NCBI GenBank assembly: GCA_030837965.1 | Contig: JAUTXP010000014.1 | Location: 8,605-72,604 of the forward strand | Origin: Acidimicrobiaceae bacterium | GTDB lineage: Bacteria > Actinomycetota > Acidimicrobiia > Acidimicrobiales > JAUTXP01 | DNA length: 64,000 nucleotides | Direction: 5' to 3' | Part shown: one piece after another, positions 1 through 64,000 of the stretch | How the letters are laid out: each line of letters opens with the position of its first letter | How positions within the stretch are numbered: the first letter of the stretch is position 1 | Program-made: the position numbers and the translations under genes | Notes under the pieces: model-generated | What the model was told of the DNA's origin: nothing | What the model saw: the letters and a program-made list of their open reading frames with translations, nothing else | Databases searched by the model: none

Positions 1-289
1 GCCGCCCTCGTCGACCATCGGCGACCCGCCCTCCATGGTCCGAAGGGTGCACGACGCCCGCTGGACGGACCTGGGCGAGGGCGTGCTGCGCTTCGAGATC
101 GAGGCGTCGGCCTTCTGCCACCAGATGGTCCGCTCCATCGTGGGGACCATGGTGGCCGTGGGCAAAGGCCGCAAGCGGGCGGGCGACATGGCCTGGACCC
201 TGCGGTCGCAGGACCGCTCCCTGGCCTCGTCCCCCGCGCCGCCGCAGGGCCTCACGCTGTGGTCAGTTGCGTACGACTTGTCGCGCTGA
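1..289 (+). CDS. truA: tRNA pseudouridine synthase A, C-terminal fragment (5' end outside window)
   Basis: The reading frame is open to the window edge, with stop TGA at 287-289. FCHQMVRSIVGTMVAVGKG...PPQGLTLW resembles the TruA C-terminus. Recognised by eye. Confidence 0.75.
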   Translation, partial: PPSSTIGDPPSMVRRVHDARWTDLGEGVLRFEIEASAFCHQMVRSIVGTMVAVGKGRKRAGDMAWTLRSQDRSLASSPAPPQGLTLWSVAYDLSR

Positions 290-318
290 GTGCCGTATTC
301 GGCAATGAGCGCGACAAG
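277..318. repeat. Imperfect palindromic repeat, family C copy 1 (CTTGTCGCGCTGAGTGCC-loop-GGCAATGAGCGCGACAAG)
   Basis: 18-nt arms with 2 mismatches and a 6-nt loop. It spans the truA stop codon. A near-identical copy lies at 60868-60915. Confidence 0.85.
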
Positions 319-400
319 ACGGGCGGGGGCGGGGACGGAGGCTCAGGCCGGAGGGCGGCCAGCCGATGATTTCTTGGGGACGCACGAGGGGCGGGACGTG

Positions 401-1327
401 ATGGGTGACACTCCGATCAAGGTGGGCGGCCAGGCCTTGGCCGACGGCGTGCTGATGCGCACGCCCCGGGCCTGGGCCATCGCCCGGGTGGACGGGACCG
501 TGGAGGTGGGCGCCCTGGCCCCCACGCCCATGGGCCGCATCCCGGTCCTGCGGGTGGTCGCATCCCTGTTCGGCGCCCTGCGACTGGCCGTGGTGCGCGG
601 CATGTTGGGCCGAGGTCGAGGCGCAGACCAAGGCAGAGATGGCACCGGCACGATGAGGTCTGGCCGTTCGAGGACCGACAGCCGCAGGCTGAACCGGCGC
701 ATGCTGGTCGTGCTGGTGGGCCTGGAGGCCGCGGCCTACGTGTTCGGCCGCGCCTTCGGCGACCTGCCGACGGGCGGGGCCACCGGCCTGGCCATGACCG
801 TGCTGCCCTGGGCCGCGACCCTCGCCGTGCTGCGCGTGGCCACGCCCCAGTCTCTGTGGCGCTTCCACGGGGCCGAGCACAAGGCCGTGTCCGCCCACGA
901 GGCGGGCGTCGACCTGCACGACACGGCCGCCGTCTTGCGCTGCGCCCGCGTCCACAACCGCTGCGGCACCAACCTGGTCTTCCTCATGCTGGCCGCGGGC
1001 TACGCCACCCGTGGGCACGTGGGCGGCTGGTGGCAGGTGCCCATGCTGCTGGCCCTGATCGGCGTGTGCGCCGAGGTCGTCACCGTGGCCTCGACCCGGC
1101 CGCAGTCCTGGCTCAGCCGGGTCCTGCTGGGCGGGGGCAAGGCCCTCCAACGCTGGGTCACCACGGCCGAGCCCACGCCTGCCGAGCAGGCCGTCGGCTC
1201 CTTGGCCCTGCTGGCCTGCCTGGACGAGCACGCCCGTATCGTCTCAGCCGAAGGCGTCTCAGCCGGGGCGGCCGAGGCCGACGCAGCCGATACCGCCGGC
1301 GCGGTCCCGGCCATGGCCGCGGCGTAG
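401..1327 (+). CDS. DUF1385 (YqhQ-like) membrane protein
   Basis: From ORF 290..1327. Start moved to ATG 401, downstream of the hairpin. Motifs GGQALADGVLMR, FHGAEHK and RCGTNLVF are typical of DUF1385. Confidence 0.75.
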   Translation: MGDTPIKVGGQALADGVLMRTPRAWAIARVDGTVEVGALAPTPMGRIPVLRVVASLFGALRLAVVRGMLGRGRGADQGRDGTGTMRSGRSRTDSRRLNRRMLVVLVGLEAAAYVFGRAFGDLPTGGATGLAMTVLPWAATLAVLRVATPQSLWRFHGAEHKAVSAHEAGVDLHDTAAVLRCARVHNRCGTNLVFLMLAAGYATRGHVGGWWQVPMLLALIGVCAEVVTVASTRPQSWLSRVLLGGGKALQRWVTTAEPTPAEQAVGSLALLACLDEHARIVSAEGVSAGAAEADAADTAGAVPAMAAA

Positions 1328-1366
1328 GCCGCTCAGGTCGAGCCCCCCGCCCGCCGACACCACTGT

Positions 1367-3466
1367 GTGCGGCGGCCGCGCATTGACCCACTGGTTTGGT
1401 TCTACCTGGGAGTGACCCTCCCGGGCCTGGCTCTGCTTGCCCGAATTGCCCAGTCGGTGCACCCGGCCGAGATCCCGGCCGCCCTCAGCTCGCCCGTCTT
1501 GTGGGCCTTTGCCGTCTTCCTCGTGCCCTGTGAACTGTGGCCGGTGGAGGTGCCGCTCCCAGCGGGCACCGAGGAGATGAAGACCTCGGCCGCCTTCGGC
1601 TACGCCATTTTGCTCACGAGCGGTGCTCGGGCGGCCATCGGCGCCATGGTCGTGGTGGCCGTGCTCGGCGGCCTGGTCCGCCGCCGCGGCATCTGGTGGA
1701 CCACCTTCGACGTGGCCCACTACGCCCTCGCTCTGGCCATGACTGCGTTCGTGGTCTCCGCCGGCTCAGGCGCGCCCCGAGCCCTGGGCGACGTGCAGGT
1801 CGACGCAGGCACCATCGGCCCCATCCTGGCCGGCGCGGGCATCCTCTTCGTCACCGTGCACGGCGTGAACGCCATCCTCACCGCCCTGCGCAACGGCTTG
1901 TCGCCCTTCGCCTACATGTCGCGCGACTTCAGCTTCCAGGCCAGCACTGCGGGCGTGTTGATGGCCCTGTCGCCCATGGCCGTGGTCGCGGCCCACAGCA
2001 ACCTGATCGTGGTCCCGCTGCTCGGCCTGCCCCTCTACTCCGTCTACAAGAGCGCCAGCAGCTCGCTCGGCCGTGAGCGCGACGCCCTCCACGACTCGCT
2101 CACCGGCCTGCCCAACCGCACGCTGTTCAGGGACCGCATCGAGCAGGCCACGGCGCGCTGCCGGCGCAACGGCGGCATCCTGGCCGTCCTGCTCATCGAC
2201 CTCGACGGGTTCAAAGAGGTCAACGACACGCTCGGCCACCATACCGGCGACGTCCTGCTCCAACAGGTGGCCAAGCGGCTCGAGCACAACCTGCGCCAAG
2301 TCGACACCGTGGCCCGGCTGGGGGGCGACGAGTTCGCCGTCTTCCTGCCCGACCTGGGCGGGCTGGCCCTGGCCCAGGAGACGGCCCACCGCCTGCTCGC
2401 CGCACTGCAGGCGCCCTTCCACTTGGAGGGCATCAGCCTCAGCGTCCAGGCCAGCGTCGGCATCGCGGGCTTTCCCGAGCACGGGCTCGACCCCGACACC
2501 ATCCTCCAGCGGGCCGACAACGCCATGTACGAGGCCAAGCGCCTCAAGACCGGCGTCGAGACGTACATGCAGGGGAGGGACAGGGCCAGCCGCCGCCGCC
2601 TGGCGCTGTCGGGCGAACTGCGGGGCGCGGTGGACGACAACCAACTGCTCCTGCATTACCAGCCCAAGGCCAGGCTGTCCGACGGGGCCATCGTCAGCGT
2701 GGAGGCCCTGGTCCGCTGGAACCACCCGTGGTACGGGATGGTGCCGCCCTCGGAGTTCATCCCGCTGGCCGAGCGCACCGGCGTCATGCGCCCGCTCACC
2801 ATCAACGTGCTCGATCAGGCCCTGCGCCAGATCAAGGAGTGGTCGCGGCTCCAACTCGACCTGTCAGTGGCCGTCAACATCTCCACCCAGAACTTCCACG
2901 ACCTGCTGCTGCCCGACGAGATCGATCAGTTGCTGACCCGCCACGGCGTGCCGCCCCGGCTGCTGGAGATCGAGATCACCGAGAGCATGCTGATCGCCGA
3001 CCCGCTGCGGGCCATGCACATCATGGGCCGTCTGTCGGACATGGGCATCAAGCTCGTGGTGGACGACTTCGGCACCGGCTACTCGTCGCTGGCCTACCTC
3101 AAGCGCCTGCCGGTGGACGGCCTCAAGATCGACCAGTCCTTCATCAAGCACCTGCCCGCCGACGAAAACGACACCGTGATCGTGCGCTCGACCATCGAGC
3201 TGGCCCGCAACCTGGGGCTGCAAGTCGTGGCTGAAGGCGTGGAGACGGTTGAGGCTTGGGACGCGTTGCGCGACCTGGGCTGCGACCTGGCCCAGGGCTA
3301 CTGGCTCAGCCCGCCTCTGCCCGCCGACGAACTGCTCCAGTGGTGGCGGTCGTGGACGGCGAGGGGCGAGCGCATGGCGCCCGGCCTGGGCTCTTCCCTG
3401 CCCATGCCCGCGCCCGAGGCCGTGCCCGAGGCCGCGGCGCCGCCGGCCGCCCGCTCACTGCAGTAG
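1367..3466 (+). CDS. Membrane-anchored GGDEF-EAL protein (diguanylate cyclase/phosphodiesterase)
   Basis: 699-aa ORF with a GTG start and an N-terminal multi-TM region. It has an intact GGDEF motif (RLGGDEFAVFL) and an EAL domain (VEALVRW, DDFGTGYSSL). Confidence 0.9.
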   Translation: MRRPRIDPLVWFYLGVTLPGLALLARIAQSVHPAEIPAALSSPVLWAFAVFLVPCELWPVEVPLPAGTEEMKTSAAFGYAILLTSGARAAIGAMVVVAVLGGLVRRRGIWWTTFDVAHYALALAMTAFVVSAGSGAPRALGDVQVDAGTIGPILAGAGILFVTVHGVNAILTALRNGLSPFAYMSRDFSFQASTAGVLMALSPMAVVAAHSNLIVVPLLGLPLYSVYKSASSSLGRERDALHDSLTGLPNRTLFRDRIEQATARCRRNGGILAVLLIDLDGFKEVNDTLGHHTGDVLLQQVAKRLEHNLRQVDTVARLGGDEFAVFLPDLGGLALAQETAHRLLAALQAPFHLEGISLSVQASVGIAGFPEHGLDPDTILQRADNAMYEAKRLKTGVETYMQGRDRASRRRLALSGELRGAVDDNQLLLHYQPKARLSDGAIVSVEALVRWNHPWYGMVPPSEFIPLAERTGVMRPLTINVLDQALRQIKEWSRLQLDLSVAVNISTQNFHDLLLPDEIDQLLTRHGVPPRLLEIEITESMLIADPLRAMHIMGRLSDMGIKLVVDDFGTGYSSLAYLKRLPVDGLKIDQSFIKHLPADENDTVIVRSTIELARNLGLQVVAEGVETVEAWDALRDLGCDLAQGYWLSPPLPADELLQWWRSWTARGERMAPGLGSSLPMPAPEAVPEAAAPPAARSLQ

Positions 3467-4651
3467 CTCGACCCGATACCCCAACGCCCGCACGGAGGTC
3501 ACGACCTCTTGGCGGTGCTCGGGGTCGCGCGTCTCCAACGTGATGAGGACCTCGACCTCGTCCACGCCCAAGGCCACGCCCGATCGGTGGTGCTCCACGT
3601 CGAGCACGTTCAGGCCCAGCTCGGCCACCGCGGCCGTCACTGACGCCAGCGCGCCAGGCGAGTCCCGCAACACGATGCGCAGTCGCAGGAAGCGGCCCGC
3701 GGCGGACAGGCCGTGGTCGATCAGCTTGGTCAGCAAGAGGGGGTCGACGTTGCCACCCGAGAGGAGGGCCACCGCGGGCCCGTTCCCCGGCACCTTGCCG
3801 CACAGCAGCGCGGCCAGGGCCACCGCACCTGCGGGCTCGACCACGGCCTTGGCCCGTTCCAGCAACAGAAGCACGGCTTGGCTGATCTGCTCCTCGTCGA
3901 CAGTCACGACCTGATCGACGAAGGCCTGCACATGGGCCAGGGTCAGCTCGGACACGCACTTCACCGCGATGCCGTCGGCCATGGTGCTCACCGCGCCGAC
4001 GGGCACGGCCCGTCTGGCCTCCAGGGCGGCCAGCATGGCCGTGGCCCCAGCCGCCTCCACGCCGACAACTCGGCAGCCCCTTCGGGTATGGGCCAAGGCC
4101 GCGGCCACGCCCGCCACCAGTCCGCCGCCGCCGATGGGAACGACCACCACCTCGGCGTCGGGGGCCTCCTCGGCGATCTCCAAGCCCACCGTCCCCTGCC
4201 CGGCCACGATCAGCGGGTCGTCGAAAGGGGGCACGAAGACGGCGCCGCACTCCTCGGCAAAGGCCTGGGCCGCGGCCAGCGAATCGTCGACCACGTTGCC
4301 TTCGAGCCGCACCGTCGCCCCGTAGCCGCGGGTGGCCTCCATCTTCGGGAGCGGCGCGTTGACGGGCATGAAGATGGTGGAGCGCTGGCCGGTGAGGGCC
4401 GCGGCCAGGGCCACGCCTTGGGCATGGTTGCCGGCCGATGCGGCGACCACATGGCCGCCTGGCAGCAGGCGCGAGATGCGGTTGTAGGCGCCTCGGATCT
4501 TGAACGACCCGGTGCGCTGGCGGTACTCGGGCTTGAGGAGCACCGTGCGCCCGGCCAGCCTGGACAGCGAGTCCGAGGCGACGAGTGGGGTGGGCCGCAC
4601 CACCGGCTGGACACGTTGGCGCGCCTGTTCAATGTCTTGAAGGCTGATCAT
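3455..4651 (-). CDS. ilvA: Threonine ammonia-lyase (threonine dehydratase) with C-terminal ACT-like domain
   Basis: From ORF 3455..4720. Start set to ATG 4651 ([11 protein letters not shown]). It has the PLP-lysine motif SFKIRGAYN and GNHAQG. Its 3' end overlaps the convergent GGDEF-EAL gene by 12 nt. Confidence 0.85.
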
Positions 4652-4768
4652 CCGGGGGGCGAGGCTACTGGCGCGCCCCGCGTGTACGGGCGGGCCGTTT
4701 GCCGGATGCAGGCGGCCCACCTATCCTTGTCCCCCGGTCAGCGCGCCTCGAACAGCAAGGACTCACGC

Positions 4769-5221
4769 GTGCGTACGTACTCTCCAAAACCGAGTGACAT
4801 CCAGCGCGCCTGGCACGTGGTCGACGCCGAAGGGCTTGTCCTCGGCCGTCTGGCCAGCGAGGTGGCCAGGGTCCTGCGGGGCAAGCACAAGCCCATCTTC
4901 GCCCCCCATCTGGACACGGGCGACCACGTCATCATCGTCAACGCGTCCAAGATCGTGCTGACGTCGGACAAGGCGTCCAAGAAGCTGGCGTACCACCACT
5001 CCGGCTACCCGGGCGGCCTGCGCACCACGATCTACACCGACCTGCTGGCCACCAAGCCCGAGGAGGCCGTGCGCAAGGCGGTCAAGGGCATGCTGCCCAA
5101 GGGCACGCTGGGCCGGGCCATGATCAAAAAGCTCAAGGTCTACGCCGGTCCCACCCATCCGCACGCCGCCCAGGGGCCTCAGCCCCTCGAGGTGGCCCAC
5201 GCCCGCCGGGCCACCGTCTAG
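4769..5221 (+). CDS. rplM: 50S ribosomal protein L13
   Basis: In frame within ORF 3713..5221, with GTG at 4769. The translation ([19 protein letters not shown]...[21 protein letters not shown]) is unmistakably L13. Confidence 0.95.
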
Positions 5222-5257
5222 CCGCCCGTCGGCGCTGAAAGCAGGAGAACCGCTCGC

Positions 5258-5650
5258 ATGCCCAAGCCGCTCAGCCAGACCACCGGCCGCCGCAAGCAGG
5301 CCGTCGCCCGAGTCCGCTTCCGTCCGGGCACCGGCGCCATCAAGGTCAACGGCAGGCCGCTGGACGACTACTTCCCCTCGGCCACCCACCGGATGGTGGT
5401 CACCGAGCCGCTGCGGCTCACGTCGCAGGCCGAGGACTTCGACGTCGACGCCACCATCCACGGCGGCGGTGTGGCGGGCCAGGCGGGCGCCTTGCGCCTG
5501 GGCATCGCCCGGGCCCTGGCCGTGCTCGACCCCGAGCAGCGCATCACGCTGAAGCGGGCCGGCTTCCTCACCCGTGACGCCAGGGAGAAGGAGTCGAAGA
5601 AGTACGGCCTCAAGAAGGCCCGCAAGGCGCCGCAGTACTCCAAGCGCTAA
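5258..5650 (+). CDS. rpsI: 30S ribosomal protein S9
   Basis: 130-aa [15 protein letters not shown]...[17 protein letters not shown] is the canonical S9 sequence. Confidence 0.97.
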
Positions 5651-5703
5651 GCCAAGCGCTGAGTCCAGCCAGCCCTCCCGCCCCTCTTGCCCGCCCCCCC
5701 TTC

Positions 5704-5738
5704 AACTTTTCCACAGCACCTGCTGCTGTGGAAAAGTT
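5704..5738. repeat. Hairpin repeat family A, copy 1 (AACTTTTCCACAGCA-CCTGC-TGCTGTGGAAAAGTT)
   Basis: 15-bp stem and 5-nt loop, between rpsI and glmM. C-rich 5' flank and G-rich 3' flank. Confidence 0.9.
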
Positions 5739-5754
5739 CGAGAGCGGGGGCGCG

Positions 5755-7086
5755 GTGACGCTGAAGTTCGGCACCGACGGGGTGCGCGGGGTGGCGTACG
5801 TGGAACTGACCACCGACTTGGTGCGCGCCCTGGGCACCGCCGCCGCCCAGGTACTGGGCGGGCCCGCCTTTCTGATCGGCCGGGACACGCGGGCGTCGGG
5901 GCCGGACCTGCAAGCGGCACTGGCTGACGGGCTGGCCGCGGCGGGGGCGGACGTGATCGACCTGGGCGTGCTGCCCACGCCCGCCGTGGCCCACAACTCG
6001 GCCGTCGAGCGCCTGCCCGCGGCCATGATCTCGGCCTCCCACAACCCGTACCAGGACAACGGCGTGAAGTTCTTCCTGGCGGGCGGGCGCAAGCTGTCCG
6101 ACGAGGTCGAGGCCGAGTTGGAGGCGGCCATGGCCCGCACCGCGGCTACGCCCACTCGCTCGGGCGGCCGCCTTTCCACCGCGCCCGGGCCGACTGCGGG
6201 CTACGAGCGCCATGTCCTCGACTCGATCGAGGGCCGCACCCTCCACGGCCTCACCGTCGTCATCGACTGTGCCAACGGCGCCGCCTTCGACGTGGCCCCG
6301 CGAGTCCTGCGCACCCTGGGCGCCGACGTCCACGTCCTGCACGACCAGCCCGACGGCCAGAACATCAACGCGGGCTGCGGGTCCACCCACCCGGGCGATC
6401 TGCAAGCCGCGGTGGTCGAGCGGGGGGCGGACGCGGGTCTGGCCTTCGACGGTGACGCCGACCGGGTGCTGGCCGTGGACCACACCGGCGCGCTGGTGGA
6501 CGGCGACCAGCTCATGGCCGTCCTCGCCCTCGACCTACGCGATCAGGGCCGGCTCCACGACGACACCCTCGTCGTCACCGTCATGAGCAACCTGGGTCTG
6601 CGCCTGGCCATGGCCGACGCGGGCGTGCGGGTGCACGAGACCCAGGTCGGCGACCGGTCGGTGCTCGAGGCGTTGGAGGCAAACGGCTGGTCGCTGGGTG
6701 GCGAGCAGTCCGGCCACGTCATCCTGCGGGACCTGGCCACCACCGGCGACGGACTGCTCACCGGCGTGCAGGTCTTGGACGCGGTGCGCCGCCGGGGCCG
6801 CCCGCTGGCCGATCTGGCCGCGGTCATGGCCCGGCTGCCACAGGTGCTGCGCAATGTGCGGGTCGCCCGGCGCGACGGGCTCGATGACGCCCAGGCTGTT
6901 TGGGACGCGGTGGCCGCGGTCGAGCGGCGGCTGGGACGGTCGGGCCGCGTGCTGCTGCGACCCAGCGGCACCGAGCCGGTCGTGCGGGTGATGGTCGAGG
7001 CGGGCGACGAGGCCACGGCCCAGGCCGCGGCCGACGAGTTGGCCGCGGTGGTGGGCGAGTGGGGGGAGTTCGAAGCCAGGGCCTAG
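5755..7086 (+). CDS. glmM: Phosphoglucosamine mutase
   Basis: From ORF 5728..7086. Motifs FGTDGVRG and the phosphoserine loop ISASHNPYQDNG. Start set to GTG 5755 because the track start at 5728 lies inside the family A hairpin. Confidence 0.92.
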   Translation: MTLKFGTDGVRGVAYVELTTDLVRALGTAAAQVLGGPAFLIGRDTRASGPDLQAALADGLAAAGADVIDLGVLPTPAVAHNSAVERLPAAMISASHNPYQDNGVKFFLAGGRKLSDEVEAELEAAMARTAATPTRSGGRLSTAPGPTAGYERHVLDSIEGRTLHGLTVVIDCANGAAFDVAPRVLRTLGADVHVLHDQPDGQNINAGCGSTHPGDLQAAVVERGADAGLAFDGDADRVLAVDHTGALVDGDQLMAVLALDLRDQGRLHDDTLVVTVMSNLGLRLAMADAGVRVHETQVGDRSVLEALEANGWSLGGEQSGHVILRDLATTGDGLLTGVQVLDAVRRRGRPLADLAAVMARLPQVLRNVRVARRDGLDDAQAVWDAVAAVERRLGRSGRVLLRPSGTEPVVRVMVEAGDEATAQAAADELAAVVGEWGEFEARA

Positions 7087-7098
7087 CCTTGGCCGTCT

Positions 7099-10000
7099 AT
7101 GTGCGGGATCATCGCCGTCCTGCGTCGCCCCTCGGAGCGGCCTGCGCCCGACCCCGCTGACGTCTTGGCCGCCATGGCCGCGGCGGGCGGGTCGCTCGAC
7201 GCCGGCGACTTCGCGGGCGCCGCCTCGCAGTTGCAGGACGTGAACCTTGCGCTGAGCGGCGTGCCCGGCGTGCAGGCCCTGTTGGACGAAGGCCTGCGGC
7301 ACGGCATCGAGGCTGCGGTCCGCGATATCGAGGCCCGAGTCGACGGCATCGAGCGGCGCCTCGACGAGGGCGAGCTGTCGGCCAGCGAGGCGGTCAACGC
7401 GGCCTTGATCGCAGTCAAGGACGCGGTGTGGTCGATCGGCAGGGACCGCATTCGGACCGCGGCCGATGCGTCGGCGCTGGCGGGTGACGCCCATGACAAG
7501 CCCGCCGCGCTCGCTGCGTACACGTCGATCCAAGTGGCCTTGTCCGCCCTCGACCGGTTGGAGGTCCGGGGCCGGGACAGCGCCGGGCTGCACGTCCTGG
7601 TCACGGGCGCGTCCGTCGATGGCCAGAACCGGGGCGGCCCGCTGTTCACCAACGGGGCCATGCGAGTGCTGCCCAACGGCGCATTGAGCTTCGTCTACAA
7701 GGCGGCCGCGGAGATCGGCGAGTTGGGCGACAACACCAAGGCCCTTCGCACCGCGATCAGCGAGGACGAGCAGTTGCGGGCCGCTCTGGCGAGCAGCCCC
7801 CGAGCGGAGGCCGTCGTACTGGGCCATACGCGCTGGGCCAGCGTCGGCATCATCAGCGAGGCCAACGCCCACCCCCTCAACAGCGAAGAGCTGGAGTCGT
7901 CGGGCCCCAGCCCTTATGTGGTGGGCGCTCTCAACGGCGACGTGGACAACTACGCCGATCTCATCGAGCGGGAGCGGCTGCGCATCCCGATCGAAGTGAC
8001 CACCGACGCCAAGGTCATCCCCACGCTCGTATCCCACCGGCTGGCCGAGGGCCTCGACGTGGACGAGGCCTTCCGCCGCACGGTCGAGGGGTTCGAGGGC
8101 TCCGTCGCCATCGCCGCCTGCGCGGCCGACGCATCGGATCACCTGCTTCTGGCCCAGCGGGGCAGCGGCCAAGGGCTGTACGTCGGGCTGGCCGAGGACG
8201 CCTACATCGTGGCCAGCGAGCCCTATGGCGTGGTGGAGGAGACGAGCCGCTACGTGCGGCTGGACGGCGAGTCGGTCACCGAGTCGGGCAGCCACGGTCA
8301 GGTCGTGGTCCTCGACCGGGCCGCAGCAGGCTCGCTCGAGGGCATGGAGCGCCTGTCCTACGACGGGACGTCTTTGCCGGTGACGGATGCCGACGTGGCC
8401 ACGGCCGAGATCACCACGCGCGACATCGACCGGGCCGGCTTCCCGCACTACCTGCTGAAGGAGATCACAGAGTCGGCCCAGTCGTTCCGCAAGACGCTGC
8501 GGGGCAAGACGGTGGAGCAGGACGGCCGCCTGCACGTCGCCCTGGGCGACGAGACGCTGCCGCCTTCGCTGCGGTCCCGGCTGGCGTCCGGCGCCATCGG
8601 ACGGGTCCACGTCATCGGCCAGGGCACGGCCGCAGTGGCGGGCCAGAGCATCGCCCACGCCCTGACCCTGGCTTTGGCCGACTCCACCATCCGGGTGCGG
8701 GCCCTGCCCGCCACCGAGCTGTCCGGCTTCGAGTTGGACGACGACATGAGCGACGTGCTCGTCGTGGCCATCAGCCAGTCCGGCACGACGACCGACACCA
8801 ACCGCACGGTCGACCTGGTGCGGGCCCGGGGCGCGGCCGTGGTCGCCATCGTCAACCGGCGCAACAGCGACTTGGTGGAGAAGAGCGAAGGTGTGCTCTA
8901 CACGTCCGACGGCCGGGACGTGGAGATGAGCGTGGCGTCGACCAAGGCCTTCTATGCCCAGATCGCGGCTGGCTCGCTGCTGGCATTGGCCATCGCCAAC
9001 GAGGCGGGCTGTCGGGACACGGCGCGCGAGCACGACTTGTTGCTGGCCTTGCGCGAACTGCCCGCGGCCATGGACGAGGTGCTGGCCCGGCGCGAGTCGA
9101 TCGCGGCCGCGGCCCGGTTCGCCCCGCCCCGGCGGTACTGGGCCGTGGTGGGCAACGGGCCCAACCGCATTGCCGCGGCCGAGATCAGGATCAAGCTCTC
9201 CGAGCTCTGTTACAAGTCGATCGCCTGCGACGCCACCGAGGACAAAAAGCACATCGACTTGTCGTCCGAGCCGCTGATCTTCGTGTGCGCGGCGGGACTG
9301 TCCGGCGCCAATGCCGACGACGTGGCCAAGGAAGTCGCCATCTACAAGGCCCACAAGGCTGCGCCGGTGGTGGTGGCGTCGGACGGCGAGGACCGCTTCG
9401 GCGCGGCCTTGGCCGTCATCGACGTGCCCACCACCCACCCGGATCTGGCCTTTGTGCTGTCGGCCATGGCGGGCCACCTCTTCGGCTACGAGGCCGCGCT
9501 GGCCATCGACGCGCAGGCCCTGTTGTTCCGCCAGGCCCGGGCCGCCATCGAGTCCTTGGTCGGCCTGGAGGACGATCCCGATGAGTACCTCGCTCGCCTG
9601 CGGGACTTGATCCAGCCCGCGGCCGGGCGCTTCTTCGCCGCCCTGCGCGCAGGCGACTTGAACGGCCATTTGGAGGCGAGCACGGCCGAGCGGGTCGGCT
9701 CGCTGCTGCGTTATGTCGCGGGCATCGTGCCGCTCGAGGCGTACCAGGTCGAGTACGGCAAAGTGGGCACGCCCGCCGTGCTCATCGAGGACCTGACCGG
9801 CGCGCTCACGTCGGCCATCGAGGAACTCACCCGGCCCATCGACGCCATCAAGCACCAGGCCAAGACGGTCACCGTCGGCATATCCCGTTCCGAGGACGTG
9901 CTGTTCAGGGCGCCGCTCGTGGCCGAGGTCGTCAGCGCGGGCGCGCCCCGCGATCGCTTGAGCTACAAGGCGTTGCGCACGCTCGGCAACCTCGGGCCCG

Positions 10001-10443
10001 CGGTCGAGGAGGTCACCGGCTACACGCGCTATCGGATCGACGGCGACACCATCGCCGTGCTGGACAAAGGCGGGGTGGCATTGGAGATCCCGTCGCGCAC
10101 CGAGCAGATCCGTGCCCTGCGAGGCACCAAGCACCGGGCCGCGTTCGAGCGCGAGGTGACCGCGGCACGGGGTCGGGCCGACGGGCGCACGGTGATCCTC
10201 GTGCCGGAGACCAAGGACAACGAGGTCACCGGGATGACGCTGTTGCACGTGCGCTTCGCCGACGTGCTGCCCGCCGACGTGGCCCGCCAGGTGCTGACCG
10301 GTTATCGCAACCGCTATGCCGCGCTGGTCGACGCCGTCACCGAGACCGAGCCCCGCTTCGACGACTCGCGTCTGGGCGACCTGCCGTTCGTGGACCTGCT
10401 GGTCGAGCCGGTGTACGTGCTGGCCGACCGCTGGCGTTCGTGA
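7099..10443 (+). CDS. glmS: GlmS-like glutamine--fructose-6-phosphate aminotransferase, unusually long (1114 aa)
   Basis: It starts MCGII (Ntn Cys2) and has LEVRGRDSAGL and GHTRWASVG (GATase II). Two SIS regions are present (VVAISQSGTTTDT, WAVVGNGPNRIAAAEIRIKLSE), as is a GlmS-like AKTVTVG tail motif followed by about 180 extra residues. Confidence 0.8.
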   Translation: MCGIIAVLRRPSERPAPDPADVLAAMAAAGGSLDAGDFAGAASQLQDVNLALSGVPGVQALLDEGLRHGIEAAVRDIEARVDGIERRLDEGELSASEAVNAALIAVKDAVWSIGRDRIRTAADASALAGDAHDKPAALAAYTSIQVALSALDRLEVRGRDSAGLHVLVTGASVDGQNRGGPLFTNGAMRVLPNGALSFVYKAAAEIGELGDNTKALRTAISEDEQLRAALASSPRAEAVVLGHTRWASVGIISEANAHPLNSEELESSGPSPYVVGALNGDVDNYADLIERERLRIPIEVTTDAKVIPTLVSHRLAEGLDVDEAFRRTVEGFEGSVAIAACAADASDHLLLAQRGSGQGLYVGLAEDAYIVASEPYGVVEETSRYVRLDGESVTESGSHGQVVVLDRAAAGSLEGMERLSYDGTSLPVTDADVATAEITTRDIDRAGFPHYLLKEITESAQSFRKTLRGKTVEQDGRLHVALGDETLPPSLRSRLASGAIGRVHVIGQGTAAVAGQSIAHALTLALADSTIRVRALPATELSGFELDDDMSDVLVVAISQSGTTTDTNRTVDLVRARGAAVVAIVNRRNSDLVEKSEGVLYTSDGRDVEMSVASTKAFYAQIAAGSLLALAIANEAGCRDTAREHDLLLALRELPAAMDEVLARRESIAAAARFAPPRRYWAVVGNGPNRIAAAEIRIKLSELCYKSIACDATEDKKHIDLSSEPLIFVCAAGLSGANADDVAKEVAIYKAHKAAPVVVASDGEDRFGAALAVIDVPTTHPDLAFVLSAMAGHLFGYEAALAIDAQALLFRQARAAIESLVGLEDDPDEYLARLRDLIQPAAGRFFAALRAGDLNGHLEASTAERVGSLLRYVAGIVPLEAYQVEYGKVGTPAVLIEDLTGALTSAIEELTRPIDAIKHQAKTVTVGISRSEDVLFRAPLVAEVVSAGAPRDRLSYKALRTLGNLGPAVEEVTGYTRYRIDGDTIAVLDKGGVALEIPSRTEQIRALRGTKHRAAFEREVTAARGRADGRTVILVPETKDNEVTGMTLLHVRFADVLPADVARQVLTGYRNRYAALVDAVTETEPRFDDSRLGDLPFVDLLVEPVYVLADRWRS

Positions 10444-11744
10444 TCCCTGTCCTCACGGTCGAGGAGATGCAAGCGGTCGACCGGGCCGCGCCCGAGCCGG
10501 TCGAGGTGCTCATCGAGCGGGCCGGGGCGGCCGTGGCCCGCACCGCGCTGAGCATGCTCGGGTCCGGCTACGGCAAGCGGGTCGTGGTGGTGGCGGGCAA
10601 GGGCAACAACGGGGCCGACGGTCGGGCCGCGGCCCGAAGGCTGGAGCGGCGAGGAGTGCGGGTGCAGGTTGTGGAGGCCGGGTCCTTGCCGGTGCTGCCT
10701 CGATGCGACTTGGTGATCGACGCCGCCTTCGGCACCGGCTTTCGGGGCTCGTATTCGGCGCCGGATGCGGGCGGCGCGCCCGTGCTGTGCGTCGACGTGC
10801 CGACCGGCGGCGTGGTCGAAGCCGACGCGACCGTCACCTTCGCGGCGCTCAAACCTGTGCACCTGTTGTCCGACTGCGGCGTGGTCGAGGTGGCCGACAT
10901 CGGGCTGGACGTAAGCGGGGCCCGGGCCTGGCTGGTGGAGGACGAAGACGTGGCCACGGGACTGCCCGGCCGCGACCGCGACGGCCACAAGTGGCAGACG
11001 GCCGTGTTCGTGGCCGCAGGTTCGCCCGGGATGATGGGCGCGCCGGTGCTGGTGGCGCGCGGGGCCATGCGGGCGGGCTCGGGCTATGTGCGCCTCGGCG
11101 TGCCCGGCGCCGATGCGGCTGCCCTGCCGGCGGGCCTGGAGGCGGTAGGCGTGTCGCTGCCCGCCACCGGTTGGTCCGATGCCGTCTTGGCTGAGGTCGA
11201 GCGGTGCCGGGCCTTGGTGGTCGGGCCGGGACTGGGCCGGTCGGACGAGGCCGAGAAGGCGGTCCGGCGTCTGGTGGCCGAGTCGCCCGTGCCCGTCGTG
11301 GTCGACGCCGACGGGCTCAACGTGCTGGGCCGGGCACCGGCCGCCGATGGGTGCGTGCTCACACCACACGAGGGCGAGTTCGAGCGCTTGTCGGGGGAGA
11401 AGCCGGGATCGGGAGTGGAGCGGCTCGGCGCGGTGCGGGCCTTGGCCGAGGCCACGGGGGCGACCGTGCTGCTGAAGGGCTCCACCACCATCGTGGCCTC
11501 GCCGGACGGACGGGTGCTGTTCGCCGCCGCCGGGCGTCCTTCGTTGGCCACGGCCGGGACGGGCGACGTGTTGTCGGGCGTCATCGGGGCCTTCTTGGCC
11601 CGCGGCCTGCCGCCTCTCGCAGCCGCCGCCTTTGCCGCCCACGTGCACGGAGCGGCTGCCGGGCTGGGCTACGACGAGGGGTTGGTGGCGGGCGACCTGC
11701 CCCAGTTGGTGGCGGCGTGGTTGAGCGAGGCCGTCGATGCGTGA
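10440..11744 (+). CDS. nnr: Bifunctional NAD(P)H-hydrate repair enzyme (epimerase/dehydratase)
   Basis: GTGA start-stop overlap with the preceding gene. It has GKGNNGADG (YjeF_N) and GTGDVLSGVIGAFLA (dehydratase half). Confidence 0.85.
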   Translation: MIPVLTVEEMQAVDRAAPEPVEVLIERAGAAVARTALSMLGSGYGKRVVVVAGKGNNGADGRAAARRLERRGVRVQVVEAGSLPVLPRCDLVIDAAFGTGFRGSYSAPDAGGAPVLCVDVPTGGVVEADATVTFAALKPVHLLSDCGVVEVADIGLDVSGARAWLVEDEDVATGLPGRDRDGHKWQTAVFVAAGSPGMMGAPVLVARGAMRAGSGYVRLGVPGADAAALPAGLEAVGVSLPATGWSDAVLAEVERCRALVVGPGLGRSDEAEKAVRRLVAESPVPVVVDADGLNVLGRAPAADGCVLTPHEGEFERLSGEKPGSGVERLGAVRALAEATGATVLLKGSTTIVASPDGRVLFAAAGRPSLATAGTGDVLSGVIGAFLARGLPPLAAAAFAAHVHGAAAGLGYDEGLVAGDLPQLVAAWLSEAVDA

Positions 11745-12915
11745 GGCGGTGGCCCGGCCCGCGTGGGCCGAGGTCGACCTGGACGCCGTGCGCCACAACG
11801 CCCAGGTGCTGGCCCAGGCCGCCCATCCGGCCGAGCTGTGCGCGGTGGTCAAGGCCAACGGCTATGGCCTGGGCGCGGAGGCGGTGGCCGGGGCCGCGCT
11901 GGCGGGAGGCGCCACCCGGCTGGCCGTCGCCTTGGTGGACGAGGGCGTGGCCTTGCGCGAGGCAGGTGTCGAGGGGCCCATCCTCTTGTTGTCCGAACCG
12001 CCGCCCGAGGCCATGGCCGACGCCGTTGCCCATCACCTCACGCCGACGCTCTACACCGCGGCCGGGGTTGACGCCGCGGCCGCGGCCGTCGGCCATCGGC
12101 GGCCCATCGACGTGGAGTTGAAGGTCGACACCGGCATGCACCGGGTGGGCGCGGCCCTCGACCACGCCGTGGCCGTGGCCGAGTCCATCCACGGCGCGCC
12201 GGGCCTGCGGCTCGCGGGGCTGTGGACGCACCTGGCCGTGGCCGACGAGCCTGCCAACCCGTATACGGCCATGCAGTTGGAGCGCTTCGAACAGGCCCGG
12301 GACCGACTGGCTCGCGCCGGCATCGTCCCCGACCACGTGCACGCGGCCAACTCGGCCGGGGCCGTGGCCCATCCCGCGGCCCGATACGACATGGTGCGCT
12401 GCGGGATCGCCCTGTACGGCTACGACCCGAGCCCGGCGCTGGCCGGCGTGGTCGACCTGCGGCCCGCGTTGACCTTGCGGGCCCGCGTGAGTCACGTGAA
12501 GGAGTTGGACGCAGGCGAGCGCATGTCGTACGGCCTTCGTTACGCGGCGCCCGAGCGAACCGTCATCGCCACCGTGCCCCTCGGCTACGCCGACGGCGTG
12601 CCCCGCAGGCTGTTCGACGTGGGCGTGCCCGTGCTGGTGGGCGGTGGGCGGCGTCCCATCGCAGGCGCGGTGACCATGGACCAACTGCTGGTGGATTGCG
12701 GGCCTGGCGCAGACGTGGCCGTGGGCGACGACGTCGTGCTCATCGGCAGGCAGGGCACCGAGGCCATCACGGCCGACGAGTGGGCCGCGGCCTTGGGCAC
12801 CATCAACTACGAGGTGCTGTGCGGGATCGGTCCGCGGGTGCCGCGGGTGTACGTGGGTGAGGACGCGGCCGCTGCCGGGTCGGTCCCGGCCGAGGTGCGT
12901 CAAGGCGTGCTGTGA
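11737..12915 (+). CDS. alr: Alanine racemase
   Basis: 392 aa with the PLP-lysine motif AVVKANGYGLG and a C-terminal TINYEVLC. It overlaps the nnr end. Confidence 0.92.
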   Translation: MREAVARPAWAEVDLDAVRHNAQVLAQAAHPAELCAVVKANGYGLGAEAVAGAALAGGATRLAVALVDEGVALREAGVEGPILLLSEPPPEAMADAVAHHLTPTLYTAAGVDAAAAAVGHRRPIDVELKVDTGMHRVGAALDHAVAVAESIHGAPGLRLAGLWTHLAVADEPANPYTAMQLERFEQARDRLARAGIVPDHVHAANSAGAVAHPAARYDMVRCGIALYGYDPSPALAGVVDLRPALTLRARVSHVKELDAGERMSYGLRYAAPERTVIATVPLGYADGVPRRLFDVGVPVLVGGGRRPIAGAVTMDQLLVDCGPGADVAVGDDVVLIGRQGTEAITADEWAAALGTINYEVLCGIGPRVPRVYVGEDAAAAGSVPAEVRQGVL

Positions 12916-13793
12916 TCACCGACGTGCCCGGCGTGCGGGTCGGCCATTGGACCGCGCCTGCGGCCGCGGCCACCGGCTGCACGGTGGTACTGCTGCCCGC
13001 GGGCACGGTCGCATCCGGCGAGGTCCGCGGCGGCGCTCCGGGCACGCGCGAGTTCGCCTTGCTGGCGCCCGAGCGACTGGTCGGGCGGGTGGACGCGGTG
13101 GTGCTGTCGGGGGGGTCGGCGTTCGGCCTGGCCGCGTGCGACGGGGTGATGGCGTGGTGCGAGGAGCGGGGCATCGGGTTCCCCACGGGCGCGGGCCCTG
13201 TCCCCATCGTGGTGGGCATGGTGCTGTTCGACCTGTTGGTCGGGGACGGGTCGGCCCGGCCGGACGCGGCTTCGGGACGTTCGGCGTGCGACGCGGCCGG
13301 GGCCGGGCCGTTCGATGTGGGCCGGGTGGGCGCGGGTGCGGGGGCGACGGTGCGCAAGTGGACGGGCGCGGCGGCCGACGTTCGGCCCGGAGGGCTGGGC
13401 ACGGCGACGGCTCGCTCTGGCGACGTGGTCGTGAGCGCGTTGTTCGCGGTCAACGCGGTGGGCGACCTGCCCGATGATCCGAGCGGCGAGAGCGGGGGCG
13501 AGAGCGGGGGCGGACCGAGGCTGCTGAGGCTGCCGATGCACGGACCACAGTTCGCCGAGCAGACCACCATCGGCGTGGTGGCCACCGATGCCACGTTGGA
13601 CAAGGTGGGCTGTCTGTTGGTCGCCCAGTCGGCCCACGACGGCCTGGCCCGCGCCCTCGACCCGGCCCACCTGTCGGTCGACGGCGACGCCGTCGTGGCC
13701 TGCGCGGTGGGCGCCGTCGACGCGCCCATGGACCACGTCCGCGTGCTGGCCGCCCAGGCCACCGAGGCCGCCATCCGCGCCGCCCTCGCCTGA
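12912..13793 (+). CDS. P1/S58 family (DmpA-like) aminopeptidase
   Basis: GTGA overlap with alr. Motifs GVRVGHWT, TGCTVVLLP, GGAPGTRE, VLSGGSAFGL and TTIGVVATDA. It contains a small in-frame SGESGGESGGG duplication. Confidence 0.75.
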   Translation: MITDVPGVRVGHWTAPAAAATGCTVVLLPAGTVASGEVRGGAPGTREFALLAPERLVGRVDAVVLSGGSAFGLAACDGVMAWCEERGIGFPTGAGPVPIVVGMVLFDLLVGDGSARPDAASGRSACDAAGAGPFDVGRVGAGAGATVRKWTGAAADVRPGGLGTATARSGDVVVSALFAVNAVGDLPDDPSGESGGESGGGPRLLRLPMHGPQFAEQTTIGVVATDATLDKVGCLLVAQSAHDGLARALDPAHLSVDGDAVVACAVGAVDAPMDHVRVLAAQATEAAIRAALA

Positions 13794-13817
13794 CCGCCCG
13801 CCCCCCCTTTTACGCGA

Positions 13818-13860
13818 CTGGAGGACATAGCCCCCCGAATCGGGGGGCTATGTCCTCCAG
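13818..13860. repeat. Hairpin repeat family B, copy 1 (perfect 20-bp stem, 3-nt loop)
   Basis: CTGGAGGACATAGCCCCCCG-AAT-CGGGGGGCTATGTCCTCCAG lies between convergent genes and is preceded by CCCCCCCTTT. The second copy is at 52440-52482. Confidence 0.9.
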
Positions 13861-13879
13861 AGCCGGGGGGCGGGGTGGG

Positions 13880-14473
13880 TTAGTCGTCGCGGCCGCTGTG
13901 GCCGCTGCCGTGGCCGCTGCCGCTGCCGCTGGAGTCGCCGCCGCCCGGGCCCCGGTTGCGGCCCGAGTCGGTCTCGGTGGCGTCGTCGTCGTTGGCGTCG
14001 TGGTTGAGCCCGTCGTCGCTGCCGCGCACCTCGCCCGCGTCGTCGTTGGCGTCGTGGTTGGGCCCGTCGTCGCTGCCGTTGTTGTCACGAGCGACGGCCG
14101 ATACGGCGGCACCATGGCCAGGACCGGGAGTGGCCGAGCGGGCCGTGGTGGACACCGCCGCGCCATGGTTGGCGCTGTCGTTGCCGTGATCGTCGTTGGC
14201 GTCGTGGGCGGCCCCGTCGTCGCTGGGCGCTGGCGCACCGGCCGTCGTGTCGCCGCCGCCATGCACCTCGCCCGGCGTCTCCGCGCCCTCGACCTCGTTC
14301 TCCAACTGGCGATGGGTAGTCGCGTCCTCGGGATGGTTGGTGTCGTCGGTGGATGCCACCGCGGGCTTGGTCGGATTGTGCCTGCTGCCGCTCTGGGCGC
14401 TGGCCACGCCGACGCCGCCGCCGAGCACCAAGGCCCCTGCCGTCATGATTGCTGCAATCCGCTTCTTGGTCAT
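13880..14473 (-). CDS. Secreted Asp/His/Gly-rich repeat protein (function unknown)
   Basis: From ORF 13880..14497. ATG 14473 is preferred because a GGAG lies 4 nt upstream. It has a signal peptide (MTKKRIAAIMTAGALVLGGGVGVASA), three DDGxxHDANDD repeats and a GSGSGHGSGHSGRDD tail. Confidence 0.65.
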   Translation of the reverse strand: MTKKRIAAIMTAGALVLGGGVGVASAQSGSRHNPTKPAVASTDDTNHPEDATTHRQLENEVEGAETPGEVHGGGDTTAGAPAPSDDGAAHDANDDHGNDSANHGAAVSTTARSATPGPGHGAAVSAVARDNNGSDDGPNHDANDDAGEVRGSDDGLNHDANDDDATETDSGRNRGPGGGDSSGSGSGHGSGHSGRDD

Positions 14474-14528
14474 GCTCCGATCCTCGGCCTTTGCCACCCG
14501 AATGAAAAGCGCCTTAACCGCTTCTTGG

Positions 14529-15347
14529 TCAAGGGCTGTCCGGATGCTTCCACCAGCCCCGCAAAAGGGCCCGATACGCCCGATCCCAGGCCGCGTACTC
14601 GGCCCGCAGCGCTGCGCCCGGCCAGTCCTCGGGCAGCAGTTCGTCGGGCAGCAGCGGGTCGGCTTGGAAGTGGCGCAGCACGTCGGCCGACAGCACGAAC
14701 CCGGCGGCCAACTCCTCCACCCGACCGGCCTTCACGCCAGGCAACGACCGCGCCAGCGATCGACGCAGCCCGCCCGCCCGGCGGGCCCAGCCCGCTACGT
14801 CCCACAAGCGCGACGCCATGTCGGCGTCGCGGACCCCGCCGACAACATCGCCCTCGCCCAGGCCGGTCAACTTCCCGACCGCCTGAACGCACTGCTCGGC
14901 CACCACCGCGGCGGCCTCGGCGCCGTCGTCCACCCGCAGGTTGTCGGGCCGCAGCCACACGCCCTCGCGCAGCTCGGCCAGTCGCAACGCCCGCATGGCG
15001 GCGCGCAACTCGCCCCGCTGCTCGGCCGATCGCCGCTCGCCCGCCACGAAGGCGAAGCGCCAGGCTTGGCCCCGCCAGGCCCGCGTCGTGGCGGCCCGGC
15101 TGGCCTCCTGCCTGGCCTGACGGTCGAGCAGCCTGCCCGCCAATCGATACGAGCCGTCGGCCGTCTCCAACTCGCCCGCAGCCACCATGCGGGAAAGGGC
15201 GACCCGCAGCGTCCCCTCGCTGATGCCGAACAGCTCGCCCGCCCGGACCAGCACGCGCGCGGGCAGCACGGGCGGCCGCGTTCCCAACAGGGTGCTGAGG
15301 ACGACGGAGCGAGCACTGAGTTGCGCGGCCTTACGAGGTTGAGTCAC
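14529..15347 (-). CDS. PaaX-family transcriptional regulator
   Basis: 272 aa with a GTG start. It has an N-terminal winged-helix segment (LFGISEGTLRVALSRMVAAGEL) and a PaaX-like C-terminal part. Confidence 0.7.
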   Translation of the reverse strand: MTQPRKAAQLSARSVVLSTLLGTRPPVLPARVLVRAGELFGISEGTLRVALSRMVAAGELETADGSYRLAGRLLDRQARQEASRAATTRAWRGQAWRFAFVAGERRSAEQRGELRAAMRALRLAELREGVWLRPDNLRVDDGAEAAAVVAEQCVQAVGKLTGLGEGDVVGGVRDADMASRLWDVAGWARRAGGLRRSLARSLPGVKAGRVEELAAGFVLSADVLRHFQADPLLPDELLPEDWPGAALRAEYAAWDRAYRALLRGWWKHPDSP

Positions 15348-15373
15348 GTGTGCAGAAACTGTAATATGACGAC

Positions 15374-16336
15374 GTGGCCACCACGATGCTCCCGCCCAGA
15401 GAGCTGTTGCCCGACGTGCTGCCCACCGAGCGCCTCACGGCCACGGCCCGTCCGGTCCCTCCCATCCGCGAGCAGCTTCGGCGCATCCCCAACGCCCGCA
15501 ACGCAATGAGCGTGCTCGGCGTTCTGGCCCAGTCCTTCGGCGTCATCGCTTTGGCCGTGCGCATCGGCCACCCGCTGGCCTACGTCGTCGCCTACGTCCT
15601 GATGGGCCGGGCCTTCGCCCTCTACGGCATCCTCGGCCACGAAGCCGCCCACCGCCTCCTGTTCACCCGCAAGCGTTGGAACGACGTCATCGGTCGATGG
15701 CTCCTGAGCTATCCGTCGTTCACCGCCTTCGACGCCTATCGCCGGGCCCACATGGCCCACCACAAGGACGAGATGGGGCCCGAGGAGCCGGACTTCATGC
15801 TGTACGCGCCCTATCCGGTGCCGCCTGACTCGTTCCGTCGCAAGCTCACTCGCGACGCCTTCTTCGTCTCCGGCTACAAGAACCTGCGCGGCCTGGTGCT
15901 GGCCCTGCGCAAGCCGGGCCCCTCGCGCAAGGTGGCGTCGTCCATTCTCGCCATGCAGGTCGTGGTGTGGGCCGCGCTGTGGGCCGCCTTCGGCCGTTGG
16001 TGGCTGTATCCGCTGCTGTGGCTGGCCCCGTGGATGTCGGCCTGGAAGGTCATCAACCGGCTGCGGGCCATCGCCGAGCACGGGGGCATGACCCGCTCGG
16101 ACGACCGCAGGCTCACCACGCACCATGTCCGTCAAAGCCTCTTGGCGCGCTTTTGGATGGTGCCGTTCAACACGGGCTGGCACTTGGCCCATCACGTGGA
16201 TATCGGCATCCCCTTCCGCAGCCTGCCCAAGCTGCACGAGGAACTGGTCGCCGCGGGCTGGATCGTGCCCGACCTCGAGTACCCGAATTACCGCGCCCTC
16301 TGGCGGGCGCTCGCCTCCCGTCCGTCCGGCCTCTAA
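15374..16336 (+). CDS. Fatty acid desaturase family protein
   Basis: 320 aa with three His boxes (HEAAH, HMAHH, HLAHH) and membrane segments. Confidence 0.85.
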   Translation: MATTMLPPRELLPDVLPTERLTATARPVPPIREQLRRIPNARNAMSVLGVLAQSFGVIALAVRIGHPLAYVVAYVLMGRAFALYGILGHEAAHRLLFTRKRWNDVIGRWLLSYPSFTAFDAYRRAHMAHHKDEMGPEEPDFMLYAPYPVPPDSFRRKLTRDAFFVSGYKNLRGLVLALRKPGPSRKVASSILAMQVVVWAALWAAFGRWWLYPLLWLAPWMSAWKVINRLRAIAEHGGMTRSDDRRLTTHHVRQSLLARFWMVPFNTGWHLAHHVDIGIPFRSLPKLHEELVAAGWIVPDLEYPNYRALWRALASRPSGL

Positions 16337-16367
16337 GCGCCCGCCCGAGCGGCGGTACCATGCGGCC

Positions 16368-16922
16368 GTGCCCACCCTCGCCGAGTTGGAGCGCGACGCC
16401 CTGGCCTGCGCCCGCTGCCCCCTCTCGCGCGGACGCACCAACGTGGTGTTCGGAGTGGGCGACCCCAACGCCGACATCATGTTCGTGGGCGAGGGTCCTG
16501 GGCAGCAGGAGGATCTGAAGGGCGAGCCCTTCGTGGGCCGCTCCGGGCAACTGCTCGACCGCCTGATGGCCGAGGAGATAGGTATCGGCCGGGACGAGGT
16601 GTACATCGCCAACGTGGTGAAGTGCCGCCCGCCCGGCAACCGCGATCCGATGCCCGACGAGATCGCGTCGTGCCGTCCGTTCCTCGAACAGCAGATCGAC
16701 GTGATCGGCCCGAAGGTGATCGTCACCTTGGGCAACTTCGCGTCCAAGCTCCTGCTCGACACGACCGAGGGCATCACCAAACTGCGAGGCAAGGTCTATC
16801 CCTATCGGGACCGGGTGATCGTGCCGACCTACCACCCTTCGGCCGCGCTGCGGGGCGGCGGGGGCGCGGTGCTGGCGGGTATGCGGGCCGACTTCGTGCG
16901 GGCCAAGGAGCAGTTGGCGTGA
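16368..16922 (+). CDS. Uracil-DNA glycosylase, family 4
   Basis: In ORF 16125..16922, with GTG at 16368. Motifs CARCPL, GEGPG, FVGRSG and HPSAALR. Confidence 0.85.
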   Translation: MPTLAELERDALACARCPLSRGRTNVVFGVGDPNADIMFVGEGPGQQEDLKGEPFVGRSGQLLDRLMAEEIGIGRDEVYIANVVKCRPPGNRDPMPDEIASCRPFLEQQIDVIGPKVIVTLGNFASKLLLDTTEGITKLRGKVYPYRDRVIVPTYHPSAALRGGGGAVLAGMRADFVRAKEQLA

Positions 16923-17437
16923 TCACGGCCCAGACCAAGTCGGTGGACGACACGCGGGAGTTGGCCGCGGCCCTGGCCGGTCTGGCCAAGCCGGGCGACC
17001 TCATCTTGCTGGCGGGCGACCTGGGCAGCGGCAAGACCGCCTTCGCCCAAGGGTTCGGGGCCGGCCTCGGCGTGCAGGAGCCGGTCGTCAGCCCCACGTT
17101 CACCCTGGTGCGCACCTACCAAGGACGGCTGACCCTGGTGCACTGCGACGTGTACCGGCTCGACCACCTGCAAGAGGTCATCGACCTGGGCCTGGCCGAA
17201 TCGTTGGACGACGGGGGCGTGGCCCTGATCGAGTGGGGCGACATGGCCGCCCCGAGCCTGCCCGCCGACTTCCTCGAGGTGCGGCTCGAGTTCTCCGACG
17301 ACCAGCCCCACGATCCGGGCCGGCCCAGTACCGACGCCGACGACAACGAGCGCGTCTTGCGGCTGCGGGTGGTGGGGCCCACGTGGTCGCCCCGACAGTC
17401 CGCCATCGCCGCCGCGTTGGGGCGGTGGGCTCAGTGA
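16919..17437 (+). CDS. tsaE: tRNA t6A37 biosynthesis ATPase TsaE
   Basis: GTGA overlap with the UDG stop. It has GDLGSGKTAFAQG followed by SPTFTL...HCDVYRL. Confidence 0.88.
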   Translation: MITAQTKSVDDTRELAAALAGLAKPGDLILLAGDLGSGKTAFAQGFGAGLGVQEPVVSPTFTLVRTYQGRLTLVHCDVYRLDHLQEVIDLGLAESLDDGGVALIEWGDMAAPSLPADFLEVRLEFSDDQPHDPGRPSTDADDNERVLRLRVVGPTWSPRQSAIAAALGRWAQ

Positions 17438-18132
17438 TCATCCTGGGCATCGACACCGCCACCCAACAGGTCGGCTGCGCGCTGGGCGGCGTGGAGGGCG
17501 TCCTCGCCTCCTTCCACTCGGCCCGCGACCGCAGGCACGCGGAGACGCTCACGCCCGCCATCGAGTTCTTGGCCAAGCAGGCGCGCGTCGAGCTGCGCGA
17601 GATCAGCGTCGTGGCGGTGGACATCGGGCCCGGCCTGTTCACCGGGCTGCGGGTCGGCATCGCCGCGGCCAAGGCCGTGGCCCAGGCCCTGCGGGTCCCC
17701 ATGATCGGCCTGTCCAGCCTGGACCTGCTCGCCTTCCCACTGCGGCATTCGGACCGGCTCATCGTGCCCGTGATCGACGCCCGCAGAGGCGAGGTCTTCA
17801 CCGCCATGTACCGACAGGTGCCCGGCGGCGTGCAGCGCGTCGAGCCCTATCGGCTGACCTCGCCGCAGGACTTGGCCTCCGACATCCAGGCCCGCAGCGA
17901 GGAGTCCTTGGTGGTGGGCGACGGCGCCCTGCGCTACCGGGACCTGTTCAGCGACGTGAGCAGGGTCGAGATCGGCGAGTTCGGTTTCGCCTATCCGTCG
18001 GCTGCGGCCTTGGTCGAGCTGGCCCAGCCCAAGGCATTGCGCGAGGAGTTCGTCCAGCCGTGGGACTTGAAGCCCATGTATCTGCGCAAGTCCGACGCCG
18101 AGATCAACTGGGACATCCGCGAGCGGGCCTGA
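17434..18132 (+). CDS. tsaB: tRNA t6A37 biosynthesis protein TsaB
   Basis: GTGA overlap with tsaE. It has ILGIDTATQQ...GPGLFTGLRVGIAAAKA. Confidence 0.88.
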   Translation: MIILGIDTATQQVGCALGGVEGVLASFHSARDRRHAETLTPAIEFLAKQARVELREISVVAVDIGPGLFTGLRVGIAAAKAVAQALRVPMIGLSSLDLLAFPLRHSDRLIVPVIDARRGEVFTAMYRQVPGGVQRVEPYRLTSPQDLASDIQARSEESLVVGDGALRYRDLFSDVSRVEIGEFGFAYPSAAALVELAQPKALREEFVQPWDLKPMYLRKSDAEINWDIRERA

Positions 18133-18143
18133 GGCCGGTCTCA

Positions 18144-18742
18144 ATGGCAGCGCGCGTCCCCGACCCCGAGTCCGACCCCGACCAGTCCCGCCCGCCTGTG
18201 GACGCGGCGCGCCAAGGCCTCACCGTCTACCTCGTGCCCATGCGCAGGCGGCATCTGCGCTCGGTGCTGCGCATCGAGGGGCTCGTCTATCCCCGCCCAT
18301 GGTCGCTCAGCCTGTTCCTGTCCGAACTGGCGCTCAGGTCGACCCGGGTCTACACGGTGGCCCGGGCCGAAGGCGTGGTGGTGGGCTACAGCGGGCTGAT
18401 GCTCACCGGGCCGGACGCGCACGTGACCACGATCGCCGTGGACCCGGCCTGGCACCGCCACGGCATCGGCACCCGGCTGCTGGCCAACATGGCCCATCAG
18501 GCCTTGGAGCGCGGCGCCCGCCACCTCACCTTGGAGGTCAGGGTCACCAACACCCCGGCCCAGAGCCTGTACCGCAAGTTCGGCTTCCACCCCGCCGGGG
18601 TGCGCAAGAACTACTACATCGAGACCAACGAGGATGCCCTTGTGATGTGGGCCGACGACATCGACACGTCCGACTACGCCAACCGGCTGACCGCCTTGGA
18701 GGCGGCCGTGCCCGGCGCGACCATCATCGAACAGGTGGCCCC

Positions 18743-18746
<4 letters not shown>
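18144..18746 (+). CDS. rimI: Ribosomal-protein-alanine N-acetyltransferase
   Basis: ATG 18144 within ORF 18060..18746. It has a GNAT core (HRHGIGTRLL...LEVRVTNTPAQSLYRKFGF) and sits in the conserved position between tsaB and tsaD. Confidence 0.85.
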
Positions 18747-19744
<998 letters not shown>

Positions 19745-19819
19745 CCGCGCCCGACCGCCACCCTCGCTGATCGGCCGGACAAAGGGCCGGTTGCGAAGGG
19801 CAGGTCGGTCCGCCTATCG

Positions 19820-19846
19820 TTAGCACTCGACAGGTACGAGTGCTAA
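19820..19846 (+). promoter_or_regulatory. CIRCE operator (HrcA binding site)
   Basis: TTAGCACTC-N9-GAGTGCTAA is an exact match to the CIRCE consensus. It lies 16 nt upstream of the groES ATG, and a GGAGGG RBS follows. Confidence 0.95.
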
Positions 19847-19862
19847 CGGAGGGCGTAGACCC

Positions 19863-21802
<1,940 letters not shown>

Positions 21803-21807
21803 CTGTC

Positions 21808-22017
21808 GTGAGCACGAACGCGGCGGGCGCTCCCCAGGGGCCTTCGGGTCCCGAGGAGCGCCCGCCCACCGACCCCGCCAAGCTCCTCGCCTCGTGGATG
21901 GAGTGGGAGCGGGGCGATGTCACTCCCGGTCAGACCATCGCCGCGCTCAAGCGCGGCGGGTTGCGCGAGCTGTTGGAGTCCACGGTCCAAGCCCAGCTCG
22001 ACCTCGGCGGCACCTGA
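21808..22017 (+). CDS. Small hypothetical protein (69 aa) directly downstream of groEL
   Basis: GTG start 5 nt after the groEL stop. Third-codon positions are strongly G/C-biased like neighbouring genes. The hairpin at 22051-22105 follows it. No family recognised. Confidence 0.45.
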   Translation: MSTNAAGAPQGPSGPEERPPTDPAKLLASWMEWERGDVTPGQTIAALKRGGLRELLESTVQAQLDLGGT

Positions 22018-22050
22018 CCCGAAGCGGCCGGGCCGACCGGCCCTTCTTTC

Positions 22051-22105
22051 CCGTTCTTGGCATGGTCCGCCTACCTGGCACCCGAACTGACGGTGCCAAG
22101 AACGG
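22051..22105. terminator. Stem-loop (12-bp stem CCGTTCTTGGCA / TGCCAAGAACGG, about 31-nt loop)
   Basis: Seen directly. It is preceded by CCCTTCTTTC and lies after the groEL-linked small ORF and before the ROK gene. Confidence 0.5.
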
Positions 22106-22156
22106 CGAGGGTGGGCGCGTGTCGGGGAGCCGGGGCGGGCGTGCGAAAATGCCCCG

Positions 22157-23395
22157 GTGGCAGGGGGAGTGACAGCGGGCGGACGCAAGGCCAGCGGCGG
22201 CGCAGACCAGGCCGTCATGCGCGAGCTGAACCGCTCCCTGGTGCTCGACGTGGTCAAGCACGCCAGCCCCATCTCGCGGGCCGCCATCGCCAAGGAGACC
22301 CACCTGGCCAAGCCCACGGTGAGCGCCATCGTGGACGAGCTGTTGGCGGGCGGCCTGGTGCGCGAGATCGGCGTGGGCGCCACCACCCACGAGGGCGGGC
22401 GCCCGCCCATCCTCCTCGAGTTCAACACCAGGTTTGAGTTCTCCGTAGGCGTCCATGTTGGCGTGCACGTCACCCATGTCGTGGTGGCCGACGCCAGGGG
22501 CGAGGCCCTGATCCAGCGCGAGATGCGCACGCCCGGCGGGTCGGCGGCCGAGGCCCTCGCCCGAGTGGCCGAGATCGTCGGGCAGTCGCTGACCACGGCC
22601 AAGGCGCCCCGGCGCCGGCTGGCCGGCATCGGCGTGTGCGTGCCCGGCCTGGTCGACCCCGAGGCCGGCGTCTGCCTGCTCGCCCCCAACCTGGGCTGGC
22701 GGGACGTGCCCGTGGCCGACCTGCTGGCCGAGGCCATGGGCGGCGGCGTCGCCGTCCACGTGCACAACACGGCCCAGGCCTGCGCGGTGGCCGAGACGCT
22801 CGAAGGCGCGGCCAAGGGATCGAAGGACGCCGTGCTCCTGTATGCGGGCACCGGTGTGGGCGCGGGCATCATCATCGACGAGCGGCTGTACCCAGGCTCG
22901 GCGGGCATTGCGGGCGAGGTGGGCCACTTCCGCGTGCAAGGCGTCGACACCCGCTGCTCGTGCGGCAAGGTCGGCTGCCTGGAGACGGTCGTATCCGTGC
23001 CTGCGGTGGTGGCCGCGGCCAGGGCTGCGGGCGTGGGCGGCGACAAGTTGACGCTGGAGACGGTGGTGGCCGCGGCCGACGCGGGCGACGCTGCGGCCCG
23101 ACAGGTGCTGACCGACGCGGGCCACAGGCTGGGCACGGCCGCGTCGTGGCTGGTGAACCTGTTGAACCCGGACGTCCTCGTCATCGGCGGCGCCCTGGCC
23201 GAGGCGGGGGACCTGGTGCTGGACCCGCTGCGTCAGGCCGTGGCCGAGGACGCCTTGCCCCAGGCCGTGTCCCGCCTGTCGATCCGGCCCTGGATGTTGG
23301 GCCAGGACGCCAAGGTGCGGGGCGCGGTGTTGGTGGCCATGCAGAAGTCGGAGACGTTCGTCCGCCTCATCTTCGGCGCCGACCGCCGCACCTGA
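22157..23395 (+). CDS. ROK-family transcriptional regulator
   Basis: 412 aa with an N-terminal wHTH (ELNRSLVLDVVKHASPISRAAIAKETHLAKPTVSAIVDEL) and the ROK zinc motif CSCGKVGCLE. An alternative start is ATG 22217. Confidence 0.85.
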   Translation: MAGGVTAGGRKASGGADQAVMRELNRSLVLDVVKHASPISRAAIAKETHLAKPTVSAIVDELLAGGLVREIGVGATTHEGGRPPILLEFNTRFEFSVGVHVGVHVTHVVVADARGEALIQREMRTPGGSAAEALARVAEIVGQSLTTAKAPRRRLAGIGVCVPGLVDPEAGVCLLAPNLGWRDVPVADLLAEAMGGGVAVHVHNTAQACAVAETLEGAAKGSKDAVLLYAGTGVGAGIIIDERLYPGSAGIAGEVGHFRVQGVDTRCSCGKVGCLETVVSVPAVVAAARAAGVGGDKLTLETVVAAADAGDAAARQVLTDAGHRLGTAASWLVNLLNPDVLVIGGALAEAGDLVLDPLRQAVAEDALPQAVSRLSIRPWMLGQDAKVRGAVLVAMQKSETFVRLIFGADRRT

Positions 23396-23419
23396 CGACC
23401 TGACACCCCCACCCCCGCG

Positions 23420-23450
23420 CTTTTCCACAGCACCTGTTGCTGTGGAAAAG
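23420..23450. repeat. Hairpin repeat family A, copy 2
   Basis: CTTTTCCACAGCA-CCTGT-TGCTGTGGAAAAG, between the convergent ROK gene and the 23475-25181 gene. Confidence 0.9.
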
Positions 23451-23474
23451 ATGGCGGGGGACGCGGAGAGGGGG

Positions 23475-25181
23475 TTAGCGGCCGCAGGGGGTGGTGAACA
23501 GGCCCGGGTCGCCCTTGCCGTACTGGCCCAGCCTGCGGCGCTTGCCCCCGTCGATGTAGCAGAACCCGCCCTGCTGGCCGTAGTCCTCGCTGGTGAAGCT
23601 CGGGCTCCACCAGATGATGGCCGCGTCCTCCATGAACGAGTGCGTGCCCGGGCTCACCGTCACCTTGCCCGGCATGTTCTTGTGCGGCGGGTTGGGCCAC
23701 TTGGCCCGCATCATCCCGGCCGCGAACGACTCCGGGTTGAGGTGCGGGCCCGCCAACTGCAGCCCGGAGAAGAGCACCAGCATGGCCATGTAGTCCCAGC
23801 GAGCCCCGAAGTACGTGCCCGGCGCATACGGCCACACGAAGCCGGGCTGGATCTCGTTGACGGCCTGCCACCAGAACTCGTCCTCCACCTGGGCCTGCTG
23901 CTTGTTGCGGGTGGAGATGCCGAACGTGTGGGCCGTCTGGGTCTGGGGCTGGGCGCTGATAAACAGGTCCTCGTCGTTGTAGAGGTACCCGGACAGCATG
24001 ATCTCGGGCTGGTAGCCCTGGCTGTCGAGCAGCGAGTAGAGCTGCTTGGTCGTGTTCGAATGGGTCAGCACGATGATCGTGGTGACACCCTTCGACCGCC
24101 AGTCGAACACGGCCGACTGCATCTGCTGCGCGGTGGCGGGCGTGGCCCCCTGCCCGGCCGTGCTGTCCCGCTCCACCTGCACGGTGTGCTCGACGGCGTG
24201 GATGCCGCACGCTTCCAGCGCGGCCTTGGCCGGCCCGTAGTCCGGGGTGGGAGCGTCGGTGTAGCTGTTCTCCAACAGGCCGTAGGAGCGGGGCGTGTTG
24301 ATGAACTCGGGGCCGGCGTGGGCCGCGTTGCCGTCCTTGAGGGCGCAGGCCAACTCGGCCAAGTGGCGGGCCCCCTTGTCGAAGGTGGGCATCATCGTCC
24401 ACTCATACGGATGGTGCTTGGCCAGGTTGTCCTCGTTGGCCGTGTAGGGCCTGCCGTTCACGCTGATCACGCCGCGGTTGGCCAGCTCGTCGTAGTAGTA
24501 GGCCTCGCTGCCCATGATGTCGCAGAAGGACGTGGACGCGAAGACCTGGGCCTTGGCCACCGACCGGGCCGCGTTCTGGGCCACCGAGGGCGACCCGCCG
24601 AAGCACCCGCCAGCCTTGGAGTCGATGGCCTGTCGGCCGTACAGCTCGAAGCGCTTGTTGAAGTAGGCGAGCAGCTTCAAGAACACCGAGTCGTCGGTGT
24701 GGCCGGGGAAGGCCAGCCGGATGGCGTTGGCGTCCACGCCCATTGACGTGACGCCGCCGTTGTCGCCCTCGAAGTACGGCACGCACGGCGGCGACTGGGG
24801 GTCCTCGGTCTGGCGGGGCGGATCGCCCAGGCACGACCGGACCCGCTCGCTGTTGGGGGGCAGCTTGATGGTCGACGTCGTGGTCGGCGGCTTGGGCTGG
24901 CCGGTGGCCGGGTCGATCTCGGCATCGGGTGGACGGGCCGTGCTGTTGCCCGCATCGCCTCCCGCGGCCAGGCCGTTCTCGGCCGACTGCTGCGGGGGCG
25001 CGTCCTTGATGGCCTGCACGGCCTCGGGCGCGTACTCGGCGATGGGCGGGGGCGGCGGCTGGCTGGGGCTCAACGCGGCGATGAGCAGCACGGCCAGCGC
25101 CGCGGCCAGACCGGTGAACACGAAGCCCGGTGCCTTGGCCCCCTTCTTGGGCGGCGGGGTGGTCTCGACGGTCACAGCCAC
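23475..25181 (-). CDS. Membrane-anchored extracytoplasmic protein, possibly a type-I (LivJ-like) solute-binding protein
   Basis: 568 aa with an N-terminal TM anchor (FVFTGLAAALAVLLIAAL) and a Pro/Thr-rich linker followed by a large globular part. The binding-protein assignment is only a guess from context and composition. Confidence 0.6.
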   Translation of the reverse strand: MAVTVETTPPPKKGAKAPGFVFTGLAAALAVLLIAALSPSQPPPPPIAEYAPEAVQAIKDAPPQQSAENGLAAGGDAGNSTARPPDAEIDPATGQPKPPTTTSTIKLPPNSERVRSCLGDPPRQTEDPQSPPCVPYFEGDNGGVTSMGVDANAIRLAFPGHTDDSVFLKLLAYFNKRFELYGRQAIDSKAGGCFGGSPSVAQNAARSVAKAQVFASTSFCDIMGSEAYYYDELANRGVISVNGRPYTANEDNLAKHHPYEWTMMPTFDKGARHLAELACALKDGNAAHAGPEFINTPRSYGLLENSYTDAPTPDYGPAKAALEACGIHAVEHTVQVERDSTAGQGATPATAQQMQSAVFDWRSKGVTTIIVLTHSNTTKQLYSLLDSQGYQPEIMLSGYLYNDEDLFISAQPQTQTAHTFGISTRNKQQAQVEDEFWWQAVNEIQPGFVWPYAPGTYFGARWDYMAMLVLFSGLQLAGPHLNPESFAAGMMRAKWPNPPHKNMPGKVTVSPGTHSFMEDAAIIWWSPSFTSEDYGQQGGFCYIDGGKRRRLGQYGKGDPGLFTTPCGR

Positions 25182-25185
25182 TCCA

Positions 25186-25518
25186 TCACTCCCGCATCAA
25201 CTCGATGGTCTCGGTGCCCGAGCCGTCGGCCTTGGGCACGACACAGCGCAGCTCCTCGCGCTGGGCCTGGGTGATGCAACTGATGACCGGTCGGCCCTTG
25301 ACCTGCATGAGCCGCAGCTTGCCCCGGCCGTCGAACTCGGCCTTTTTGTTGTTGACCTTCAGCTTGTCGCCGATGCTGATTCGATAGGGCTGGTCGGCCG
25401 ACGTGCTGCCAGCGAAGTCGCCCTTCGGCAGGTAGCGGGCGTCGCCGCCGCACGCGCCGGCACCCAGCATCACGATGGTCGCCGCCCACACCGACACCCA
25501 CAGCCGCGGCCGGCTCAT
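25186..25518 (-). CDS. Small lipoprotein (110 aa)
   Basis: ATG 25518 within ORF 25186..25809. Signal plus lipobox-like sequence MSRPRLWVSVWAATIVMLGAGACGG. ATGA overlap with the upstream gene. Confidence 0.65.
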   Translation of the reverse strand: MSRPRLWVSVWAATIVMLGAGACGGDARYLPKGDFAGSTSADQPYRISIGDKLKVNNKKAEFDGRGKLRLMQVKGRPVISCITQAQREELRCVVPKADGSGTETIELMRE

Positions 25519-26483
25519 CCGCCCGGCACCTGGTTGATGGTGGCCGTGTACTGGCCGGCGACGTCGTCCGCGCCCGCCTTGCCGTGCCACACCACTGACT
25601 CCTGCACGATGAGGCCGCCGTACTGGGTCGCGATCCAGTCCGTGATCTCGGAGTGCACCTGCTGCAACGGGGTGTCCACGTCTTGACTGATGACGACCTG
25701 CCACGCGTCGATGTGCCCGGTGCAGGCCCACACCTTGGACTTGGCCAGGACCTTGCCGTTGACGGTGAAGGTCGTAGCGCTCAACGGGTCGACCGTCGTG
25801 TCCGTCCACGTGGCCCCGACGGTGGCGTCGAGGCTCAACAGCGTCACTGGTTTGGGCGCGTTGAACGAGGGCTGGGCGTCGATGCCCCGGCCCGTGGCCG
25901 ATACGGCCTTGAGCCCCACCGAGCCGGGAACACGGCCGTTGGTGGGCGATGACTGATAGGTGGCCGTCGTCTTGACGCCGAGCACGTCGGACACGAGCTT
26001 GAACGTGACCTGCCCGTCCGGCGTGGCCGAGGAGTTCTGCACGCTGCGGGAGAACGAGCCCACCACCGACTTGCCCTCCACCACACCGTCGATGCGGTAC
26101 GTGTAGTCGCCCGCAGGCGGGGCGCCGCCGAGCGTGCGGGTGGCCTCGAGCTTGGGCGGGGTGACCTGGTCGTCGACGGGGCAGGCGACCACGGGCTGAG
26201 GCACGGGCAGCGGGTCCTCGAACACCGCGGCGGCCCCGTTGCGCTTCCTCACGGGCTCGGCGACGGGGACAACGCCGACGCCACCCAGCACGGGCGCCAG
26301 CACGAAGGGCACGTCCGGGGCGCGGGGATCGTCGGGCGAGGGCTTGCCGAACGACACGTTCACAGGCACCGACTTGCCGCCGAAGGACAGGGACGGCTTG
26401 GGCCCGCCGCAGGCGCTGGTCCCCGCCGCCACCAACGAAAGCGCGGCCAACAGCCGCACGCCGCCGACCCGACCCCGCCTCAC
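25515..26483 (-). CDS. Lipoprotein (322 aa), function unknown
   Basis: GTG 26483 within ORF 25515..27464. Signal sequence VRRGRVGGVRLLAALSLVAAGTSACGG. GTGA overlap with the upstream stop. Beta-rich composition. Confidence 0.7.
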   Translation of the reverse strand: MRRGRVGGVRLLAALSLVAAGTSACGGPKPSLSFGGKSVPVNVSFGKPSPDDPRAPDVPFVLAPVLGGVGVVPVAEPVRKRNGAAAVFEDPLPVPQPVVACPVDDQVTPPKLEATRTLGGAPPAGDYTYRIDGVVEGKSVVGSFSRSVQNSSATPDGQVTFKLVSDVLGVKTTATYQSSPTNGRVPGSVGLKAVSATGRGIDAQPSFNAPKPVTLLSLDATVGATWTDTTVDPLSATTFTVNGKVLAKSKVWACTGHIDAWQVVISQDVDTPLQQVHSEITDWIATQYGGLIVQESVVWHGKAGADDVAGQYTATINQVPGG

Positions 26484-29245
26484 AGCGCGCCCTTCTGGAA
26501 TCGCAGCACCTCGGCCAGCAACTGCTTCGGCGCCGGGTACTCGGGCCGCACTTGCAGGATCTCGAACACGTCGCCCCGCGGCGGGAACCACAGATAGAGC
26601 CGAAGCTCGGACAACTCCTGCACGCCGATCCATTGCCCCTCCATCTTGAACCAGCGGTACTGGCCTGTCTCGATGAACTGGCGGATTCCTCGGCGCACGA
26701 CGATGTCCGTGGTGTCGAACCTGGGCTTGAGCACCGACACCTGGAGCGCGGCCTGCACTTGCGATGTGGACGGCGAGCGCAGGGTCCAGAAAGACCCCTT
26801 GGCCACCATGGACGACGAGCCCGCCTTGCCGAAGGCCTTGGCCGCGCCCGTCTCCTGCGCGGCTCGCAGCGCCAGCACGTCGGCGGGCAGGACGTTGGCG
26901 GGAAGCGGCCCGGCCTGCTTGGCCACTGCCGCGCCCCCGCACGATCCGGTGACCAACGCCAGCACGGTGCCCAGGGCCGGGACCAGGCGGCGCAACAGCC
27001 TGGCCCTGCCCGTGCCGCCTCGCCGCTCTTGGCGCTCGGCTCGACGGTCCGACCTGGCCTTGACCCAGGTGTTGGGCAGGGCCGGGTCGTACGGCCGCCG
27101 CAACGACGCCTTGGCCACCGCGCCCGTCACTTGGGCCACACCCGACTGAGCTCGGGCCAGGCGGCGTCGGAGCGACGCGCTCATGACCTCGGCCGCGTCG
27201 GCGTCGGCGTCGCGCAGGTCGCGGGACAAGTCGCCGTACAGGCCGCGGGTCACCAGCCACGCCAACTCCGCGTGCTCGTCGTCGTCGTCCACCGCCTCCA
27301 GGAACTCCAACGGGGTGGCCGTGGGGTCGCCGATGTTGAGGTCCAACGCCATGTCCCTGAACTCGGCGTAGGCCACGGCCACGCGCGCCCCCGACCCGCG
27401 GGACGTGGCCCAGGCCAGCCGACGACGACGACGCCACAGCTTCAACAGCCACGGCATGGCCCACAGCAGCGCGGCCGCGGCCACCACGAAGGGCAGGGCC
27501 GCGAACACCCAGTAGCGGACCACTTGGAAGAAGAGCAATGGGTTCGGGTTCTGGACCGGGAGATAGATCTGGAGCGACAAGTCCTCACTGGGCCGGACCT
27601 GGTCGTCGATCTTCTTGGACTCGTTGTTGAGCGAGGCCTGGGCCTTCGGGGGCACGCCGACCACCGGCGTCCAGCCCAGGTTGGGGAACCAGACCTCGAG
27701 CCAGTTGGCCCCGTCCTTGGGCCTGAACTCGACGGCCCCGGTGGGCAGCTTGGTGCCGCCCTTGAAGCCGTACCCGATGCGGGCCGGGAGTCCGGCCCAG
27801 CGGGCCAGCAGGGCTTCGGCGGCCACGATCTCGTAGGGCGTGCCTGTCCCGCCTCGAAGCAGTTCGGCCACCTTGGCCCCGTTGATGTCGACGGGGACGC
27901 CCGCGCCCGACGCCACCACGGACGCGTACAGCTTCGAGCGCATGAACTGGAGCCGCTCCCACTGGTTGGTGGGCGCGCCCGCCAGCAGGTCGGACACCAG
28001 CAGCGGCGGCTCGGGCGCCTGGGCGAAACGGGCCACGTCCACCGGCACCGCCCCCACCGCGGCGGCCAACTCGTCACCGGTGGGCGGACGGGCCGCCTCG
28101 ATGGTGTAGCGATAGCCGATGCCGGGCGAGCCCTTGCGCACGCGCAACACCTGGGTCCGCGGGTCGTAGCCCACGTGCCCGCCCGCGCTGCCGATGGACA
28201 CAGGGCTGGCGGGGACGGGCAGGTTGAAGCCGCCGATGTCCTGCACCGTCACCAGTGCCTTGATCGTGGGCCTTCCCAATGGCGCGGGCGGGATGCGGTC
28301 TTGGAAGCGTTTGAGGTCGAGAGGCGGCAGCAGCCATCCGCCCTTGTCGTACTCGTCCAGCACGCCCAGCCGCCACGGGCCCGACGCGTCGACGCCCGAG
28401 TCGGCCTGGACCTCGAACAGGGGCCGGTCCCTCACCTTGTTCAAGGGTTGGATCTGCGGCTTCTGGGGCTTGGCCGACCGGTCCGTCTTGGGCTCCGGGA
28501 ACAGGAGGCTGGCCTGACTCAACGCCCCGACCACGACCAGCGCGGCGCCCACCCCGGCCGCGCCCCGCAGGAGCTGGCGGGCCTCGAACCGCGGCCCGGT
28601 GTCGGCCTCGTCGGCCAACTCGGCGCTGAACGTCATCATCAGCCCGGCCACCAGCAGCACGAGGGCGACGACGCCGGCCAGGACCTCGCCCCCGGTGGGC
28701 TGGCTGAGGGCGGCCGCGATCACGAGGGGCAGGGGGATGAGCAGGGTCAGCTTGGGCCGCTGCAACCCGAGGGCGAGCGATGCGGACGCGGCGCCGATCA
28801 GGGTCAAAAGGGCGACGATGATGAAGCGCCAGCCCGGGTCGAACGGGACCGGCGGCTCGGACAGCCCGCCGTTCTGAATGGCCCTGCGCACCAGTTCGGG
28901 AACGGTGCCGGTCACGCCCGTGTCGTTGGGCAGGATCAGTGCGGCCAGATAGCCGAGGACGAAGGCGCCGGGCACCACGCCGTATTGCAGGACGGGCCGG
29001 TTGCGGCGCACGGCCAGCCACACCCCGCCCACCCCTGCGGCCGCGCCGGCCAGAGCGACCGGCCGGGCCATCCAGCCTTGGAACACGCCGCCCGCCACCC
29101 AGGCCGCGGCCATGGACGCCAACAAGGCGGCCAGCGCCACCCGCCCCGGCCGCGCCACCCCGCCCGCGCCCCCCAAGTCCAACTTTTCCACAGCAGCAGG
29201 TGCTGTGGAAAAGTTCGGGGAGGGCGGTGAGATGGGGGTGGTCAT
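26480..29245 (-). CDS. DUF3488/transglutaminase-like/DUF4129-type membrane protein with extra C-terminal module
   Basis: In ORF 26480..30364. ATG 29245 forms an ATGA overlap with the DUF58 stop; an alternative GTG at 29158 lies downstream of hairpin A3. It has an N-terminal multi-TM region, a TGase-core-like segment (GTPYEIVAAEALLARWAGLPARIGYGF...DGANWLEVWFPNLGW), a late TM helix and then a DUF4129-like tail. Confidence 0.75.
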   Translation of the reverse strand: MTTPISPPSPNFSTAPAAVEKLDLGGAGGVARPGRVALAALLASMAAAWVAGGVFQGWMARPVALAGAAAGVGGVWLAVRRNRPVLQYGVVPGAFVLGYLAALILPNDTGVTGTVPELVRRAIQNGGLSEPPVPFDPGWRFIIVALLTLIGAASASLALGLQRPKLTLLIPLPLVIAAALSQPTGGEVLAGVVALVLLVAGLMMTFSAELADEADTGPRFEARQLLRGAAGVGAALVVVGALSQASLLFPEPKTDRSAKPQKPQIQPLNKVRDRPLFEVQADSGVDASGPWRLGVLDEYDKGGWLLPPLDLKRFQDRIPPAPLGRPTIKALVTVQDIGGFNLPVPASPVSIGSAGGHVGYDPRTQVLRVRKGSPGIGYRYTIEAARPPTGDELAAAVGAVPVDVARFAQAPEPPLLVSDLLAGAPTNQWERLQFMRSKLYASVVASGAGVPVDINGAKVAELLRGGTGTPYEIVAAEALLARWAGLPARIGYGFKGGTKLPTGAVEFRPKDGANWLEVWFPNLGWTPVVGVPPKAQASLNNESKKIDDQVRPSEDLSLQIYLPVQNPNPLLFFQVVRYWVFAALPFVVAAAALLWAMPWLLKLWRRRRRLAWATSRGSGARVAVAYAEFRDMALDLNIGDPTATPLEFLEAVDDDDEHAELAWLVTRGLYGDLSRDLRDADADAAEVMSASLRRRLARAQSGVAQVTGAVAKASLRRPYDPALPNTWVKARSDRRAERQERRGGTGRARLLRRLVPALGTVLALVTGSCGGAAVAKQAGPLPANVLPADVLALRAAQETGAAKAFGKAGSSSMVAKGSFWTLRSPSTSQVQAALQVSVLKPRFDTTDIVVRRGIRQFIETGQYRWFKMEGQWIGVQELSELRLYLWFPPRGDVFEILQVRPEYPAPKQLLAEVLRFQKGAL
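29181..29215. repeat. Hairpin repeat family A, copy 3 (inverted orientation, loop GCAGG)
   Basis: AACTTTTCCACAGCA-GCAGG-TGCTGTGGAAAAGTT lies at the DUF58/TGase-like gene junction on a minus-strand operon. Confidence 0.9.
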
Positions 29246-30450
29246 CGGCGGCCCGCCCCCACTTCGGCCCGGAACACGGCTTCGAGCGACGCCAGCGGCC
29301 GCAGTTGCACGACCTGGCAGCCCAGGGTCGAGGCGAACGCCTGGGTGCGCGGGTCGGAGTCCTCCCACGTGAGGATTACCAGCACCACGTGGGTGCCCCG
29401 GTCGATGAGCAGCTTCAGCCGGGCCGCGGTCTCGCCGTCGAGATGGGGCGTGATGACGACGGTGTGGGCGTTGGCCGCCGCCCCCGCCAGCGTGACCACG
29501 CCCTCGGTCAACCGCTGCTTGCCCCGCTCGACCCGGGCCAGTTCGTCCAGCATCGGGATGCGGCCGGGCTCGTTGCGATAGACCGCGCCCAGCCTGCCGC
29601 CGTTGCCGAACAGCGAGACCGAGAAACCCGTCTTCAAGTGGTGGACGGCCAGCGAGGCGGCCGTCTTGATGGCGGCCTCGAACGTGTCGCTGGGGTCGCC
29701 GGGGGAGTGGGACGACGTGTCCGTGTCGATGAGGATGTGGACCCGGTCGGTGATGCCCTGCTCCGACTCGCGGATGAGCAGCCGGCCGGTGCGGGCCACC
29801 GCCTTCCACACCACCCGCTTCAACTCGTCGCCCCGCACGTAGTCGCGCATGCCGTAGAACTCGAAGCCGCTGGGCCACGGCTTCGACTCCGGCGGCCGGG
29901 TCGGCGGGTCCTCCCACTGCCGGGTGAGCGGACGGTCGTGCACGGCCTCGGTGGCCGGATGCACGATCACCGTGGTGGGCGGCAGCAGTTCGCTGGTCCT
30001 TCGGGTCAGGCCGAACGGGTCGGTCCACACCGCGACCAGCGGCCCGATCTCGTACACCCCCCGCAGCCGGGGCGTGACCGCGTACCGGTGGGGCAGGACG
30101 GTGCCGGGCTGCAAACCGGTCACGGGAACGGTGCGCGTGGTGCCCAAGTGCGGGTGCAACTGCTCCTCCATGAGGAACACGCCCACCCGCCGCTTGGCCG
30201 AGACCGAGACCTCCACCTCCATGCGCTGGCCTTGGCGCAAGCGGGTCGGCACCTCGCTGCGCTCGGCCACCAGGTCGGGCCTGCGCCTGCCCAGGAAGCG
30301 GGCCACTCCCACCACGGCGCCCACGCCGTACACGAGCACGAACAACGTGCGCCCGCCCACCCATCGGGCGAGGAACCAGCAGCCGAACGCGGCGAGGAGC
30401 ACGACGACGCCCGTCGTGGTCAACCCGGTCGCGCTCCGCAGCCGCCGCAT
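29242..30450 (-). CDS. DUF58 domain protein
   Basis: 402 aa with two N-terminal TM helices and the DUF58 hallmark FYGMRDYVRGDELKRVVWKAVARTGRLLIRE. Confidence 0.85.
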   Translation of the reverse strand: MRRLRSATGLTTTGVVVLLAAFGCWFLARWVGGRTLFVLVYGVGAVVGVARFLGRRRPDLVAERSEVPTRLRQGQRMEVEVSVSAKRRVGVFLMEEQLHPHLGTTRTVPVTGLQPGTVLPHRYAVTPRLRGVYEIGPLVAVWTDPFGLTRRTSELLPPTTVIVHPATEAVHDRPLTRQWEDPPTRPPESKPWPSGFEFYGMRDYVRGDELKRVVWKAVARTGRLLIRESEQGITDRVHILIDTDTSSHSPGDPSDTFEAAIKTAASLAVHHLKTGFSVSLFGNGGRLGAVYRNEPGRIPMLDELARVERGKQRLTEGVVTLAGAAANAHTVVITPHLDGETAARLKLLIDRGTHVVLVILTWEDSDPRTQAFASTLGCQVVQLRPLASLEAVFRAEVGAGRR

Positions 30451-30457
30451 GCCCGGG

Positions 30458-31509
<1,052 letters not shown>

Positions 31510-31510
<1 letters not shown>

Positions 31511-34500
31511 CAGGTGGTGCTCCTCTTCTCGACGGACTCGATCTTCTCGACGGACTCGATCTTCTCGACACGCCCGGCGTTCTCGGCAGGCCCGGTAACG
31601 GCGGGCGTGCCCGACCGGGCCAGGACCCGCTGGGACGTCCCCAGGTAGGCCTCCACCATCCGGGGGTCCTCGGTGACGTCGGTGACCGAGCCCTCGATGA
31701 TCGTCTGGCCCCTCACCATGCCGACCATGCGGTCGGCGATACCAGTCAGGAGCCGCATGTCGTGCTCGATCACCAGCAGCCCGCAACCAGTCTCCCTGCG
31801 GACGCGGTCGAGCACGGGCCCCAGCTCTTCGGCCTCGGCCTGGGCGATGCCGGACGACGGCTCGTCCAGCAACAGCACATCTGGATCGGCGGCCATCTCA
31901 CACGCCAGGTCGACGATGCGACGCGACCCGGTGGACAGCTCGGACACGAACTTCTCGCGGTAGTCGCCCAGGCCCAGCAGTTCGATGAGGCCCTCGGCGC
32001 GGGACCGCAGCTTGCGCTCGGCCCTTCGCACCTGGGGCAGCCACAGGGCCGACAACGCGGCCGAGCGGGAGGCGGCCGTGTGGCGCTCCATGGCCACGGT
32101 GATCGTCTCCAAGACGGTGAGCGACGGGAACAGGCGGGCGTCCTGGAACGACCGGCCCAGGCCCAGGCGGGCCCGCTGGTCCGGCGCCATGGCGGTGACG
32201 TCCTTGCCGCCAATGAGGATGCGTCCAGTGTCGACCGGGACGAAGCCGGACACGGCGTCGAACAAGGTGGTCTTGCCTGCGCCGTTGGGGCCGATCACGC
32301 CCACGATCTCGCCCGCCGCGACCTGGATGGTGGCGCCCGCCAACGCCTTCACGCCGCCGTACGAGACGTGCACGTCCTCGGCCTGCATGGCGGGCACACG
32401 GTCGGGCGCGGTGTCGATGTACGAGCGCAGCCGGGCGGGCACGGCCTGGCCCCCGGACGTGCCCTTCAGATAGACGGAGCGCAGGATGTCGGGCCGGGCC
32501 AACAGGTCGGCCGTCGGGCCGGAGAACCGGACCTCGCCCTTCTCCATGAACACGGCCCGCTCGGCCACGCTCAAGGCGATGTTGACCGACTGCTCGACCA
32601 GGATGATGGCCGTCCCCGACGCGTGGATCTCCTCCACCGCCCGCAACAACTGCTCCACGATGGCGGGTGCCAGCCCGAGCGACAGCTCGTCGATCAACAG
32701 CACCTTGGGCCGCATGATGAGCGCTTGGCCCAAGGCGACCATCTGCTGCTCGCCGCCGGATAGGGCGCCCGCGGCCAGGTCCATGCGCTCGCGCAATGCG
32801 GGGAACAGCGTGAGGACGCGCTCGACGCGCCCATCCAGGTCGTCGGCGTCGATCCAGCCCGCGGCCGCCAGGTTCTCGGCCACGGACAGGGCGGGGAACA
32901 CGCCCTTGCCGCCCGGCATCTGCACGATGCCGAAGCGGGCCAACTCATGGGGCGGCGTGTAGGTGATGTCGCGCTCGTCCATGTAGATGGCGCCGCCGGT
33001 GGTCGGGGCCAAGCCGCTGATGGCCCGCAGCAGCGTGGACTTGCCCGCCCCGTTGGTGCCGAGCAGGGCGACCAGCTCACCCTCCTCCACCTCGAAGTCC
33101 ACGCCGAACAGAACCTGCACGCCGTCGTAGTGCACGTCCACCTTGCGACAGATCAACAGCTTGGCCCGGCCGGAGTCGTGCGACCTGGCCATCTCCTCCT
33201 CGGCCAGCGCCGCGTGCCGCGCGTCGGCGATGTCCTTGCCCACGTCCACCGACGCGGTCAGCAGGATGAGGGTGCCGATGGACAGCAGGGGCAGGGCGAA
33301 GAGCAAGGAGTTGTGGATGGCGTTGGCGCCCCCGGTGACGGCCACGGCCAACGGCAGGCTCAACAGGCCGATGAGGCCGAACAGCGGGGGAAGCTGCATG
33401 CCGAACGAGCGCAGTCGGGCGGGGACGACGAGCGACATCAACGTGTCTCGCGCCGCGATCGGAGTGGCCGAGAAGGCGGGCTGGGCCAAGGCCAGCACCA
33501 ACGCGATCCACCGGTTGCCGACGAACGCCAGCACGAGGATGGCGGCCACGTTGAAGACGTTGATGAGGCCGAGGAACGTCATGACCCGGCCAGGCTTCTC
33601 ACCTAGAAGCCGGTCGACGAGGGTGCCGCCGAAGGACAGTCCCATGCCCACCATCAACTGCTGCGCGCCCTGCATCAGGGCGACCGACAGGGGCGAGATA
33701 CCCGCGGTGCGGCTGATGATGACGAGCAACAGCGGGAGCAGCACAGGCCCGCCCGCGCTGAGGAACACCTGGGCGTAGGCCACCCGCCGCAGCGTGCGCA
33801 CGGACATGGCCCCGCGCAACGACTCGCCGAAGCTCGGATGCTGCTGCTCGCGCGACGCCACGTCCTCGCTGACACCGAGGCGCAGGCGATCCCATCGGCC
33901 GCGGGGCGGCTCCCTCAGCGTGAACCACGGGACCGCGCCTGCCAGCGCGACCACACCGGTGACGAGGATGGCCACCCGCCAGCCGAACACGGTGGCGAGG
34001 GCGCCGCCCGCGATGGCGCCGGGGATGAGGGCGGTGGCCGCGAACGCGGCCTTGGCGCCGATCACCCGGCCTCTGATCTCTGGGGGGTAGTAGTCGGCCA
34101 GCAGCGGCGCAGTGGTGGCCACCGAGATGGGGCCGAAGCCGCCCAGCGTGTCGTGGGTGATCTTCATGATCACCAAGCCGATGATCCCCGGCCAGATGCC
34201 GAAGACCAAGGCCATCACGGCCCAGATCAGCGCCGTCACCGCGCTGATGGCGACGCGCGACAAGCGGTCGGCGAAGTAGCCGGCGAAGGGCCCGATGGCG
34301 GCGCCGAAGAACGCGAACAGACCACCCACGCCGACCAACGCCGAGTCGCTGATGCCCAGGTCGCGCCGGATCACCAGGAAGCTGGCGTTGAACGTCCCGG
34401 CGAAAATGCCTTGGGTCATGCCGCTGAGGACCATGACCCAGAAGGGCCACGAGGACTGGCCGCTCTCGGCGATGCGGGGGTTGGCGTCGTGCACGAAGCG

Positions 34501-34641
34501 AACGAGGCGCTCCTTCAACGACGGCCGGGGTGGCCGGGACGCGCCCTGTTCGGGCCTCGGCGCGTCGATGGCGTCGACCGCCTCCATGCCGAGCGCCCGT
34601 TCGCGTTCGGAGGGGACGGGCGGGCGCAGGACGTCGGTCAT
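31510..34641 (-). CDS. Tri-domain fusion: MFS transporter domain + LivF-like ATPase + LivG-like ATPase (1043 aa)
   Basis: ATG 34641 within ORF 31510..35202, in an ATGA overlap with the upstream permease. Residues about 60-465 are 12-TM MFS-like (GYFADRLSRV motif A). NBD1 has GTNGAGKST, LSGGEQQM and LLIDELSLGLAP. NBD2 has GPNGAGKTT, LSTGSRR and LLLDEPSSG. Confidence 0.85.
31525..31569. repeat. 18-nt tandem repeat, 2.5 copies (CTTCTCGACGGACTCGAT)
   Basis: Seen directly. It encodes (VEKIES)x2-VEK at the extreme C-terminus of the MFS-ABC fusion protein. Confidence 0.9.
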
Positions 34642-36893
34642 TGCCTGCCTCGGGCATGCGCGGCGACGCGAGGGACAGTGAGCGGGCGGCGGGGCAGGCG
34701 GTAGCGCGCGGGAAGCTCGATGGGGCTCCCGTCGGCCCTGACCTTGGGATGGATGGCCGCCTTCTCCTCGCCCGCGAACACGCGCCCGTCGGCCAACAGG
34801 CTGGGCACGCGGATGCGGTTGCGCACCGCGATGCGCCGCAGCAGCGCGTCCCTCCCTGCGAACACGGCCTGGGTCAGCCCGCCGGGGACGAAGGCCAGGA
34901 TGACGAGCACCAGCGCGGCGCTGAACACGCCCACGAAGGCGGGCACGAAGATGGTGAGCCCGCCCACCATGAAGGCTCCGAGCAACGGCCCTGCGATCGA
35001 ACCCAGCCCGCCGATCACGACCATGAGGAACATGGTGAGGCTGACCTCGGGCGAGAAGTTGCCGGGGGCGATGCCGCCCTGCTGGTAGGCGAACAGCCCA
35101 CCCGCCATGGCCGCGATGAGGCCCGCCACTGCGAACGTCTCCAGCCGGGCCCGAACCAGGTTGATGCCGAACGACTGGGCGGCGCGGTCGTTGTCCCTGC
35201 ACGCGATCAAAGCCCGGGCCGTGCGGCTTCGGCGCATGCCCACCACGGCCACCGTCACCAGGCCCAGCAAGGCCAAGGCCAAGTAGTAGAAGACGGTCTC
35301 GTTGGACGCGTCGAGCCCGAAGATGGAAGGCCGCTCGATGGTGGAGGGCACGAGCCTGCCGCCGTAGCGCTCACCGAGCAGCACGTTGGTGACGGCCACG
35401 GCGAAGGCCAGCGTGGTGACGGCCAGGTACAGGCCGCGGATGCGCAGCGCGGGCAGGCCCACCACGACCGAGGCCAGCGCGCCGAGCAGGCCCGCCAGCG
35501 GCAGGGCGATGAGGAACGGCAAGCCGAGCTTGGCCCCGAACAAGGCCACGCCCCACCCGCCGATGGCGGCGAAGGCGAACTGGCCCAGCGAGATGAGGCC
35601 CGCCCAACCGGTGAGCAGCAGCAGCGAAAGACCGACGATCCCGTAGAGCAGCATCACCGTTCCGCTGGCGGTCTGGCTGGGCGACATGATGAACGGGAAG
35701 CCGACCACGATGAGGCCGAGGCCAATGGTGACGCGCCTGCGCAGTCGGGCCACGTCCTTCTGGCCTCGCAATTCCGCGGGAACGGGCCGCACCTCTCGGG
35801 CCGCGATCCATGACCCGCCGGTCGGGTCGACGCGCCCGGCGCGGGGCACGGGGCGCAGCAGCAGGAAGGCGAGCAGGAGGCCGAACACGACCAGGTCGAG
35901 GATGGTGGCGTTGCCGAACGACCACAGGAAGCTTTGGTCGAGCACGGCCAGTCCGAGCACGGCCAACAGGGCGAGAGGCAGGTTGACCATTCCGGCGATG
36001 ACCGCCGCGGCCAGGACGCGCACCAAGGTCCCCGCCGCCGCGCCGCCCGCGCCGCCGCCGTTGGCCATCACCGCCAACACGCCGGCCAGACCGGACAGCA
36101 GCCCGGCCATGGTCCACACGGTGGCGCCCACCATGGTGACGTTGACGCCGAGCGACGCGGCCCGGTCCGGGTTCTCGGCCGCGGCCCGAACGGCCACGCC
36201 GGTCCGCGTCCTGCGCAGGAACCACACGATGCCGACCAAGGCGACGACGGCGGCCACCACCGCGGCCACGTCGGCCGTGTTGAACACGGCGGGGGAGATG
36301 GTGAAGCGGATGTGCACCGGTGCGGGGATGACGCCGCCCGGCTCCTTGTCCTTGAACCACCCCGGCACCCGGCTGGCGGCCCACGTCATCACCTGGGCCA
36401 CGGCGATGGTGGCCACGGTGCCGACCAACGGAGGGGCGTCCCTGAAGCGGCGAATGACGAACAGGTAGGTGAGCAGGCCGAACACGGCGGAGATGAAGAT
36501 GGCGGTCAGCGCCGCGGTCCAGTACTCGGCCTGCACCATCCACGGCGACACCCGCCGGTTCAGGCAGTTGCACACCACGTTGGTGGCGATGAGCAGGGTG
36601 TGGCGCTTGACCAGTTCGAAGAACAACAGGCTGCCGAAGGCGCCCAGTTGGATCTGGGCGATGTTGATGACACGGCTGCTGCGGTAGACGAGGACCACGC
36701 CGGTAACGGCCAGGGCGGCCCGGCTGGCGAACACGCCAGCGCTCAGTCCGATGCCGAACGGCAGGCCTCGCGGGAACAGCGCGGCAGCCACGAAGACCAC
36801 GCCGATGAGGGCGGCGGCCAGCGCGTCGGGGCGGCGGGCGAGCGCGCCGAGTCGGGCGCGCAGGCCTGTGCCGTCAGACGAGTGTGCTGCCAC
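34638..36893 (-). CDS. Fused LivH-LivM type branched-chain amino acid (HAAT family) ABC permease
   Basis: 751 aa. The N-terminal half is LivH-like (RAAAENPDRAASLGVNV) and the C-terminal half is LivM-like (ACRDNDRAAQSFGINL). It has many TM helices. Confidence 0.85.
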   Translation of the reverse strand: MAAHSSDGTGLRARLGALARRPDALAAALIGVVFVAAALFPRGLPFGIGLSAGVFASRAALAVTGVVLVYRSSRVINIAQIQLGAFGSLLFFELVKRHTLLIATNVVCNCLNRRVSPWMVQAEYWTAALTAIFISAVFGLLTYLFVIRRFRDAPPLVGTVATIAVAQVMTWAASRVPGWFKDKEPGGVIPAPVHIRFTISPAVFNTADVAAVVAAVVALVGIVWFLRRTRTGVAVRAAAENPDRAASLGVNVTMVGATVWTMAGLLSGLAGVLAVMANGGGAGGAAAGTLVRVLAAAVIAGMVNLPLALLAVLGLAVLDQSFLWSFGNATILDLVVFGLLLAFLLLRPVPRAGRVDPTGGSWIAAREVRPVPAELRGQKDVARLRRRVTIGLGLIVVGFPFIMSPSQTASGTVMLLYGIVGLSLLLLTGWAGLISLGQFAFAAIGGWGVALFGAKLGLPFLIALPLAGLLGALASVVVGLPALRIRGLYLAVTTLAFAVAVTNVLLGERYGGRLVPSTIERPSIFGLDASNETVFYYLALALLGLVTVAVVGMRRSRTARALIACRDNDRAAQSFGINLVRARLETFAVAGLIAAMAGGLFAYQQGGIAPGNFSPEVSLTMFLMVVIGGLGSIAGPLLGAFMVGGLTIFVPAFVGVFSAALVLVILAFVPGGLTQAVFAGRDALLRRIAVRNRIRVPSLLADGRVFAGEEKAAIHPKVRADGSPIELPARYRLPRRPLTVPRVAAHARGRQ

Positions 36894-36972
36894 GTGTCGT
36901 TGCCGCTCCGGAGCGCGCCTCGGCCCGCCCGCTTGGTCGTGTTTCTACGACTATGAACATTCGGCGCCGGCC

Positions 36973-37001
36973 TTGACTCCCCCTGTCCATGTCCGTATGT
37001 T
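36973..37001 (+). promoter_or_regulatory. Candidate sigma-70-type promoter TTGACT-N17-TATGTT
   Basis: These near-consensus hexamers with 17-nt spacing lie in the roughly 200-bp divergent intergenic region, about 90 nt upstream of the 37092 gene. Sequence inspection only. Confidence 0.35.
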
Positions 37002-37091
37002 AAGCCGGAGTCCTAACAAACGTCGAGGCAGAAGAGCCCGCGTCCGGCGCCGCATCATTATCGGCTCGGACAGGGACGAAGAGGAGAACGG

Positions 37092-38450
37092 GTGCCGGGA
37101 GGACTTTCGCCCCGCCAGGTCGCCAATCAGCTCGAGCGATGCTTTCGCGCCGAGGCCGACTTCCTGCGCGTCCTGGGGGCGTGGACCGGACGGGTGGTCG
37201 AGAACGACGAGCGGCTGGCCCTGGCCCGAGACGTCGGTTGGCGGGCCGAGCATGCCGACGCCCTGCGTCTGCGCCTGACCCGGCTGCGCACCACCGACCG
37301 CATGATCCACGTGCCGTCGGCCGAGTGGCGGCACCTGGTCGAGCTGGTGGACGACGCGCCGGGCACGGACGAGCTGATCGCCGCGGTCTATCGCGTCGTG
37401 GTGCCCGCCCTCATCGACGCTTACGAGCGGCTGGCCGCCGAGTGCGATCCGCTGGCCGACGAGCTGACCATCCGGCTGGTGGAGCGCGAGCTGCTCCCCG
37501 ACCATCGCGAGCGGACGGTGTGGGCCGAGTGGTTCCTGGCGGGCCGTTCGCCCGACCCTGCATACGTCGATCAGGTGGCGGACGCGTTGGAGGCCGCGGG
37601 CGGCTTGGTCGTGCGCAGCGACGCCGTCCCCGACGACCGCGACGACGAGCAGGCCGACTTGGGCACAGGCTTTTGGCCGCTGCCGCGGGCCAACGTGGAT
37701 CGCATCGAGTTGGGCCGCGAGTACCGCATCGCGGCGGACGGCGAGCCGTTGTCGTACTGCCCGACCTTCGAGGAGTTCGGCCCGCGTGAGGTCGAGGTGC
37801 TCGTCGTGCATCACGGCCTCATGCCGGAGATCGCGTCGCTGTGCATCATCGGCGCCCTCTTGCACGAGGTGCCGGACCGGCCCTGGGCCTTCTACCGCGA
37901 CTTCGCCACCCAGTGCGCCGACGAGGTCCGCCACATCGGGCTGCTGCTGCGACGGCTCACCGAGTTGGACAGCGGGCCCGATGCCCACGCCTTCCCCACG
38001 TGGACCTTCTATGACGCGGTCGCCTTTTTGCCCGCCCGCGAACGCACGCTGGTGTTCAACGCCGTGGTCGAGGGCAACGTGGTCGAGACCCTGCACGAGC
38101 GGGCCGCGGCGTTGGAGCGGGCGGGCAGCCCCGAGAGCGCCTACGTCATGGACTGGATCTCGGCCGACGAGTCCCTTCATCTGCACAACGGGATGGCCTG
38201 GCTGGCCGACGGTGGCGCCGACGTGGACACGCTGCTCGACATGGGACAGGCCCTGTTGGGCGAGGTCATGCGCCAGAAGGGCGCCACCGAGAAGGTGTTC
38301 GACTCGGCGTCGGAGTCGTTGAGCAAGGGCAACTTCTACGCCCCTCGCAAGAACCCGGTGGCCCCCATCGCCCGTGAGTTGGGCGGGTTCTCCAAACCAC
38401 AGATCGACCGGCTCATCGAGTCGGCCGACGGCCGCACCATTCGGCGGTAG
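37092..38450 (+). CDS. Ferritin-like di-iron protein (DUF455-like C-terminal half) with about 220-aa N-terminal extension
   Basis: 452 aa with ExxH motifs (ADEVRHIGLL, ADESLHLHNG) and upstream Glu residues (MPEIASL, VVETLHE) in a helical context. Confidence 0.6.
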   Translation: MPGGLSPRQVANQLERCFRAEADFLRVLGAWTGRVVENDERLALARDVGWRAEHADALRLRLTRLRTTDRMIHVPSAEWRHLVELVDDAPGTDELIAAVYRVVVPALIDAYERLAAECDPLADELTIRLVERELLPDHRERTVWAEWFLAGRSPDPAYVDQVADALEAAGGLVVRSDAVPDDRDDEQADLGTGFWPLPRANVDRIELGREYRIAADGEPLSYCPTFEEFGPREVEVLVVHHGLMPEIASLCIIGALLHEVPDRPWAFYRDFATQCADEVRHIGLLLRRLTELDSGPDAHAFPTWTFYDAVAFLPARERTLVFNAVVEGNVVETLHERAAALERAGSPESAYVMDWISADESLHLHNGMAWLADGGADVDTLLDMGQALLGEVMRQKGATEKVFDSASESLSKGNFYAPRKNPVAPIARELGGFSKPQIDRLIESADGRTIRR

Positions 38451-38453
38451 CTG

Positions 38454-39170
38454 ATGGCTCTTGCCCTCGACGGACAGGTCGCCCTGGTGACCGGATCGGC
38501 GGGCGGGATCGGGCGCGCCCTGGTGTCGGCCCTGGGCCGCGAGGGCGCGTGCGTGGTGGGGGTGGACGTGGCCGAGTGCGATCTGTCGTCGGCCGCGGCG
38601 GTGTCCGAGTTGGTGCCGTCGGTGGTGAAGGAGCACGGCCGCATCGACGTGCTGGTCAACAACGCAGGGCTGGCCCGCCACAACGCCATCGTGGATGTGC
38701 GTGACGAGGACGTGGACCTCATGTGGGCGGTCAACGCCCGGGCCGTGATGCTGCTGTGCAGGGACGCGCTGCGGGCCATGTCCGCGCCGGGCGGTATCGG
38801 AGGGCAGATCGTCAACGTGGTCTCGACTGCGGGGCTGCGGGGCGGCGCGGGGGAGTCGGTCTACTGCGCCACCAAGTTCGCGGTGCGGGGCTTCACCGAG
38901 GCACTGGTTGACGAGGCCAGGGCCGCGGGCGTGCGCGTCCACGGCGTGTACCCCGCGGGCGTGGCCACCGGGTTCTGGTCCGACGCCACCGCGCACGGTC
39001 CGGGGGTGGACGTGGCCTCCGCCTTCTTGCAGCCGGAGGACGTGGCCGCGGTGGTGCTGTCGGCCCTGACCGCGCCCGCCCGCGTGCACGTGCCCGAAGT
39101 GGTGGTGCGGGCCGTGGCCGACGGCGATGTCGAGGGCACCCGGCGCAAGCTCGAATGGTTCCGGTCGTGA
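38454..39170 (+). CDS. SDR-family oxidoreductase
   Basis: 238 aa with VTGSAGGIGRAL, NNAG and YCATKFAVRGF (YxxxK). Confidence 0.88.
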   Translation: MALALDGQVALVTGSAGGIGRALVSALGREGACVVGVDVAECDLSSAAAVSELVPSVVKEHGRIDVLVNNAGLARHNAIVDVRDEDVDLMWAVNARAVMLLCRDALRAMSAPGGIGGQIVNVVSTAGLRGGAGESVYCATKFAVRGFTEALVDEARAAGVRVHGVYPAGVATGFWSDATAHGPGVDVASAFLQPEDVAAVVLSALTAPARVHVPEVVVRAVADGDVEGTRRKLEWFRS

Positions 39171-40000
39171 GCGGTCCTGGCCGCGTGCCCGCGCCGGGCC
39201 GGCTGGTGGGCGAGACGGTGTGGAGCGAGGCCAACCGTCGGCGCTTCGAGCACTGGGCCTGGGTGCCCGAGGGCATGGGCGAAGGGCCCTTCCCCCTGCT
39301 CCTGCTGCTGCACGGCGTGTACGACGCGGGCGGGTTCGTGTGGTGGCACAAGGGCAGCGCACGCGAGACCTTGGACCGCTTGGCCCTTCCGGTGGTGGTG
39401 CTGATGGCGACCGACACCGGGGCCGAGCAGGGCTCGGGCTACTGCGACTGGGCCGACGGGACCACCAGGGCCGAGACCCATGTGATCGACGAGCTTTTGC
39501 AATGGGCGTCGTGGATGCTCCCGGTGCAGGGGGCCAGCCGCCATATCGCAGGCCTGTCAATGGGCGGGTATGGCTCGCTGCTGTTGGCCCTGCGCCACCC
39601 CGGCGTGTTCGACAGCGCCAGCAGCACCAGCGGGTTCTTCAGCCCGAGTCGACTGTTCGACTTCGTGCCCGAGGCGGCCACGCGCATGTGGGGCGACGAG
39701 GAGGGCCAGGCGGCCCATGACGTGCGCGGCCTGATCGCCGACCCGACCCGGCGAGAGGGCCTGCGCATCGCGTTGGACTGCGGCACCGAGGACGTGCTGT
39801 TGGACGACAACCGGCTCATGCACACCCGGCTGGACGAGTTGGGCGTGGAGCACGGGTATGCCGAGCACGCGGGCGGCCACGATTGGGACTACTGGACGGC
39901 CCGGCTGGCCGATCACGTCTGCTTCGCCTTGGGCCACGACACGCCCCTCGCCCCGGCGCCGTCCGCTCCTCGGGGCCGTGACCTCGGAATGGCGAGGTAA
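39155..40000 (+). CDS. Esterase / alpha-beta hydrolase (esterase D-like)
   Basis: 281 aa with PLLLLLHGV and the nucleophile elbow GLSMGGYG. It overlaps the SDR gene end. Confidence 0.7.
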   Translation: MVPVVSGPGRVPAPGRLVGETVWSEANRRRFEHWAWVPEGMGEGPFPLLLLLHGVYDAGGFVWWHKGSARETLDRLALPVVVLMATDTGAEQGSGYCDWADGTTRAETHVIDELLQWASWMLPVQGASRHIAGLSMGGYGSLLLALRHPGVFDSASSTSGFFSPSRLFDFVPEAATRMWGDEEGQAAHDVRGLIADPTRREGLRIALDCGTEDVLLDDNRLMHTRLDELGVEHGYAEHAGGHDWDYWTARLADHVCFALGHDTPLAPAPSAPRGRDLGMAR

Positions 40001-40002
40001 CG

Positions 40003-41850
40003 GTGCCCAAGACGGTGGAGGTGGGACGGACCGGGTTCGTGTGGGACGGGACCGAGCACCGCTTCCTGTCCGGCGAGGTCCACCCGTGGCGCCTCGACCC
40101 CGCCGACTGGCCCACCGTGCTCGACGCGGTGGCCGGCCTCGGCTTCCAGGCCGTGTCGCTCTACGTGCCGTGGTTCGTGCACGAGACGGGGCCGGGCCGG
40201 TTCGACTTCACCGGGGCCCGTGACGTGGAGTGGTTTCTGGCCCTCGTCCACGAGCGGGGCATGAAGGCCATGGTCCGCATCGGGCCGGACGCAGGCGGGG
40301 AGTTGGAGACGTCGGGCTGGCCTCGGCGCATCCTGGACGACCCGGCCTGTCAGGCGTTGCGGCCCAACGGCCTGCCCTACTTGTTGGTGACCGCGACCGG
40401 CCACTGCTTCCCGCCGTCCTACGCGTCCCGCACAGTCTTGCGCGAAGTCGAGCGGTGGTACGACGAGGTCGTGCCCCGGCTGGCCCGGTGGCAGCACCCG
40501 GACGGGCCGGTCGTGGCCTGCCAGGTGGACAACGAGTTGGGCTACCACTTCCAGGCCCACACCTACGCGCTCGACTACCACCCCGACGCGGTCGAGGGCT
40601 TCCGACAGTTCGTGGGCGACCCCACCGCGGAGCCGCCGCGCGACGGGGCCGACGAGGGCGTTCTCGAGTCCCGCAAGCTCGACTGGGTCCGGTGGAAGGA
40701 GCACCACCTGCGGGCCACCTTGGCCACGCTGGCCGACTGGGCGAGGGCCAAGGGCATGGACCGCGTGCCCATCGTGCACAACGACTACCCGCGGCTCACC
40801 AGCCCGCAGGACTTGGGCGCGCTCGAGGCCAGCGGGGCGGTGGACCTGGCCATGGCCGACATCTACACGACCCGCCACGGCGGCCGCTTCGTGCGCGACC
40901 TGGTCCGCCATCTGTGCGGCTCGTCGCGCCTGCCGTTCCTCGCCGAGTTGGGCGCGGGCTGGCTCACCCTGCCGTGGCTCCTTCCCACGGCCAGCATCCC
41001 CTACGACGAAGAGGTCGTGTCCTTGCGGGCCATGCTCGGCGGGGCCAGGGCGGCCAACGTCTACATGCTCGTGGAGCGGGACCGCTGGTACGGAAGCCCC
41101 TTGTCCCGCAAGGGGGAACGGCGTGAGCCCAAGGCGTCGTTCTACCCCCGGCTGCACGACGTGCTGGACCGGTTGCGGCTCGAGGAACTGGAGCGAGTGG
41201 CGCCCGTGCTGCTGGTCGAGAACAGAGACGAGGGCAGGCGGGTGGCCGCCCGCCAGACACTGGGCGGGATCGTCCCCTGCTTCAACCAGGTCATGCCCCT
41301 CGACCCGCGCGTGACCGAGGTGCCTTCGCCCGACACGGACACGTTGCGGACATGGGAGAAGGGCTTGGGCGACGTGGTCGACGCGGCCGGACTCGACTGC
41401 GACCACGCCTCGTCGGCCGCCCTTCCCGACCTGTCCCGATACGAGGTCGTGCTGATGCCCGTCCTCGACCGGAGCCATGACGACGGCATGCTGGACGGGC
41501 TGCGAGTCGCCGCCGGCCGAGGGGTGAAGGTGGCCGTCGGACCGGCGCCCGTCGACGGCCTGACCGGCCTGGCCTCGCCGCTGGACGCGGCCCGTTTGCT
41601 GCCCTCGCCGGTGGTGGGCCGCGACGACGAGCGCGTCGACCTGACCGTGTGGCGCAACGACGATCGCCTGGTGGTGGTGGCGGCCAACTCGTGCGACGAG
41701 GACGTGACCGTCACGCTGCGGTTCGAGCCCGGCCGGGCGGCCAAGCTCGAAGGCCTGTGGCGCGACGAGGTGGTCGGGGTCGACTCGGCGGGCACAGCCA
41801 CGGTGACGCTGGCGCCCTTCGAGGTGCAGGTGTGGGAGGCGACCCGGTGA
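40003..41850 (+). CDS. Glycoside hydrolase family 35-like beta-galactosidase
   Basis: 615 aa. It has FLSGEVHPWRL...GFQAVSLYVPWFVHE...GRFDFTG and the acid/base segment CQVDNELGYHF. Confidence 0.7.
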   Translation: MPKTVEVGRTGFVWDGTEHRFLSGEVHPWRLDPADWPTVLDAVAGLGFQAVSLYVPWFVHETGPGRFDFTGARDVEWFLALVHERGMKAMVRIGPDAGGELETSGWPRRILDDPACQALRPNGLPYLLVTATGHCFPPSYASRTVLREVERWYDEVVPRLARWQHPDGPVVACQVDNELGYHFQAHTYALDYHPDAVEGFRQFVGDPTAEPPRDGADEGVLESRKLDWVRWKEHHLRATLATLADWARAKGMDRVPIVHNDYPRLTSPQDLGALEASGAVDLAMADIYTTRHGGRFVRDLVRHLCGSSRLPFLAELGAGWLTLPWLLPTASIPYDEEVVSLRAMLGGARAANVYMLVERDRWYGSPLSRKGERREPKASFYPRLHDVLDRLRLEELERVAPVLLVENRDEGRRVAARQTLGGIVPCFNQVMPLDPRVTEVPSPDTDTLRTWEKGLGDVVDAAGLDCDHASSAALPDLSRYEVVLMPVLDRSHDDGMLDGLRVAAGRGVKVAVGPAPVDGLTGLASPLDAARLLPSPVVGRDDERVDLTVWRNDDRLVVVAANSCDEDVTVTLRFEPGRAAKLEGLWRDEVVGVDSAGTATVTLAPFEVQVWEATR

Positions 41851-42497
41851 TCGATCCCGGCGTGGCCATCGTGGACGTGGACCCCGAGGCCTTCGCCCAT
41901 CTCAACGCGGTCTTGTCCAAGCGGGACAGGTCCGGGCCCAGCAGCGTCACCGTCGTCCACGACGGCATCGAGTCGGTCGGCGACCTCGCTTCTCTGCGGC
42001 AAGCGCACGGGGTGGACGAGGTGGTGCTGCTGGACAGGCGCGGCTTGGACGACCTGTCGGGCCAGTTGGTCGAGTTGGCCCGCCAGACCGACGACCAGGG
42101 CGACCTGTTGGTGCAGTGCAGGCAGGCCTACGTCGGCCACTGGGCGGTGACCATCGTGCCGCCGCCCGCCACGACGAACGCCGTGGGGTCGGGCCCGGCC
42201 GAGGGCGAGTCCGGTTGGGCGCCGGTCCAGCGGCTGCTGGCCAGCGTGCCCGACGGCCAGTGGGTCGCGGCGATGGCGGGCGAGTGGTCGTTGGCCGCCC
42301 AGGTCCGAGGCGGTCGCATCGTGCGCATCACGTCCGATTGGCCTGCGGACGCGGTGATGGCCGCTTCGCTTCGCGGCCCGGTCGCTGCGTTCGACGAGGT
42401 CTTGTCCGCCCCCGACCCGCTGGCTGCGCTGCGGACGAGGGTGGCATCTGGGGAAGTCGCCATCGACGTGCGGGAGGGGATCGAATGGCCGGCCTGA
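41847..42497 (+). CDS. Hypothetical protein (216 aa)
   Basis: GTG 41847 within ORF 41649..42497, in a GTGA overlap with the GH35 stop. No family recognised. Confidence 0.5.
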   Translation: MIDPGVAIVDVDPEAFAHLNAVLSKRDRSGPSSVTVVHDGIESVGDLASLRQAHGVDEVVLLDRRGLDDLSGQLVELARQTDDQGDLLVQCRQAYVGHWAVTIVPPPATTNAVGSGPAEGESGWAPVQRLLASVPDGQWVAAMAGEWSLAAQVRGGRIVRITSDWPADAVMAASLRGPVAAFDEVLSAPDPLAALRTRVASGEVAIDVREGIEWPA

Positions 42498-43318
42498 CTG
42501 CCGAGCAACGGGCGCGATACGACAAGGACGGCTATCTCGTCCTGCCCGCCCTGTTCAATCGCAGGGAGGTGAACTCGATGGCCAACGAGGCCACCCGACT
42601 CGCCCAGTGGCAGGTGGCCATCTCGTTGGCCTTGGGCGCCCCAACCCCCCGCCTCGACGTGCAGCGCAGGGGCGACGACGTGGTGCTGCGCAAGCTCCAG
42701 CCCGTCAACGACGTGTCGCCCGTGTTCGCCCGCTACTCGCGGGACGAGCGCCTGCTGCACCCGCTGCGCGACCTGCTCGGCTGCGAGCCCGTGCTCATGG
42801 AGGAGAAGCTCAACTACAAGCAGGTGCTCCCGGGGAGCCCGGACGTGGTGACCGGCGACGACCCGGACGAGTCCTTCCCCTTCCACACCGACATCGCCTA
42901 CTTCTGGCTGGACGGCTATCCGATCGAGACAGTGTCGTCGGCCATCTCGATCGACGAGACCACCATCGACAACGGGCCCATCATCGTGGTGCCCGGTTCG
43001 CACAAGCGGCAGTGGCCCCATCGCGAGGGCTGGCCGCCGGTACTGGCCGACGGGGCCGTGGACGAGGCCGACTGCGTGCCCCTGCTGGCCCCGCCCGGCT
43101 CGGTGTTCGTCTTCCACTCCGCGCTGGTGCACGCGTCGAGCCAGAACCACACTCGCGAGCCGCGGCGCATCATCATCTTCAGCCACTACCCGGAGACGCA
43201 TCGGGTCGAGTTCGACAAGCGCAACCGCGAGCTGCGCAGACGGGGCCGGGCCGCGGAGGAGCGCTACGAGGAGCTGGTGTACTCCGGCGCCAAGGTGCCC
43301 GAGTACCGCTTGCGATGA
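42485..43318 (+). CDS. Phytanoyl-CoA dioxygenase (PhyH) family Fe(II)/2-oxoglutarate oxygenase
   Basis: ATG 42485 within ORF 42116..43318. It has YDKDGYLVLPALF, the HxD motif in FPFHTDIAYF and a distal His in FHSALVHAS. Confidence 0.75.
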   Translation: MAGLTAEQRARYDKDGYLVLPALFNRREVNSMANEATRLAQWQVAISLALGAPTPRLDVQRRGDDVVLRKLQPVNDVSPVFARYSRDERLLHPLRDLLGCEPVLMEEKLNYKQVLPGSPDVVTGDDPDESFPFHTDIAYFWLDGYPIETVSSAISIDETTIDNGPIIVVPGSHKRQWPHREGWPPVLADGAVDEADCVPLLAPPGSVFVFHSALVHASSQNHTREPRRIIIFSHYPETHRVEFDKRNRELRRRGRAAEERYEELVYSGAKVPEYRLR

Positions 43319-43325
43319 TGGCGGC

Positions 43326-45197
43326 ATGAGGCGCCCGCTCACCGAGGTCGCGTCCTGGCCGTCGGTGCGGGCCGACGGTCCTGTTGACGAGATCGTCTCA
43401 GCGGGCTCGAACGTGGTCGAACTGGCGTCGGGTGCGTCTGTCCCCGTCTGGCTGACCGAGCCGGTCGACGGCGTGTGCCGCATCACGGTGGGCGGCCCGC
43501 CCGCGGCCTCGCCCGTGTTGGTGGACGGCCTGTCGGACCGGCCGTGGACGGGCCCGCTCGAAGGCTGGGCCGCGGCCGCGCTGGCGCCCAGGTCGGGCAG
43601 CGGCCGCCGGGCGGACGGAGGCTGGATGGTGTCGCTCCCGCTGGCCCCCGAGGCCGCGGTCTACGGCGGGGGCGAGAGCTTCCAGGGCCCGGACCTGCGG
43701 GGCCGGAGGCGGACGCTGGTCAACGTGGAGACGCACGGCGCGTCGGGCTACGACCTGTCCTATCTCAACGTGCCCTTCCTCTGGTCGAACGGGTGGGGCG
43801 TGCTGTGCCCCTCGGGCGGGCCGGTGGTGGCCGACGTGGGCGCCACCCATTCGGAGACCGCCTTCGTCGGGACCGAGGACGACGTGCTCGACCTGTTCGT
43901 CTTGCGAGGCGAGCCGCTCGACCTGCTGCGCCAGTACCACGCGCTGAGCGGCCTGCCCGGCCGCTTCCCCGAATGGGCGTTGGGCCTGTGGACCAGTCGA
44001 TGCTCGTATCTCTCCGAGGCCGAGATCGCCGAGGTGCTCGACGGGTACGAGGCGGCCGACTGCCCGGTCGACGTGGTGCACGTCGATGCGTGGGTGGCAG
44101 GCAACGTCATCGAGGACCTGGCCTGCAACTGGACGGTCGACCGGACCCGCTTCCCCGAGGGGTGGGTGCAGCGGTTGGGCGAGCGAGGCGTGCGCGTTTC
44201 GCTGTGGCACAACCCGTACGTGGTGAAGGGGTCGGAGCGGGCCGCGGAGTTGGAGTCGCTCGGGCTGTTGGTGCCGGGCGCGGTCACGGCCGACAAGGAC
44301 GACCGCCTCATCATCGACTTCACCAACCCGGCCGCGGTGGAGTGGTGGCACGAGCGGGTGCGAGAGACGGTGGCGTCGGAGGGCATCCACGCCTTCAAGC
44401 CCGACTTCGCCGAGGAACTGCCGGAGGGGGCGACCCTGTTCGACGGCAGGCCGAGTCGAGCAGCGCGCAACGAGTATTCGCTGCTGTACCAACGGGCCAC
44501 GCACGACGCCATGGGCGGAGACGAGGTGGCCTTGTTCTGCCGGTCGGGCACGACGGGCGCGCAGCGCTATCCGTGCCACTGGGTGGGGGACACGCCGTCG
44601 ACGTGGCCCGGACTGGTGACCGCGCTGCGGGCGTGCCTGTCGCTGTCGCTGTCCGGCTTCGCCTTCGTGAGCCACGACGTGGGCGGGTTCTGGACGGGCG
44701 GCAGCCAGGCGTGGGTGGAAGAGGCGTTCAAGGTCATGGACAACCGGGACGTGCCCGCCGACGTGGAGCCCGAGCTGTTCGGGCGCTGGGCCCAGTGGGG
44801 CGCGCTGTCGCCCGTGCTGCGATTCCACGGGACCGGCCGTCGCGAGCCGTGGGCCTATCCCGACCCATGGGGCTCGGCCGCGGTGGCCGCGTGCCGACTG
44901 CGCAACGACGTCCTGCGCCCCTATTTGGCCAAGGCCGCGGCGCAGGCGTCGTCCGAAGGCGTGCCCATGATGCGCCCGCCCGCGCTGACCCATCCCGAGG
45001 CGCGGGTCGACTCGTTGCAGTTCTTGTTGGGCGACGACGTACTGGTCGCGCCCCTGCTGGCGCCCGGCGGCACGCGCACGTTCTGGGTCCCGCCCGGCCG
45101 GTGGTCGCCGCTGCTCGGGTTGACGGCCGTGGAGGGGCCGGGCTGGATCACGGTCGAGTGCGGCCCCGAGCAGTTCCCTGCTTGGGTGCGCGACTGA
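43326..45197 (+). CDS. Glycoside hydrolase family 31 (alpha-glucosidase/alpha-xylosidase-like)
   Basis: 623 aa with the nucleophile region IHAFKPDFAEE, then HWVGDTPSTW and SHDVGGF. Confidence 0.75.
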   Translation: MRRPLTEVASWPSVRADGPVDEIVSAGSNVVELASGASVPVWLTEPVDGVCRITVGGPPAASPVLVDGLSDRPWTGPLEGWAAAALAPRSGSGRRADGGWMVSLPLAPEAAVYGGGESFQGPDLRGRRRTLVNVETHGASGYDLSYLNVPFLWSNGWGVLCPSGGPVVADVGATHSETAFVGTEDDVLDLFVLRGEPLDLLRQYHALSGLPGRFPEWALGLWTSRCSYLSEAEIAEVLDGYEAADCPVDVVHVDAWVAGNVIEDLACNWTVDRTRFPEGWVQRLGERGVRVSLWHNPYVVKGSERAAELESLGLLVPGAVTADKDDRLIIDFTNPAAVEWWHERVRETVASEGIHAFKPDFAEELPEGATLFDGRPSRAARNEYSLLYQRATHDAMGGDEVALFCRSGTTGAQRYPCHWVGDTPSTWPGLVTALRACLSLSLSGFAFVSHDVGGFWTGGSQAWVEEAFKVMDNRDVPADVEPELFGRWAQWGALSPVLRFHGTGRREPWAYPDPWGSAAVAACRLRNDVLRPYLAKAAAQASSEGVPMMRPPALTHPEARVDSLQFLLGDDVLVAPLLAPGGTRTFWVPPGRWSPLLGLTAVEGPGWITVECGPEQFPAWVRD

Positions 45198-45207
45198 TCG
45201 GTCGGTT

Positions 45208-46749
45208 GTGGGTCGCATGACGTGGTGGGACGGGGCGACCGTCTACCAGTGCTACATCCGTTCCTTCGCCGACGGCAATGGCGACGGCGTGGGCGACCTC
45301 ATCGGGCTGCGCTCGCGGCTTGCCTACTTGAAGTGGCTCGGCGTCGATGCGGTCTGGATCACGCCGTTCTACCGGTCGCCGATGGTCGACCACGGCTACG
45401 ACGTTTCCGACCCGCGTGACGCGGACCCGCTGTTCGGCACGCTGGCCGACTTCGACGGGTTGGTGGACGAGGCCCACCGCTTGGGGCTGCGCGTGCTGAT
45501 CGACGTGATCCCCAACCACACGTCGGACCGGCATCCGTGGTTTCAGGCCGCGCTGGCCGCGCCTGTGGGCGCGCCGGAGCGGGACCGCTACATCTGGCGG
45601 GACCCGGCGCCCGACGGCGGGCCCCCCAACAACTGGCGATCGGTGTTCGGCGGGCCCGCGTGGACGTTGGACGAGCGGTCCGGCCAGTTCTGGCTGCACC
45701 TGTTCGCGCCCGAGCAGCCCGACCTCAACTGGCGCAATCCCGAGGTTGCGGCCGACGCCGAGGCCACCTTGCGCTTCTGGCTCGACCGGGGCGTGGACGG
45801 GTTCCGCATCGACGTGGCCCACGGGCTGTTCAAGGACGCCCGGCTGCGGGACAACCCCGAGTGGACGGGGGAGGGCGTGAAGGAGCTGTGGGGCATGGAG
45901 CAGCGCCACTCCTTCGACCAGCCCGAGGTCCACGACGTGTATCGGCGGTGGCGGCGGCTGGTCGAGTCGTACGGCGAGGACCGGGTGCTGTTGGGCGAGG
46001 TGTTCCTGTGGGACCCGGCCAGGGTGGCCGCCTATGTGCGCGAGGACGAGCTGCACCTGGCGTTCTCCTTCATGCTGCTGGGCCAGCGGTGGGAGGCGGA
46101 CAATCTGCGCCGGGCCATCGAGTGGTCGGCCCAGAACTCGGCGTGGGCCTTGTCCAACCACGACCTGCCCCGCCACGCCACCCGGTTCGGGGGCGTGGTC
46201 GAACGGGCCCGGGCCGCGGCGTTGCTGCTGCTGGGACTGCCGGGCACGGCCGTGCTGTACCAAGGCGAGGAACTGGGGCTGGAGGACGCGGAGGTTCCCG
46301 AGGAGGCCAGACAGGACCCGATCTGGTTTCGCAGCGGCGGGACGGTGACGGGCCGGGACCCGAGTCGGGTGCCGCTGCCGTGGGCCGTGTCTCGGCCGCC
46401 CGCGTTCGGCTTCTGCCCGGACGGCGTGTCGCCCTGGCTGCCCATGCCCGCCGACTGGGGCGAGCGCAGTGTGGAGGCCCAGCAGGATGACGGCGCGTCA
46501 ATCCTGTCGCTGTACCGCCGGGCCTTGGTCTTGCGCCCGACGTTGAGCGGTCCGTTGGAGTGGCTCGACTCGTCGGCCGCGCCCTTCGCCTACCGCCGGG
46601 GCGAGGTGGACGTGCTGGTCAACGTGGGCGACGCACCGGTGCCGTTGCCCGCGGGCGACGTGATCTTGTGGAGCGCGTCGACGCCGCTCGGGCTCAGATC
46701 GACGCGGGTCCTGCCGCCGGACAGCGCCGTCTGGCTCCACCCCCGCTGA
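45208..46749 (+). CDS. Glycoside hydrolase family 13 alpha-glucosidase (oligo-1,6-glucosidase-like)
   Basis: 513 aa with YQCYIRSFADGNGDGVGDL, DVIPNHTS, GVDGFRIDVAHGL, LLGEVF and SNHD. An alternative start is ATG 45217. Confidence 0.88.
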   Translation: MGRMTWWDGATVYQCYIRSFADGNGDGVGDLIGLRSRLAYLKWLGVDAVWITPFYRSPMVDHGYDVSDPRDADPLFGTLADFDGLVDEAHRLGLRVLIDVIPNHTSDRHPWFQAALAAPVGAPERDRYIWRDPAPDGGPPNNWRSVFGGPAWTLDERSGQFWLHLFAPEQPDLNWRNPEVAADAEATLRFWLDRGVDGFRIDVAHGLFKDARLRDNPEWTGEGVKELWGMEQRHSFDQPEVHDVYRRWRRLVESYGEDRVLLGEVFLWDPARVAAYVREDELHLAFSFMLLGQRWEADNLRRAIEWSAQNSAWALSNHDLPRHATRFGGVVERARAAALLLLGLPGTAVLYQGEELGLEDAEVPEEARQDPIWFRSGGTVTGRDPSRVPLPWAVSRPPAFGFCPDGVSPWLPMPADWGERSVEAQQDDGASILSLYRRALVLRPTLSGPLEWLDSSAAPFAYRRGEVDVLVNVGDAPVPLPAGDVILWSASTPLGLRSTRVLPPDSAVWLHPR

Positions 46750-46760
46750 CCCCCCTTCGA

Positions 46761-46791
46761 CTTTTCCACTTCACCTGCTGCTGTGGAAAAG
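46761..46791. repeat. Hairpin repeat family A, copy 4 (degenerate, 2 stem mismatches)
   Basis: CTTTTCCACTTCA-CCTGC-TGCTGTGGAAAAG lies between convergent genes. The stop codon of the minus-strand hydrolase (46771-46773) sits inside the left arm. Confidence 0.85.
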
Positions 46792-47457
46792 ATCGAGGAG
46801 GGCGGTGGCGATGGGGGCGGCGGGGAGTTGGAGGTCGGCCGGGAACGGCACTTCGACCAGTTCCGCATCCGGCAGCCTGGCCGCCAGCGAGCGGGCCACC
46901 TCCATCGGGTGCAGGCCGTCGTCGGGCCAGGCGATGACCAGCGCGGGGACGCGCACGTCGGCCGGGTCGGGGACGGGCATGCCCACGGACAGGTCGCGCC
47001 ACAGGGCGAGCAGATGCTCGGGTGGGAAGCGGGCCGCCCAGAAGTCGGCCATGGGCTCGCCCGCGGCCCGCAAGGCGTCGAACCCGCCCGCCTCGAGCGT
47101 GTCGGCCAGCCAGTCGAGGTAGCCACGCGCGCCCTCGGGGGCACGGGACGAGCCGTCGAAAGCGGGGCCGATCTGCACGAGCGCGGAGCAGCGGGCGTCG
47201 GGCTGTACGGCGTAGGCCAGGGACACGGCCGCACCCATGGACACGCCGCCGACCACGGCGCCGTCGGTCACGTGCGGGCGCACCTCGTCGACCATGGCGG
47301 CCAGCGACAGGCCCATGAGGTCAGGCGTGACCACCTCGACGTCCCGGTCGGCCAGCAGCGGCGCCACCCCGTCGAACTGCGAGTGGTCCTGCCCCATCCC
47401 GTGGAGCAGGACCAATCGGCCCCCCTGCAAGCGCGGCCGGGCAGCGTCGTCCGGCAT
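46771..47457 (-). CDS. Alpha/beta hydrolase
   Basis: ATG 47457 within ORF 46771..47625. It has LVLLHGMGQDH and the nucleophile elbow GVSMGAAV. Confidence 0.7.
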   Translation of the reverse strand: MPDDAARPRLQGGRLVLLHGMGQDHSQFDGVAPLLADRDVEVVTPDLMGLSLAAMVDEVRPHVTDGAVVGGVSMGAAVSLAYAVQPDARCSALVQIGPAFDGSSRAPEGARGYLDWLADTLEAGGFDALRAAGEPMADFWAARFPPEHLLALWRDLSVGMPVPDPADVRVPALVIAWPDDGLHPMEVARSLAARLPDAELVEVPFPADLQLPAAPIATALLDLFHSSR

Positions 47458-47545
47458 GCGCCTATAACACCGCAAAAGGTGATGAAAGACAAGACCTCGA
47501 ACTAACCTGGCGGCAGCATTCGCTGGGGACCGCAAGGGGGATGTC

Positions 47546-47989
47546 GTGCGACGTGGACGGGTGACTCGGGTGCTGGTGTTGGGCGCCGCGCTGGCGGGCG
47601 CGGGCGCAGTCGTCGCTCCGGCCATGGCCGCCCACTACGACCCGGGTCGAGACGGGTGGGTGACCGACTGCTCGGCCGTTCCGGGGTTCGACAGCAGCAG
47701 GGCGGTCAGCGGGTTCCAGCCCTGGGCGGGCACCGGCACCGGTAGCGGGACGTGGTACGGCGTGCGCAGCGGCGATCCCTATTACGTGGCCAACGTGAAC
47801 CCCGACGCCAACAACCCGTCGGCCACGGTGGCCGTCTGGCAGCCGTGGTACGACGCCACCCCGCAGGCTGCCGGCCTGGTGCAGGGCCCGTGGTTCATCG
47901 ACATGTCGGTCACCGTCGACCGCAACGGCCCGCACGTGTGCAACGGGAACAGCAACTTCCCCCCCGTGCACAAGCCCGTCACCCAGTAA
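47546..47989 (+). CDS. Small secreted hypothetical protein (147 aa)
   Basis: Signal peptide MRRGRVTRVLVLGAALAGAGAVVAPAMA, an AGGGGG RBS upstream and a TAA stop. A perfect hairpin follows. No family recognised. Confidence 0.6.
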   Translation: MRRGRVTRVLVLGAALAGAGAVVAPAMAAHYDPGRDGWVTDCSAVPGFDSSRAVSGFQPWAGTGTGSGTWYGVRSGDPYYVANVNPDANNPSATVAVWQPWYDATPQAAGLVQGPWFIDMSVTVDRNGPHVCNGNSNFPPVHKPVTQ

Positions 47990-48005
47990 GAACCCCCTTC
48001 CCCGC

Positions 48006-48052
48006 TTCTGGGCACCTTTTCTTCGCCATACGACAAGAAAAGGTGCCCAGAA
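48006..48052. terminator. Perfect 18-bp stem-loop (TTCTGGGCACCTTTTCTT / AAGAAAAGGTGCCCAGAA, 11-nt loop)
   Basis: Seen directly, 16 nt after the TAA stop of the 47546 gene. It is preceded by CCCCCTTCCCC and has no T-tract. Confidence 0.65.
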
Positions 48053-48141
48053 CGGCAATGCGCGACGCGACGGCGGCGGGCCTCAGGGCGAGCGGGCTTG
48101 GGGGCACGGCCGAACGCCTTTGCCACCATTACCGTTGGGCC

Positions 48142-48846
48142 ATGCCCGGGCGTCAGCGCATCCCTCGACCGCCCGCCTACCGCCCCGGCGGACCGCCGCC
48201 GTGGGCCCCGCTGGCCGCCGGGTCGAAGTCCCGCATCGGCGTGGACGATGTGCGCGCCGCCATGGCCACCATGGGTCCGGCCAAGCCGTGGCCTCCGGCC
48301 GTGCCCGCCGGCCAACTCCCGTTCGAAGGCAGGCCCGCGGCCGTCCTCGTGCCCGTGTTCGAAGAGGACGGACAGGCCCGTGTCATCCTCACCCGCCGCA
48401 GCGACAAGCTGCGCTCCCACACAGGCGAGGTCTCCTTCCCGGGGGGCAGGCTCGACCCCGAGGAGTCGCCGTTGGCCGCGGCCTTGCGGGAGGCAGGCGA
48501 GGAGATCGGCCTCGACCCCGGCGACGTCGAGATCCTGGGCCAACTCGAACCGTTGGCCACGTTGTCCAGCCGTTCGGGCATCACCCCGTTCGTAGGCGTC
48601 CTGCCCAGCCGGCCCGTGCTGCGCCCTAACCCGCACGAGGTCGAGCACGCTTTCGACGTGGCCTTGGTCGAGTTGTTGGATGAGGCCGTCTACCGCGAGG
48701 AGCGGTGGGACACGCCCTGGGGCGACGACCGCCCGGTCCACTTCTTCGACCTGCCCGACGACGTGGTGTGGGGCGCCACCGCCCGCATCCTCCACCAACT
48801 CCTCGAACTGATCGCGCGCAACGTCCTCAGCGGGCGAACAGGCTGA
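48142..48846 (+). CDS. NUDIX hydrolase (CoA pyrophosphatase-like)
   Basis: In ORF 47752..48846. Nudix box GGRLDPEESPLAAALREAGEEIGL. The start is uncertain (ATG 48142 or ATG 48058). Confidence 0.75.
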   Translation: MPGRQRIPRPPAYRPGGPPPWAPLAAGSKSRIGVDDVRAAMATMGPAKPWPPAVPAGQLPFEGRPAAVLVPVFEEDGQARVILTRRSDKLRSHTGEVSFPGGRLDPEESPLAAALREAGEEIGLDPGDVEILGQLEPLATLSSRSGITPFVGVLPSRPVLRPNPHEVEHAFDVALVELLDEAVYREERWDTPWGDDRPVHFFDLPDDVVWGATARILHQLLELIARNVLSGRTG

Positions 48847-49543
48847 CCAGCAGCGGGGCGATCACCAAAGCAGGCAGCATCGAGGCCACCCGAACGGGCT
48901 TCACGTCCAGCAGGCGCACACCGATCCCCATGAGCATGATCCCGCCCGCGGCGGTCATCTCGGCCACCATGCGCTCGGTCAGCACCCGGTCGGCCGCGCC
49001 CGCGCCCGCGGTCAGCCCGCCTTGCACCACGAGCACGGTAAGGGCCGAAAAGCCCACCCCGATCCCAAGGGTCGACGCGAAGACGACGGCCACCAGCCCG
49101 TCCATGGCCGCCTTCACGATCAGCTCCTGAGCACCGTGACCCAGCCCGTCGCTGATGGAGCCGAGGACGGTGAGCGGCCCGACGCAGAACACCAGGCTGG
49201 CCGACACGAAGCCCTCGACGAACGAGCCGTGCCCGCCGCCGCGCTCGCGGCCGGGCTCGTCCTCATCGGTGGCCCGGCGCCGCAACCGCTCGCCCACCGA
49301 CGCCAGCCGCTCCTCGATCCCGGTGGCCTCGCCCACCGCGGCGCCGACCACCAAAGCCACCACGGGGAACACGAAGTTGCGGGTGCGCAGGGCGTCGCTC
49401 AGGCCCAGGGCGATGGTGATCAGGCCGAGGGCGTCGAGCACGGTGGCCCGCAGCCGCTCGGGCACCCGGCGACCGGCCACCAGCCCGATGGCCGTGCCGA
49501 TGAGCACCGTCGCCACGTTGACGATCGTGCCCAGCCCCCGCAT
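48827..49543 (-). CDS. DUF554 (YqgA-like) membrane protein
   Basis: 238 aa. The hydrophobic N-terminus MRGLGTIVNVATVLIGTAIGLVAGRRVPERLR is typical of DUF554. Its 3' end overlaps the NUDIX gene by 20 nt. Confidence 0.7.
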   Translation of the reverse strand: MRGLGTIVNVATVLIGTAIGLVAGRRVPERLRATVLDALGLITIALGLSDALRTRNFVFPVVALVVGAAVGEATGIEERLASVGERLRRRATDEDEPGRERGGGHGSFVEGFVSASLVFCVGPLTVLGSISDGLGHGAQELIVKAAMDGLVAVVFASTLGIGVGFSALTVLVVQGGLTAGAGAADRVLTERMVAEMTAAGGIMLMGIGVRLLDVKPVRVASMLPALVIAPLLVSLFAR

Positions 49544-49644
49544 GGACCGACGGTAGCCCCGCCCCGCCGGGCATCTTCGGGTAAGGCAGCCGTCGGCAGT
49601 ATCCTGACCTTTTCCGGTTCGGGCGTCGGAGAGGGGTTGTCAGG

Positions 49645-50808
49645 GTGGCTGAGGTCGAGATCGGCATCGGCAAGTCGGGGCGGCAGGCGTATGGGTTCGA
49701 CGACATCGCCATCGTCCCCAGCAGGCGCACCAGGGACCCCGAAGACGTCGACATCTCCTGGGAGATCGACGCCTTCAAGTTCGAGCTGCCCCTGATCGCG
49801 GCGGCCATGGACGGCGTGGTCAGCCCGGCCACGGCCATCGAGGTCGGCCGTCTCGGCGGCCTGGCCTGCTTGAACCTCGAGGGCCTGTGGACCCGCTACG
49901 AGGACCCCGAGCCGCTGTTCGAGGAGATCGCCCAACTCGACAACGACAAGGCTACGGCCCGCATGCAGCAGATCTACTCGGAGCCCATTCAGCCCGAGTT
50001 GGTCACGCAGCGCATCCGGGAGATCAAAGAGGCAGGCGTGACGTCGTGCGCGTCGCTCACCCCCCAGCGGGTGGAGCAGTTCCAAAAGGCCATCGTCGAC
50101 GCCGAACTCGACCTGTTCATCATCCAGGGCACGGTGGTGTCGGCCGAGCACGTGTCCAAGACGGTCGAGCCCCTCAACCTCAAGAAGTTCATCCGCGAGT
50201 TCGACATCCCGGTGATCGTGGGCGGCTGTGCCTCCTACCAGGCCGCCCTCCACCTCATGCGCACCGGCGCGGTGGGCGTGCTGGTCGGTGTCGGACCCGG
50301 GAACGCCTGCACCACTCGGGGCGTGCTCGGCGTGGGCGTCCCCCAGGCCACGGCCATCGCCGACGCCGCGGGCGCCCGGATGCGCCACCTCGACGAGACC
50401 GGCGTCTACTGCCAGGTCATCGCCGACGGCGGCATGAGCAGAGGCGGCGACATCGCCAAGGCCATCGCCTGCGGGGCCGATGCGGTGATGATCGGTTCCC
50501 CGCTCACCAGTGCCCACGAGGCGCCGGGCCGGGGCTACCACTGGGGCATGGCCACCTTCCACGCCACGCTGCCTCGCGGCGCCCGGGTCAAGACGGAGAT
50601 CAGGGGCTCGCTCAAGGAGATCCTCGTCGGCCCGGCCCACGAGAACGACGGCAGGCTCAACCTGTTCGGCGCCCTCAAGACGTCGATGGCCACGTGCGGC
50701 TACGAGTCGGTCAAGGAGTTCCAGAAGGCGGAGGTCATGATCGCCCCCGCCCTCCAGACCGAGGGCAAGGCCCTCCAGCGGTCCCAACACGTCGGGATGG
50801 GCCACTAA
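49645..50808 (+). CDS. guaB3: GuaB3-type IMP dehydrogenase-related protein (no CBS domains)
   Basis: 387 aa with [20 protein letters not shown] and [24 protein letters not shown]. Confidence 0.85.
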
Positions 50809-50866
50809 CGCCCGAACTGCTTACTCAGGCCACGTCCAGCCGGACCGTGCTGCGGTAGTTTGGGCC

Positions 50867-52411
50867 ATGCCTTCTGAGGACCCGTTCGATACCATCCTCG
50901 TCGTCGACTTCGGCGCGCAGTACGCCCAGCTCATCGCCCGCCGAGTGCGCGAGGCGCACGTGTATTCCGAGATCGTGCCCCACACCATGTCCGCGGCCGA
51001 GATGCTGGCCCGCAGACCCAAGGCCATCATCCTGAGCGGCGGGCCCAAGTCGGTCCTGGAGGAGGGCGCGCCGTCGCTGGACACGGGCGTCTACCAGGCG
51101 GGCGTCCCCGTCCTCGGTATCTGTTACGGCGCCCAACTGGTGGCCCAGCAACTGGGCGGCGAGGTGGCCCACACCGGACGGGGCGAGTACGGGCGCACGC
51201 CGTTGTCGGTCGTGGGCTCGTCACTCCTGTTCACCGACCTGCCCACGGAGCAGGACGTGTGGATGAGCCACTTCGTCTCGATCGTGGCCGCCCCCGCAGG
51301 CTTCCACGTCACGGCCCGCACGCCCGAGGCCCCGGTGGCGGCGTTGGAGGACCCGGACCGTCGCATCTACGGCGTGCAGTTCCACCCCGAGGTCATACAC
51401 ACGGCCCGCGGCCAAGAGGTGCTCAAGCACTTCTTGTACGACGTGGCCGGCTGTCGGCCCACGTGGACCATGTCGTCCATCATCGAGCAGTCGGTCGCCG
51501 CGGTGCGCGAGCAGGTCGGGTCCGAGAAGGTGATCTGCGGGCTGTCAGGTGGGGTCGACTCGGCCGTGGCCGCGGCCTTGGTGCACAAGGCCATCGGCCC
51601 CCAGTTGACGTGCGTGTTCGTGGACACCGGCCTCATGCGGGCGGGCGAGGCCGAGCAGGTGGAGCAGACGTTTCGCAACCAGTTCCAGATCGACTTGGTG
51701 CACGTGAAGGCGGCCGACCGCTTCCTCGAAGCGCTCAACGACATCCAGGACCCGGAGCGCAAGCGCAAGATCATCGGCGAGACGTTCATCCGGGTGTTCG
51801 AGGAGGTGGCCGCCGACTTCGAGGACGCCCGCTTCCTGGTGCAGGGCACGCTGTATCCCGACATCATCGAGTCCGGCACCAAGGACGCGGCCAAGATCAA
51901 GTCGCACCACAACGTGGGCGGCCTGCCCGACGATATGCAGTTCTCGTTGGTCGAGCCGTTGCGCAACCTGTTCAAGGACGAGGTGCGGGCGGTCGGCGAG
52001 GAGTTGGGCCTGCCCGAGGAGATCGTGTGGCGCCAACCCTTCCCCGGCCCCGGGCTGGGCGTGCGCATCGTCGGCACCATCACCCGGGAGCGGGTCGAGA
52101 TTCTGCGGGCGGCCGACGCCATCGTCACCGAGGAGATCAAGCGGGCCGGGCTGTACCGGTCGTTGTGGCAGTCGTTCGCGGTGCTGCCCGCGGTGCGCAC
52201 GGTCGGCGTCATGGGCGATGAGCGGACGTACGCGTACCCCATCGTCATCCGGGCTGTCACGTCCGACGACGCCATGACCGCGGACTGGGCCCGCCTGCCC
52301 TACGAGGTGCTGGAGCGCCTGTCGAGCCGGATCATCAACGAGGTGCCCGGGGTGAACCGGGTGGCATTCGACATCACGTCGAAGCCCCCCGGCACCATCG
52401 AGTGGGAGTGA
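50867..52411 (+). CDS. guaA: GMP synthase (glutamine-hydrolysing)
   Basis: 514 aa with [13 protein letters not shown], the ATP-PPase loop GLSGGVDS and a C-terminal PPGTIEWE. Confidence 0.97.
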
Positions 52412-52439
52412 CCCCGCCCCCCCGCCCCCCTTTGCCGGA

Positions 52440-52482
52440 CTGGAGGACATAGCCACCCGATAGGTGGGTCTATGTCCTCCAG
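52440..52482. repeat. Hairpin repeat family B, copy 2
   Basis: It has the same outer arms as copy 1 (CTGGAGGACATAG / CTATGTCCTCCAG) but a different inner stem (CCACC...GGTGG) with a bulge. It is preceded by CCCCCCTTT. Confidence 0.85.
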
Positions 52483-52547
52483 ACGGGAAGGCCCGGGGGC
52501 TCCGCGCGGGCCCGTCGGGTCGACCGTTCATGTCATAGGCCGCCGGT

Positions 52548-54794
52548 ATGGTGGACACGGCCATGACCGTGTTGCCCTCCACCTCGTCCGCGGCCTCGCC
52601 GAGCCCGCCGGCCGGCTCGGTGGACGAGCTGCTGGACGACCTCAACCCGGTCCAGCAAGAGGCGGTGGCCCACGACACTGGCCCCCTGTTAATCGTGGCC
52701 GGCGCGGGCTCGGGCAAGACCCGGGTCCTCACCCGGCGCATCGCCTACCTCATCAGAGGCGGCGTCAGCCCGTTCGAGATCCTGGCCATCACCTTCACCA
52801 ACAAGTCGGCCGACGAGATGAAGCAGCGGGTCGCCGCCCTCGTGGGCCCGGTGGCCCAGCGAATGTGGGTGTCCACCTTCCACTCCGCATGCGTTCGCAT
52901 CCTGCGGCGCGACGCTGAGCGCCTGGGCTACAAGAAGTCCTTCACCATCTACGACCAGGCCGACGCCCTGCGCCTCACCGGCTACGTCCTGCGGGACCTC
53001 AACATCGACCAGAAACGCATGCCCCCCCGGCAGGTGCACGGGGCCATCAGCCAGGCCAAGAACGAGCTGGTCGACTTTGACACCTACAAGGCCCGGGCCA
53101 AGACCATCTTCGAGCGGCGCATCGGCGACGTCTACGCCGAGTACCAGAAGCGGCTGCATGCGGCCAGCGCCATGGACTTCGACGACCTGCTGATGCTGAC
53201 GGTCAACCTGCTCCAAATGTGCCCGGACGTGCTCGAGCACTACAGGAACCGCTTCAAGCACCTGCTGGTCGACGAGTACCAGGACACCAACACGGCCCAG
53301 AACGAGCTGGTGATCCTGTTGGGCCGCGAGCACGGCAACGTGTGTGTGGTGGGCGACTCGGACCAGAGCGTCTACCGCTTCCGCGGCGCCGACATCCGCA
53401 ACATCCTCGAGTTCGAGAACGCCTTCCCGGACGCCACCACCATCGTGTTGGAGCAGAACTACCGCTCCACCCAGACCATCCTCGACGCGGCCAACGCCGT
53501 CATCGCCAACAACGCCATGCGCAAGCCCAAGGCGCTGTGGACCGAGCAGGTCGGCGGCGAGCTCATCACCCGCTACCACGCCGAGGACGAGCATGACGAG
53601 GCCGCCTTCGTCTGCCACGAGATGGAGCGCCAGCACGGCCACGGCACCACGTGGGGCGACATCGCCGTCTTCTATCGCACCAACGCCCAGAGCCGGTCGG
53701 TGGAAGAGGAGCTGGTCCGCCGCAACATCCCCTACAAGGTGGTGGGCGGGACCAAGTTCTACGACCGGCGTGAGGTCAAGGACGTGCTGGCCTACGTGCG
53801 GGCCGTCGTCAACCCCATCGACGAGGTGTCGCTGAAGCGGGTCGTCAACGTGCCCAAGCGGGGCGTGGGCGACACCAGCATCGGCAGGCTCGACGCGTGG
53901 GCCGCGTCCCACGGCATGTCCTTCGGGCAGGCCATCCTCGACCCCGAGCGGGCAGGCGTCACCGGCCGGGCCCTGGGCGGGATCAAGGAGCTGCTCTCCC
54001 TGCTCGACGAGCTGCGCCAGATCGACAAGCCTGCCGATCTGCTCGAGGCGGTCATCTCCCGCACCGGCTACGCGGCCGAGTTGGAGGCCGAGCGCACCAT
54101 CGAGGCCGCGGGCAGGCTGGAGAACATCAACGAGCTGGTGGGCCATGCCCGCGAGTACGACACGCTCGACGCCTTCTTGGAGGCGGTGTCGCTGGTGGCC
54201 GACTCGGACGAGGTGCCGGACGCCGACGACTCCAAGGTCGTGCTCATGACCCTGCACACGGCCAAGGGCCTGGAGTTCCCTGTCGTGTTCCTGGTCGGCA
54301 TGGAGGACGGCGTGTTCCCCCACCTGCGCTCGCTGGGCGAGCCCGACGAGCTGGAGGAGGAGCGCCGCCTCTGTTACGTGGGCATCACCCGCGCCCGCGA
54401 GCGGCTGTACCTCACCCACGCCTGGTGCCGAACGCTGTGGGGGTCGACCCAGTACAACCCGCCAAGCCGGTTCTTGAAGGAGATCCCCGAGCACCTGACC
54501 CGGCTGGTGGAGGGGGGCCGCAACCAGGGCGGCGCGCCCAAGGCGGGAGGCAGGGCCGGGATCGTGGAGGCGGCCATCCGCGGCAGCCTGCACGGGCCGG
54601 CCACACCGGCCCGGACCACGGGCGCCGAGGAGCTGGGGCTCAGGGCCGGGGAGGACGTGGTCCACGGCAAGTGGGGCGAGGGCGTGGTGCTGGAGATCAT
54701 CGGCTCGGGCGACAAGGCCGAGGCCGTGGTGCGGTTCCCCGGCGTGGGCGAGAAGCGGCTGCTCCTCGCATGGGCCCCGCTCAAGAAGGCCTGA
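52548..54794 (+). CDS. pcrA: ATP-dependent DNA helicase PcrA/UvrD
   Basis: 748 aa with AGAGSGKTRVLT, VDEYQDTN, VGDSDQSVYRFRGA, TLHTAKGLEFPVVF and YVGITRA. Confidence 0.93.
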   Translation: MVDTAMTVLPSTSSAASPSPPAGSVDELLDDLNPVQQEAVAHDTGPLLIVAGAGSGKTRVLTRRIAYLIRGGVSPFEILAITFTNKSADEMKQRVAALVGPVAQRMWVSTFHSACVRILRRDAERLGYKKSFTIYDQADALRLTGYVLRDLNIDQKRMPPRQVHGAISQAKNELVDFDTYKARAKTIFERRIGDVYAEYQKRLHAASAMDFDDLLMLTVNLLQMCPDVLEHYRNRFKHLLVDEYQDTNTAQNELVILLGREHGNVCVVGDSDQSVYRFRGADIRNILEFENAFPDATTIVLEQNYRSTQTILDAANAVIANNAMRKPKALWTEQVGGELITRYHAEDEHDEAAFVCHEMERQHGHGTTWGDIAVFYRTNAQSRSVEEELVRRNIPYKVVGGTKFYDRREVKDVLAYVRAVVNPIDEVSLKRVVNVPKRGVGDTSIGRLDAWAASHGMSFGQAILDPERAGVTGRALGGIKELLSLLDELRQIDKPADLLEAVISRTGYAAELEAERTIEAAGRLENINELVGHAREYDTLDAFLEAVSLVADSDEVPDADDSKVVLMTLHTAKGLEFPVVFLVGMEDGVFPHLRSLGEPDELEEERRLCYVGITRARERLYLTHAWCRTLWGSTQYNPPSRFLKEIPEHLTRLVEGGRNQGGAPKAGGRAGIVEAAIRGSLHGPATPARTTGAEELGLRAGEDVVHGKWGEGVVLEIIGSGDKAEAVVRFPGVGEKRLLLAWAPLKKA

Positions 54795-54856
54795 CCCACC
54801 GCCGCCCCCGATCACGATGTCCGCCGGGCGTGCCCTTCCGGGGTAGACAAAGCGGC

Positions 54857-55546
54857 ATGCACTTCCCGTCGGAGGGCGAGCTGATCCTGCGCATCCTCGT
54901 GGCCGCGCTGTTGGGCGGGGTCATCGGCATGGAGCGCGAGCTCTCAGACCATCCCGCGGGCCTGCGCACCCACATCGCCTTGGCCCTGGGCGCGTCGCTG
55001 TTCGGCGTGCTGTCGGGCTACGGGTTCAGGGAATTCAACGCGTCGAGGACGGTGACCAACTACCAGGTCGACCCCACCCGCGTGGCGTCCACCATGGTCA
55101 CTGGCATCGGCTTTTTGGGCGGCGGCGCCATCCTCAAGGAGGGGGCCAAGGTCAGGGGCCTCACCACCGCGGCCAGCCTGTGGGTCACGGCCGCCATCGG
55201 CCTGGCCTGCGCCTTGGGGGAGTTCGGATTGGCCGTGGCCACCACCGCGGTCGTCGTGCTCAGCCTCACCGTGCTGCGCCGCCCCCAGCGCTGGCCCGTG
55301 TTCCGCAGGCTGGCCATGGCCAACGAGACGGTGGTCATCCGGGTGAAGGCGGGCCGCGACGCCGGGCCTGTGGTCTCCGCCCTCAACGGCATCGAGGGCA
55401 TGAGCGTGCGATCGCTCATCGTGCGCGACCGTGACGGCGAGAAGGTGGTGCAGGCCGACCTGGTGGGGTCCGGCGGGTTCGGCTTGGAGGAGCTGCTGAC
55501 GCCCATCGGCCAGCGCGACGACGTCGACACCCTCGAAATCAGCTAA
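54857..55546 (+). CDS. mgtC: MgtC/SapB family membrane protein
   Basis: ATG 54857 within ORF 53897..55546. It has RILVAALLGGVIGMERE and a C-terminal ACT-like part. Confidence 0.85.
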   Translation: MHFPSEGELILRILVAALLGGVIGMERELSDHPAGLRTHIALALGASLFGVLSGYGFREFNASRTVTNYQVDPTRVASTMVTGIGFLGGGAILKEGAKVRGLTTAASLWVTAAIGLACALGEFGLAVATTAVVVLSLTVLRRPQRWPVFRRLAMANETVVIRVKAGRDAGPVVSALNGIEGMSVRSLIVRDRDGEKVVQADLVGSGGFGLEELLTPIGQRDDVDTLEIS

Positions 55547-55554
55547 CCCCCGAA

Positions 55555-55585
55555 CTTTTCCACAGCACCTGCTGCTGTGGAAAAG
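55555..55585. repeat. Hairpin repeat family A, copy 5
   Basis: CTTTTCCACAGCA-CCTGC-TGCTGTGGAAAAG, between convergent genes. Confidence 0.9.
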
Positions 55586-55616
55586 CGCGGGGGTCTGCCG
55601 CACATGGGGCAATTGG

Positions 55617-56099
55617 CTAGTCGGGGATAGGCGATCTGAGATCGACGAACAGCACCAGACCAGCCTTCTTCTGCCGCTTGATCTCAGTGGGATAGTGGGT
55701 AAGGCCCGGGCCCTCCGGTCCGTACATCGCATGGCTGCATTCGTCTTCGAACACGCCGCGGTCCTGGTGCCAGATGACGTGGCATGTGGGATCGGCCCCG
55801 GGACTTTGGGCCTCGAAGGCCAGCCAACCGGTGGTGGCGTCGTCGCCGACGTGCTGGACGAACAGGTTTCGGCCCCGCCTCTTCAGCGCGTCGGCGAACA
55901 GGAGGGGGCCGTCCCTGTCGATGAGCGGGGCCAATCGGCGGACCTGACCCACCTCGAACGTCGTGTCGCCCAGGTGCACCTTGGCGTCAGGGGAGGACGA
56001 CAGACGCAGGACGAAGGCCACCAGCAGTGCTGCGGTCAAGGCCAGCAGGGCGCTGGCGACGACCGCCGTCTTGAGGGTCGACCGGGGCCGGCGCCCCAT
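55617..56099 (-). CDS. Membrane-anchored hypothetical protein
   Basis: From ORF 55617..56120. ATG 56099 is preferred; GTG 56120 would overlap the upstream stop. It has a single TM helix (VVASALLALTAALLVAFVL). No family recognised. Confidence 0.55.
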   Translation of the reverse strand: MGRRPRSTLKTAVVASALLALTAALLVAFVLRLSSSPDAKVHLGDTTFEVGQVRRLAPLIDRDGPLLFADALKRRGRNLFVQHVGDDATTGWLAFEAQSPGADPTCHVIWHQDRGVFEDECSHAMYGPEGPGLTHYPTEIKRQKKAGLVLFVDLRSPIPD

Positions 56100-56107
56100 C
56101 CCCGCTG

Positions 56108-57541
56108 TCACCGCAGCCACCGTTGCGTGGCCGCGTCGAAGCGACGCAGCCGGTCGCCGGGCACGGCCTCGTCCAGCGCCCGCTCCACCGCGCCGGACAC
56201 GGCGTCGACATCGCCGTCGGGCAGCACGCCGTCAGCGATGCCCAGGTCCACCATGTCCGCGGGCTGAAGCCGCAGGTCGCGGGCCCTGGCCGGCGCCGCC
56301 GCGGTGTCCCTGTCCAGGATGGCGGCCGCCCCCTCGGGCCGCATGACGGACAGCACCGAGCCGTCGAGCAGGTAGAGGCGGTCGGCCACGGCCACGGCCA
56401 GCGCCCCACCGCTGCCGCCCTCGCCGACCACGACCGACACGCTGGGCGTCGACAGACCGGCCATGGCCGAGAAGGTGCGGGCGATCTCCTGGGCGATGCC
56501 CCGCGACTCTGAGCGGGGCGCGGCGTCGGCCCCCGGCGTGTCGACGAGGGTCAGCACGGGCAGGCCGAGTCGGTCGGCCAGAGCGAAGGCCCGCTGCGCC
56601 AGCCGGTAGCCCGCGGGCAGCGGCGCCCCCCGCTCCATGGCCACGACGACCACCCGCCTCCCGCTGGCGCGCAGCGACGCCAGGCCCGCCACGAAGGCCG
56701 GGTCGGCCCCGTGCAGGGGCACCCACGACCGGGTCAGGGCCGCGGCCCACGCGCACCCGCTCGGCCGGTCCTCGGCCCGGCTGCGCAACACGTTGGCCCA
56801 CGCGCCCGCGCCCGCGGCCCCGCCTTCCGCGGCCCCGCCCCCCCCCCCCGCTTCCCCGTTCTTGTCATCCGCCCACGCCTGCGAATCGAACTGAGCCTGC
56901 CAAGAAGCGGGCGCGGGGCGGTCGCGCAGGCCGAGGACGGCCTCGACCCACTGGGCCTGTCGGGCCGGGTCGGCCTCCACTACCTCGTCCACCAGTCCCG
57001 CGGCATACGCGGCCTCGGCCGTGTGCGACCCCGGCGGCAGGGGCCGGCCCGTGGTCAGCTCCACGACCCGCGGCCCGGCGAAGCCGATAGTTGCCCCCGC
57101 CACCGCGCCCCGAATGTCGGCCAGTGACGAGTACGAGGCCAGCACGCCGCCCGTGGTGGGCGACCGGTGCAGTGCCACCGACAACAGGCCCGCTTCGGCA
57201 TGGGCCCTGGCCGCGGCCGCCGTTCTGGCCATCTGGATGAGCGAGACCATGCCCTCCTGCATGCGGGCCCCGCCCGACGTGGTCACCACCACCACCGGCA
57301 GGCCCAGGTCCACGGCCCGTCGATAGGCCCGCACCACCCGCTCCCCGTGGGCCGCGCCCATGGACCCGCCCATCACGTCGAAGCGGCCCTGGATGAGGGC
57401 GTAGCCCAACGCCGTGCGCCCGGTCACGACCGACTCGGCGTCGTCCGGCGGGTCGTAGCCGGGGAAGCCGAGGGGGTCGGCGCCGCGGAGGCCCGCGTCC
57501 CATTCCTCGTCCAGTGGGTGGAGGAGGTCGGCTAGGGCCAT
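56108..57541 (-). CDS. Fused AccD-like/AccA-like carboxyltransferase (acetyl-CoA carboxylase CT beta+alpha in one chain)
   Basis: ATG 57541 within ORF 56108..57940. The N-terminal half is AccD-like (RFDVMGGSMGAAHGE...TSGGARMQEG...LIQMA). The C-terminal half is AccA-like (GYRLAQRAF...VDTPGADA...VVGEGGSGGALA). A Gly/Ala linker joins them. Confidence 0.8.
   Translation of the reverse strand: MALADLLHPLDEEWDAGLRGADPLGFPGYDPPDDAESVVTGRTALGYALIQGRFDVMGGSMGAAHGERVVRAYRRAVDLGLPVVVVTTSGGARMQEGMVSLIQMARTAAAARAHAEAGLLSVALHRSPTTGGVLASYSSLADIRGAVAGATIGFAGPRVVELTTGRPLPPGSHTAEAAYAAGLVDEVVEADPARQAQWVEAVLGLRDRPAPASWQAQFDSQAWADDKNGEAGGGGGAAEGGAAGAGAWANVLRSRAEDRPSGCAWAAALTRSWVPLHGADPAFVAGLASLRASGRRVVVVAMERGAPLPAGYRLAQRAFALADRLGLPVLTLVDTPGADAAPRSESRGIAQEIARTFSAMAGLSTPSVSVVVGEGGSGGALAVAVADRLYLLDGSVLSVMRPEGAAAILDRDTAAAPARARDLRLQPADMVDLGIADGVLPDGDVDAVSGAVERALDEAVPGDRLRRFDAATQRWLR
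56838..56849 (-). repeat. Homopolymer: 12 consecutive C (G12 on the coding strand)
   Basis: Seen directly. It encodes the GGGGG part of the linker between the two carboxyltransferase halves. Confidence 0.9.
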
Positions 57542-57571
57542 GGCGAGCCGGAACCGTAGTATCTCGACCCC

Positions 57572-57979
57572 GTGAACCGTCCCTATCGCGTGGTCGTCGC
57601 CAAGCCCGGTCTCGACGGCCATGACCGTGGCGCCAAGGTCATCGCCCGAGCCCTGCGGGATGCTGGCTTCGAGGTCATCTACACCGGCCTGCACCAGACC
57701 CCCGAGCAGGTCGTGGAGGCGGTCATCCAAGAAGACGCCGACGCCGTGGGCCTGTCGCTCCTGTCCGGCGCCCATATGACCCTGGTGCCGAAGGTGGTGC
57801 AGCTCCTGCACGACCGCGACGCCGACGACGTGCTGGTGATGTGCGGCGGGATCATCCCCGACGCCGACATACCCAAGCTCAAAGAGGCGGGGGTGGCCGC
57901 CTGCTTCACGCCCGGCACGCCCCTCCCCGAGATTTCCCAATGGCTCGAACGAGCCCTCGACGAACGCGAAGCCAGCTAG
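57572..57979 (+). CDS. Stand-alone cobalamin (B12)-binding domain protein (acyl-CoA mutase small subunit-like)
   Basis: 135 aa. It has [33 protein letters not shown] (DxHxxG motif) and GGIIP. Confidence 0.85.
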
Positions 57980-57987
57980 GAGAACGA

Positions 57988-59138
<1,151 letters not shown>

Positions 59139-59142
<4 letters not shown>

Positions 59143-60023
59143 GCGTCTTCGTCGACCAGTCGACCAAGGTCATCGTCCAGGGCCTGACCGGTTCGCAGGG
59201 CAAGTTCCACGGCTTGCGCAACAAGGCCTACGGCACCCAGGTCGTGGGCGGGGTCACGCCGGGCAAGGGCGGCCAGGACGTGGAGGGCGTGCCCGTGTTC
59301 GACTCGTGCGAGGACGCCGTGCGCCAGACCGGGGCCAACGCCTCGTTCGTGGCCGTGCCGCCGAAGGCCGCGCCCGACGCCATCCTCCAGGCCGCGGCCG
59401 CGGGCATTCCGTTCGTGGTCTGCATCACCGAGGGCATCCCGGCCCAGGACGAGGCCCGGGTCTTCAACGTGTTGTTGCGGGACTATCCCGGCACTCGGCT
59501 GCTCGGCCCCAACTGCCCTGGGATCATCAGCCCCGGCAAGTGCAACATCGGCATCACCCCCGGCGAGATCGCCGAGCCGGGCGGGCCGGTGGGCATCGTG
59601 AGTCGGTCGGGCACCCTCACCTATCAGGCCCTGTACGAGTTGAAGCAGAAGGGCATCGGCGTGACGACGTGCGTGGGCATCGGCGGCGACCCTGTTCCGG
59701 GCACGTCGTTCATCGACTGCCTCCAAGCCTTCGAGGCCGACCCTGACACCAAGGCCGTGATCATGTTCGGCGAGATCGGCGGGTCCGCGGAGGAGGAGGC
59801 GGCCGAGTTCATCGCCAAGGAGATGAGCAAGCCGGTGGTGGCGTACGTGGCGGGCGTGACGGCGCCGCCGGGCAAGAAGATGGGCCACGCGGGCGCCATC
59901 ATCTCCGGCTCCAAGGGCACGGCCCAGGCCAAGATGGACGCGCTGCGGGCCGCGGGCGTGCAGGTCGGGCTCAACCCGACCGAGGCGGGCGACCTGATGG
60001 CGGAGGTCGTCAAGTCGTTGTAG
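59139..60023 (+). CDS. sucD: Succinate--CoA ligase subunit alpha
   Basis: ATG 59139, in an ATGA overlap with sucC. It has VIVQGLTGSQG, SRSGTLTYQ and GHAGAIISG. Confidence 0.96.
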
Positions 60024-60085
60024 CGCTGGTCGCCAGCCGGGTCGACGGTCATCTGTTCGAAGACGGGCCGCCGCTCGTCGCCGCG

Positions 60086-60865
60086 TTGGCCGCGGTCGGC
60101 TTGTCGGCCGAGGTCGTGCCGTGGGGCGACGGGGTCGACTGGGGCGCGTACGAGGGCGTCGTGGTGCGGGGCACGTGGGACTACATCGAGGCCCGCGACG
60201 AGTTCCTCGACTGGGCCGCGTCGGTGGCCGCCGTGACCCGGCTGGCCAACCCCTTCGAGGTCCTGCGATGGAACACGGACAAGTCCTATCTGCGCGACTT
60301 GGAGGCCGCGGGCATCCCCATCGTGCCCACCACGTGGGGCTCGCAAGGCCCCTTCCCGGAGGGCGAGTTCGTGGTCAAGCCCGCGGTGTCAGCGGGGGCG
60401 CGCAACTCGGCCCGCCACACCTCGGCGGCGTCGGGCGCGGCACACGCCGCGGCCATCGAGGCGGACGGCGGGGTGGCCATGGTGCAGGCGTTCGTGTCGT
60501 CGGTGGAGTCGGAGGGTGAGACGGGGACCTACGTGTTCGGCGGCCAGGTCAGCCACGCCATCCGCAAGATGGGGATCCTCGACGCGGGCGCGTCGCCCGC
60601 CGACGTTCCGTCCATGTCGTCGGTGGACCGGGTCTCGCCTGTGCCGGTGGACCCGGCCCTGGGCGAGTTCGCCCTGCGGGTGCTGGCCGCGTCGGAGTTC
60701 GCCGAGCCGGTGCTTTACGCCCGGGTCGACACCGTGCCCGGACCCGACGGCCGCCCGCTGGTTATCGAGTTGGAGCTGACCGAGCCCTATCTGTTCCTGG
60801 CCGACCAGCCCGCGGCCGCCGCCCGCTTCGCCGCCGCCACCGCGGCCTGGCTCGCCGCCCCGTAA
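60086..60865 (+). CDS. ATP-grasp domain protein (RimK/glutathione-synthetase-like)
   Basis: 259-aa ORF from TTG 60086. The in-frame upstream sequence (ALVASRVDGHLFEDGPPLVAAL) looks like part of the protein, but no canonical start precedes it. Family assignment is by eye. Confidence 0.55.
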   Translation: MAAVGLSAEVVPWGDGVDWGAYEGVVVRGTWDYIEARDEFLDWAASVAAVTRLANPFEVLRWNTDKSYLRDLEAAGIPIVPTTWGSQGPFPEGEFVVKPAVSAGARNSARHTSAASGAAHAAAIEADGGVAMVQAFVSSVESEGETGTYVFGGQVSHAIRKMGILDAGASPADVPSMSSVDRVSPVPVDPALGEFALRVLAASEFAEPVLYARVDTVPGPDGRPLVIELELTEPYLFLADQPAAAARFAAATAAWLAAP

Positions 60866-60867
60866 CC

Positions 60868-60915
60868 CGTCTTGTCGCGCTGATTGCCATATACGGCAAT
60901 GAGCGCGACAAGACG
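60868..60915. repeat. Imperfect palindromic repeat, family C copy 2
   Basis: CGTCTTGTCGCGCTGATTGCC-ATATAC-GGCAATGAGCGCGACAAGACG (one central mismatch), starting 3 nt after the ATP-grasp stop. Confidence 0.85.
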
Positions 60916-60966
60916 CGCGGGGGGCGTCGGTGATGGTGGCACTCGTGTGGTGAGTAAAGATGGATT

Positions 60967-61563
60967 ATGCCGAAGCCGCCCTCGATGCCGATCGTGCCGG
61001 TTCGCGGGCTGCCAGCCCCGGGCACCCTTGGCGTGGTCGTCTACGACGCGAACCTTCTGTTCGCGCGGTCGTTGAGTTACATACTCCTGCACGTGGCTGC
61101 TGAGGGCCTCGTCCAGGCCAAGTTCAGTTCGAGCCAGCTCTTCGAAGCGGGCGGTGCCATCACGTCACGGCTTCGCTTCGACGCCCTCGCCGAATTCGCC
61201 GCTCAGTTGAAGCGGATGGAGCAGACGGTCCGGGACAATGAGGTGCGGAACTTCCAGCGCTGGGTGCCGCACATTCGCGGCATGACCGATCAGGGCGACA
61301 AGCGGATCCTCGCTACGGCGATTCAAGGAGGGGCTTGGCTCATCGCTACAAATAACATCAAGGACTTTCCGGCCCCTGAGCTCGCACGTTGGGGCGTCGA
61401 GGTCGAGACGGCGGACCAGTTTCTCTGCCGATGCCTCGATACCAACCCCACGATGGTGGTGGCGATCTGTGATCGCCATCGCGCAGGGGCGGCCCGTTAC
61501 GTGAACGACAGGCTTGGCCGGGACGCGCCTCGCGCGGCAAAGCGCATCAGGGACTACATCTAA
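60967..61563 (+). CDS. PIN-domain protein (putative toxin ribonuclease)
   Basis: 198 aa with acidic PIN residues in VVYDANLL, AAEGL, GDKRILATA and IATNNIKDF. It has many A/T-ending codons and a TAA stop, unlike its surroundings. Confidence 0.7.
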   Translation: MPKPPSMPIVPVRGLPAPGTLGVVVYDANLLFARSLSYILLHVAAEGLVQAKFSSSQLFEAGGAITSRLRFDALAEFAAQLKRMEQTVRDNEVRNFQRWVPHIRGMTDQGDKRILATAIQGGAWLIATNNIKDFPAPELARWGVEVETADQFLCRCLDTNPTMVVAICDRHRAGAARYVNDRLGRDAPRAAKRIRDYI

Positions 61564-62030
61564 TTTTCCTCGGACCCGTCCTCGTTCGCGTCGAGGTCGG
61601 CGAGCCGCTGTCGCCTCTTCTCGTCATCCCGGCTCTTGTATTCAATGACGTCGGCGAGGAGGAGGCGCCGCCGATTTCCCACCTTGCGAAACGGGATGTC
61701 CCCAGCGTCGAGCAGCTTCACGACATAGGGCCTGGATACGTTGAGCAGCACCGCCGCCTCTTGCGTCCCGATCTCGGTCTCGGCCGGGGCTCGCGTGGGT
61801 ACCCGTCCCCAACTCAGGTCCTGGAGATCGCGAAGCATGTTGACAACGGCACTGCGGGGCACCTCGATGACCGTGCCTTCGATCTCGATCTTCACGAGTG
61901 CGCCCTGCACTTGCTTGAGGGCCTCTTCGAGGATCTCCAACGCGTCTGCGCTTCGCCTCGCTTCGTCGATCCGCCGCGCAATTTCGTCGTGTTTCGGCAT
62001 CCTCGCTCCATTTGCGACCGGTCTCGCCAC
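61560..62030 (-). CDS. Helix-turn-helix (excisionase/MerR-like HTH_17) DNA-binding protein, putative antitoxin
   Basis: 156 aa with the HTH segment TQEAAVLLNVSRPYVVKLLDAGDIPFRKVGNRRRLLLADVIEY. An alternative start is ATG 62000. Its 3' end overlaps the PIN gene by 4 nt. Confidence 0.7.
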   Translation of the reverse strand: MARPVANGARMPKHDEIARRIDEARRSADALEILEEALKQVQGALVKIEIEGTVIEVPRSAVVNMLRDLQDLSWGRVPTRAPAETEIGTQEAAVLLNVSRPYVVKLLDAGDIPFRKVGNRRRLLLADVIEYKSRDDEKRRQRLADLDANEDGSEEN

Positions 62031-62051
62031 GAACTGCCTACCCTAGCGCTC

Positions 62052-62087
62052 GATTCGTACACTCGCAATATTCGTAACACACGAATC
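62052..62087. promoter_or_regulatory. Operator-like repeats upstream of the HTH gene
   Basis: Direct repeats ATTCGTACAC (62053-62062) and ATTCGTAACAC (62070-62080), plus the inverted pair GATTCGT (62052-62058) / ACGAATC (62081-62087), in an AT-rich stretch. Confidence 0.35.
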
Positions 62088-62147
62088 TATCGGCGCCGCG
62101 GACCCAGAGGTTGACCGCCACCGCGGCCTGGCTCACGGGGCGGGGCG

Positions 62148-63212
62148 GTGGGGTGGCGCGGCGGCGGTACCGTGGGACGGGTGCGCGTGCCGGTGGCCAT
62201 CCTCTTCGTGTTGTCGGTCCTGGCCGCCGCGCTGGTCAACAACAAAGACGACCGGCCCGGGCCGGTGCAGGCCGTCCTCCAGCCGTCCACCACCCTGGCC
62301 CCGCCCGCATCGGTGGCCGAGACCACCACCACGGCGGTGGCCAGTCCGGCCGTCACCAACCTGGTGACCACCCTGCCGCCCCCGCCGCCGGTGCCCGCCA
62401 ACCAGGCCCGGGTCCTGGTGTCGAAGGCGGGCGTCGTCCTGCCCATCCAGGCCCAGGCGGCCAACGGCCAGTGGCGGGTGACCACGCCGTGCGGCAACAC
62501 CGCCCTGGCCTCGGGCACGCCCATGGGCCCCGTCCAAGTGGTCCTCGATCCTGGCCACGGCGGGGCCGAGCCGGGCGCCATGGGGCCCAACGGCCTGACC
62601 GAGAAGGCCCTCAACCTGGCCGTGACCCAGCGGGTGAAGGCGGCCTTGGAGCGCTCGGGCGTGACCGTGGTGCTCACCCGAACGGCCGACTACCGCATGA
62701 CCTTGGAGTCCCGCGCCCGGGTCGCCTTGGCCGTCCACCCGAGCGCCTTCGTGTCGATCCACCACAACGCCGAGCCCGACGGGCCCTTTCCCCGGCCCGG
62801 CACCGAGACCTACTACCAAGTGGCCACGCCCGAGTCGAAGCGACTGGCCGGCCTCATCTACGAAGAGGTGGTGAAGGCCCTGTCGCAGTATCAGGTGCCT
62901 TGGGTGGCCGACACCGACGCGGGCGCCAAGTACCGCAAGAACACCAGCGGCGACGACTACTACGGCATCCTGCGCCGCACCCACGGCGTGGTCGGTGCCT
63001 TGGGCGAGCTGGCCTTCATCACCGACGGGGCCGAGGCCGACCTGCTGGCCCGCCCCGACGTGCAGCAGGTGGAGGGCGAGGCCGTGGCCCGGGGCATCGT
63101 CCGCTTCCTCACGACGAAGGACCCTGGCTCGGGGTTCACCGAGCCGTACCCGCGCACCAGCCCGGCGGGCAACGGCGGCGGCGCGTCCAACTGCATCGAC
63201 CCCGCCCTGTGA
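62148..63212 (+). CDS. N-acetylmuramoyl-L-alanine amidase (Amidase_3) with N-terminal membrane anchor
   Basis: 354 aa with VVLDPGHGGAEPGA, TEKALNLAV and SIHHNAEPDG. The start could be a few codons downstream (GTG 62181). Confidence 0.85.
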   Translation: MGWRGGGTVGRVRVPVAILFVLSVLAAALVNNKDDRPGPVQAVLQPSTTLAPPASVAETTTTAVASPAVTNLVTTLPPPPPVPANQARVLVSKAGVVLPIQAQAANGQWRVTTPCGNTALASGTPMGPVQVVLDPGHGGAEPGAMGPNGLTEKALNLAVTQRVKAALERSGVTVVLTRTADYRMTLESRARVALAVHPSAFVSIHHNAEPDGPFPRPGTETYYQVATPESKRLAGLIYEEVVKALSQYQVPWVADTDAGAKYRKNTSGDDYYGILRRTHGVVGALGELAFITDGAEADLLARPDVQQVEGEAVARGIVRFLTTKDPGSGFTEPYPRTSPAGNGGGASNCIDPAL

Positions 63213-63217
63213 CCCAC

Positions 63218-63248
63218 CTTTTCCACAGCACCCCCTGATGTGGAAAAG
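63218..63248. repeat. Hairpin repeat family A, copy 6 (degenerate: 10-bp stem, 11-nt loop)
   Basis: CTTTTCCACAGCACCCCCTGATGTGGAAAAG, between the amidase gene and purN. Confidence 0.75.
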
Positions 63249-63252
63249 TTGC

Positions 63253-63804
63253 GGCGTGGGCATCGGGGTGTTGGCGTCGGGTAGTGGCACGGTCCTGCAC
63301 GCCATCCTCGAAGCCGGCATCCCGGTCCGGGTGGTGGTAGTCGACCGCACTTGCGCGGCCCTCGACATCGCCGCCGCCGCAGGCGTCCGCGCCCGCACCG
63401 TCCACCGGGGCCCGCTGAAGGACTTGGACCGGGTCGAGTTCACCCATCGCATCGTCGACGCCTTGCAGCACGACGACGTCGACACCGTGGTCATGGCCGG
63501 CTTCATGACCGTGCTGGAAAAGCCGGTCTTCGACGCCTTCCCAGGCCGAGTCCTCAACACCCACCCGGCCCTGCTGCCCGCCTTCCGCGGCGCGCACGCG
63601 GTCGAAGAGGCTCTGGCCATGGGCGTGAAGGTCACCGGCTGCACCGTCCACATCGCCACGCCCGAGGTGGACGCCGGACCCATCCTCGCCCAAGAGCCCG
63701 TGGCCGTCCGCCCGGACGACACCGTCGAATCCCTCCACGAGCGCATCAAGGCCGTGGAGCGCCGCCTCTACCCACAGACCATCAAGGAGTTCGTCGGCCT
63801 ATGA
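63253..63804 (+). CDS. purN: Phosphoribosylglycinamide formyltransferase
   Basis: In ORF 62995..63804. GTG 63253 is preferred ([12 protein letters not shown]...) because ATG 63238 lies inside the hairpin. It has [10 protein letters not shown]. Confidence 0.9.
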
Positions 63805-64000
63805 CCGCCAAGAGGGCGCTGCTGTCCGTGTACGACAAGACCGGGCTCGAGGCCTTCGCCCGCGGCCTGGCCTCGCTGGGCTTCGAGCTGGTGTCCAGCG
63901 GCGGCACGTCGCGCGCCCTGGCCGACGCGGGCATCGACCACACGTCGGTCGAGTCGGTGACGGGCGCGGCCGAGATGCTCGACGGGCGGGTGAAGACGCT
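63801..64000 (+). CDS. purH: Bifunctional AICAR transformylase/IMP cyclohydrolase, N-terminal fragment (3' end outside window)
   Basis: ATGA overlap with purN. It has [20 protein letters not shown]...SSGGTSRAL. Confidence 0.92.

What the first reader, a model, noticed from the sequence alone, without database searches (positions are those of the whole stretch)
5704..5738. Dispersed hairpin repeat family A: six copies of CTTTTCCACAGCA-CCTGC-TGCTGTGGAAAAG in 64 kb
Copies lie at 5704-5738, 23420-23450, 29181-29215, 46761-46791, 55555-55585 and 63218-63248.
- Structure: a 13-15 bp stem that is markedly AT-richer than the surrounding DNA, with a 5-nt loop (CCTGC or CCTGT).
- Flanks: a C-rich tract on the 5' side and a G-rich tract on the 3' side, which could extend the stem.
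- Position: all copies are intergenic or at gene ends. Three lie between convergent genes, two between co-directional plus-strand genes and one inside a minus-strand operon.
- Orientation: the one copy flanked only by minus-strand genes (29181) carries the reverse-complement loop GCAGG. Loop orientation therefore tracks transcription direction, which points to an RNA-level role.
- Termination: there is no T-tract, so it is not a canonical intrinsic terminator.
- Decay: two copies (46761, 63218) are decaying.
This looks like a REP-like element or a family-specific terminator or RNA-processing signal that I cannot assign to a described class.
Basis: seen in the sequence. Interest (0 to 1): 0.6.

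Follow-up and report, generated by a model that had tools for sequence, protein, structure and literature searches.

The report
Dispersed palindromic repeats with candidate nuclease
The six hairpins belong to a family of about 180 nearly identical 31-base palindromes scattered just after genes in an uncultured soil Acidimicrobiales genome; they behave like the REP repeats of E. coli but lack REP's usual enzyme, and may instead be served by an unusual endonuclease gene that is itself bracketed by two copies.

Summary
All six copies are real. The genome (3.55 Mb, 70% GC) holds 177 copies, and 161 have exact stems.

- **Position:** copies sit a median of 11-16 nt after stop codons. They occupy 15% of convergent, 3.7% of tandem and 1.9% of divergent junctions.
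- **Orientation:** the loop does not track transcription (48 vs 34, p=0.15).
- **Reading frame:** ORFs read through the core in one frame only, FSTA(P/A)(A/G)AVEK (21/89 vs 0/136). This includes true in-frame inserts in MurC, NadB, NuoG and a CheA-type kinase.
- **Sister genus:** it carries at least 53 copies of a variant, TTTCCACAGG-CACTGTC-CCTGTGGAAA. Seven of 17 testable sites are shared, yet each genome shows its own core. Cores are therefore overwritten in place (concerted evolution).
- **Enzymes:** no RAYT, TnpB, IS110 or parent IS was found.
- **New lead:** a single-copy AbiEi-like/Vsr-like (DUF559) endonuclease gene is bracketed by two copies in G000, the sister genus and six metagenome lineages, each with its own variant. 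Where the gene is reduced to a 30-codon stub, the repeats are gone.

Verdict: a REP-like family, and a new variant of a known kind. This scan had already flagged the same family on another piece of this genome.

The parts
5706..5736 (.). Copy 1. Exact core CTTTTCCACAGCA-CCTGC-TGCTGTGGAAAAG. The extended hairpin spans about 5687-5758.
   Evidence: -48.1 kcal/mol with flanks. It lies between +strand genes 5258-5650 and about 5740-7086.
23420..23450 (.). Copy 2. Exact stems with the CCTGT loop, the minor and probably older subfamily. The extended hairpin spans about 23406-23474.
   Evidence: -43.9 kcal/mol. Convergent site between gene 22169-23395 (+) and gene 23475-25175 (-).
29183..29213 (.). 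Copy 3. Exact stems, with the loop reading GCAGG on the + strand. The extended hairpin spans about 29164-29227.
   Evidence: -43.6 kcal/mol. It lies between -strand genes 26480-29191 and 29242-30423, inside the eight-gene operon.
46761..46791 (.). Copy 4. Two mismatches in the left arm (CACTTCA for CACAGCA). The extended hairpin spans about 46740-46816.
   Evidence: -43.2 kcal/mol. Convergent site between gene 45217-46749 (+) and gene 46771-47457 (-).
55555..55585 (.). Copy 5. Exact core with the CCTGC loop. The extended hairpin spans about 55546-55594.
   Evidence: -45.2 kcal/mol. Convergent site between gene 54857-55546 (+) and gene 55617-56099 (-).
63218..63248 (.). Copy 6. CCCCC-loop subfamily, with one mismatch in the right arm (TGATG). 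The extended hairpin spans about 63199-63269.
   Evidence: -34.4 kcal/mol. It lies between +strand genes 62181-63212 and 63256-63804.
16337..16367 (.). Empty site. This intergenic spacer has no copy here, but the orthologous spacer of a related metagenome species (L008:2645-2675) holds an exact copy.
   Evidence: The empty spacer itself has no significant structure (z 0.39).

Best explanation
This is a lineage-specific, non-autonomous palindromic DNA repeat of the REP kind.

**DNA level.** The 31-nt core, plus a few bases of inner flank, is copied to new places. More often it overwrites older copies, in a gene-conversion or homing-like way. As a result every copy in one genome carries that genome's current master sequence, while the outer C-run and G-run flanks are an older and more diverged layer. 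Copies survive where they do little harm. Most lie directly after stop codons, especially between convergent genes, and some lie after tRNA genes. Inside ORFs they survive only in the one frame that gives a small Ala/Gly/Pro/Ser/Thr-rich peptide, (F)STA(P/A)(A/G)AVEK.

**RNA level.** Once transcribed, each copy forms a very stable bidirectional hairpin about 10-15 nt after the stop codon. That hairpin would be expected to act as a 3'-end barrier or as an RNase III substrate. It would not act as a canonical intrinsic terminator.

**Shown here:** copy number, placement, frame restriction, true in-frame inserts, the sister family, and shared sites carrying genome-specific cores.

**Inferred:** the copying and overwriting mechanism, its enzyme, and any effect on RNA.
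For: Census and subfamilies:
- 177 copies, 161 with exact stems. Loop subfamilies are CCTGC 134, CCTGT 31 and CCCCC 11. Shared variants indicate copying from variant masters.

Placement:
- 63 convergent, 82 tandem and 8 divergent copies against 422, 2192 and 430 junctions (chi-square p=5e-22).
- 131 of 177 copies have a stop codon within 30 nt of the core.

Frame restriction:
- Read-through occurs for 21 of 89 genes in frame 2 and for 0 of 136 in the other two frames (Fisher p=7e-10).

In-frame inserts:
- A 13-aa insert in MurC is absent from 6 relatives.
- Inserts also lie in NuoG, in NadB and in a CheA-REC linker.

Mobility:
- A related species (72-88% nucleotide identity) has the identical core at sites that are empty in G000. 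Only 1 of 12 of its sites is shared.

Sister family:
- G002 has 53 exact matches of TTTCCACAGG-CACTGTC-CCTGTGGAAA with conserved flanks CCCTTCACCTCGCG / CGCGAGGTGAAGGGG.

Concerted evolution:
- 7 of 17 G002 sites with both flanks collinear are also occupied in G000, each by the host genome's own core (P=0.008 even at the 15% convergent occupancy).
- The same holds in NadB and on both sides of the DUF559 gene.

Flanks:
- Left and right flanks assort independently, and real pairs fold no better than swapped pairs. This fits recombination or overwriting within the core.

Distribution:
- The core was not found in 400 other genomes of the order.
- The looser superfamily pattern is above background only in G000 (176) and G002 (59) among 41 genomes.
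Against: - No transposase that could move it was identified. Y1/RAYT, TnpB, IS110 and Y2 are absent. The Y2 search rang in no control genome, so it is uninformative. The single DDE_Tnp_1 gene and the rve fragment do not co-vary with the repeat.
- There are no target-site duplications, and no solo arms bounding a larger IS.
- No within-species presence/absence polymorphism was available, so the exact boundaries of the inserted unit are not fixed. The MurC case suggests about 39-42 nt.
- Extreme core identity could also reflect selection for a host function.
- Gene calls come from my own simple caller.
- All genomes are MAGs, in which repeats and IS elements are often missing.
- Shared sites could in part be parallel insertions into hot spots.
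Confidence: 0.75

Rival explanations
1. Host-selected signal at RNA 3' ends. The hairpin would be a family-specific bidirectional terminator, a transcript stabiliser or an RNase III processing site. Its sequence identity would then be kept by selection, and spreading would be secondary.
For: - Copies lie a median of 11-16 nt after stop codons, and 15% of convergent junctions are occupied.
- Hairpins of -34 to -52 kcal/mol form on both strands.
- Some copies lie right after tRNA genes.
- The M. tuberculosis TRIT element and the Neisseria Correia repeats are comparable 3'-UTR hairpin repeats that now appear to be RNase III substrates (PMC13714241).
Against: - There is no U-tract. Mycobacterial RNA polymerase needs one at intrinsic terminators (PMC3993855, title and abstract).
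- Structure alone does not need an invariant 31-nt sequence.
- 96% of tandem junctions and 85% of convergent junctions do without a copy.
- Sites turn over between species.
- Copies occur inside essential genes.
- Loop orientation is random with respect to transcription.
Confidence: 0.12
2. Sites that titrate or bind DnaA or another protein. Each arm (TTTTCCACA) fits the relaxed DnaA-box consensus TTWTNCACA, so the family would form about 350 dispersed DnaA boxes, or sites for another DNA-binding protein that organises the chromosome.
For: - 349 of the 355 TTTTCCACA nonamers in the genome lie in the elements.
- The 155-kb contig that carries dnaA has 0 copies against 7.7 expected (P=5e-4).
- The outer arms TTTCCACAG are the part conserved between genera.
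Against: - The boxes next to dnaA/dnaN are of the TTGTCCACA/TTGTCCACC type.
- Sister variants break the box: G002 has GTTTCCACA, and other lineages have AATCCACAG or ACCTTCA.
- The resemblance was noticed after the fact.
- The depletion on one contig is a single observation in a binned assembly.
Confidence: 0.04
3. Ordinary REP or MITE whose enzyme is simply missing from the assemblies. A RAYT or a DDE insertion sequence with matching ends would exist but would not have been assembled or binned.
For: - All genomes are MAGs: 88 contigs at 98% completeness for G000, and 87-91% completeness for the two relatives.
- Five contigs end at or within about 35 nt of a copy, so repeats do break this assembly.
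Against: - PF01797 gave nothing at E up to 1 in three genomes, while it rang in 10 of 14 control genomes.
- RAYTs are single-copy and normally assemble.
- There is no GTAG/CGTC tag, there are no REP doublets and no target-site duplications.
- No solo arm lies anywhere in 3.55 Mb.
Confidence: 0.07

Closest known systems
REP / REPIN elements with RAYT (TnpA_REP) transposases of Proteobacteria
   Same: - Short palindromes in tens to hundreds of copies, outside genes and mostly at 3' ends.
- A species-specific consensus and mostly vertical inheritance, with long persistence (bioRxiv 10.1101/2021.07.10.451892 and PMC3116915, abstracts).
- A single-copy associated gene bracketed by copies. Here that gene is only a candidate.
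   Different: - No Y1/RAYT gene.
- No GTAG/CGTC tag beside the hairpin.
- Singlets only, with no REPIN doublets or BIME mosaics.
- A perfect 13-bp stem with a 5-nt loop.
- The host is an actinobacterium (Acidimicrobiales).
- The candidate partner is a PD-(D/E)XK nuclease.
Rickettsia palindromic elements (RPEs)
   Same: Palindromic repeats that insert in frame into unrelated housekeeping genes and are translated as a conserved peptide (PMC10969869).
   Different: - RPEs are about 100-150 bp long and restricted to Rickettsia.
- Here the translated unit is about 13 aa.
- Only 12% of copies touch ORFs.
- Use of one reading frame is absolute.
TRIT element of Mycobacterium tuberculosis and Correia repeats of Neisseria
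   Same: - Conserved hairpin repeats in 3' UTRs, frequent between convergent genes.
- TRIT was first taken for a terminator and is now proposed to be an RNase III substrate (PMC13714241).
- TRIT is also actinobacterial.
   Different: - No sequence relationship was tested, because the TRIT sequence was not at hand.
- No RNA data exist for this organism.
Vsr-like (EDxHD/DUF559) homing endonuclease I-Bth0305I and the AbiEi antitoxin
   Same: - The gene bracketed by copies models with mean pLDDT 88.7.
- Its N-terminal ~195 residues resemble AbiEi (6y8q, E 3e-7).
- Its C-terminal ~100 residues resemble the catalytic domain of I-Bth0305I (3r3p, prob 1.0, TM 0.60).
- From my own knowledge: AbiEi binds inverted repeats in its own promoter, and I-Bth0305I drives gene conversion of a mobile intron.
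   Different: - This gene is not in an intron and has no AbiEii toxin partner.
- It is single-copy, syntenic and vertically inherited.
- No activity has been tested.

Membership tests
REP/REPIN-RAYT system | High-copy short palindrome confined mainly to extragenic space at gene 3' ends | tested here: met
   177 copies. 153 lie in intergenic junctions, with convergent junctions occupied about 4 times as often as tandem ones and about 8 times as often as divergent ones.
REP/REPIN-RAYT system | Cognate Y1 HUH transposase (RAYT, PF01797) in the genome, usually flanked by REPs | tested here: not met
   There was no match at E up to 1 in G000, G001 or G002, while the controls rang.
REP/REPIN-RAYT system | Conserved GTAG or CGTC tetranucleotide next to the hairpin | tested here: not met
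   The column profile of 174 oriented copies shows a variable 2-8-nt spacer followed by a C-run, with no GTAG/CGTC.
REP/REPIN-RAYT system | Copies arranged as inverted doublets (REPIN) or BIME mosaics | tested here: not met
   The closest pair in G000 is 667 nt apart. One 163-nt pair occurs in the metagenome relative.
MITE derived from a DDE insertion sequence | Target-site duplications, plus a parent IS carrying the same terminal inverted repeats | tested here: not met
   The flanks are inverted, not direct, and they are unrelated between the two sides. No solo arms bound a larger element. The one DDE_Tnp_1 gene is not associated with the repeat.
Rickettsia palindromic elements (as a way of behaving) | In-frame insertion into conserved protein genes with translation of the repeat | tested here: met
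   MurC, NadB, NuoG and a CheA-type kinase carry the insert, while relatives lack it or carry their own variant. Membership in the RPE families themselves is excluded by size and host.
Canonical intrinsic terminator | GC-rich hairpin followed directly by a U-tract | tested here: not met
   The 3' flank is a G-run, the T-run lies on the 5' arm, and the A-run lies on the 3' arm.
DnaA-box cluster (datA-like) | Nonamers that match the organism's own DnaA boxes and are conserved as such | tested here: inconclusive
   TTTTCCACA fits TTWTNCACA, but the boxes beside dnaA are TTGTCCAC(A/C) and the sister variants break the box.
TRIT (M. tuberculosis) | Match to the TRIT consensus sequence and structure | not tested
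   No TRIT sequence or model was available. Rfam gave no match in the window at gathering thresholds.

The most novel reading that the evidence does not exclude
The repeats may form a RAYT-independent REP system whose cognate enzyme is a single-copy, vertically inherited AbiEi-like wHTH protein fused to a Vsr/DUF559 (PD-(D/E)XK) endonuclease. In G000 this gene is C24:107987-108931.

**Bracketing.** The gene is flanked on both sides by the palindrome in G000, in the sister genus G002 and in six metagenome lineages. A seventh lineage is flanked on one side only, and an eighth has only an unrelated 3' palindrome. Each lineage uses its own sequence variant.

**Read-through.** By my reading of the C-terminal tails, about 11-12 of 14 orthologue C-termini read through the 3' copy.

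**Divergence.** The protein diverges much faster than its neighbours (about 50% against about 80% identity) but keeps its catalytic-type residues.

**Loss.** In genus G001 the gene is reduced to a 30-codon stub with a relic of the repeat's flank beside it, and the repeat family is absent from the whole genome.

**Proposed mechanism.** The nuclease would bind the inverted arms and cut. Repair from another copy would then spread and homogenise the core, as in homing.

**Evidence:**

**Caveats.** The bracketing sites are orthologous and so are not independent. Only one loss event was seen. About 7 other G000 genes are bracketed by chance. Four paralogues in G000 are not bracketed.
Probability: 0.4. 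Interest if true: 0.8.

Novelty: new variant of a known kind. Interest (0 to 1): 0.6.

Why it matters
REP-type repeats are understood almost only in Proteobacteria, where a RAYT tyrosine transposase serves them. This family brings several new points:

- It lies in a different phylum and has no RAYT.
- It shows unusually clear evidence that copies at the same chromosomal site are rewritten to each genome's current master sequence.
- It is tolerated inside essential proteins in exactly one reading frame.
- It points to a testable candidate enzyme of a quite different fold.

If the nuclease link holds, it would be a second, independent route to REP-like "domesticated replicators". It would also give a first function to one branch of the very large and uncharacterised family of actinobacterial AbiEi-N/DUF559 proteins.

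In practice, the repeats break MAG assemblies at contig ends. They also add spurious C-terminal tails and inserts to annotated proteins.

Tried and rejected
1. **Exact-pattern scan of genome contigs.** It returned nothing usable.
2. **Loop orientation against transcription.** Not significant.
3. **Covariation between left and right flanks.** Position by position there is none. By folding energy there is also none: real pairs give -40.6 kcal/mol and swapped pairs -41.3.
4. **The idea that the C-run/G-run is a pre-existing terminator hairpin used as a target.**
   - Empty C-run-to-G-run motifs are not enriched at convergent sites.
   - The window's empty site has no significant structure.
   - G002's well-conserved flanks show that the flanks belong to the element.
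5. **Known mobilising enzymes.** Y1, TnpB, IS110, Y2, rve and DDE_Tnp_1 were sought. None co-varies with the repeat.
6. **A parent IS with the same arms.** None was found.
7. **The ++ versus -- asymmetry (21 vs 61).** It traces to strand-biased contigs and is not a biological effect.
8. **Palindromes beside other DUF559 homologues.** The one in G021 is single-copy, hence an ordinary hairpin. The one in G001 belongs to a different family of 9 copies.
9. **Literature search for the sequence.** Only chance hits were found.

Full report
**1. Observation**

- Four copies have exact stems.
- Copy 46761 has two changes in the left arm.
- Copy 63218 has one change in the right arm and the loop CCCCC.
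- The window is 70-72% GC, so the AT-rich arms stand out.
- C-rich 5' and G-rich 3' flanks are present in all six copies.
- Rfam has no match anywhere in the window at gathering thresholds.

**2. Whole-genome census**

The window is C25:8605-72604 of a 3.55-Mb, 88-contig assembly.
- The genome holds 177 copies at up to 4 mismatches. Of these, 161 have exact stems, 12 have one mismatch, 3 have two and 1 has four.
- Two further copies are cut by contig ends and about four are decayed. No solo arm bounds a larger element.
- Counting both orientations, the loops are CCTGC 134, CCTGT 31, CCCCC 11 and CATGC 1. These act as subfamilies, which fits copying from variant masters.
- Outside the 31-nt core, identity falls at once to 45-79% per column. 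The typical layout is [stop codon] C4-6 run, a 2-8-nt variable spacer, the core, a variable spacer, then a G-run [stop codon of the converging gene].
- The core alone folds at -19 kcal/mol as RNA and -13.5 as DNA. Real copies with their flanks fold at -34 to -48, and an idealised 57-mer at -52.

**3. Organism**

DnaA relatives are all uncultured soil Acidimicrobiales (Actinomycetota) MAGs, the best at 87% identity.

**4. Placement relative to genes**

I called genes with a simple codon-bias model, giving 3132 genes and 88.7% coding.

| Context | Copies | Junctions of that type | Occupancy |
|---|---|---|---|
| Convergent | 63 | 422 | 15% |
| Tandem | 82 | 2192 | 3.7% |
| Divergent | 8 | 430 | 1.9% |
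| Overlapping an ORF | 21 | – | – |
| At a contig end | 3 | – | – |

- The departure from the background junction counts gives chi-square p=5e-22.
- The core starts a median of 11-16 nt after the stop codon of the gene that runs into it. In tandem sites it lies 52-67 nt before the next start codon.
- 131 copies have a stop codon within 30 nt on at least one side.
- Two copies follow tRNA genes directly.
- In tandem sites the loop is co-oriented with transcription in 48 cases and opposed in 34 (p=0.15).
- An apparent excess of -/- over +/+ sites comes from strand-biased contigs.

**5. One reading frame only**

The core has no stop codon in any of its six frames. Yet all 21 copies that an ORF reads through are read as (F)STA(P/A)(A/G)AVEK.
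- Among 225 genes that run towards a core, 21 of 89 in that frame read through.
- None of the 136 genes in the other two frames does so. Those frames would give LFHSTCCCGK or FPQHLLLWK (Fisher p=7e-10).
- At least seven copies lie deep inside real genes with high third-position GC on both sides: NadB, MurC, NuoG, a CheA-type kinase with a receiver domain, a glycosyltransferase-like protein, a YihY-like membrane protein and a giant surface protein.
- Alignment with relatives shows a clean 13-residue (39-nt) insert in MurC that six relatives lack. G000 reads GCC TCC CTC [CTC GAC-core-ATG GAG] GGG GTG.
- Further inserts lie in a variable NuoG linker and in the CheA-REC linker.
- Only selection on the translated peptide can produce a frame rule like this. 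The behaviour matches what is described for Rickettsia palindromic elements (PMC10969869).

**6. Relatives: turnover and a sister family**

*Distribution of the exact core.*
- It was not found in 40 close relatives or in 400 genomes (215 genera) of the order.

*A related species in one metagenome.*
- One soil metagenome (Ga0190267) holds 10 contigs from a related species (72-88% nucleotide identity to G000) with the identical core and all three loop types.
- Only 1 of its 12 copies is at a site shared with G000. At least six sites are empty in G000, including window 16337-16367.
- At the shared site the loop is flipped. The relative's copy also carries a compensatory A>C / T>G pair of changes.

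*The sister family in G002.*
- The NadB alignment showed that G002, a different genus of the same family, has an in-frame palindrome at the same NadB site. Its sequence differs...TTTCCACAGG-CACTGTC-CCTGTGGAAA..., read as ISTGTVPVET.
- That variant has 53 exact copies in G002. Its flanks are well conserved (CCCTTCACCTCGCG / CGCGAGGTGAAGGGG), and again it lies directly after stop codons.
- G002 flank "alleles" (CTCGCG or CTGTGA on the left, CGCGAG or TCACAG on the right) occur in mixed combinations.
- In G000, left and right flanks are statistically independent, and real pairs fold no better than swapped pairs.

**7. Concerted evolution**

- I examined 40 G002 copies. For 17 of them both flanks are collinear in G000, and in 7 of those 17 G000 has a copy at the orthologous site.
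- Chance would give about 1-2.5. P is 0.008 even if the 15% convergent occupancy is assumed.
- At every shared site each genome shows its own core. This also holds in NadB and on both sides of the nuclease gene described in section 8.
- In the alignments the coding flanks and the outer C/G-runs are visibly homologous, while the core and inner spacers are replaced.
- The CCTGT subfamily matches the G002 centre at 10 of 15 positions, against 9 of 15 for CCTGC. It also occupies 4 of 10 shared sites, against 17.5% of all sites. It is probably the older form in G000.
- I therefore infer that cores are overwritten in place, by gene conversion or homing, or by excision and re-insertion into old copies. 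This would also explain why the core is invariant while the flanks are ragged.
- Concerted evolution by gene conversion was proposed long ago for E. coli and Salmonella REPs. That statement rests on my own knowledge (Higgins et al. 1988; Gilson et al. 1987) and was not checked here.

**8. What moves or maintains it**

*Known enzymes.*
- Searches for Y1/RAYT, the TnpB TNB domain, IS110 and Y2 found nothing in G000, G001 or G002. The Y2 search rang in no control genome and is therefore uninformative.
- G000 has one DDE_Tnp_1 gene and one rve fragment, G001 has one of each, and G002 has none. These do not follow the repeat.

*A bracketed gene.*
- Looking for genes bracketed by two copies, I found about seven such genes in G000.
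- One of them, C24:107987-108931, has an orthologue in G002 (50% identity) that is also bracketed, by G002-type copies, in a fully syntenic locus: SAF/RcpC-like gene, this gene, then convergent BacA. The neighbours are 75-89% identical.
- Pfam gives AbiEi_4 with borderline DUF559 and MTES_1575 hits.
- An AlphaFold model (mean pLDDT 88.7) matches AbiEi over the first ~195 residues (6y8q, E 3e-7). Its last ~100 residues match the Vsr-like catalytic domain of homing endonuclease I-Bth0305I (3r3p, prob 1.0).
- DUF559 is classed with Vsr in the PD-(D/E)XK superfamily (PMC3424549).

*Orthologues in other lineages.*
- Eight further orthologues (44-62% identity) were examined in context, all from different metagenome contigs and all in the same synteny.
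- Six are bracketed on both sides by a lineage-specific variant of the palindrome:

| Locus | Variant |
|---|---|
| L191, L196 | GCCTTTTCCACAACCCC-WGG-GGGGTTGTGGAAAAGGC |
| L192 | ATTTCCACAGCG-ACAGG-TGCTGTGGAAAT |
| L193 | AATCCACAGCA-CCCCC-TGCTGTGGATT |
| L199 | AATCCACAGCA-CCTGC-TGCTGTGGATT |
| L198 | ACCTTCA-ACTGC-TGAAGGT |

- L190 has a copy on one side only. L197 has only an unrelated palindrome downstream.
- Extra copies elsewhere in the same 20-kb pieces show that these variants are dispersed there too.
- By my reading of alignment A2, about 11-12 of 14 orthologue C-termini run through the 3' copy.
- D231, E242, FDRD255-258 and K261 are invariant.

*Distribution across genomes.*
- Among 41 related genomes the loose pattern TCCACA-N7-15-TGTGGA is above background only in G000 (176) and G002 (59). 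Among 26 genomes, only those two have the orthologue.
- In G001, the third genus of the family, the same locus keeps only a 30-codon stub, MRPEHWRALTTLAANQDGLVTA.... It is followed by CGAGGTGAAG, which is the right-flank motif of the G002-type element. The G001 genome has no palindromes of this superfamily.
- G012 has the BacA locus without the gene, and no palindromes.
- The four paralogues in G000 are not next to any copy (coordinates).

*Assessment.*
- The layout mirrors a RAYT bracketed by its REPs, and the decay of REPINs after RAYT loss. It rests, however, on orthologous and therefore non-independent sites and on a single loss event.
- I rate a real functional link at about 0.4.

**9. 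How it most likely works**

- **Shown:** a high-copy palindrome confined to gene ends; turnover of sites between species; genome-specific cores at shared sites; survival inside ORFs in one frame only.
- **Inferred, DNA level:** a copying and overwriting process that acts on the core, possibly started by the AbiEi-like/Vsr-like nuclease binding the inverted arms.
- **Inferred, RNA level:** a very stable bidirectional hairpin 10-15 nt after the stop codon. It lacks a U-tract, so it is not a canonical terminator. It could block 3' exonucleases or be cut by RNase III, as now proposed for TRIT and the Correia repeats (PMC13714241).
- No RNA data could be consulted.

**10. DnaA-box likeness**

- TTTTCCACA fits the relaxed consensus TTWTNCACA, and 349 of the 355 such nonamers in the genome lie in the repeats.
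- The boxes beside dnaA are of the TTGTCCAC(A/C) type, and the sister variants break the box.
- The dnaA contig C68 has no copy against 7.7 expected. That remains unexplained and could reflect binning.

**11. Verdict**

This is a real REP-like repeat family. It is not a member of the RAYT-REP family, because the defining features were tested and not met. It also shows RPE-like in-frame tolerance.

The scan had already classed the same family as REP-like on another piece of this genome (e1-2170343). New here are:
- the genome-wide statistics;
- the single-frame rule;
- the sister family;
- in-place core replacement at orthologous sites;
- the bracketed nuclease candidate.

Noticed in passing
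G000 contig C24:107987-108931 (outside the window), with copies at C24:108017 and C24:108943: An AbiEi-like wHTH + Vsr/DUF559 endonuclease gene is bracketed by two copies. Its orthologues in G002 and in six metagenome lineages are bracketed by their own variants (a seventh on one side only). In G001 the gene is a 30-codon stub.
   Followed up: yes
G000 contig C68 (154.9 kb, carries dnaA at about 87037-88491): There are no copies where 7.7 are expected (Poisson P=5e-4). The tetranucleotide profile is normal (r=0.997). Contigs C59 and C13 also have none and are composition outliers, so they may be islands or mis-binned.
   Followed up: partly
G001:C71:2411-2447 and 8 other places in G001: G001 lacks this family but has its own palindrome family, GTAACGCTGGCGCC-N9-GGCGCCAGCGTTAC, with 9 exact copies and variable loops. 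One copy lies just after a DUF559 paralogue that is a 1.1-kb insertion relative to G000 C63:8133-8206.
   Followed up: partly
G000 contig ends: C14:18, C17:33, C29:27, C65:34, C43:4962: Five contigs begin or end within about 35 nt of a copy. The repeat evidently breaks the short-read assembly, which hints at longer shared flanks at some sites.
   Followed up: no
L009:2726 (metagenome relative) against G000 C17:33: At the one site these two species share, the loop is inverted. The relative's copy also has a compensatory double change (TTTTCCCCAGCA...TGCTGGGGAAAA). In G002 a few copies have a fully symmetric centre, GGCAC-A-GTGCC.
   Followed up: partly
window 26480-29191 and many other gene ends: Start and stop calls next to copies are unreliable. 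The GTG inside the right arm (GTGGAAAAG) is picked as a start codon by naive callers (10 cases at offset -9), and C-terminal tails such as ...FSTAPAAVEKMEG* are repeat-derived.
   Followed up: partly
L010:4059-6808 against G000 C28:36871-36926: The metagenome relative has a 2.7-kb insertion relative to G000 whose right end is a copy of the palindrome. Its content was not examined.
   Followed up: no

Follow-up and report, generated by a model that had tools for sequence, protein, structure and literature searches.

Are the ABC transporter genes and the MoxR/DUF58/transglutaminase-like genes that follow one another on one strand of a contig from an uncultured soil actinobacterium (Acidimicrobiaceae) two adjoining operons or parts of one system, and what could a MoxR module do for a transporter? 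The question is raised by positions 23475–36893 of the window, i.e., the 64,000-nucleotide stretch of DNA that was analysed.

Operon layout

An ORF check found all eight genes, g1–g8, at this position on the minus strand, with no internal stops and an in-frame GC3 of 0.92–0.96. They are given here in reading order, preceded by the upstream intergenic region.

36894–37091, no strand: divergent intergenic region of ~200 bp upstream of g1, putative promoter region
34638–36893, minus strand: g1, fused LivH–LivM type permease, 751 aa (Pfam PF02653 twice, E 1e-57); joined to g2 by an ATGA overlap
31510–34641, minus strand: g2, MFS + LivF/UrtE-like NBD + LivG/UrtD-like NBD, 1043 aa (Pfam/NCBIfam); joined to g3 by TGATG, a 1-nt overlap
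30458–31510, minus strand: g3, MoxR-type AAA+ ATPase, 350 aa (Pfam AAA_3 E 5e-61, AAA_lid_2 E 2e-18); 7-nt gap to g4
29242–30450, minus strand: g4, DUF58 protein with N-terminal hydrophobic pair, 402 aa (Pfam PF01882 E 2e-8); joined to g5 by ATGA
26966–29245, minus strand: g5a, residues 1–760 of the 921-aa g5, TgpA-like polytopic membrane protein with extracytoplasmic pseudo-transglutaminase core (Pfam TgpA_N E 3e-14, Transglut_core E 3e-8)
26480–26965, minus strand: g5b, C-terminal ~150–160 aa of g5, preceded by a TM helix with the lipobox-like 'LVTGSCGG' at its end; joined to g6 by GTGA
25515–26483, minus strand: g6, 322-aa lipoprotein with signal peptide and lipobox, conserved N-terminal motif, Pro-rich linker and all-beta domain; joined to g7 by ATGA
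25186–25518, minus strand: g7, putative 110-aa lipoprotein (GC3 0.92; 'GAGACGG' behind a hydrophobic N-terminus); 4-nt gap to g8
23475–25181, minus strand: g8, membrane-anchored type-I periplasmic-binding-protein receptor, 568 aa (AlphaFold and Foldseek)

Start and stop codons overlap at five junctions among these co-directional genes, and the spacing supports a single tightly packed operon, which would be co-transcribed. The intergenic region is the only sizeable non-coding gap bordering the operon and is likely to contain its promoter. It holds one weak sigma-70-like site (plus strand, 36973–37001), and no Rfam element was found in it. A terminator scan gave four terminator-like sites against 5.1 expected, and neither it nor the promoter scan is diagnostic. 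The neighbours in the window encode ROK, GH35, PhyH, GH31, and GH13 proteins. Gene order, coordinates, junctions, the packing into one operon, and the flanking ROK regulator and glycosidase/oxygenase operon are all as the original prediction had described them.

The ABC transporter core

Pfam and NCBIfam confirm the earlier reading of g1 as a LivH–LivM fusion and of g2 as an MFS–LivF–LivG fusion. The NCBIfam matches of g1 (LivM, UrtC, UrtB, and LivH; GC3 0.93) are all sub-threshold. In related loci whose flanks extend far enough, the g1 homologue lies immediately upstream of the g2 homologue. In g2, the MFS domain (residues ~65–470; MFS_1 spans 72–411 when the N-terminal part is searched alone) precedes two ABC_tran domains, a LivF/UrtE-like NBD (~495–727) and a LivG/UrtD-like NBD (~752–1002), with NCBIfam scores of 316.7 bits for UrtE, 289.4 for UrtD, 280 for LivG, and 253 for LivF. 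The Walker motifs of both NBDs are conserved, homologues keep the MFS motif A 'DRxxR' and 'PLLADYYPPExR', and the MFS domain is N-terminal to the NBDs in 59 of 62 related loci. Transporters that combine BPD_transp_2 permeases, LivF/G-type NBDs, and a type-I binding protein are known only as importers.

MoxR, DUF58, and a pseudo-transglutaminase

The assignments of g3 and g4 agree with Pfam. The Walker A (GVGKS) and Walker B (LLADEINR) motifs of g3 are near-invariant among 65 homologues, whereas g4, with hydropathy peaks in residues 10–54, has a conserved 'LDTD' in place of the usual vWA MIDAS DxSxS.

For g5, described earlier as a DUF3488/transglutaminase-like/DUF4129 protein, the first two domains are recovered as TgpA_N (DUF3488) and Transglut_core, but DUF4129 gave no Pfam match even at E ≤ 5, and the protein is a pseudo-enzyme. 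The sole PDB relative of g5a is Pseudomonas aeruginosa TgpA (6g49). In the catalytic columns of g5, Cys is replaced by Pro and His by Ala or Ser, and Asp is absent; because of these losses the core is, judged from its sequence, catalytically dead. Of 146 relatives in the alignment, 141 have Pro in the Cys column, and the Pro-containing clade is discrete, with 101 representatives at E ≤ 1e-30.

The TM helix in front of g5b shows as a hydropathy peak at residues 757–775 of g5. Homologues of g5b are stand-alone ORFs of ~190 aa with lipoprotein signals in eight loci, and also in locus L154, and g5b-type tblastn matches lie downstream of g5a in many loci. By homology, g5b is a fused copy of this lipoprotein family.

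Lipoproteins g6 and g7

Both g6 and g7 had been called lipoproteins, and each begins with a signal peptide whose lipobox Cys is invariant or plausible. The invariant Cys residues of g6 are C25 (in 'ACGGP'), C101, and C254. The protein has no Pfam match, and its model (pLDDT 78) weakly resembles a YmcC-like fold (E 1e-4, TM ~0.5). A g6 homologue comes after the g5 gene in many loci, and g7 homologues are confined to the closest relatives (L001, identical; L076, 36%).

The receptor family and its candidate substrates

In g8, one N-terminal TM is followed by a conserved juxtamembrane motif, a Cys-rich motif, and a LivJ-like two-lobe fold (AlphaFold pLDDT 83.6; residues 120–568 mostly >90). Its best bacterial Foldseek matches are the Peripla_BP_6 proteins 4n03, 4ey3, 4mlc, and 3eaf (TM 0.63–0.68). 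The predicted structure thus has the LivJ-type binding-protein fold, as expected from the earlier description of g8 as membrane-anchored and binding-protein-like. No Pfam match was obtained for g8 itself, and PF13458 is recorded for some homologues. Six Cys are invariant, the juxtamembrane motif QPPPPxxAEFAPxAV is present in all 94 paralogues examined, and one contig carries 30 paralogues.

The same components, i.e., two BPD_transp_2, LivG/UrtD-like and LivF/UrtE-like ATPases, and a type-I LivJ-like receptor, make up the HAAT importers (LivJ/K-HMGF, UrtABCDE; TC 3.A.1.4). The present system differs from these in that both permeases are fused, the ATPases are fused F-then-G behind a complete MFS domain, and the receptor is TM-anchored, below Pfam detection, and extended by the juxtamembrane motif and a Cys-rich N-terminal region. 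Its receptors are expanded to tens of paralogues, and a MoxR triad and lipoproteins are inherited along with it.

The ligands of the solved folds nearest to g8 are amino acids, aromatic acids or fatty acids, and not sugars. Genes of the g8 type often adjoin rhamnosidases, PhyH dioxygenases, and sugar-acid enzymes; recurrent neighbours are PhyH, GH78, DUF4185, MR_MLE, GH13, aldolase-SDR, and LacI/GntR/TetR, each substrate-hinting neighbour being present in just ~4–13 of ~150 loci. From these neighbourhoods, the candidate substrates are plant-derived carbon compounds, namely glycosides (rhamnosides or others), sugar acids, and perhaps aromatic acids, and need not be amino acids.

The system could also be read as an envelope-building or export machine, in which the ABC ATPase would power the extraction, export or anchoring of lipoproteins or g8-type proteins by Lol/Lpt/MacB-type mechanotransmission, on a scaffold of MoxR triad and pseudo-transglutaminase. 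This would suit the three lipoprotein modules (g5b, g6, g7), the YmcC-like envelope lipoproteins that g6 weakly resembles, the otherwise unaccounted-for MFS domain, and the membrane-anchored, massively paralogous, surface-protein-like g8; P. aeruginosa TgpA is reported to be essential for viability and is suspected of an envelope role. Such a function is nevertheless quite unlikely, given the importer-only record of this permease, NBD, and receptor combination, the complete two-lobe ligand-binding architecture of g8, and the nearby catabolic enzymes and sugar-responsive regulators, which are typical of uptake loci.

Sensor domains of the mGluR/ANF type share the g8 fold, and regulators frequently adjoin the genes: the window has ROK, and the relatives have LacI, GntR, and TetR. 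Receptors of the g8 type might accordingly sense extracellular compounds, with the ABC/MFS/MoxR complex transducing the signal, e.g., to the adjacent ROK, LacI or TetR protein, more than feeding the cell; a bifidobacterial cluster with MoxR-DUF58-TGM has been discussed as a signalling device (PMC8430577). We consider this 'transceptor' role very unlikely, since an output domain (kinase, HTH, cyclase or any other) is missing from the conserved genes, the permease and both NBDs are intact and conserved, and the adjoining regulators differ between loci.

Co-inheritance of transporter and triad

In a metagenome survey seeded with the pseudo-transglutaminase, the fused LivHM permease and MFS-NBD-NBD genes lie next to the triad in all 50 loci long enough to be judged, 38 with the gene order of the window and 12 permuted, with the triad before the transporter. 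MoxR and DUF58 are directly upstream of g5 in 41 of 43 loci of this survey. A g8-seeded survey found g1-g2-g3(-g4-g5) contiguous in 21 genome loci from Actinomycetota and Dormibacterota MAGs, including two Dormibacterota contigs. The Actinomycetota carriers belong to several orders, and partial loci are also attributed to Chloroflexota and Acidobacteriota MAGs; all examples come from metagenomes or MAGs of uncultured organisms. Gene calls in L072, L154, and L156 are equally tightly packed, with start/stop overlaps across the ABC/triad boundary, and the g5b and g6 families accompany the pseudo-transglutaminase clade.

The ABC and MoxR/DUF58/transglutaminase parts thus co-occur far beyond chance, and the neighbourhood survey goes against one outcome, lack of co-occurrence elsewhere, that the original prediction had named as part of its refutation. 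The embedding of the triad between ATPase and binding-protein genes, which the same prediction stressed, is not conserved; in most relatives a g8-type gene is upstream of g1, and in the 12 permuted loci the triad comes first. A chance juxtaposition of an ordinary Liv-type operon and an ordinary envelope module, with no functional link, could appeal to the separate occurrence of the parts. The cultured actinomycete Nonomuraea has a MoxR-DUF58-transglutaminase triad and no such ABC genes within 9 kb, and L071 has g1–g2 and a g8-like gene without the triad. Against this stand the unbroken adjacency of g1/g2 in two gene orders, the phylogenetic spread of the carriers, and the overlaps across the boundary (in the window, TGATG at g2/g3); the synteny effectively refutes the chance reading, whose probability is close to negligible. 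A single recently spread mobile element was also considered, and identities of 25–70% and the housekeeping flanks argue against it.

Contexts seeded with g2 have the triad in four of six cases and only g1–g2 followed by a g8-like gene in two, the transporter standing without the triad in L071 and the P0150 context. Dependence therefore runs from triad to transporter, and the triad, which must be dispensable for basic transport, looks like a transporter accessory. It also follows from the Nonomuraea locus that the coupling is specific to this pseudo-transglutaminase clade. Taken jointly with the mechanism below, the view of g1–g8 as one conserved multi-component system, not two adjoining operons, has about an even chance of being correct.

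Proposed function

The best explanation, which we hold with confidence midway between doubt and acceptance, is an importer fed by many anchored receptors and served by a MoxR/DUF58/pseudo-transglutaminase/lipoprotein module. The core would be a HAAT-type (Liv/Urt-like) ABC importer, with g1 as both membrane domains, g2 as the two ATPase domains and the complete MFS domain to which they are linked, and g8 as the extracytoplasmic receptor, held on the membrane by its N-terminal helix. The same transporter is probably supplied by many g8 paralogues, of which one genome can encode dozens, and the juxtamembrane motif may be a docking or tethering element. Genes g3–g7 would form a dedicated accessory module, in which cytoplasmic MoxR spends ATP and acts via the membrane-anchored vWA-like DUF58 adaptor on the polytopic g5. 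The outward, non-catalytic transglutaminase fold would, together with g5b, g6, and g7, form a platform on the outside of the membrane. The module might assemble, mature or remodel the outer face of the transporter-receptor complex, e.g., in receptor loading or exchange. The earlier suggestion of a MoxR role in assembling or regulating the transporter or its lipoproteins would fit the observed asymmetry, in that the triad of this clade was never seen apart from the ABC genes, which do sometimes occur without the triad.

MoxR-family ATPases with vWA/DUF58 partners are commonly maturation factors, as in mxa (Ca2+ insertion into methanol dehydrogenase by MxaR/MxaS), nor (NorQ/NorD), cox (CoxD/E/F), and cbb. 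As a sub-case of the importer explanation, MoxR-DUF58 might load a metal or cofactor into g8, g6 or a g5 domain that is then used with the importer; invariant Cys pairs and conserved acidic motifs in g8 and g6, and the binding-protein-fold gene moxJ in the methanol-dehydrogenase operon (moxJ and moxR papers are among the references of PMC12997753), are in line with this. It is unlikely, as g4 lacks the MIDAS-type motif, none of g5, g6, and g8 showed a metal-binding motif, and the conserved set has no metalloenzyme.

Comparison with known MoxR systems

In methanol dehydrogenase maturation, a cytoplasmic MoxR ATPase serves a client across the membrane, the PQQ methanol dehydrogenase, and offers an analogy for a MoxR system with an extracytoplasmic client. 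The MxaR-MxaS(-ACKL) operon has the same MoxR ATPase and DUF58 with extracytoplasmic proteins, among them the binding-protein-fold MxaJ/MoxJ. Here, in contrast, PQQ dehydrogenase, cytochrome, and MxaC/L-type vWA proteins are absent, a whole ABC importer is the partner, and the binding protein has a class I (LivJ-like) fold instead of the PAAT type. NorQ-NorD, CbbQ-CbbO, and CoxD-E-F are likewise client-specific pairs of MoxR-family ATPase and vWA-like adaptor, genetically tied to one client complex, and RavA-ViaA belongs to the same kind (PMC12067865). Their clients are respiratory or carbon-fixing enzymes, whereas here the client would be an ABC transporter. The literature yielded no report of an ABC transporter as linked partner of a MoxR-family system and, in full text, no description of such an ABC-MoxR triad system, as the original prediction had supposed. 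The system may be the first in which the client of a MoxR module can be named and tested.

The closest modules in gene content are the MoxR(MRP)-DUF58-transglutaminase loci of P. aeruginosa (TgpA), bifidobacteria (PFNA cluster, pkb2-fn3-aaa-atp-duf58-tgm; PMC8430577), and Nonomuraea (L153), with the same families in the same order (AAA_3 MoxR, DUF58, TgpA_N + Transglut_core) and a function that is unknown in every case (PMC12067865). The present triads differ from them in forming a discrete clade with an altered active site, in the extra lipoprotein modules g5b and g6, and in the ABC importer next to them in all evaluable loci, a partner that the PFNA cluster (PMC8430577), like Nonomuraea, does not have; unlike PFNA-type modules, they are without kinase or FN3 genes. 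The transglutaminase core of Nonomuraea also lacks the Cys and has Ser instead, so catalysis may have been lost more widely in the triads of actinobacteria.

Layout of the predicted operon and its genomic surroundings

Eight minus-strand ORFs free of internal stops occupy positions 23475–36893 of the window (GC ~71%), with an in-frame GC3 of 0.92–0.96 versus ~0.5–0.7 out of frame. ORF analysis of the window reproduced exactly the gene boundaries of the original prediction and its junction calls, five start/stop overlaps and two gaps of 7 and 4 nt. The flanking genes, a ROK regulator and a glycosidase/oxygenase cluster, were likewise found as predicted.

Features of the window
36893–23475 (minus): g1–g8, in this order LivHM-type permease (g1), MFS-NBD-NBD protein (g2), MoxR ATPase (g3), DUF58 protein (g4), TgpA-like protein (g5), putative lipoproteins (g6, g7) and candidate receptor (g8)
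22157–23395 (plus): ROK regulator, converging on g8
37092–46749 (plus): divergent cluster DUF455-SDR-esterase-GH35-PhyH-GH31-GH13, beginning 200 bp upstream of g1
1328–3463 (plus): GGDEF-EAL protein amid a PALP/ACT enzyme and phosphoglucosamine-mutase-like, GlmS-like and alanine racemase genes, bearing no relation to the operon

Junctions between consecutive genes
g1/g2: ATGA
g2/g3: TGATG
g3/g4: 7-nt gap
g4/g5: ATGA
g5/g6: GTGA
g6/g7: ATGA
g7/g8: 4-nt gap

The gene spacing suggests that g1–g8 form one operon, which a promoter and terminator scan of this 71% GC sequence neither split nor confirmed. Rfam search gave no riboswitch or leader, and no second operon copy or paralogues were found within the window. 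The translation starts of g2, g3, g5, g6, and g7 are ambiguous in principle, because each ORF reaches far upstream into the preceding gene.

The remainder of the window is ordinary chromosome, including phosphoglucosamine-mutase-like, GlmS-like, alanine racemase, GroEL, IMPDH, GMP synthase, and PcrA/UvrD helicase genes, and the operon is therefore not part of a mobile island. MoxR-vWA systems are discussed as anti-phage or conflict systems, and such a role was considered for this reason. It was rejected, PADLOC being blank for g3–g8 and returning only generic P-loop matches for g2, and the flanks being housekeeping genes.

The transporter and its probable receptor

The g1 protein contains two BPD_transp_2 stretches (PF02653, E 1e-57, Pfam) and is thus a fused LivH-LivM permease; its halves match the LivM/UrtC and UrtB/LivH NCBIfam models, all below equivalog cut-offs. 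In g2, a complete MFS_1 domain (profile positions 3–328 of 347, E 5e-22, Pfam) is followed by a LivF/UrtE-like NBD (residues 495–727) and a LivG/UrtD-like NBD (residues 752–1002), which score 316.7 bits with UrtE (cut-off 285.8) and 289.4 bits with UrtD (cut-off 304.1) in NCBIfam. Walker A, Walker B, and signature motifs can be recognised in the g2 protein. The MFS domain, whose TM helices were counted by hydropathy only, carries MFS motif A as "ADRLSRV" and a second "VDRLL..PGRV", kept in 48–64 homologues, and it precedes the NBDs in 59 of 62 cases, a count that includes the genome loci. In a divergent sub-group (L077, L097, L099), g1, both NBDs (43–47% identity), the g3–g4–g5 triad, g5b (the C-terminal domain of g5), and g8 are kept, and an MFS domain ahead of the NBDs is not detectable. 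An ORF of 300–350 aa lacking a Pfam match lies immediately 5' of g1 at three other loci (L154, 6694–7749; L072, 6883–7779; L156, 6802–7716), with a lipoprotein-like N-terminus, "LAIAACSPAG", in the L154 copy; it has no counterpart in the window.

Sequence searches said little about g8 (23475–25181, minus strand), with no Pfam match at E<=5, no NCBIfam match, and a single chance match in a PDB profile search. In the AlphaFold model (pLDDT 83.6), one N-terminal helix is joined by a disordered linker to a confidently predicted two-lobe domain, for which the nearest solved bacterial folds are the LivJ/Peripla_BP_6 binding proteins 4n03, 4ey3, 4mlc, and 3eaf (Foldseek, TM 0.63–0.68, probability 1.0). 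As PF13458 is also recorded for several homologues, the earlier description of g8 as binding-protein-like holds by fold and by kinship, not by its own sequence. A "hypothetical protein" on a 152-kb contig of an NCBI Acidimicrobiaceae bacterium MAG matches it with 100% identity; the length annotated there, 566 aa, would place the start two codons after the ORF's first GTG.

Receptors of this kind can be very numerous. Contig CAZCSK010000002.1 (223 kb) holds 30 near-full-length g8 paralogues in a stretch of ~155 kb, where many form tandem runs of 6–9, and seven of the loci compared lie on it (L033, L035, L040, L041, L049, L055, L061); its sampled parts showed just one g1-g2 transporter (L049). 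Across 94 paralogues the juxtamembrane segment QPPPPxxAEFAPxAV and the Cys-rich CxGDPPRQTEDPQSPPC are conserved, and the ligand-binding lobes diverge to ~30% identity.

Two BPD_transp_2 domains with LivG- and LivF-type ATPases are shared with the HAAT (Liv/Urt) importers, whose defining make-up the transporter half shows apart from its unusual fusions and anchoring. What sets the transporter apart is the fusion of a complete MFS domain to tandem ABC ATPases, the anchoring of LivJ-type receptors in the membrane, and the presence of 30 receptor paralogues on one contig. Together, its genes encode every component of a HAAT-type importer, including a receptor of LivJ fold, and are co-inherited with the accessory genes.

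The presumed accessory genes

The presumed accessory genes encode a MoxR ATPase that is intact, the DUF58 adaptor, a TgpA-like protein lacking the catalytic residues, and two to three putative lipoprotein modules. The MoxR AAA+ ATPase g3 shows the features of the MRP subfamily (AAA_3, E 5e-61; AAA_lid_2, E 2e-18; Pfam) and has intact Walker motifs, GVGKS and LLADEINR being conserved in homologues. The DUF58 gene g4, 7 nt downstream, encodes a protein with an N-terminal hydrophobic pair.

In g5, TgpA_N (PF11992, i.e., DUF3488; E 3e-14) is followed by Transglut_core (PF01841; E 3e-8), and the sole PDB relative is TgpA of Pseudomonas aeruginosa (6g49). The Cys-His-Asp triad is lost, the profile against 6g49 placing Pro on the Cys (GFCAHYA), Ala/Ser on the His (DAHAW), and no Asp. 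Pro stands in the Cys column of 15 of 15 aligned homologues from the loci and of 141 of 146 aligned top matches to the g5 core, which was searched against 1.8 billion representative proteins and has 101 relatives at E<=1e-30. The first canonical core in this search, P0397 (GYCEQFA...HAW...EPT), appears only at E ~3e-17, and its presence validates the alignment columns. Judged from these residues, the core is catalytically dead, and the name pseudo-transglutaminase is accordingly used in place of transglutaminase. The architecture of the triad is that of MoxR-DUF58-TgpA modules; the catalytic triad of TgpA has no counterpart here. A DUF4129 domain, also expected in g5, was not detected (Pfam, E<=5), with no PF13559-type match in g5 or in residues ~590–740. 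Repeats akin to the pseudo-transglutaminase core occur several times over in two giant proteins, P0373 (2678 aa, with 6 matched stretches) and P0401 (3310 aa, with 4).

A separate module, g5b, makes up the C-terminal ~160 residues of g5 and lies behind a further TM helix ending "LVTGSCGG". At other loci this domain is a stand-alone putative lipoprotein gene, all such homologues having a hydrophobic N-terminus and then a Cys; g5 is thus a TgpA-like protein fused with a putative lipoprotein module. In g6, C25 is invariant in "A-C-G-G-P" across 18 homologues; the lipobox -3 residue is atypical in some proteins of the g6, g7, and g5b families. None of g6, g7, and g5b was identified by sequence (no Pfam or NCBIfam match), and BLASTP detected no kinship among the three. 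The AlphaFold model of g6 (pLDDT 78) is that of an all-beta putative lipoprotein; its resemblance to YmcC is weak only, and g6 was filed under no family.

Linkage of transporter and triad

Because the GC3-based ORF caller sometimes chooses an antisense frame, synteny was counted from tblastn matches to proteins of the window and from gene calls supplied with the collection. All examples come from uncultured organisms, and MAG taxonomic labels can be wrong.

A scan seeded with g8, one genome per species, gave 69 loci, all in MAGs. In 21 of them g1-g2-g3(-g4-g5) are contiguous and co-directional, at identities of 30–68% (tblastn). The full g1-g2-triad block occurs in Actinomycetota of several orders and in Dormibacterota. 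Contigs assigned to Chloroflexota and Acidobacteriota end after g8 with g1, to which two of the three add part or all of g2. The g8 gene lies directly upstream of g1 in most genome loci and after g6 in others, as in the window.

The metagenome scan seeded with the pseudo-transglutaminase gave 80 loci, 50 with enough flank to judge. Homologues of g1 and g2 adjoin the triad in every one of the 50, with the window gene order in 38 and the permuted order g3-g4-g5-(g6)-g1-g2 in 12; MoxR and DUF58 genes stand immediately 5' of g5 in 41 of 43 loci. Chance juxtaposition of the two halves was among the rival explanations, and co-occurrence in other genomes had been named as a check on it. The 50 metagenome and 21 genome loci supply that co-occurrence, and since the linkage survives a change in gene order, the case for functional coupling is strong. 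We are highly confident that the genes constitute one conserved system.

The reverse dependence does not hold. Among six readable contexts found with g2 as seed, four have the triad and two have only g1-g2 and then a g8-like gene. In a sister group of MFS-NBD-NBD proteins, ~45% identical to g2, a g8-like gene of 500–585 aa comes straight after g1-g2 (L071, 10001–14819; the context of P0150), and no MoxR, DUF58, or TGase genes were found near g1-g2 at either site. Two rearranged variants also occur. At L124, g1-g2 are followed directly by g5-g5b-g6-g8, with a MoxR gene ~9 kb further on; at L129, DUF58 follows g2, and a MoxR gene between them is not detectable. No pseudo-transglutaminase triad was seen apart from the transporter, whereas the transporter type also occurs on its own; most simply read, the triad of this clade is an accessory of the transporter.

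No cultured carrier was found, the genome-species scan giving only MAGs and the plasmid collection only a distant, canonical Nonomuraea triad. The latter, the MoxR-DUF58-TGase triad of cultured Nonomuraea gerenzanensis (L153, NZ_LT559118.1, 9129489–9148334), served as negative control, and no g1, g2, g6, or g8 homologue lies within 9 kb of it. The record is 11.85 Mb, labelled "plasmid I", and almost unannotated in the collection. The catalytic Cys is missing from its triad core as well (GTSEQFA; MAW and YPT replace HAW and DPT), so that actinobacterial triads beyond this system may commonly have lost transglutaminase catalysis.

Possible function

The system is probably an importer with g8 as its receptor. 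The g8 proteins would capture substrate and dock on g1, and g2 would power import. Many alternative receptors may be tethered to one transporter by the juxtamembrane motif, possibly also by the MFS domain. An export or envelope machine and a sensor are two less likely rival explanations; the HAAT-type permease and ATPases and the LivJ fold of g8 point to import.

In the accessory module, MoxR may act via DUF58 on the membrane protein g5, whose outer pseudo-transglutaminase domain would form, with g5b, g6, and g7, a platform for assembly, maturation, or remodelling of the transporter–receptor complex. MxaR and MxaS take part in methanol-dehydrogenase maturation and are the nearest functional analogy for this proposed role; cofactor insertion is a further rival explanation. 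An assembly or remodelling role of the accessory module is a tentative proposal, with doubt outweighing belief. The best explanation overall combines the importer, its receptors, and such an accessory, and belief and doubt in it are about equal. A bolder version is unlikely: that the MoxR, DUF58, pseudo-transglutaminase, and lipoprotein module is an ATP-driven membrane machine that loads anchored binding proteins onto one ABC importer, exchanges them, or unloads them. If it were true, dozens of receptor paralogues would share one MFS-tagged transporter, the first client and mechanism would be identified for an MRP-type MoxR-DUF58-TGase module, and receptor multiplexing would be a new principle in ABC uptake.

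MoxR-DUF58-transglutaminase modules are widespread in bacteria, pathogens included, and to our knowledge their target is not known to anyone. The pseudo-transglutaminase clade is tied genetically to a recognisable machine, an ABC importer, which makes the client question directly testable; interest is moderate to high because a concrete client is offered for an enigmatic module. The module is described, with its function given as unknown, in the bifidobacterial PFNA cluster (PMC8430577) and in the mycobacterial moxR1 operon (PMC12067865). In the searchable literature, outside which most subscription journals fall, there is no report of a link between the module and an ABC importer, nor of the MFS-NBD-NBD fusion or the g8 receptor family. 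Automatic annotation names the system's members "hypothetical protein" or else "MFS transporter".

Neighbouring genes and substrate

The system appears confined to abundant uncultured soil lineages (Acidimicrobiia, other Actinomycetota, Dormibacterota) and may therefore help these oligotrophs to take up a wide range of plant-derived compounds through a small number of transporters. Recurrent neighbours of the operon or of g8 arrays are PhyH dioxygenases, GH78 rhamnosidases, DUF4185, enolase-superfamily dehydratases, GH13, aldolase-SDR fusions, acyl-CoA ligases, esterases, and LacI/GntR/TetR regulators, in a survey that is indicative only owing to errors of the GC3-based ORF caller. The window neighbours, ROK and DUF455-SDR-esterase-GH35-PhyH-GH31-GH13, echo these families. 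The neighbourhood suggests substrates other than amino acids, urea, or amides. Each association is of modest frequency (among 128 nearest neighbours of homologous operons, 6 are PhyH and 4 are GH13), so that plant-derived glycosides, sugar acids, or aromatic acids are only hinted at as the substrate class. At L154, LacI-PhyH-PhyH lie directly upstream of two g8-like genes.

What the first reader, a model, noticed from the sequence alone, without database searches (positions are those of the whole stretch)
31510..34641. Single polypeptide combining a 12-TM MFS domain with two different ABC ATPase domains (LivF-like then LivG-like)
The 1043-aa ORF has no internal stop.
- Residues about 60-465 show MFS features: a motif-A-like GYFADRLSRV, six plus six hydrophobic helices and a central cytoplasmic loop.
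- Residues about 495-735 are a LivF-type NBD (GTNGAGKST, LSGGEQQM, LLIDELSLGLAP).
- Residues about 760-1010 are a LivG-type NBD (GPNGAGKTT, RSFQDARLF, LLLDEPSSG), with a non-canonical signature LSTGSRR.
Secondary (MFS) and primary (ABC) transport machinery are normally separate. Here an MFS fold is covalently tethered to the heterodimeric ATPase pair, which should dock on the LivHM permease encoded immediately upstream. Three roles are possible: the MFS domain is a second translocation path, a substrate sensor (transceptor), or an anchor.
Basis: partly seen in the sequence, partly recalled or inferred. Interest (0 to 1): 0.75.

Follow-up and report, generated by a model that had tools for sequence, protein, structure and literature searches.

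The report
MFS domain fused to ABC ATPases
One gene really does join a complete 12-helix secondary-transporter (MFS) domain to the two ATPase subunits of a Liv-type ABC importer; the fusion is conserved in dozens of uncultured Actinomycetota and one cultured strain, but what the MFS part does is untested.

Summary
**Observation: confirmed.** Window 31510-34641 (-) is an uninterrupted 1043-aa gene. It encodes a Spinster-like 12-TM MFS domain (residues 65-462), a helical linker, a LivF-type NBD (494-724), a disordered linker and a LivG-type NBD (750-1002). Its ATG overlaps the stop codon of a fused LivH-LivM permease gene.

**Not an assembly artefact.**
- About 32 clusters at 42-76% identity share the architecture.
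- At least 45 clusters at the 50% level carry it.
- About 47 species-level genomes have the MFS-LivF junction. Most are Acidimicrobiia MAGs; one is a cultured Dactylosporangium.

**Three gene arrangements exist, and all keep MFS fused to LivF.**

**A complete importer is present.** A divergent, membrane-anchored LivJ-type binding protein is the conserved third gene; in the window it lies at 23475-25181. The MFS is therefore an extra module on a complete HAAT-type importer.

**Features of the MFS domain.**
- Every invariant MFS residue lies on the cytoplasmic face.
- The central loop and the TM12-to-NBD1 helix are conserved and confidently modelled.
- The cavity charges of Spinster (D41, R42, E129) are missing in the window's subclade.

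**Interpretation.** I favour an allosterically coupled accessory module (about 0.4) over an independent co-transporter or a passive anchor.

**Literature.** Six full-text searches found no description of this fusion.

**Verdict.** New variant of a known kind, of moderate to high interest.

The parts
31510..34641 (-). Whole gene for the 1043-aa MFS-LivF-LivG fusion protein, stop codon included.
   Evidence: Uninterrupted ORF. ATGA overlap with the upstream gene. Pfam MFS_1 plus two ABC_tran. Full-length homologues P0001-P0032.
34450..34641 (-). N-terminal cytoplasmic extension, residues 1-64. Poorly conserved, with one short helix at 42-53.
   Evidence: 12 K/R residues. Conservation 0.28. Low pLDDT except for helix 42-53.
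33256..34449 (-). 12-TM MFS domain, residues 65-462, Spinster-like. Motif A is GYFADRLSR, with D125 and R129 invariant; the DYYPPEIRGR motif is also present.
   Evidence: Family and PDB sequence matches. Structure models and Foldseek. Conservation and alignment blocks. Alignment to the bacterial Spinster homologue 6e8j.
33799..33918 (-). Central cytoplasmic loop between TM6 and TM7, residues 242-281. It is the most conserved stretch of the MFS part.
   Evidence: Conservation 0.60 against 0.46-0.47 for the TM halves. Invariant P245, R247, G248 and R276. pLDDT 88-94.
33163..33255 (-). Helical extension of TM12 linking the MFS to NBD1, residues 463-493.
   Evidence: Continuous helix 441-489 in the domain model. 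pLDDT 84-92 in the full model. Invariant D470 and conservation 0.48.
32470..33162 (-). NBD1, LivF/UrtE-type, residues 494-724. Walker A GTNGAGKST, signature LSGGEQQM, Walker B IDELSLGL, and VEQS in place of the H-loop His.
   Evidence: Family matches. Motif comparison.
32395..32469 (-). Disordered, poorly conserved linker between the two NBDs, residues 725-749.
   Evidence: pLDDT below 50 over residues 723-746. Conservation 0.35.
31636..32394 (-). NBD2, LivG/UrtD-type, residues 750-1002. Walker A GPNGAGKTT, Q-loop RSFQ, signature LSTGSRR, Walker B LLLDEPSSG, H-loop IEHD.
   Evidence: Family matches. Motif comparison.
31513..31635 (-). Disordered C-terminal tail, residues 1003-1043, containing an 18-nt tandem repeat that encodes VEKIES 2.6 times.
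   Evidence: Translation. Low pLDDT over residues 1002-1043. Tandem repeat at 31524-31569 with 100% matches.
34638..36893 (-). Partner gene: a 751-aa fused LivH+LivM permease, the transmembrane domains of the ABC importer.
   Evidence: Two BPD_transp_2 stretches. UrtB-like and LivM/UrtC-like halves. The exact sequence is NCBI MDQ1437157.1 from an Acidimicrobiaceae MAG. The same pairing with a 4-nt overlap occurs in L001, L002, L003 and L008.
23475..25181 (-). Candidate cognate substrate-binding protein, 568 aa: N-terminal TM anchor, Pro/Thr-rich linker, then a divergent LivJ-type globular domain.
   Evidence: No Pfam hit. Homologues flank the transporter genes in the related loci. BLASTP E 4e-11 to a Peripla_BP_6 protein. 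The family profile hits PDB 4n0q, a Leu/Ile/Val-binding protein homologue, at E 9e-5. Sequence.
26480..31510 (-). MoxR AAA+ (30458-31510), DUF58 (29242-30450) and TgpA-type transglutaminase (26480 to about 29245). They are translationally chained to the fusion gene. Whether they belong to the system is unknown.
   Evidence: Pfam assignments. TGATG overlap with the fusion gene's stop. Terminator-like hairpin at 26459-26441. The same trio is next to the transporter in L001 and L003; DUF58 and TgpA matches lie upstream of it in L009 and L012.

Best explanation
**Shown by the analysis.** The gene encodes the energising subunit of a HAAT-family (LivHMGF/Urt-type) binding-protein-dependent ABC importer built from few polypeptides:
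- an anchored LivJ-like binding protein (23475-25181);
- a fused LivH-LivM permease (34638-36893);
- a fused LivF-LivG ATPase pair, modelled as a canonical NBD dimer.

A complete Spinster-like 12-TM MFS domain is covalently attached to the N-terminus of LivF. The MFS is an addition to a complete importer, because the nearest relatives are LivH-LivM-LivF-LivG single chains that lack it.

**Inferred mechanism.**
- With N- and C-termini both inside the cell, the MFS sits in the membrane beside LivHM, one copy per transporter.
- It is tied to NBD1 by a rigid helical extension of TM12 and by a structured, conserved central loop.
- It keeps the motif-A gating network (D125, R129, R344, R411), so it can probably still switch between inward-facing and outward-facing states.
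- In this subclade it has lost the buried charges that Spinster proteins use for proton and substrate handling.

I therefore think it most likely acts as an allosterically coupled accessory module. Either its conformational or ligand state modulates the LivF/LivG ATPase, like a transceptor or a membrane-embedded counterpart of the regulatory domains of MalK, MetN and NrtC. Or the nucleotide state of the NBDs gates a facilitator pathway through the MFS. The substrate is unknown.
For: **Architecture and partner.**
- Domain composition and LivHM partner.
- In the full-length model the two NBDs superpose on tandem-NBD chains of M. tuberculosis OppD and DppD and the MCR A2 component, with TM-score normalised by target length of 0.53-0.69.
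- Both NBDs keep the Walker A Lys and the Walker B Asp-Glu.

**Completeness of the importer.**
- The binding-protein homologue lies directly downstream of the fusion gene in at least 15 loci.
- It is LivJ-like.

**Conservation of the fusion.**
- 32 full-length cluster representatives.
- 45 of the top 150 representatives at the 50% clustering level have two Walker A motifs.
- About 47 species genomes carry the junction.

**MFS-LivF is the invariant unit across three gene arrangements.**
- [LivHM][MFS-F-G].
- [LivHM][MFS-F][G].
- [MFS-F][LivHM-G].
- Evidence: - No locus was found with the MFS as a separate gene beside Liv genes.

**Evidence for coupling.**
- All 14 invariant MFS-part residues lie at the cytoplasmic face or in the linker.
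- The central loop is the most conserved part of the MFS (0.60) and has pLDDT 88-94.
- The TM12-NBD1 linker is a confident helix carrying invariant D470. By contrast, the NBD1-NBD2 linker is disordered with conservation 0.35.

**Loss of cavity charges.** In the window's subclade the equivalents of HnSpns D41, R42 and E129 are F/A, A/G and G. An E129 equivalent is present in only 1 of 32 family members.
Against: - No experiment has been done.
- No coordinates or PAE were available, so a contact between the MFS loop and NBD1 or LivHM is inferred, not seen.
- Cytoplasmic-face conservation (motif A) is normal for any working MFS.
- About half of the family keeps the TM1 Asp, 9 of 32 keep the Arg, and most members keep a GxxxGPxxGG-like TM5 motif. 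These features fit a genuine transporter.
- A fusion can be selected simply for 1:1 co-expression.
- The NBD motifs do not differ between MFS-fused proteins and their MFS-less relatives, so nothing in the ATPase marks it as specially regulated.
Confidence: 0.4

Rival explanations
1. **Independent but co-localised secondary transporter.** The MFS domain works as an ordinary carrier for the same or a related solute (a low-affinity, high-capacity route beside the high-affinity ABC route), or for a by-product that must leave the cell. Fusion to LivF only guarantees 1:1 stoichiometry and co-regulation, with no conformational cross-talk.
For: - The 12-TM fold is complete and the motif-A residues are invariant.
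- Motif-B Arg or Lys is present in 26 of 32 members and the TM1 Asp in 15 of 32.
- A motif-C-like GxxxGPxxGG occurs in TM5 of most members.
- A complete stand-alone relative exists: P0156, 470 aa, in L007.
- The MFS part diverges about as fast as the binding protein: 24-29% against 19-27% identity across the family.
Against: - The window's subclade lacks the TM1 Asp-Arg pair, and almost the whole family lacks the TM4 Glu that Spinster proteins use.
- No buried residue is conserved across the family.
- No unfused gene-neighbour version was found in about 47 loci, which would be surprising if co-expression alone were enough.
- The linker is a conserved, rigid helix rather than a floppy tether.
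Confidence: 0.3
2. **Passive membrane anchor or assembly scaffold.** The MFS is a degenerate former transporter. It only holds the LivF-LivG pair at the membrane next to LivHM, replacing the covalent LivM-LivF link of the single-chain ancestors.
For: - The nearest outgroups are single-chain LivH-LivM-LivF-LivG proteins, so splitting the chain would remove a tether.
- The cavity charges are lost in the window's subclade.
- The TM helices are only moderately conserved, at 0.46-0.47.
Against: - A 400-residue, 12-helix anchor is extravagant. Ordinary Liv NBDs need no anchor.
- The motif-A gating network on both halves is invariant over a 42-76% identity range (D125, R129, R344 at 30 of 32, R411). 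That is not expected for an inert anchor.
- In class II the LivG NBD is already tethered to LivM, yet the MFS is still kept on LivF.
Confidence: 0.15
3. **ATP-driven MFS.** The LivF/LivG dimer directly powers alternating access of the MFS domain, giving a true hybrid primary/secondary pump. LivHM would be a second client or a stator.
For: - The helix between TM12 and the first strand of NBD1 is rigid.
- The proton-coupling Glu equivalent is absent family-wide: 1 of 32.
- The cytoplasmic loop is conserved.
Against: - A full LivHM permease and a binding protein always accompany the fusion, which is what a normal ABC importer needs.
- MFS domains have no coupling helices for the NBD Q-loop groove.
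- Only one NBD is attached to the MFS.
- The NBD motifs are identical to those of MFS-less relatives.
Confidence: 0.05
4. **Artefact.** Assembly chimera or frameshift that joined a separate MFS gene to livF/livG.
For: The window appears to come from a metagenome-assembled genome. Read coverage could not be inspected.
Against: - The same continuous ORF is found in independent ENA, JGI, NCBI and Logan assemblies at 42-76% identity.
- It occurs in closed MAG chromosomes (OY762975.1, OZ242341.1) and in the complete genome of the cultured Dactylosporangium sp. CA-233914.
- Codon-position GC is uniform along the ORF.
Confidence: 0.01

Closest known systems
HAAT-family ABC importers (TC 3.A.1.4: LivJ/K-LivHMGF, UrtABCDE, BraDEFG)
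   Same: - Two BPD_transp_2 membrane domains.
- A LivG-type and a LivF-type NBD forming a heterodimer.
- A type-I (LivJ-like) binding protein.
- The best NCBIfam models for each NBD are LivF/UrtE and LivG/UrtD.
   Different: - All scores are far below the equivalog cut-offs, for example LivF 194 against 441 and UrtE 197 against 285.8, so the substrate cannot be transferred.
- The subunits are fused: H-M, and F-G in F-then-G order.
- The binding protein is about 570 aa, TM-anchored and invisible to Pfam.
- A 12-TM MFS domain sits on LivF, which no characterised member has (own knowledge, plus the null literature searches).
Single-chain LivH-LivM-LivF-LivG proteins (P0033 1238 aa, P0034 1244 aa, P0045 1100 aa; uncharacterised)
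   Same: - They are the closest relatives of the NBD pair: 57% and 49% identity, in the same F-then-G order.
- They share the same motif variants: QMPGG, VEQS and LSTGxRR.
- The P0033 membrane part is 38% identical to the window's LivHM.
- An SBP-like gene lies next to them.
   Different: - They have no MFS domain; LivM runs directly into LivF.
- In an NJ tree of NBD pairs P0034 and P0045 are outgroups and P0033 sits at the base of the MFS clade. This suggests the MFS was inserted between LivM and LivF. The tree has no support values.
Bacterial Spinster homologue HnSpns (PDB 6e8j) and the Spns / SLC17-ACS branch of the MFS
   Same: - It is the best PDB sequence hit for the window's MFS domain (E 5.9e-8) and for a relative (E 1.5e-17).
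- Shared signatures are ADRxxRV (motif A), NSLxxDYYPPxxR and GWRxxF...EPxRG.
- The best Foldseek hits are Spns1, Spns2 and DgoT.
- The best NCBIfam model is TIGR00893 (ACS) over the full length.
   Different: - In the window protein D41, R42 and E129 of HnSpns correspond to F80, A81 and G167; only R122 is conservatively kept, as K160.
- Identity is about 17-19%.
- The TIGR00893 score is 54.7 against a cut-off of 395.
- Spinster proteins are stand-alone, whereas this domain carries two NBDs.
ABC importer NBDs with fused regulatory domains (MalK, MetN C2, ModC, NrtC with an NrtA-like domain, OpuA CBS), from own knowledge
   Same: An extra ligand-responsive or signal-responsive domain is covalently attached to the NBD and modulates ATPase activity (trans-inhibition, inducer exclusion). 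This is the functional analogy I favour.
   Different: - Those domains are soluble and C-terminal; here the added domain is a 12-TM membrane protein at the N-terminus.
- There is no sequence relationship.
- The analogy is an inference and was not tested.
Tandem-NBD subunits of M. tuberculosis OppABCD and DppABCD (PDB 8j5r_D, 8wdb_D)
   Same: Two NBDs in one chain form the ATPase dimer of a binding-protein-dependent importer. They are among the best structural matches of the full-length model, with TM-score normalised by target length of 0.53-0.67.
   Different: They belong to a different ABC importer family (peptide/opine type, with BPD_transp_1 permeases) and have no membrane domain on the NBD chain.

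Membership tests
Major facilitator superfamily (Pfam MFS_1 / CL0015) | Profile match above the curated threshold. | tested here: met
   PF07690 at 76.2 bits against a cut-off of 33.4, E 2.9e-21.
Major facilitator superfamily (Pfam MFS_1 / CL0015) | Twelve TM helices as two six-helix bundles joined by a cytoplasmic loop, with both termini inside. | tested here: met
   The AF2 models show 6+6 helices at residues 65-241 and 282-462, with pTM 0.84. Foldseek hits are MFS only. K/R-rich N-terminus and central loop.
Major facilitator superfamily (Pfam MFS_1 / CL0015) | Motif A (GxxxDRxGRR) in the TM2-TM3 loop. | tested here: met
   GYFADRLSRV, with D125 and R129 invariant in 32 of 32 sequences.
Spinster-like MFS (TC 2.A.1.49; HnSpns 6e8j) | Family sequence signatures around the TM4-TM5 loop (DYxPPxxRG) and after TM6 (EPxRG). 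| tested here: met
   LLADYYPPEIRGR and LREPPRGR are present. The alignment of a family member to 6e8j shows both motifs.
Spinster-like MFS (TC 2.A.1.49; HnSpns 6e8j) | Buried charged residues of the cavity: TM1 Asp41-Arg42 and TM4 Arg122 and Glu129. Their roles are taken from own knowledge of the HnSpns paper. | tested here: not met
   The window has F80, A81, K160 and G167 at these positions. Across the family: D in 15 of 32, R in 9 of 32, R or K in 26 of 32, E in 1 of 32.
Anion:cation symporter family (NCBIfam TIGR00893, 2.A.1.14) | Score above the curated subfamily cut-off. | tested here: not met
   54.7 bits against a cut-off of 395, although the alignment spans the full length. Relatives score 84-86 bits.
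ABC ATPase (Pfam ABC_tran) | Walker A, Q-loop, LSGGQ signature, Walker B with catalytic Glu, and H-loop, in each NBD. | tested here: met
   - NBD1: GTNGAGKST, LSGGEQQM, IDELS, and VEQS (Gln in place of His in the H-loop).
- NBD2: GPNGAGKTT, RSFQ, LSTGSRR (deviant signature), LLLDEPS and IEHD.
LivF / LivG equivalogs (NF008626, NF008449) | Score above the equivalog cut-off for each isolated NBD. | tested here: not met
   NBD1 scores 194.3 against 441. NBD2 scores 191.9 against 362.
Urea transporter UrtE / UrtD equivalogs (TIGR03410, TIGR03411) | Score above the equivalog cut-off for each isolated NBD. | tested here: not met
   NBD1 scores 197.2 against 285.8. NBD2 scores 189.8 against 304.1. The whole-protein score of 316.7 is the sum of two NBDs and is misleading.
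HAAT-family ABC importer system (TC 3.A.1.4) | Two BPD_transp_2 membrane domains encoded with the NBDs. | tested here: met
   The 751-aa upstream protein has two BPD_transp_2 stretches and a 4-nt gene overlap with the fusion gene. The pairing is conserved in all related loci examined.
HAAT-family ABC importer system (TC 3.A.1.4) | Cognate type-I (LivJ / Peripla_BP_6) binding protein. | tested here: inconclusive
   The window's 568-aa candidate has no Pfam hit. It is homologous to a Peripla_BP_6 protein at E 4e-11. The family profile hits PDB 4n0q at E 9e-5. The Dactylosporangium counterpart hits Peripla_BP_6 at E 3e-22. Ligand binding and docking were not tested.
HAAT-family ABC importer system (TC 3.A.1.4) | ATP-dependent, binding-protein-dependent uptake of a defined solute. 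| not testable with these tools
   This needs transport and ATPase assays.

The most novel reading that the evidence does not exclude
The MFS-LivF fusion is a true hybrid of primary and secondary transport. Under this reading, nucleotide binding or hydrolysis at the LivF/LivG dimer is mechanically transmitted through the rigid TM12 extension and the conserved central loop. It gates or drives alternating access of a Spinster-like MFS that has lost its proton-coupling residues. Alternatively, the MFS state gates the ATPase. Either way, one complex would integrate an ATP-driven pathway and a facilitator pathway. That would be a kind of energy coupling not described for either superfamily.
Probability: 0.25. 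Interest if true: 0.9.

Novelty: new variant of a known kind. Interest (0 to 1): 0.62.

Why it matters
MFS carriers and ABC transporters are the two largest transporter superfamilies, and they are normally treated as mechanistically separate. A fusion of the two has been kept over deep divergence: 42-76% identity, three gene arrangements, and two classes of Actinomycetota. This implies a selected functional link between an alternating-access carrier and an ATPase motor.

Working out that link could reveal one of three things:
- a new mode of regulating ABC importers by a membrane-embedded sensor;
- ATP-gating of an MFS;
- a built-in dual-affinity uptake device in abundant soil and marine Acidimicrobiia.

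The system is now experimentally approachable, because a class II version is present in a cultured strain with a complete genome (Dactylosporangium sp. CA-233914, NZ_CP192030.1, locus L070).

The analysis also uncovers a large family of LivJ-type binding proteins that current Pfam models miss.

Tried and rejected
1. **Assembly or frameshift artefact.** Rejected on recurrence in independent assemblies and complete genomes.
2. **Urea transporter.** The UrtE score exceeded its cut-off, but that score sums two NBDs. Isolated NBDs fall well below the cut-offs, and no urease genes lie nearby.
3. **No binding protein, so the MFS replaces it.** Rejected once the unannotated 568-aa ORF proved homologous to SBP-like genes flanking the relatives.
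4. **Many stand-alone MFS relatives.** Most representatives without a Walker A turned out to be truncated or frameshifted fragments of fusions. Only P0156 was confirmed as a complete stand-alone gene.
5. **6e8j misidentified.** I first took 6e8j for DgoT. It is the bacterial Spinster homologue; DgoT is 6e9n/6e9o.
6. **Literature.** Six full-text searches for MFS-ABC or NBD fusions found nothing relevant. The library lacks most subscription-journal papers, and TCDB could not be queried.
7. **Exact look-up of the fusion protein.** It failed with two start choices, although the neighbouring LivHM is present as MDQ1437157.1.
8. **Faulty MoxR query.** My MoxR query was built from an out-of-frame slice and found nothing. 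MoxR's presence in the window, L001 and L003 rests on Pfam tables instead; for L009 and L012 only DUF58 and TgpA were detected.
9. **Inter-domain contacts.** They could not be read from the AF2 model because no coordinates or PAE are returned.
10. **dN/dS and DCA.** Neither was attempted. The sequences are too diverged for dN/dS and too few for DCA.

Full report
**1.

The window has about 70% G+C. On the minus strand, 31510-34641 is an uninterrupted ORF of 1043 codons.
- Its ATG at 34641 overlaps the TGA of the preceding ORF as ATGA, with a GAGG nine bases upstream.
- Third-position G+C of 0.88-0.93 marks this ORF and the upstream one as the coding frames.
- Pfam finds MFS_1 (E 2.9e-21, above threshold) and two ABC_tran domains.
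- NCBIfam best matches the first NBD to UrtE/LivF models (residues 495-727). It best matches the second to UrtD/LivG models (752-1002).
- The upstream 751-aa protein carries two BPD_transp_2 stretches, so it is a fused LivH+LivM permease.

**2. The MFS part is a complete, well-folded MFS domain**

- Pfam matches only the N-terminal half. NCBIfam TIGR00893 aligns residues 90-462 to positions 19-397 of 399.
- AlphaFold2 on an alignment of 32 homologues gives pLDDT 81.1 and pTM 0.68 for the whole protein. For residues 1-490 alone it gives pLDDT 88.0 and pTM 0.84.
- The modelled domain order is:
  - six helices (65-241);
  - a structured loop (242-281);
  - six helices (282-462);
  - a helix continuing from TM12 to residue 489;
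  - NBD1 (494-724);
  - a disordered linker (723-746);
  - NBD2 (750-1000);
  - a disordered tail.
- The N-terminus and the central loop are rich in Lys and Arg. This fits an N-in, C-in topology that puts both NBDs in the cytoplasm.
- Foldseek against the PDB returns only MFS transporters, led by Spns1, Spns2, DgoT and NorA.
- The full-length model best matches chains with two NBDs: MCR component A2 and M. tuberculosis OppD and DppD, with TM-score normalised by target length of 0.53-0.69. The two NBDs are therefore modelled as an ordinary head-to-tail dimer.

**3. It is not an artefact, and it is not rare**

- A word-indexed search of 5.8 billion proteins returned about 32 cluster representatives of 957-1084 aa. 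They are 42-76% identical over more than 85% of the query, and all carry PF07690 plus PF00005. They come from ENA, JGI, NCBI and Logan assemblies.
- An exhaustive HMMER search with the MFS domain alone against 1.84 billion representatives at the 50% clustering level gave 284 hits below 1e-10.
  - Of the best 150, 45 have two Walker A motifs and 28 have one.
  - Many of the rest are truncated or frameshifted pieces of fusions.
- A scan of one genome per species (185,579 species) with a junction-spanning alignment (A3) found about 47 loci with the MFS-LivF junction.
  - Nearly all are MAGs of Acidimicrobiia: Microthrixaceae, Ilumatobacteraceae, Iamiaceae, Acidimicrobiaceae and Ca. Poriferisocius.
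  - They include closed chromosomes.
  - One is the cultured Dactylosporangium sp. CA-233914.
- The window's LivHM is identical to NCBI MDQ1437157.1 from an Acidimicrobiaceae MAG.

**4. Gene context shows a complete importer plus an extra MFS**

The LivHM gene precedes the fusion gene with a 4-nt overlap in the window and in L001, L002, L003 and L008.

The binding protein:
- No binding protein is annotated near the window's genes.
- The unannotated 568-aa ORF at 23475-25181 (-) is homologous to three proteins:
  - the protein directly upstream of the MFS-less relative P0033 (E 8e-25);
  - the protein directly downstream of the fusion in L002 (E 1e-18);
  - a Peripla_BP_6 protein next to P0034 (E 2e-9).
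- BLASTP to that Peripla_BP_6 protein gives E 4e-11.
- In at least 15 loci this protein is encoded immediately after the fusion gene.
- A profile of 25 members hits the Leu/Ile/Val-binding protein homologue 4n0q at E 9e-5.
- It has an N-terminal TM anchor and a Pro/Thr-rich linker.

The system therefore has every part of a HAAT-type ABC importer. The MFS is additional.

**5. The invariant unit is MFS-LivF**

An ORF-level HMM survey of the fetched loci shows three arrangements.

| Class | Arrangement | Loci |
|---|---|---|
| I (the window) | [LivH-LivM] then [MFS-LivF-LivG] then SBP | about 25 |
| Split LivG | [LivH-LivM] then [MFS-LivF] then [LivG] | L008, L011 and others |
| II | [MFS-LivF, about 735 aa] then [LivH-LivM-LivG, about 950 aa], with the SBP before or after | about 19, including Dactylosporangium |

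- Pfam confirmed class II in L045 and L070.
- In none of these loci is the MFS a separate gene.

**6. Likely origin**

- The nearest relatives of the NBD pair are single-chain LivH-LivM-LivF-LivG proteins: P0033, P0034 and P0045.
  - P0033 and P0034 are 57% and 49% identical to the window's NBD pair.
  - All three keep the same F-then-G order and the same motif variants, including LSTGxRR.
- In an NJ tree of NBD pairs P0045 and P0034 are outgroups, and P0033 lies at the base of the MFS clade. The tree has no support values.
- The simplest reading is that an MFS gene was inserted between LivM and LivF of a single-chain ancestor. This is an inference.

**7. What the MFS domain looks like in detail**

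Family affinity:
- Its best sequence match in the PDB is the bacterial Spinster homologue 6e8j.
- A less diverged family member matches 6e8j at E 1.5e-17. They share ADRxxRV, NSLxxDYYPPxxR and GWRxxF...EPxRG.

Conservation:
- All 14 invariant residues of the MFS part lie at the cytoplasmic face or in the linker: P66, D125, R129, L180, D183, Y185, R190, P245, R247, G248, R276, R285, R411 and D470.
- No buried charged residue is conserved.
- Mean column conservation by region:

| Region | Conservation |
|---|---|
| NBDs | 0.70-0.75 |
| Central loop | 0.60 |
| TM halves | 0.46-0.47 |
| MFS-NBD1 linker | 0.48 |
| NBD1-NBD2 linker | 0.35 |

- The central loop and the MFS-NBD1 linker are also confidently modelled, with pLDDT 84-94. 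The inter-NBD linker is not.

Cavity charges:
- At the positions of HnSpns D41, R42, R122 and E129, the window has F80, A81, K160 and G167.
- Its whole subclade (window and P0001-P0011) lacks the Asp, the Arg and the Glu.
- The other subclade mostly keeps D (15 of 32 in the family) and sometimes R (9 of 32).
- The Glu is present in only 1 of 32.
- The functional roles of those HnSpns residues are taken from my own knowledge of the published structure.

**8. The NBDs look catalytically competent**

- Both NBDs keep the Walker A Lys and the Walker B Asp-Glu.
- NBD1 has Gln where the H-loop His would be, in VEQS. That this is typical of LivF is my own knowledge.
- NBD2 has the deviant signature LSTGSRR.
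- None of these features distinguishes MFS-fused proteins from their MFS-less relatives.
- Taken separately, the NBDs score far below the LivF, LivG, UrtE and UrtD equivalog cut-offs. No substrate can be assigned.

**9. Mechanism**

*Shown:* composition, partners, conservation and topology.

*Inferred:*
- One MFS per transporter sits next to LivHM. It is tied to NBD1 by a rigid helix and a structured loop.
- Retention of the motif-A network argues for a domain that still changes conformation.
- Loss of the cavity charges argues against ordinary proton-coupled Spinster-type transport in this protein.

I therefore rank the explanations as follows:

| Explanation | Confidence |
|---|---|
| Allosterically coupled accessory module (sensor-like control of the ATPase, or nucleotide-gated facilitator) | about 0.4 |
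| Independent co-localised carrier | about 0.3 |
| Passive anchor or scaffold | about 0.15 |
| Directly ATP-driven MFS | about 0.05 |
| Artefact | below 0.01 |

None of these can be decided without structures or assays.

**10. Novelty**

- Public annotation pipelines already label such proteins, for example 'ABC-type branched-chain amino acid transport system ATPase component/predicted MFS family arabinose efflux permease' at JGI and 'MFS transporter' at NCBI.
- Six full-text searches found no paper describing or testing an MFS-ABC NBD fusion.
- I class it as a new variant of a known kind: a HAAT ABC importer carrying a covalently attached Spinster-like MFS.

Noticed in passing
window 26480-31510 (-); also L001, L003, L009, L012: MoxR AAA+ ATPase, DUF58 and a TgpA-type transglutaminase follow the fusion gene. 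The MoxR ATG overlaps the fusion gene's stop (TGATG), and a terminator-like hairpin follows TgpA at 26459-26441. The trio is also downstream of the transporter pair in L001 and L003. In L009 and L012, DUF58 and TgpA matches lie upstream of it on the same strand; MoxR was not checked there. The association recurs, but its meaning is unknown.
   Followed up: partly
window 23475-25181 (-); alignment A4: This is a family of binding-protein-like proteins of about 570 aa: N-terminal TM anchor, Pro/Thr-rich linker, conserved Cys residues and a GDNGG motif. Pfam does not detect it. It is linked to LivJ-type proteins only through intermediate sequences and a weak profile hit to PDB 4n0q. It probably represents an undescribed branch of Peripla_BP_6.
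   Followed up: partly
window 31524-31569 (-): A perfect 18-nt tandem repeat (2.6 copies) encodes VEKIES repeats in the disordered C-terminal tail of the fusion protein. The tail is not conserved in homologues.
   Followed up: partly
window 37092-38450 (+); L001 4214-5572; L007 4887-5708: A DUF455 (ferritin-like) gene is divergently transcribed from the transporter operon in the window and in L001. A DUF455 gene also lies three genes from the stand-alone MFS relative P0156 in L007. This may be coincidence.
   Followed up: no
P0033 (L004 8001-11717), P0034 (L006 8001-11735), P0045: These are entire HAAT ABC importers (LivH-LivM-LivF-LivG) encoded as single polypeptides of 1100-1244 aa, each with an SBP-like gene next to it. 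The architecture is unusual in its own right.
   Followed up: partly
P0246 (573 aa): Its first 50 residues match the C-terminal tail of LivM (window LivHM residues 668-732) and run in frame into the MFS domain. It may be a variant in which LivHM, MFS and NBDs form one chain, or it may be a gene-calling artefact.
   Followed up: no
L032 708-3977 and 7563-10886; L011 and L034 (same MAG, CAWJWI01): Some genomes carry two copies of the MFS-LivF-LivG fusion. In L032 the two copies are only about 3.6 kb apart. This suggests paralogous systems, possibly with different substrates.
   Followed up: no
window 38454-41850 (+): The divergent neighbouring cluster (SDR, esterase, GH35 beta-galactosidase) is syntenic with L001, which is 70% identical in the fusion protein. 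It is absent from more distant loci, so it gives no reliable clue to the substrate.
   Followed up: partly
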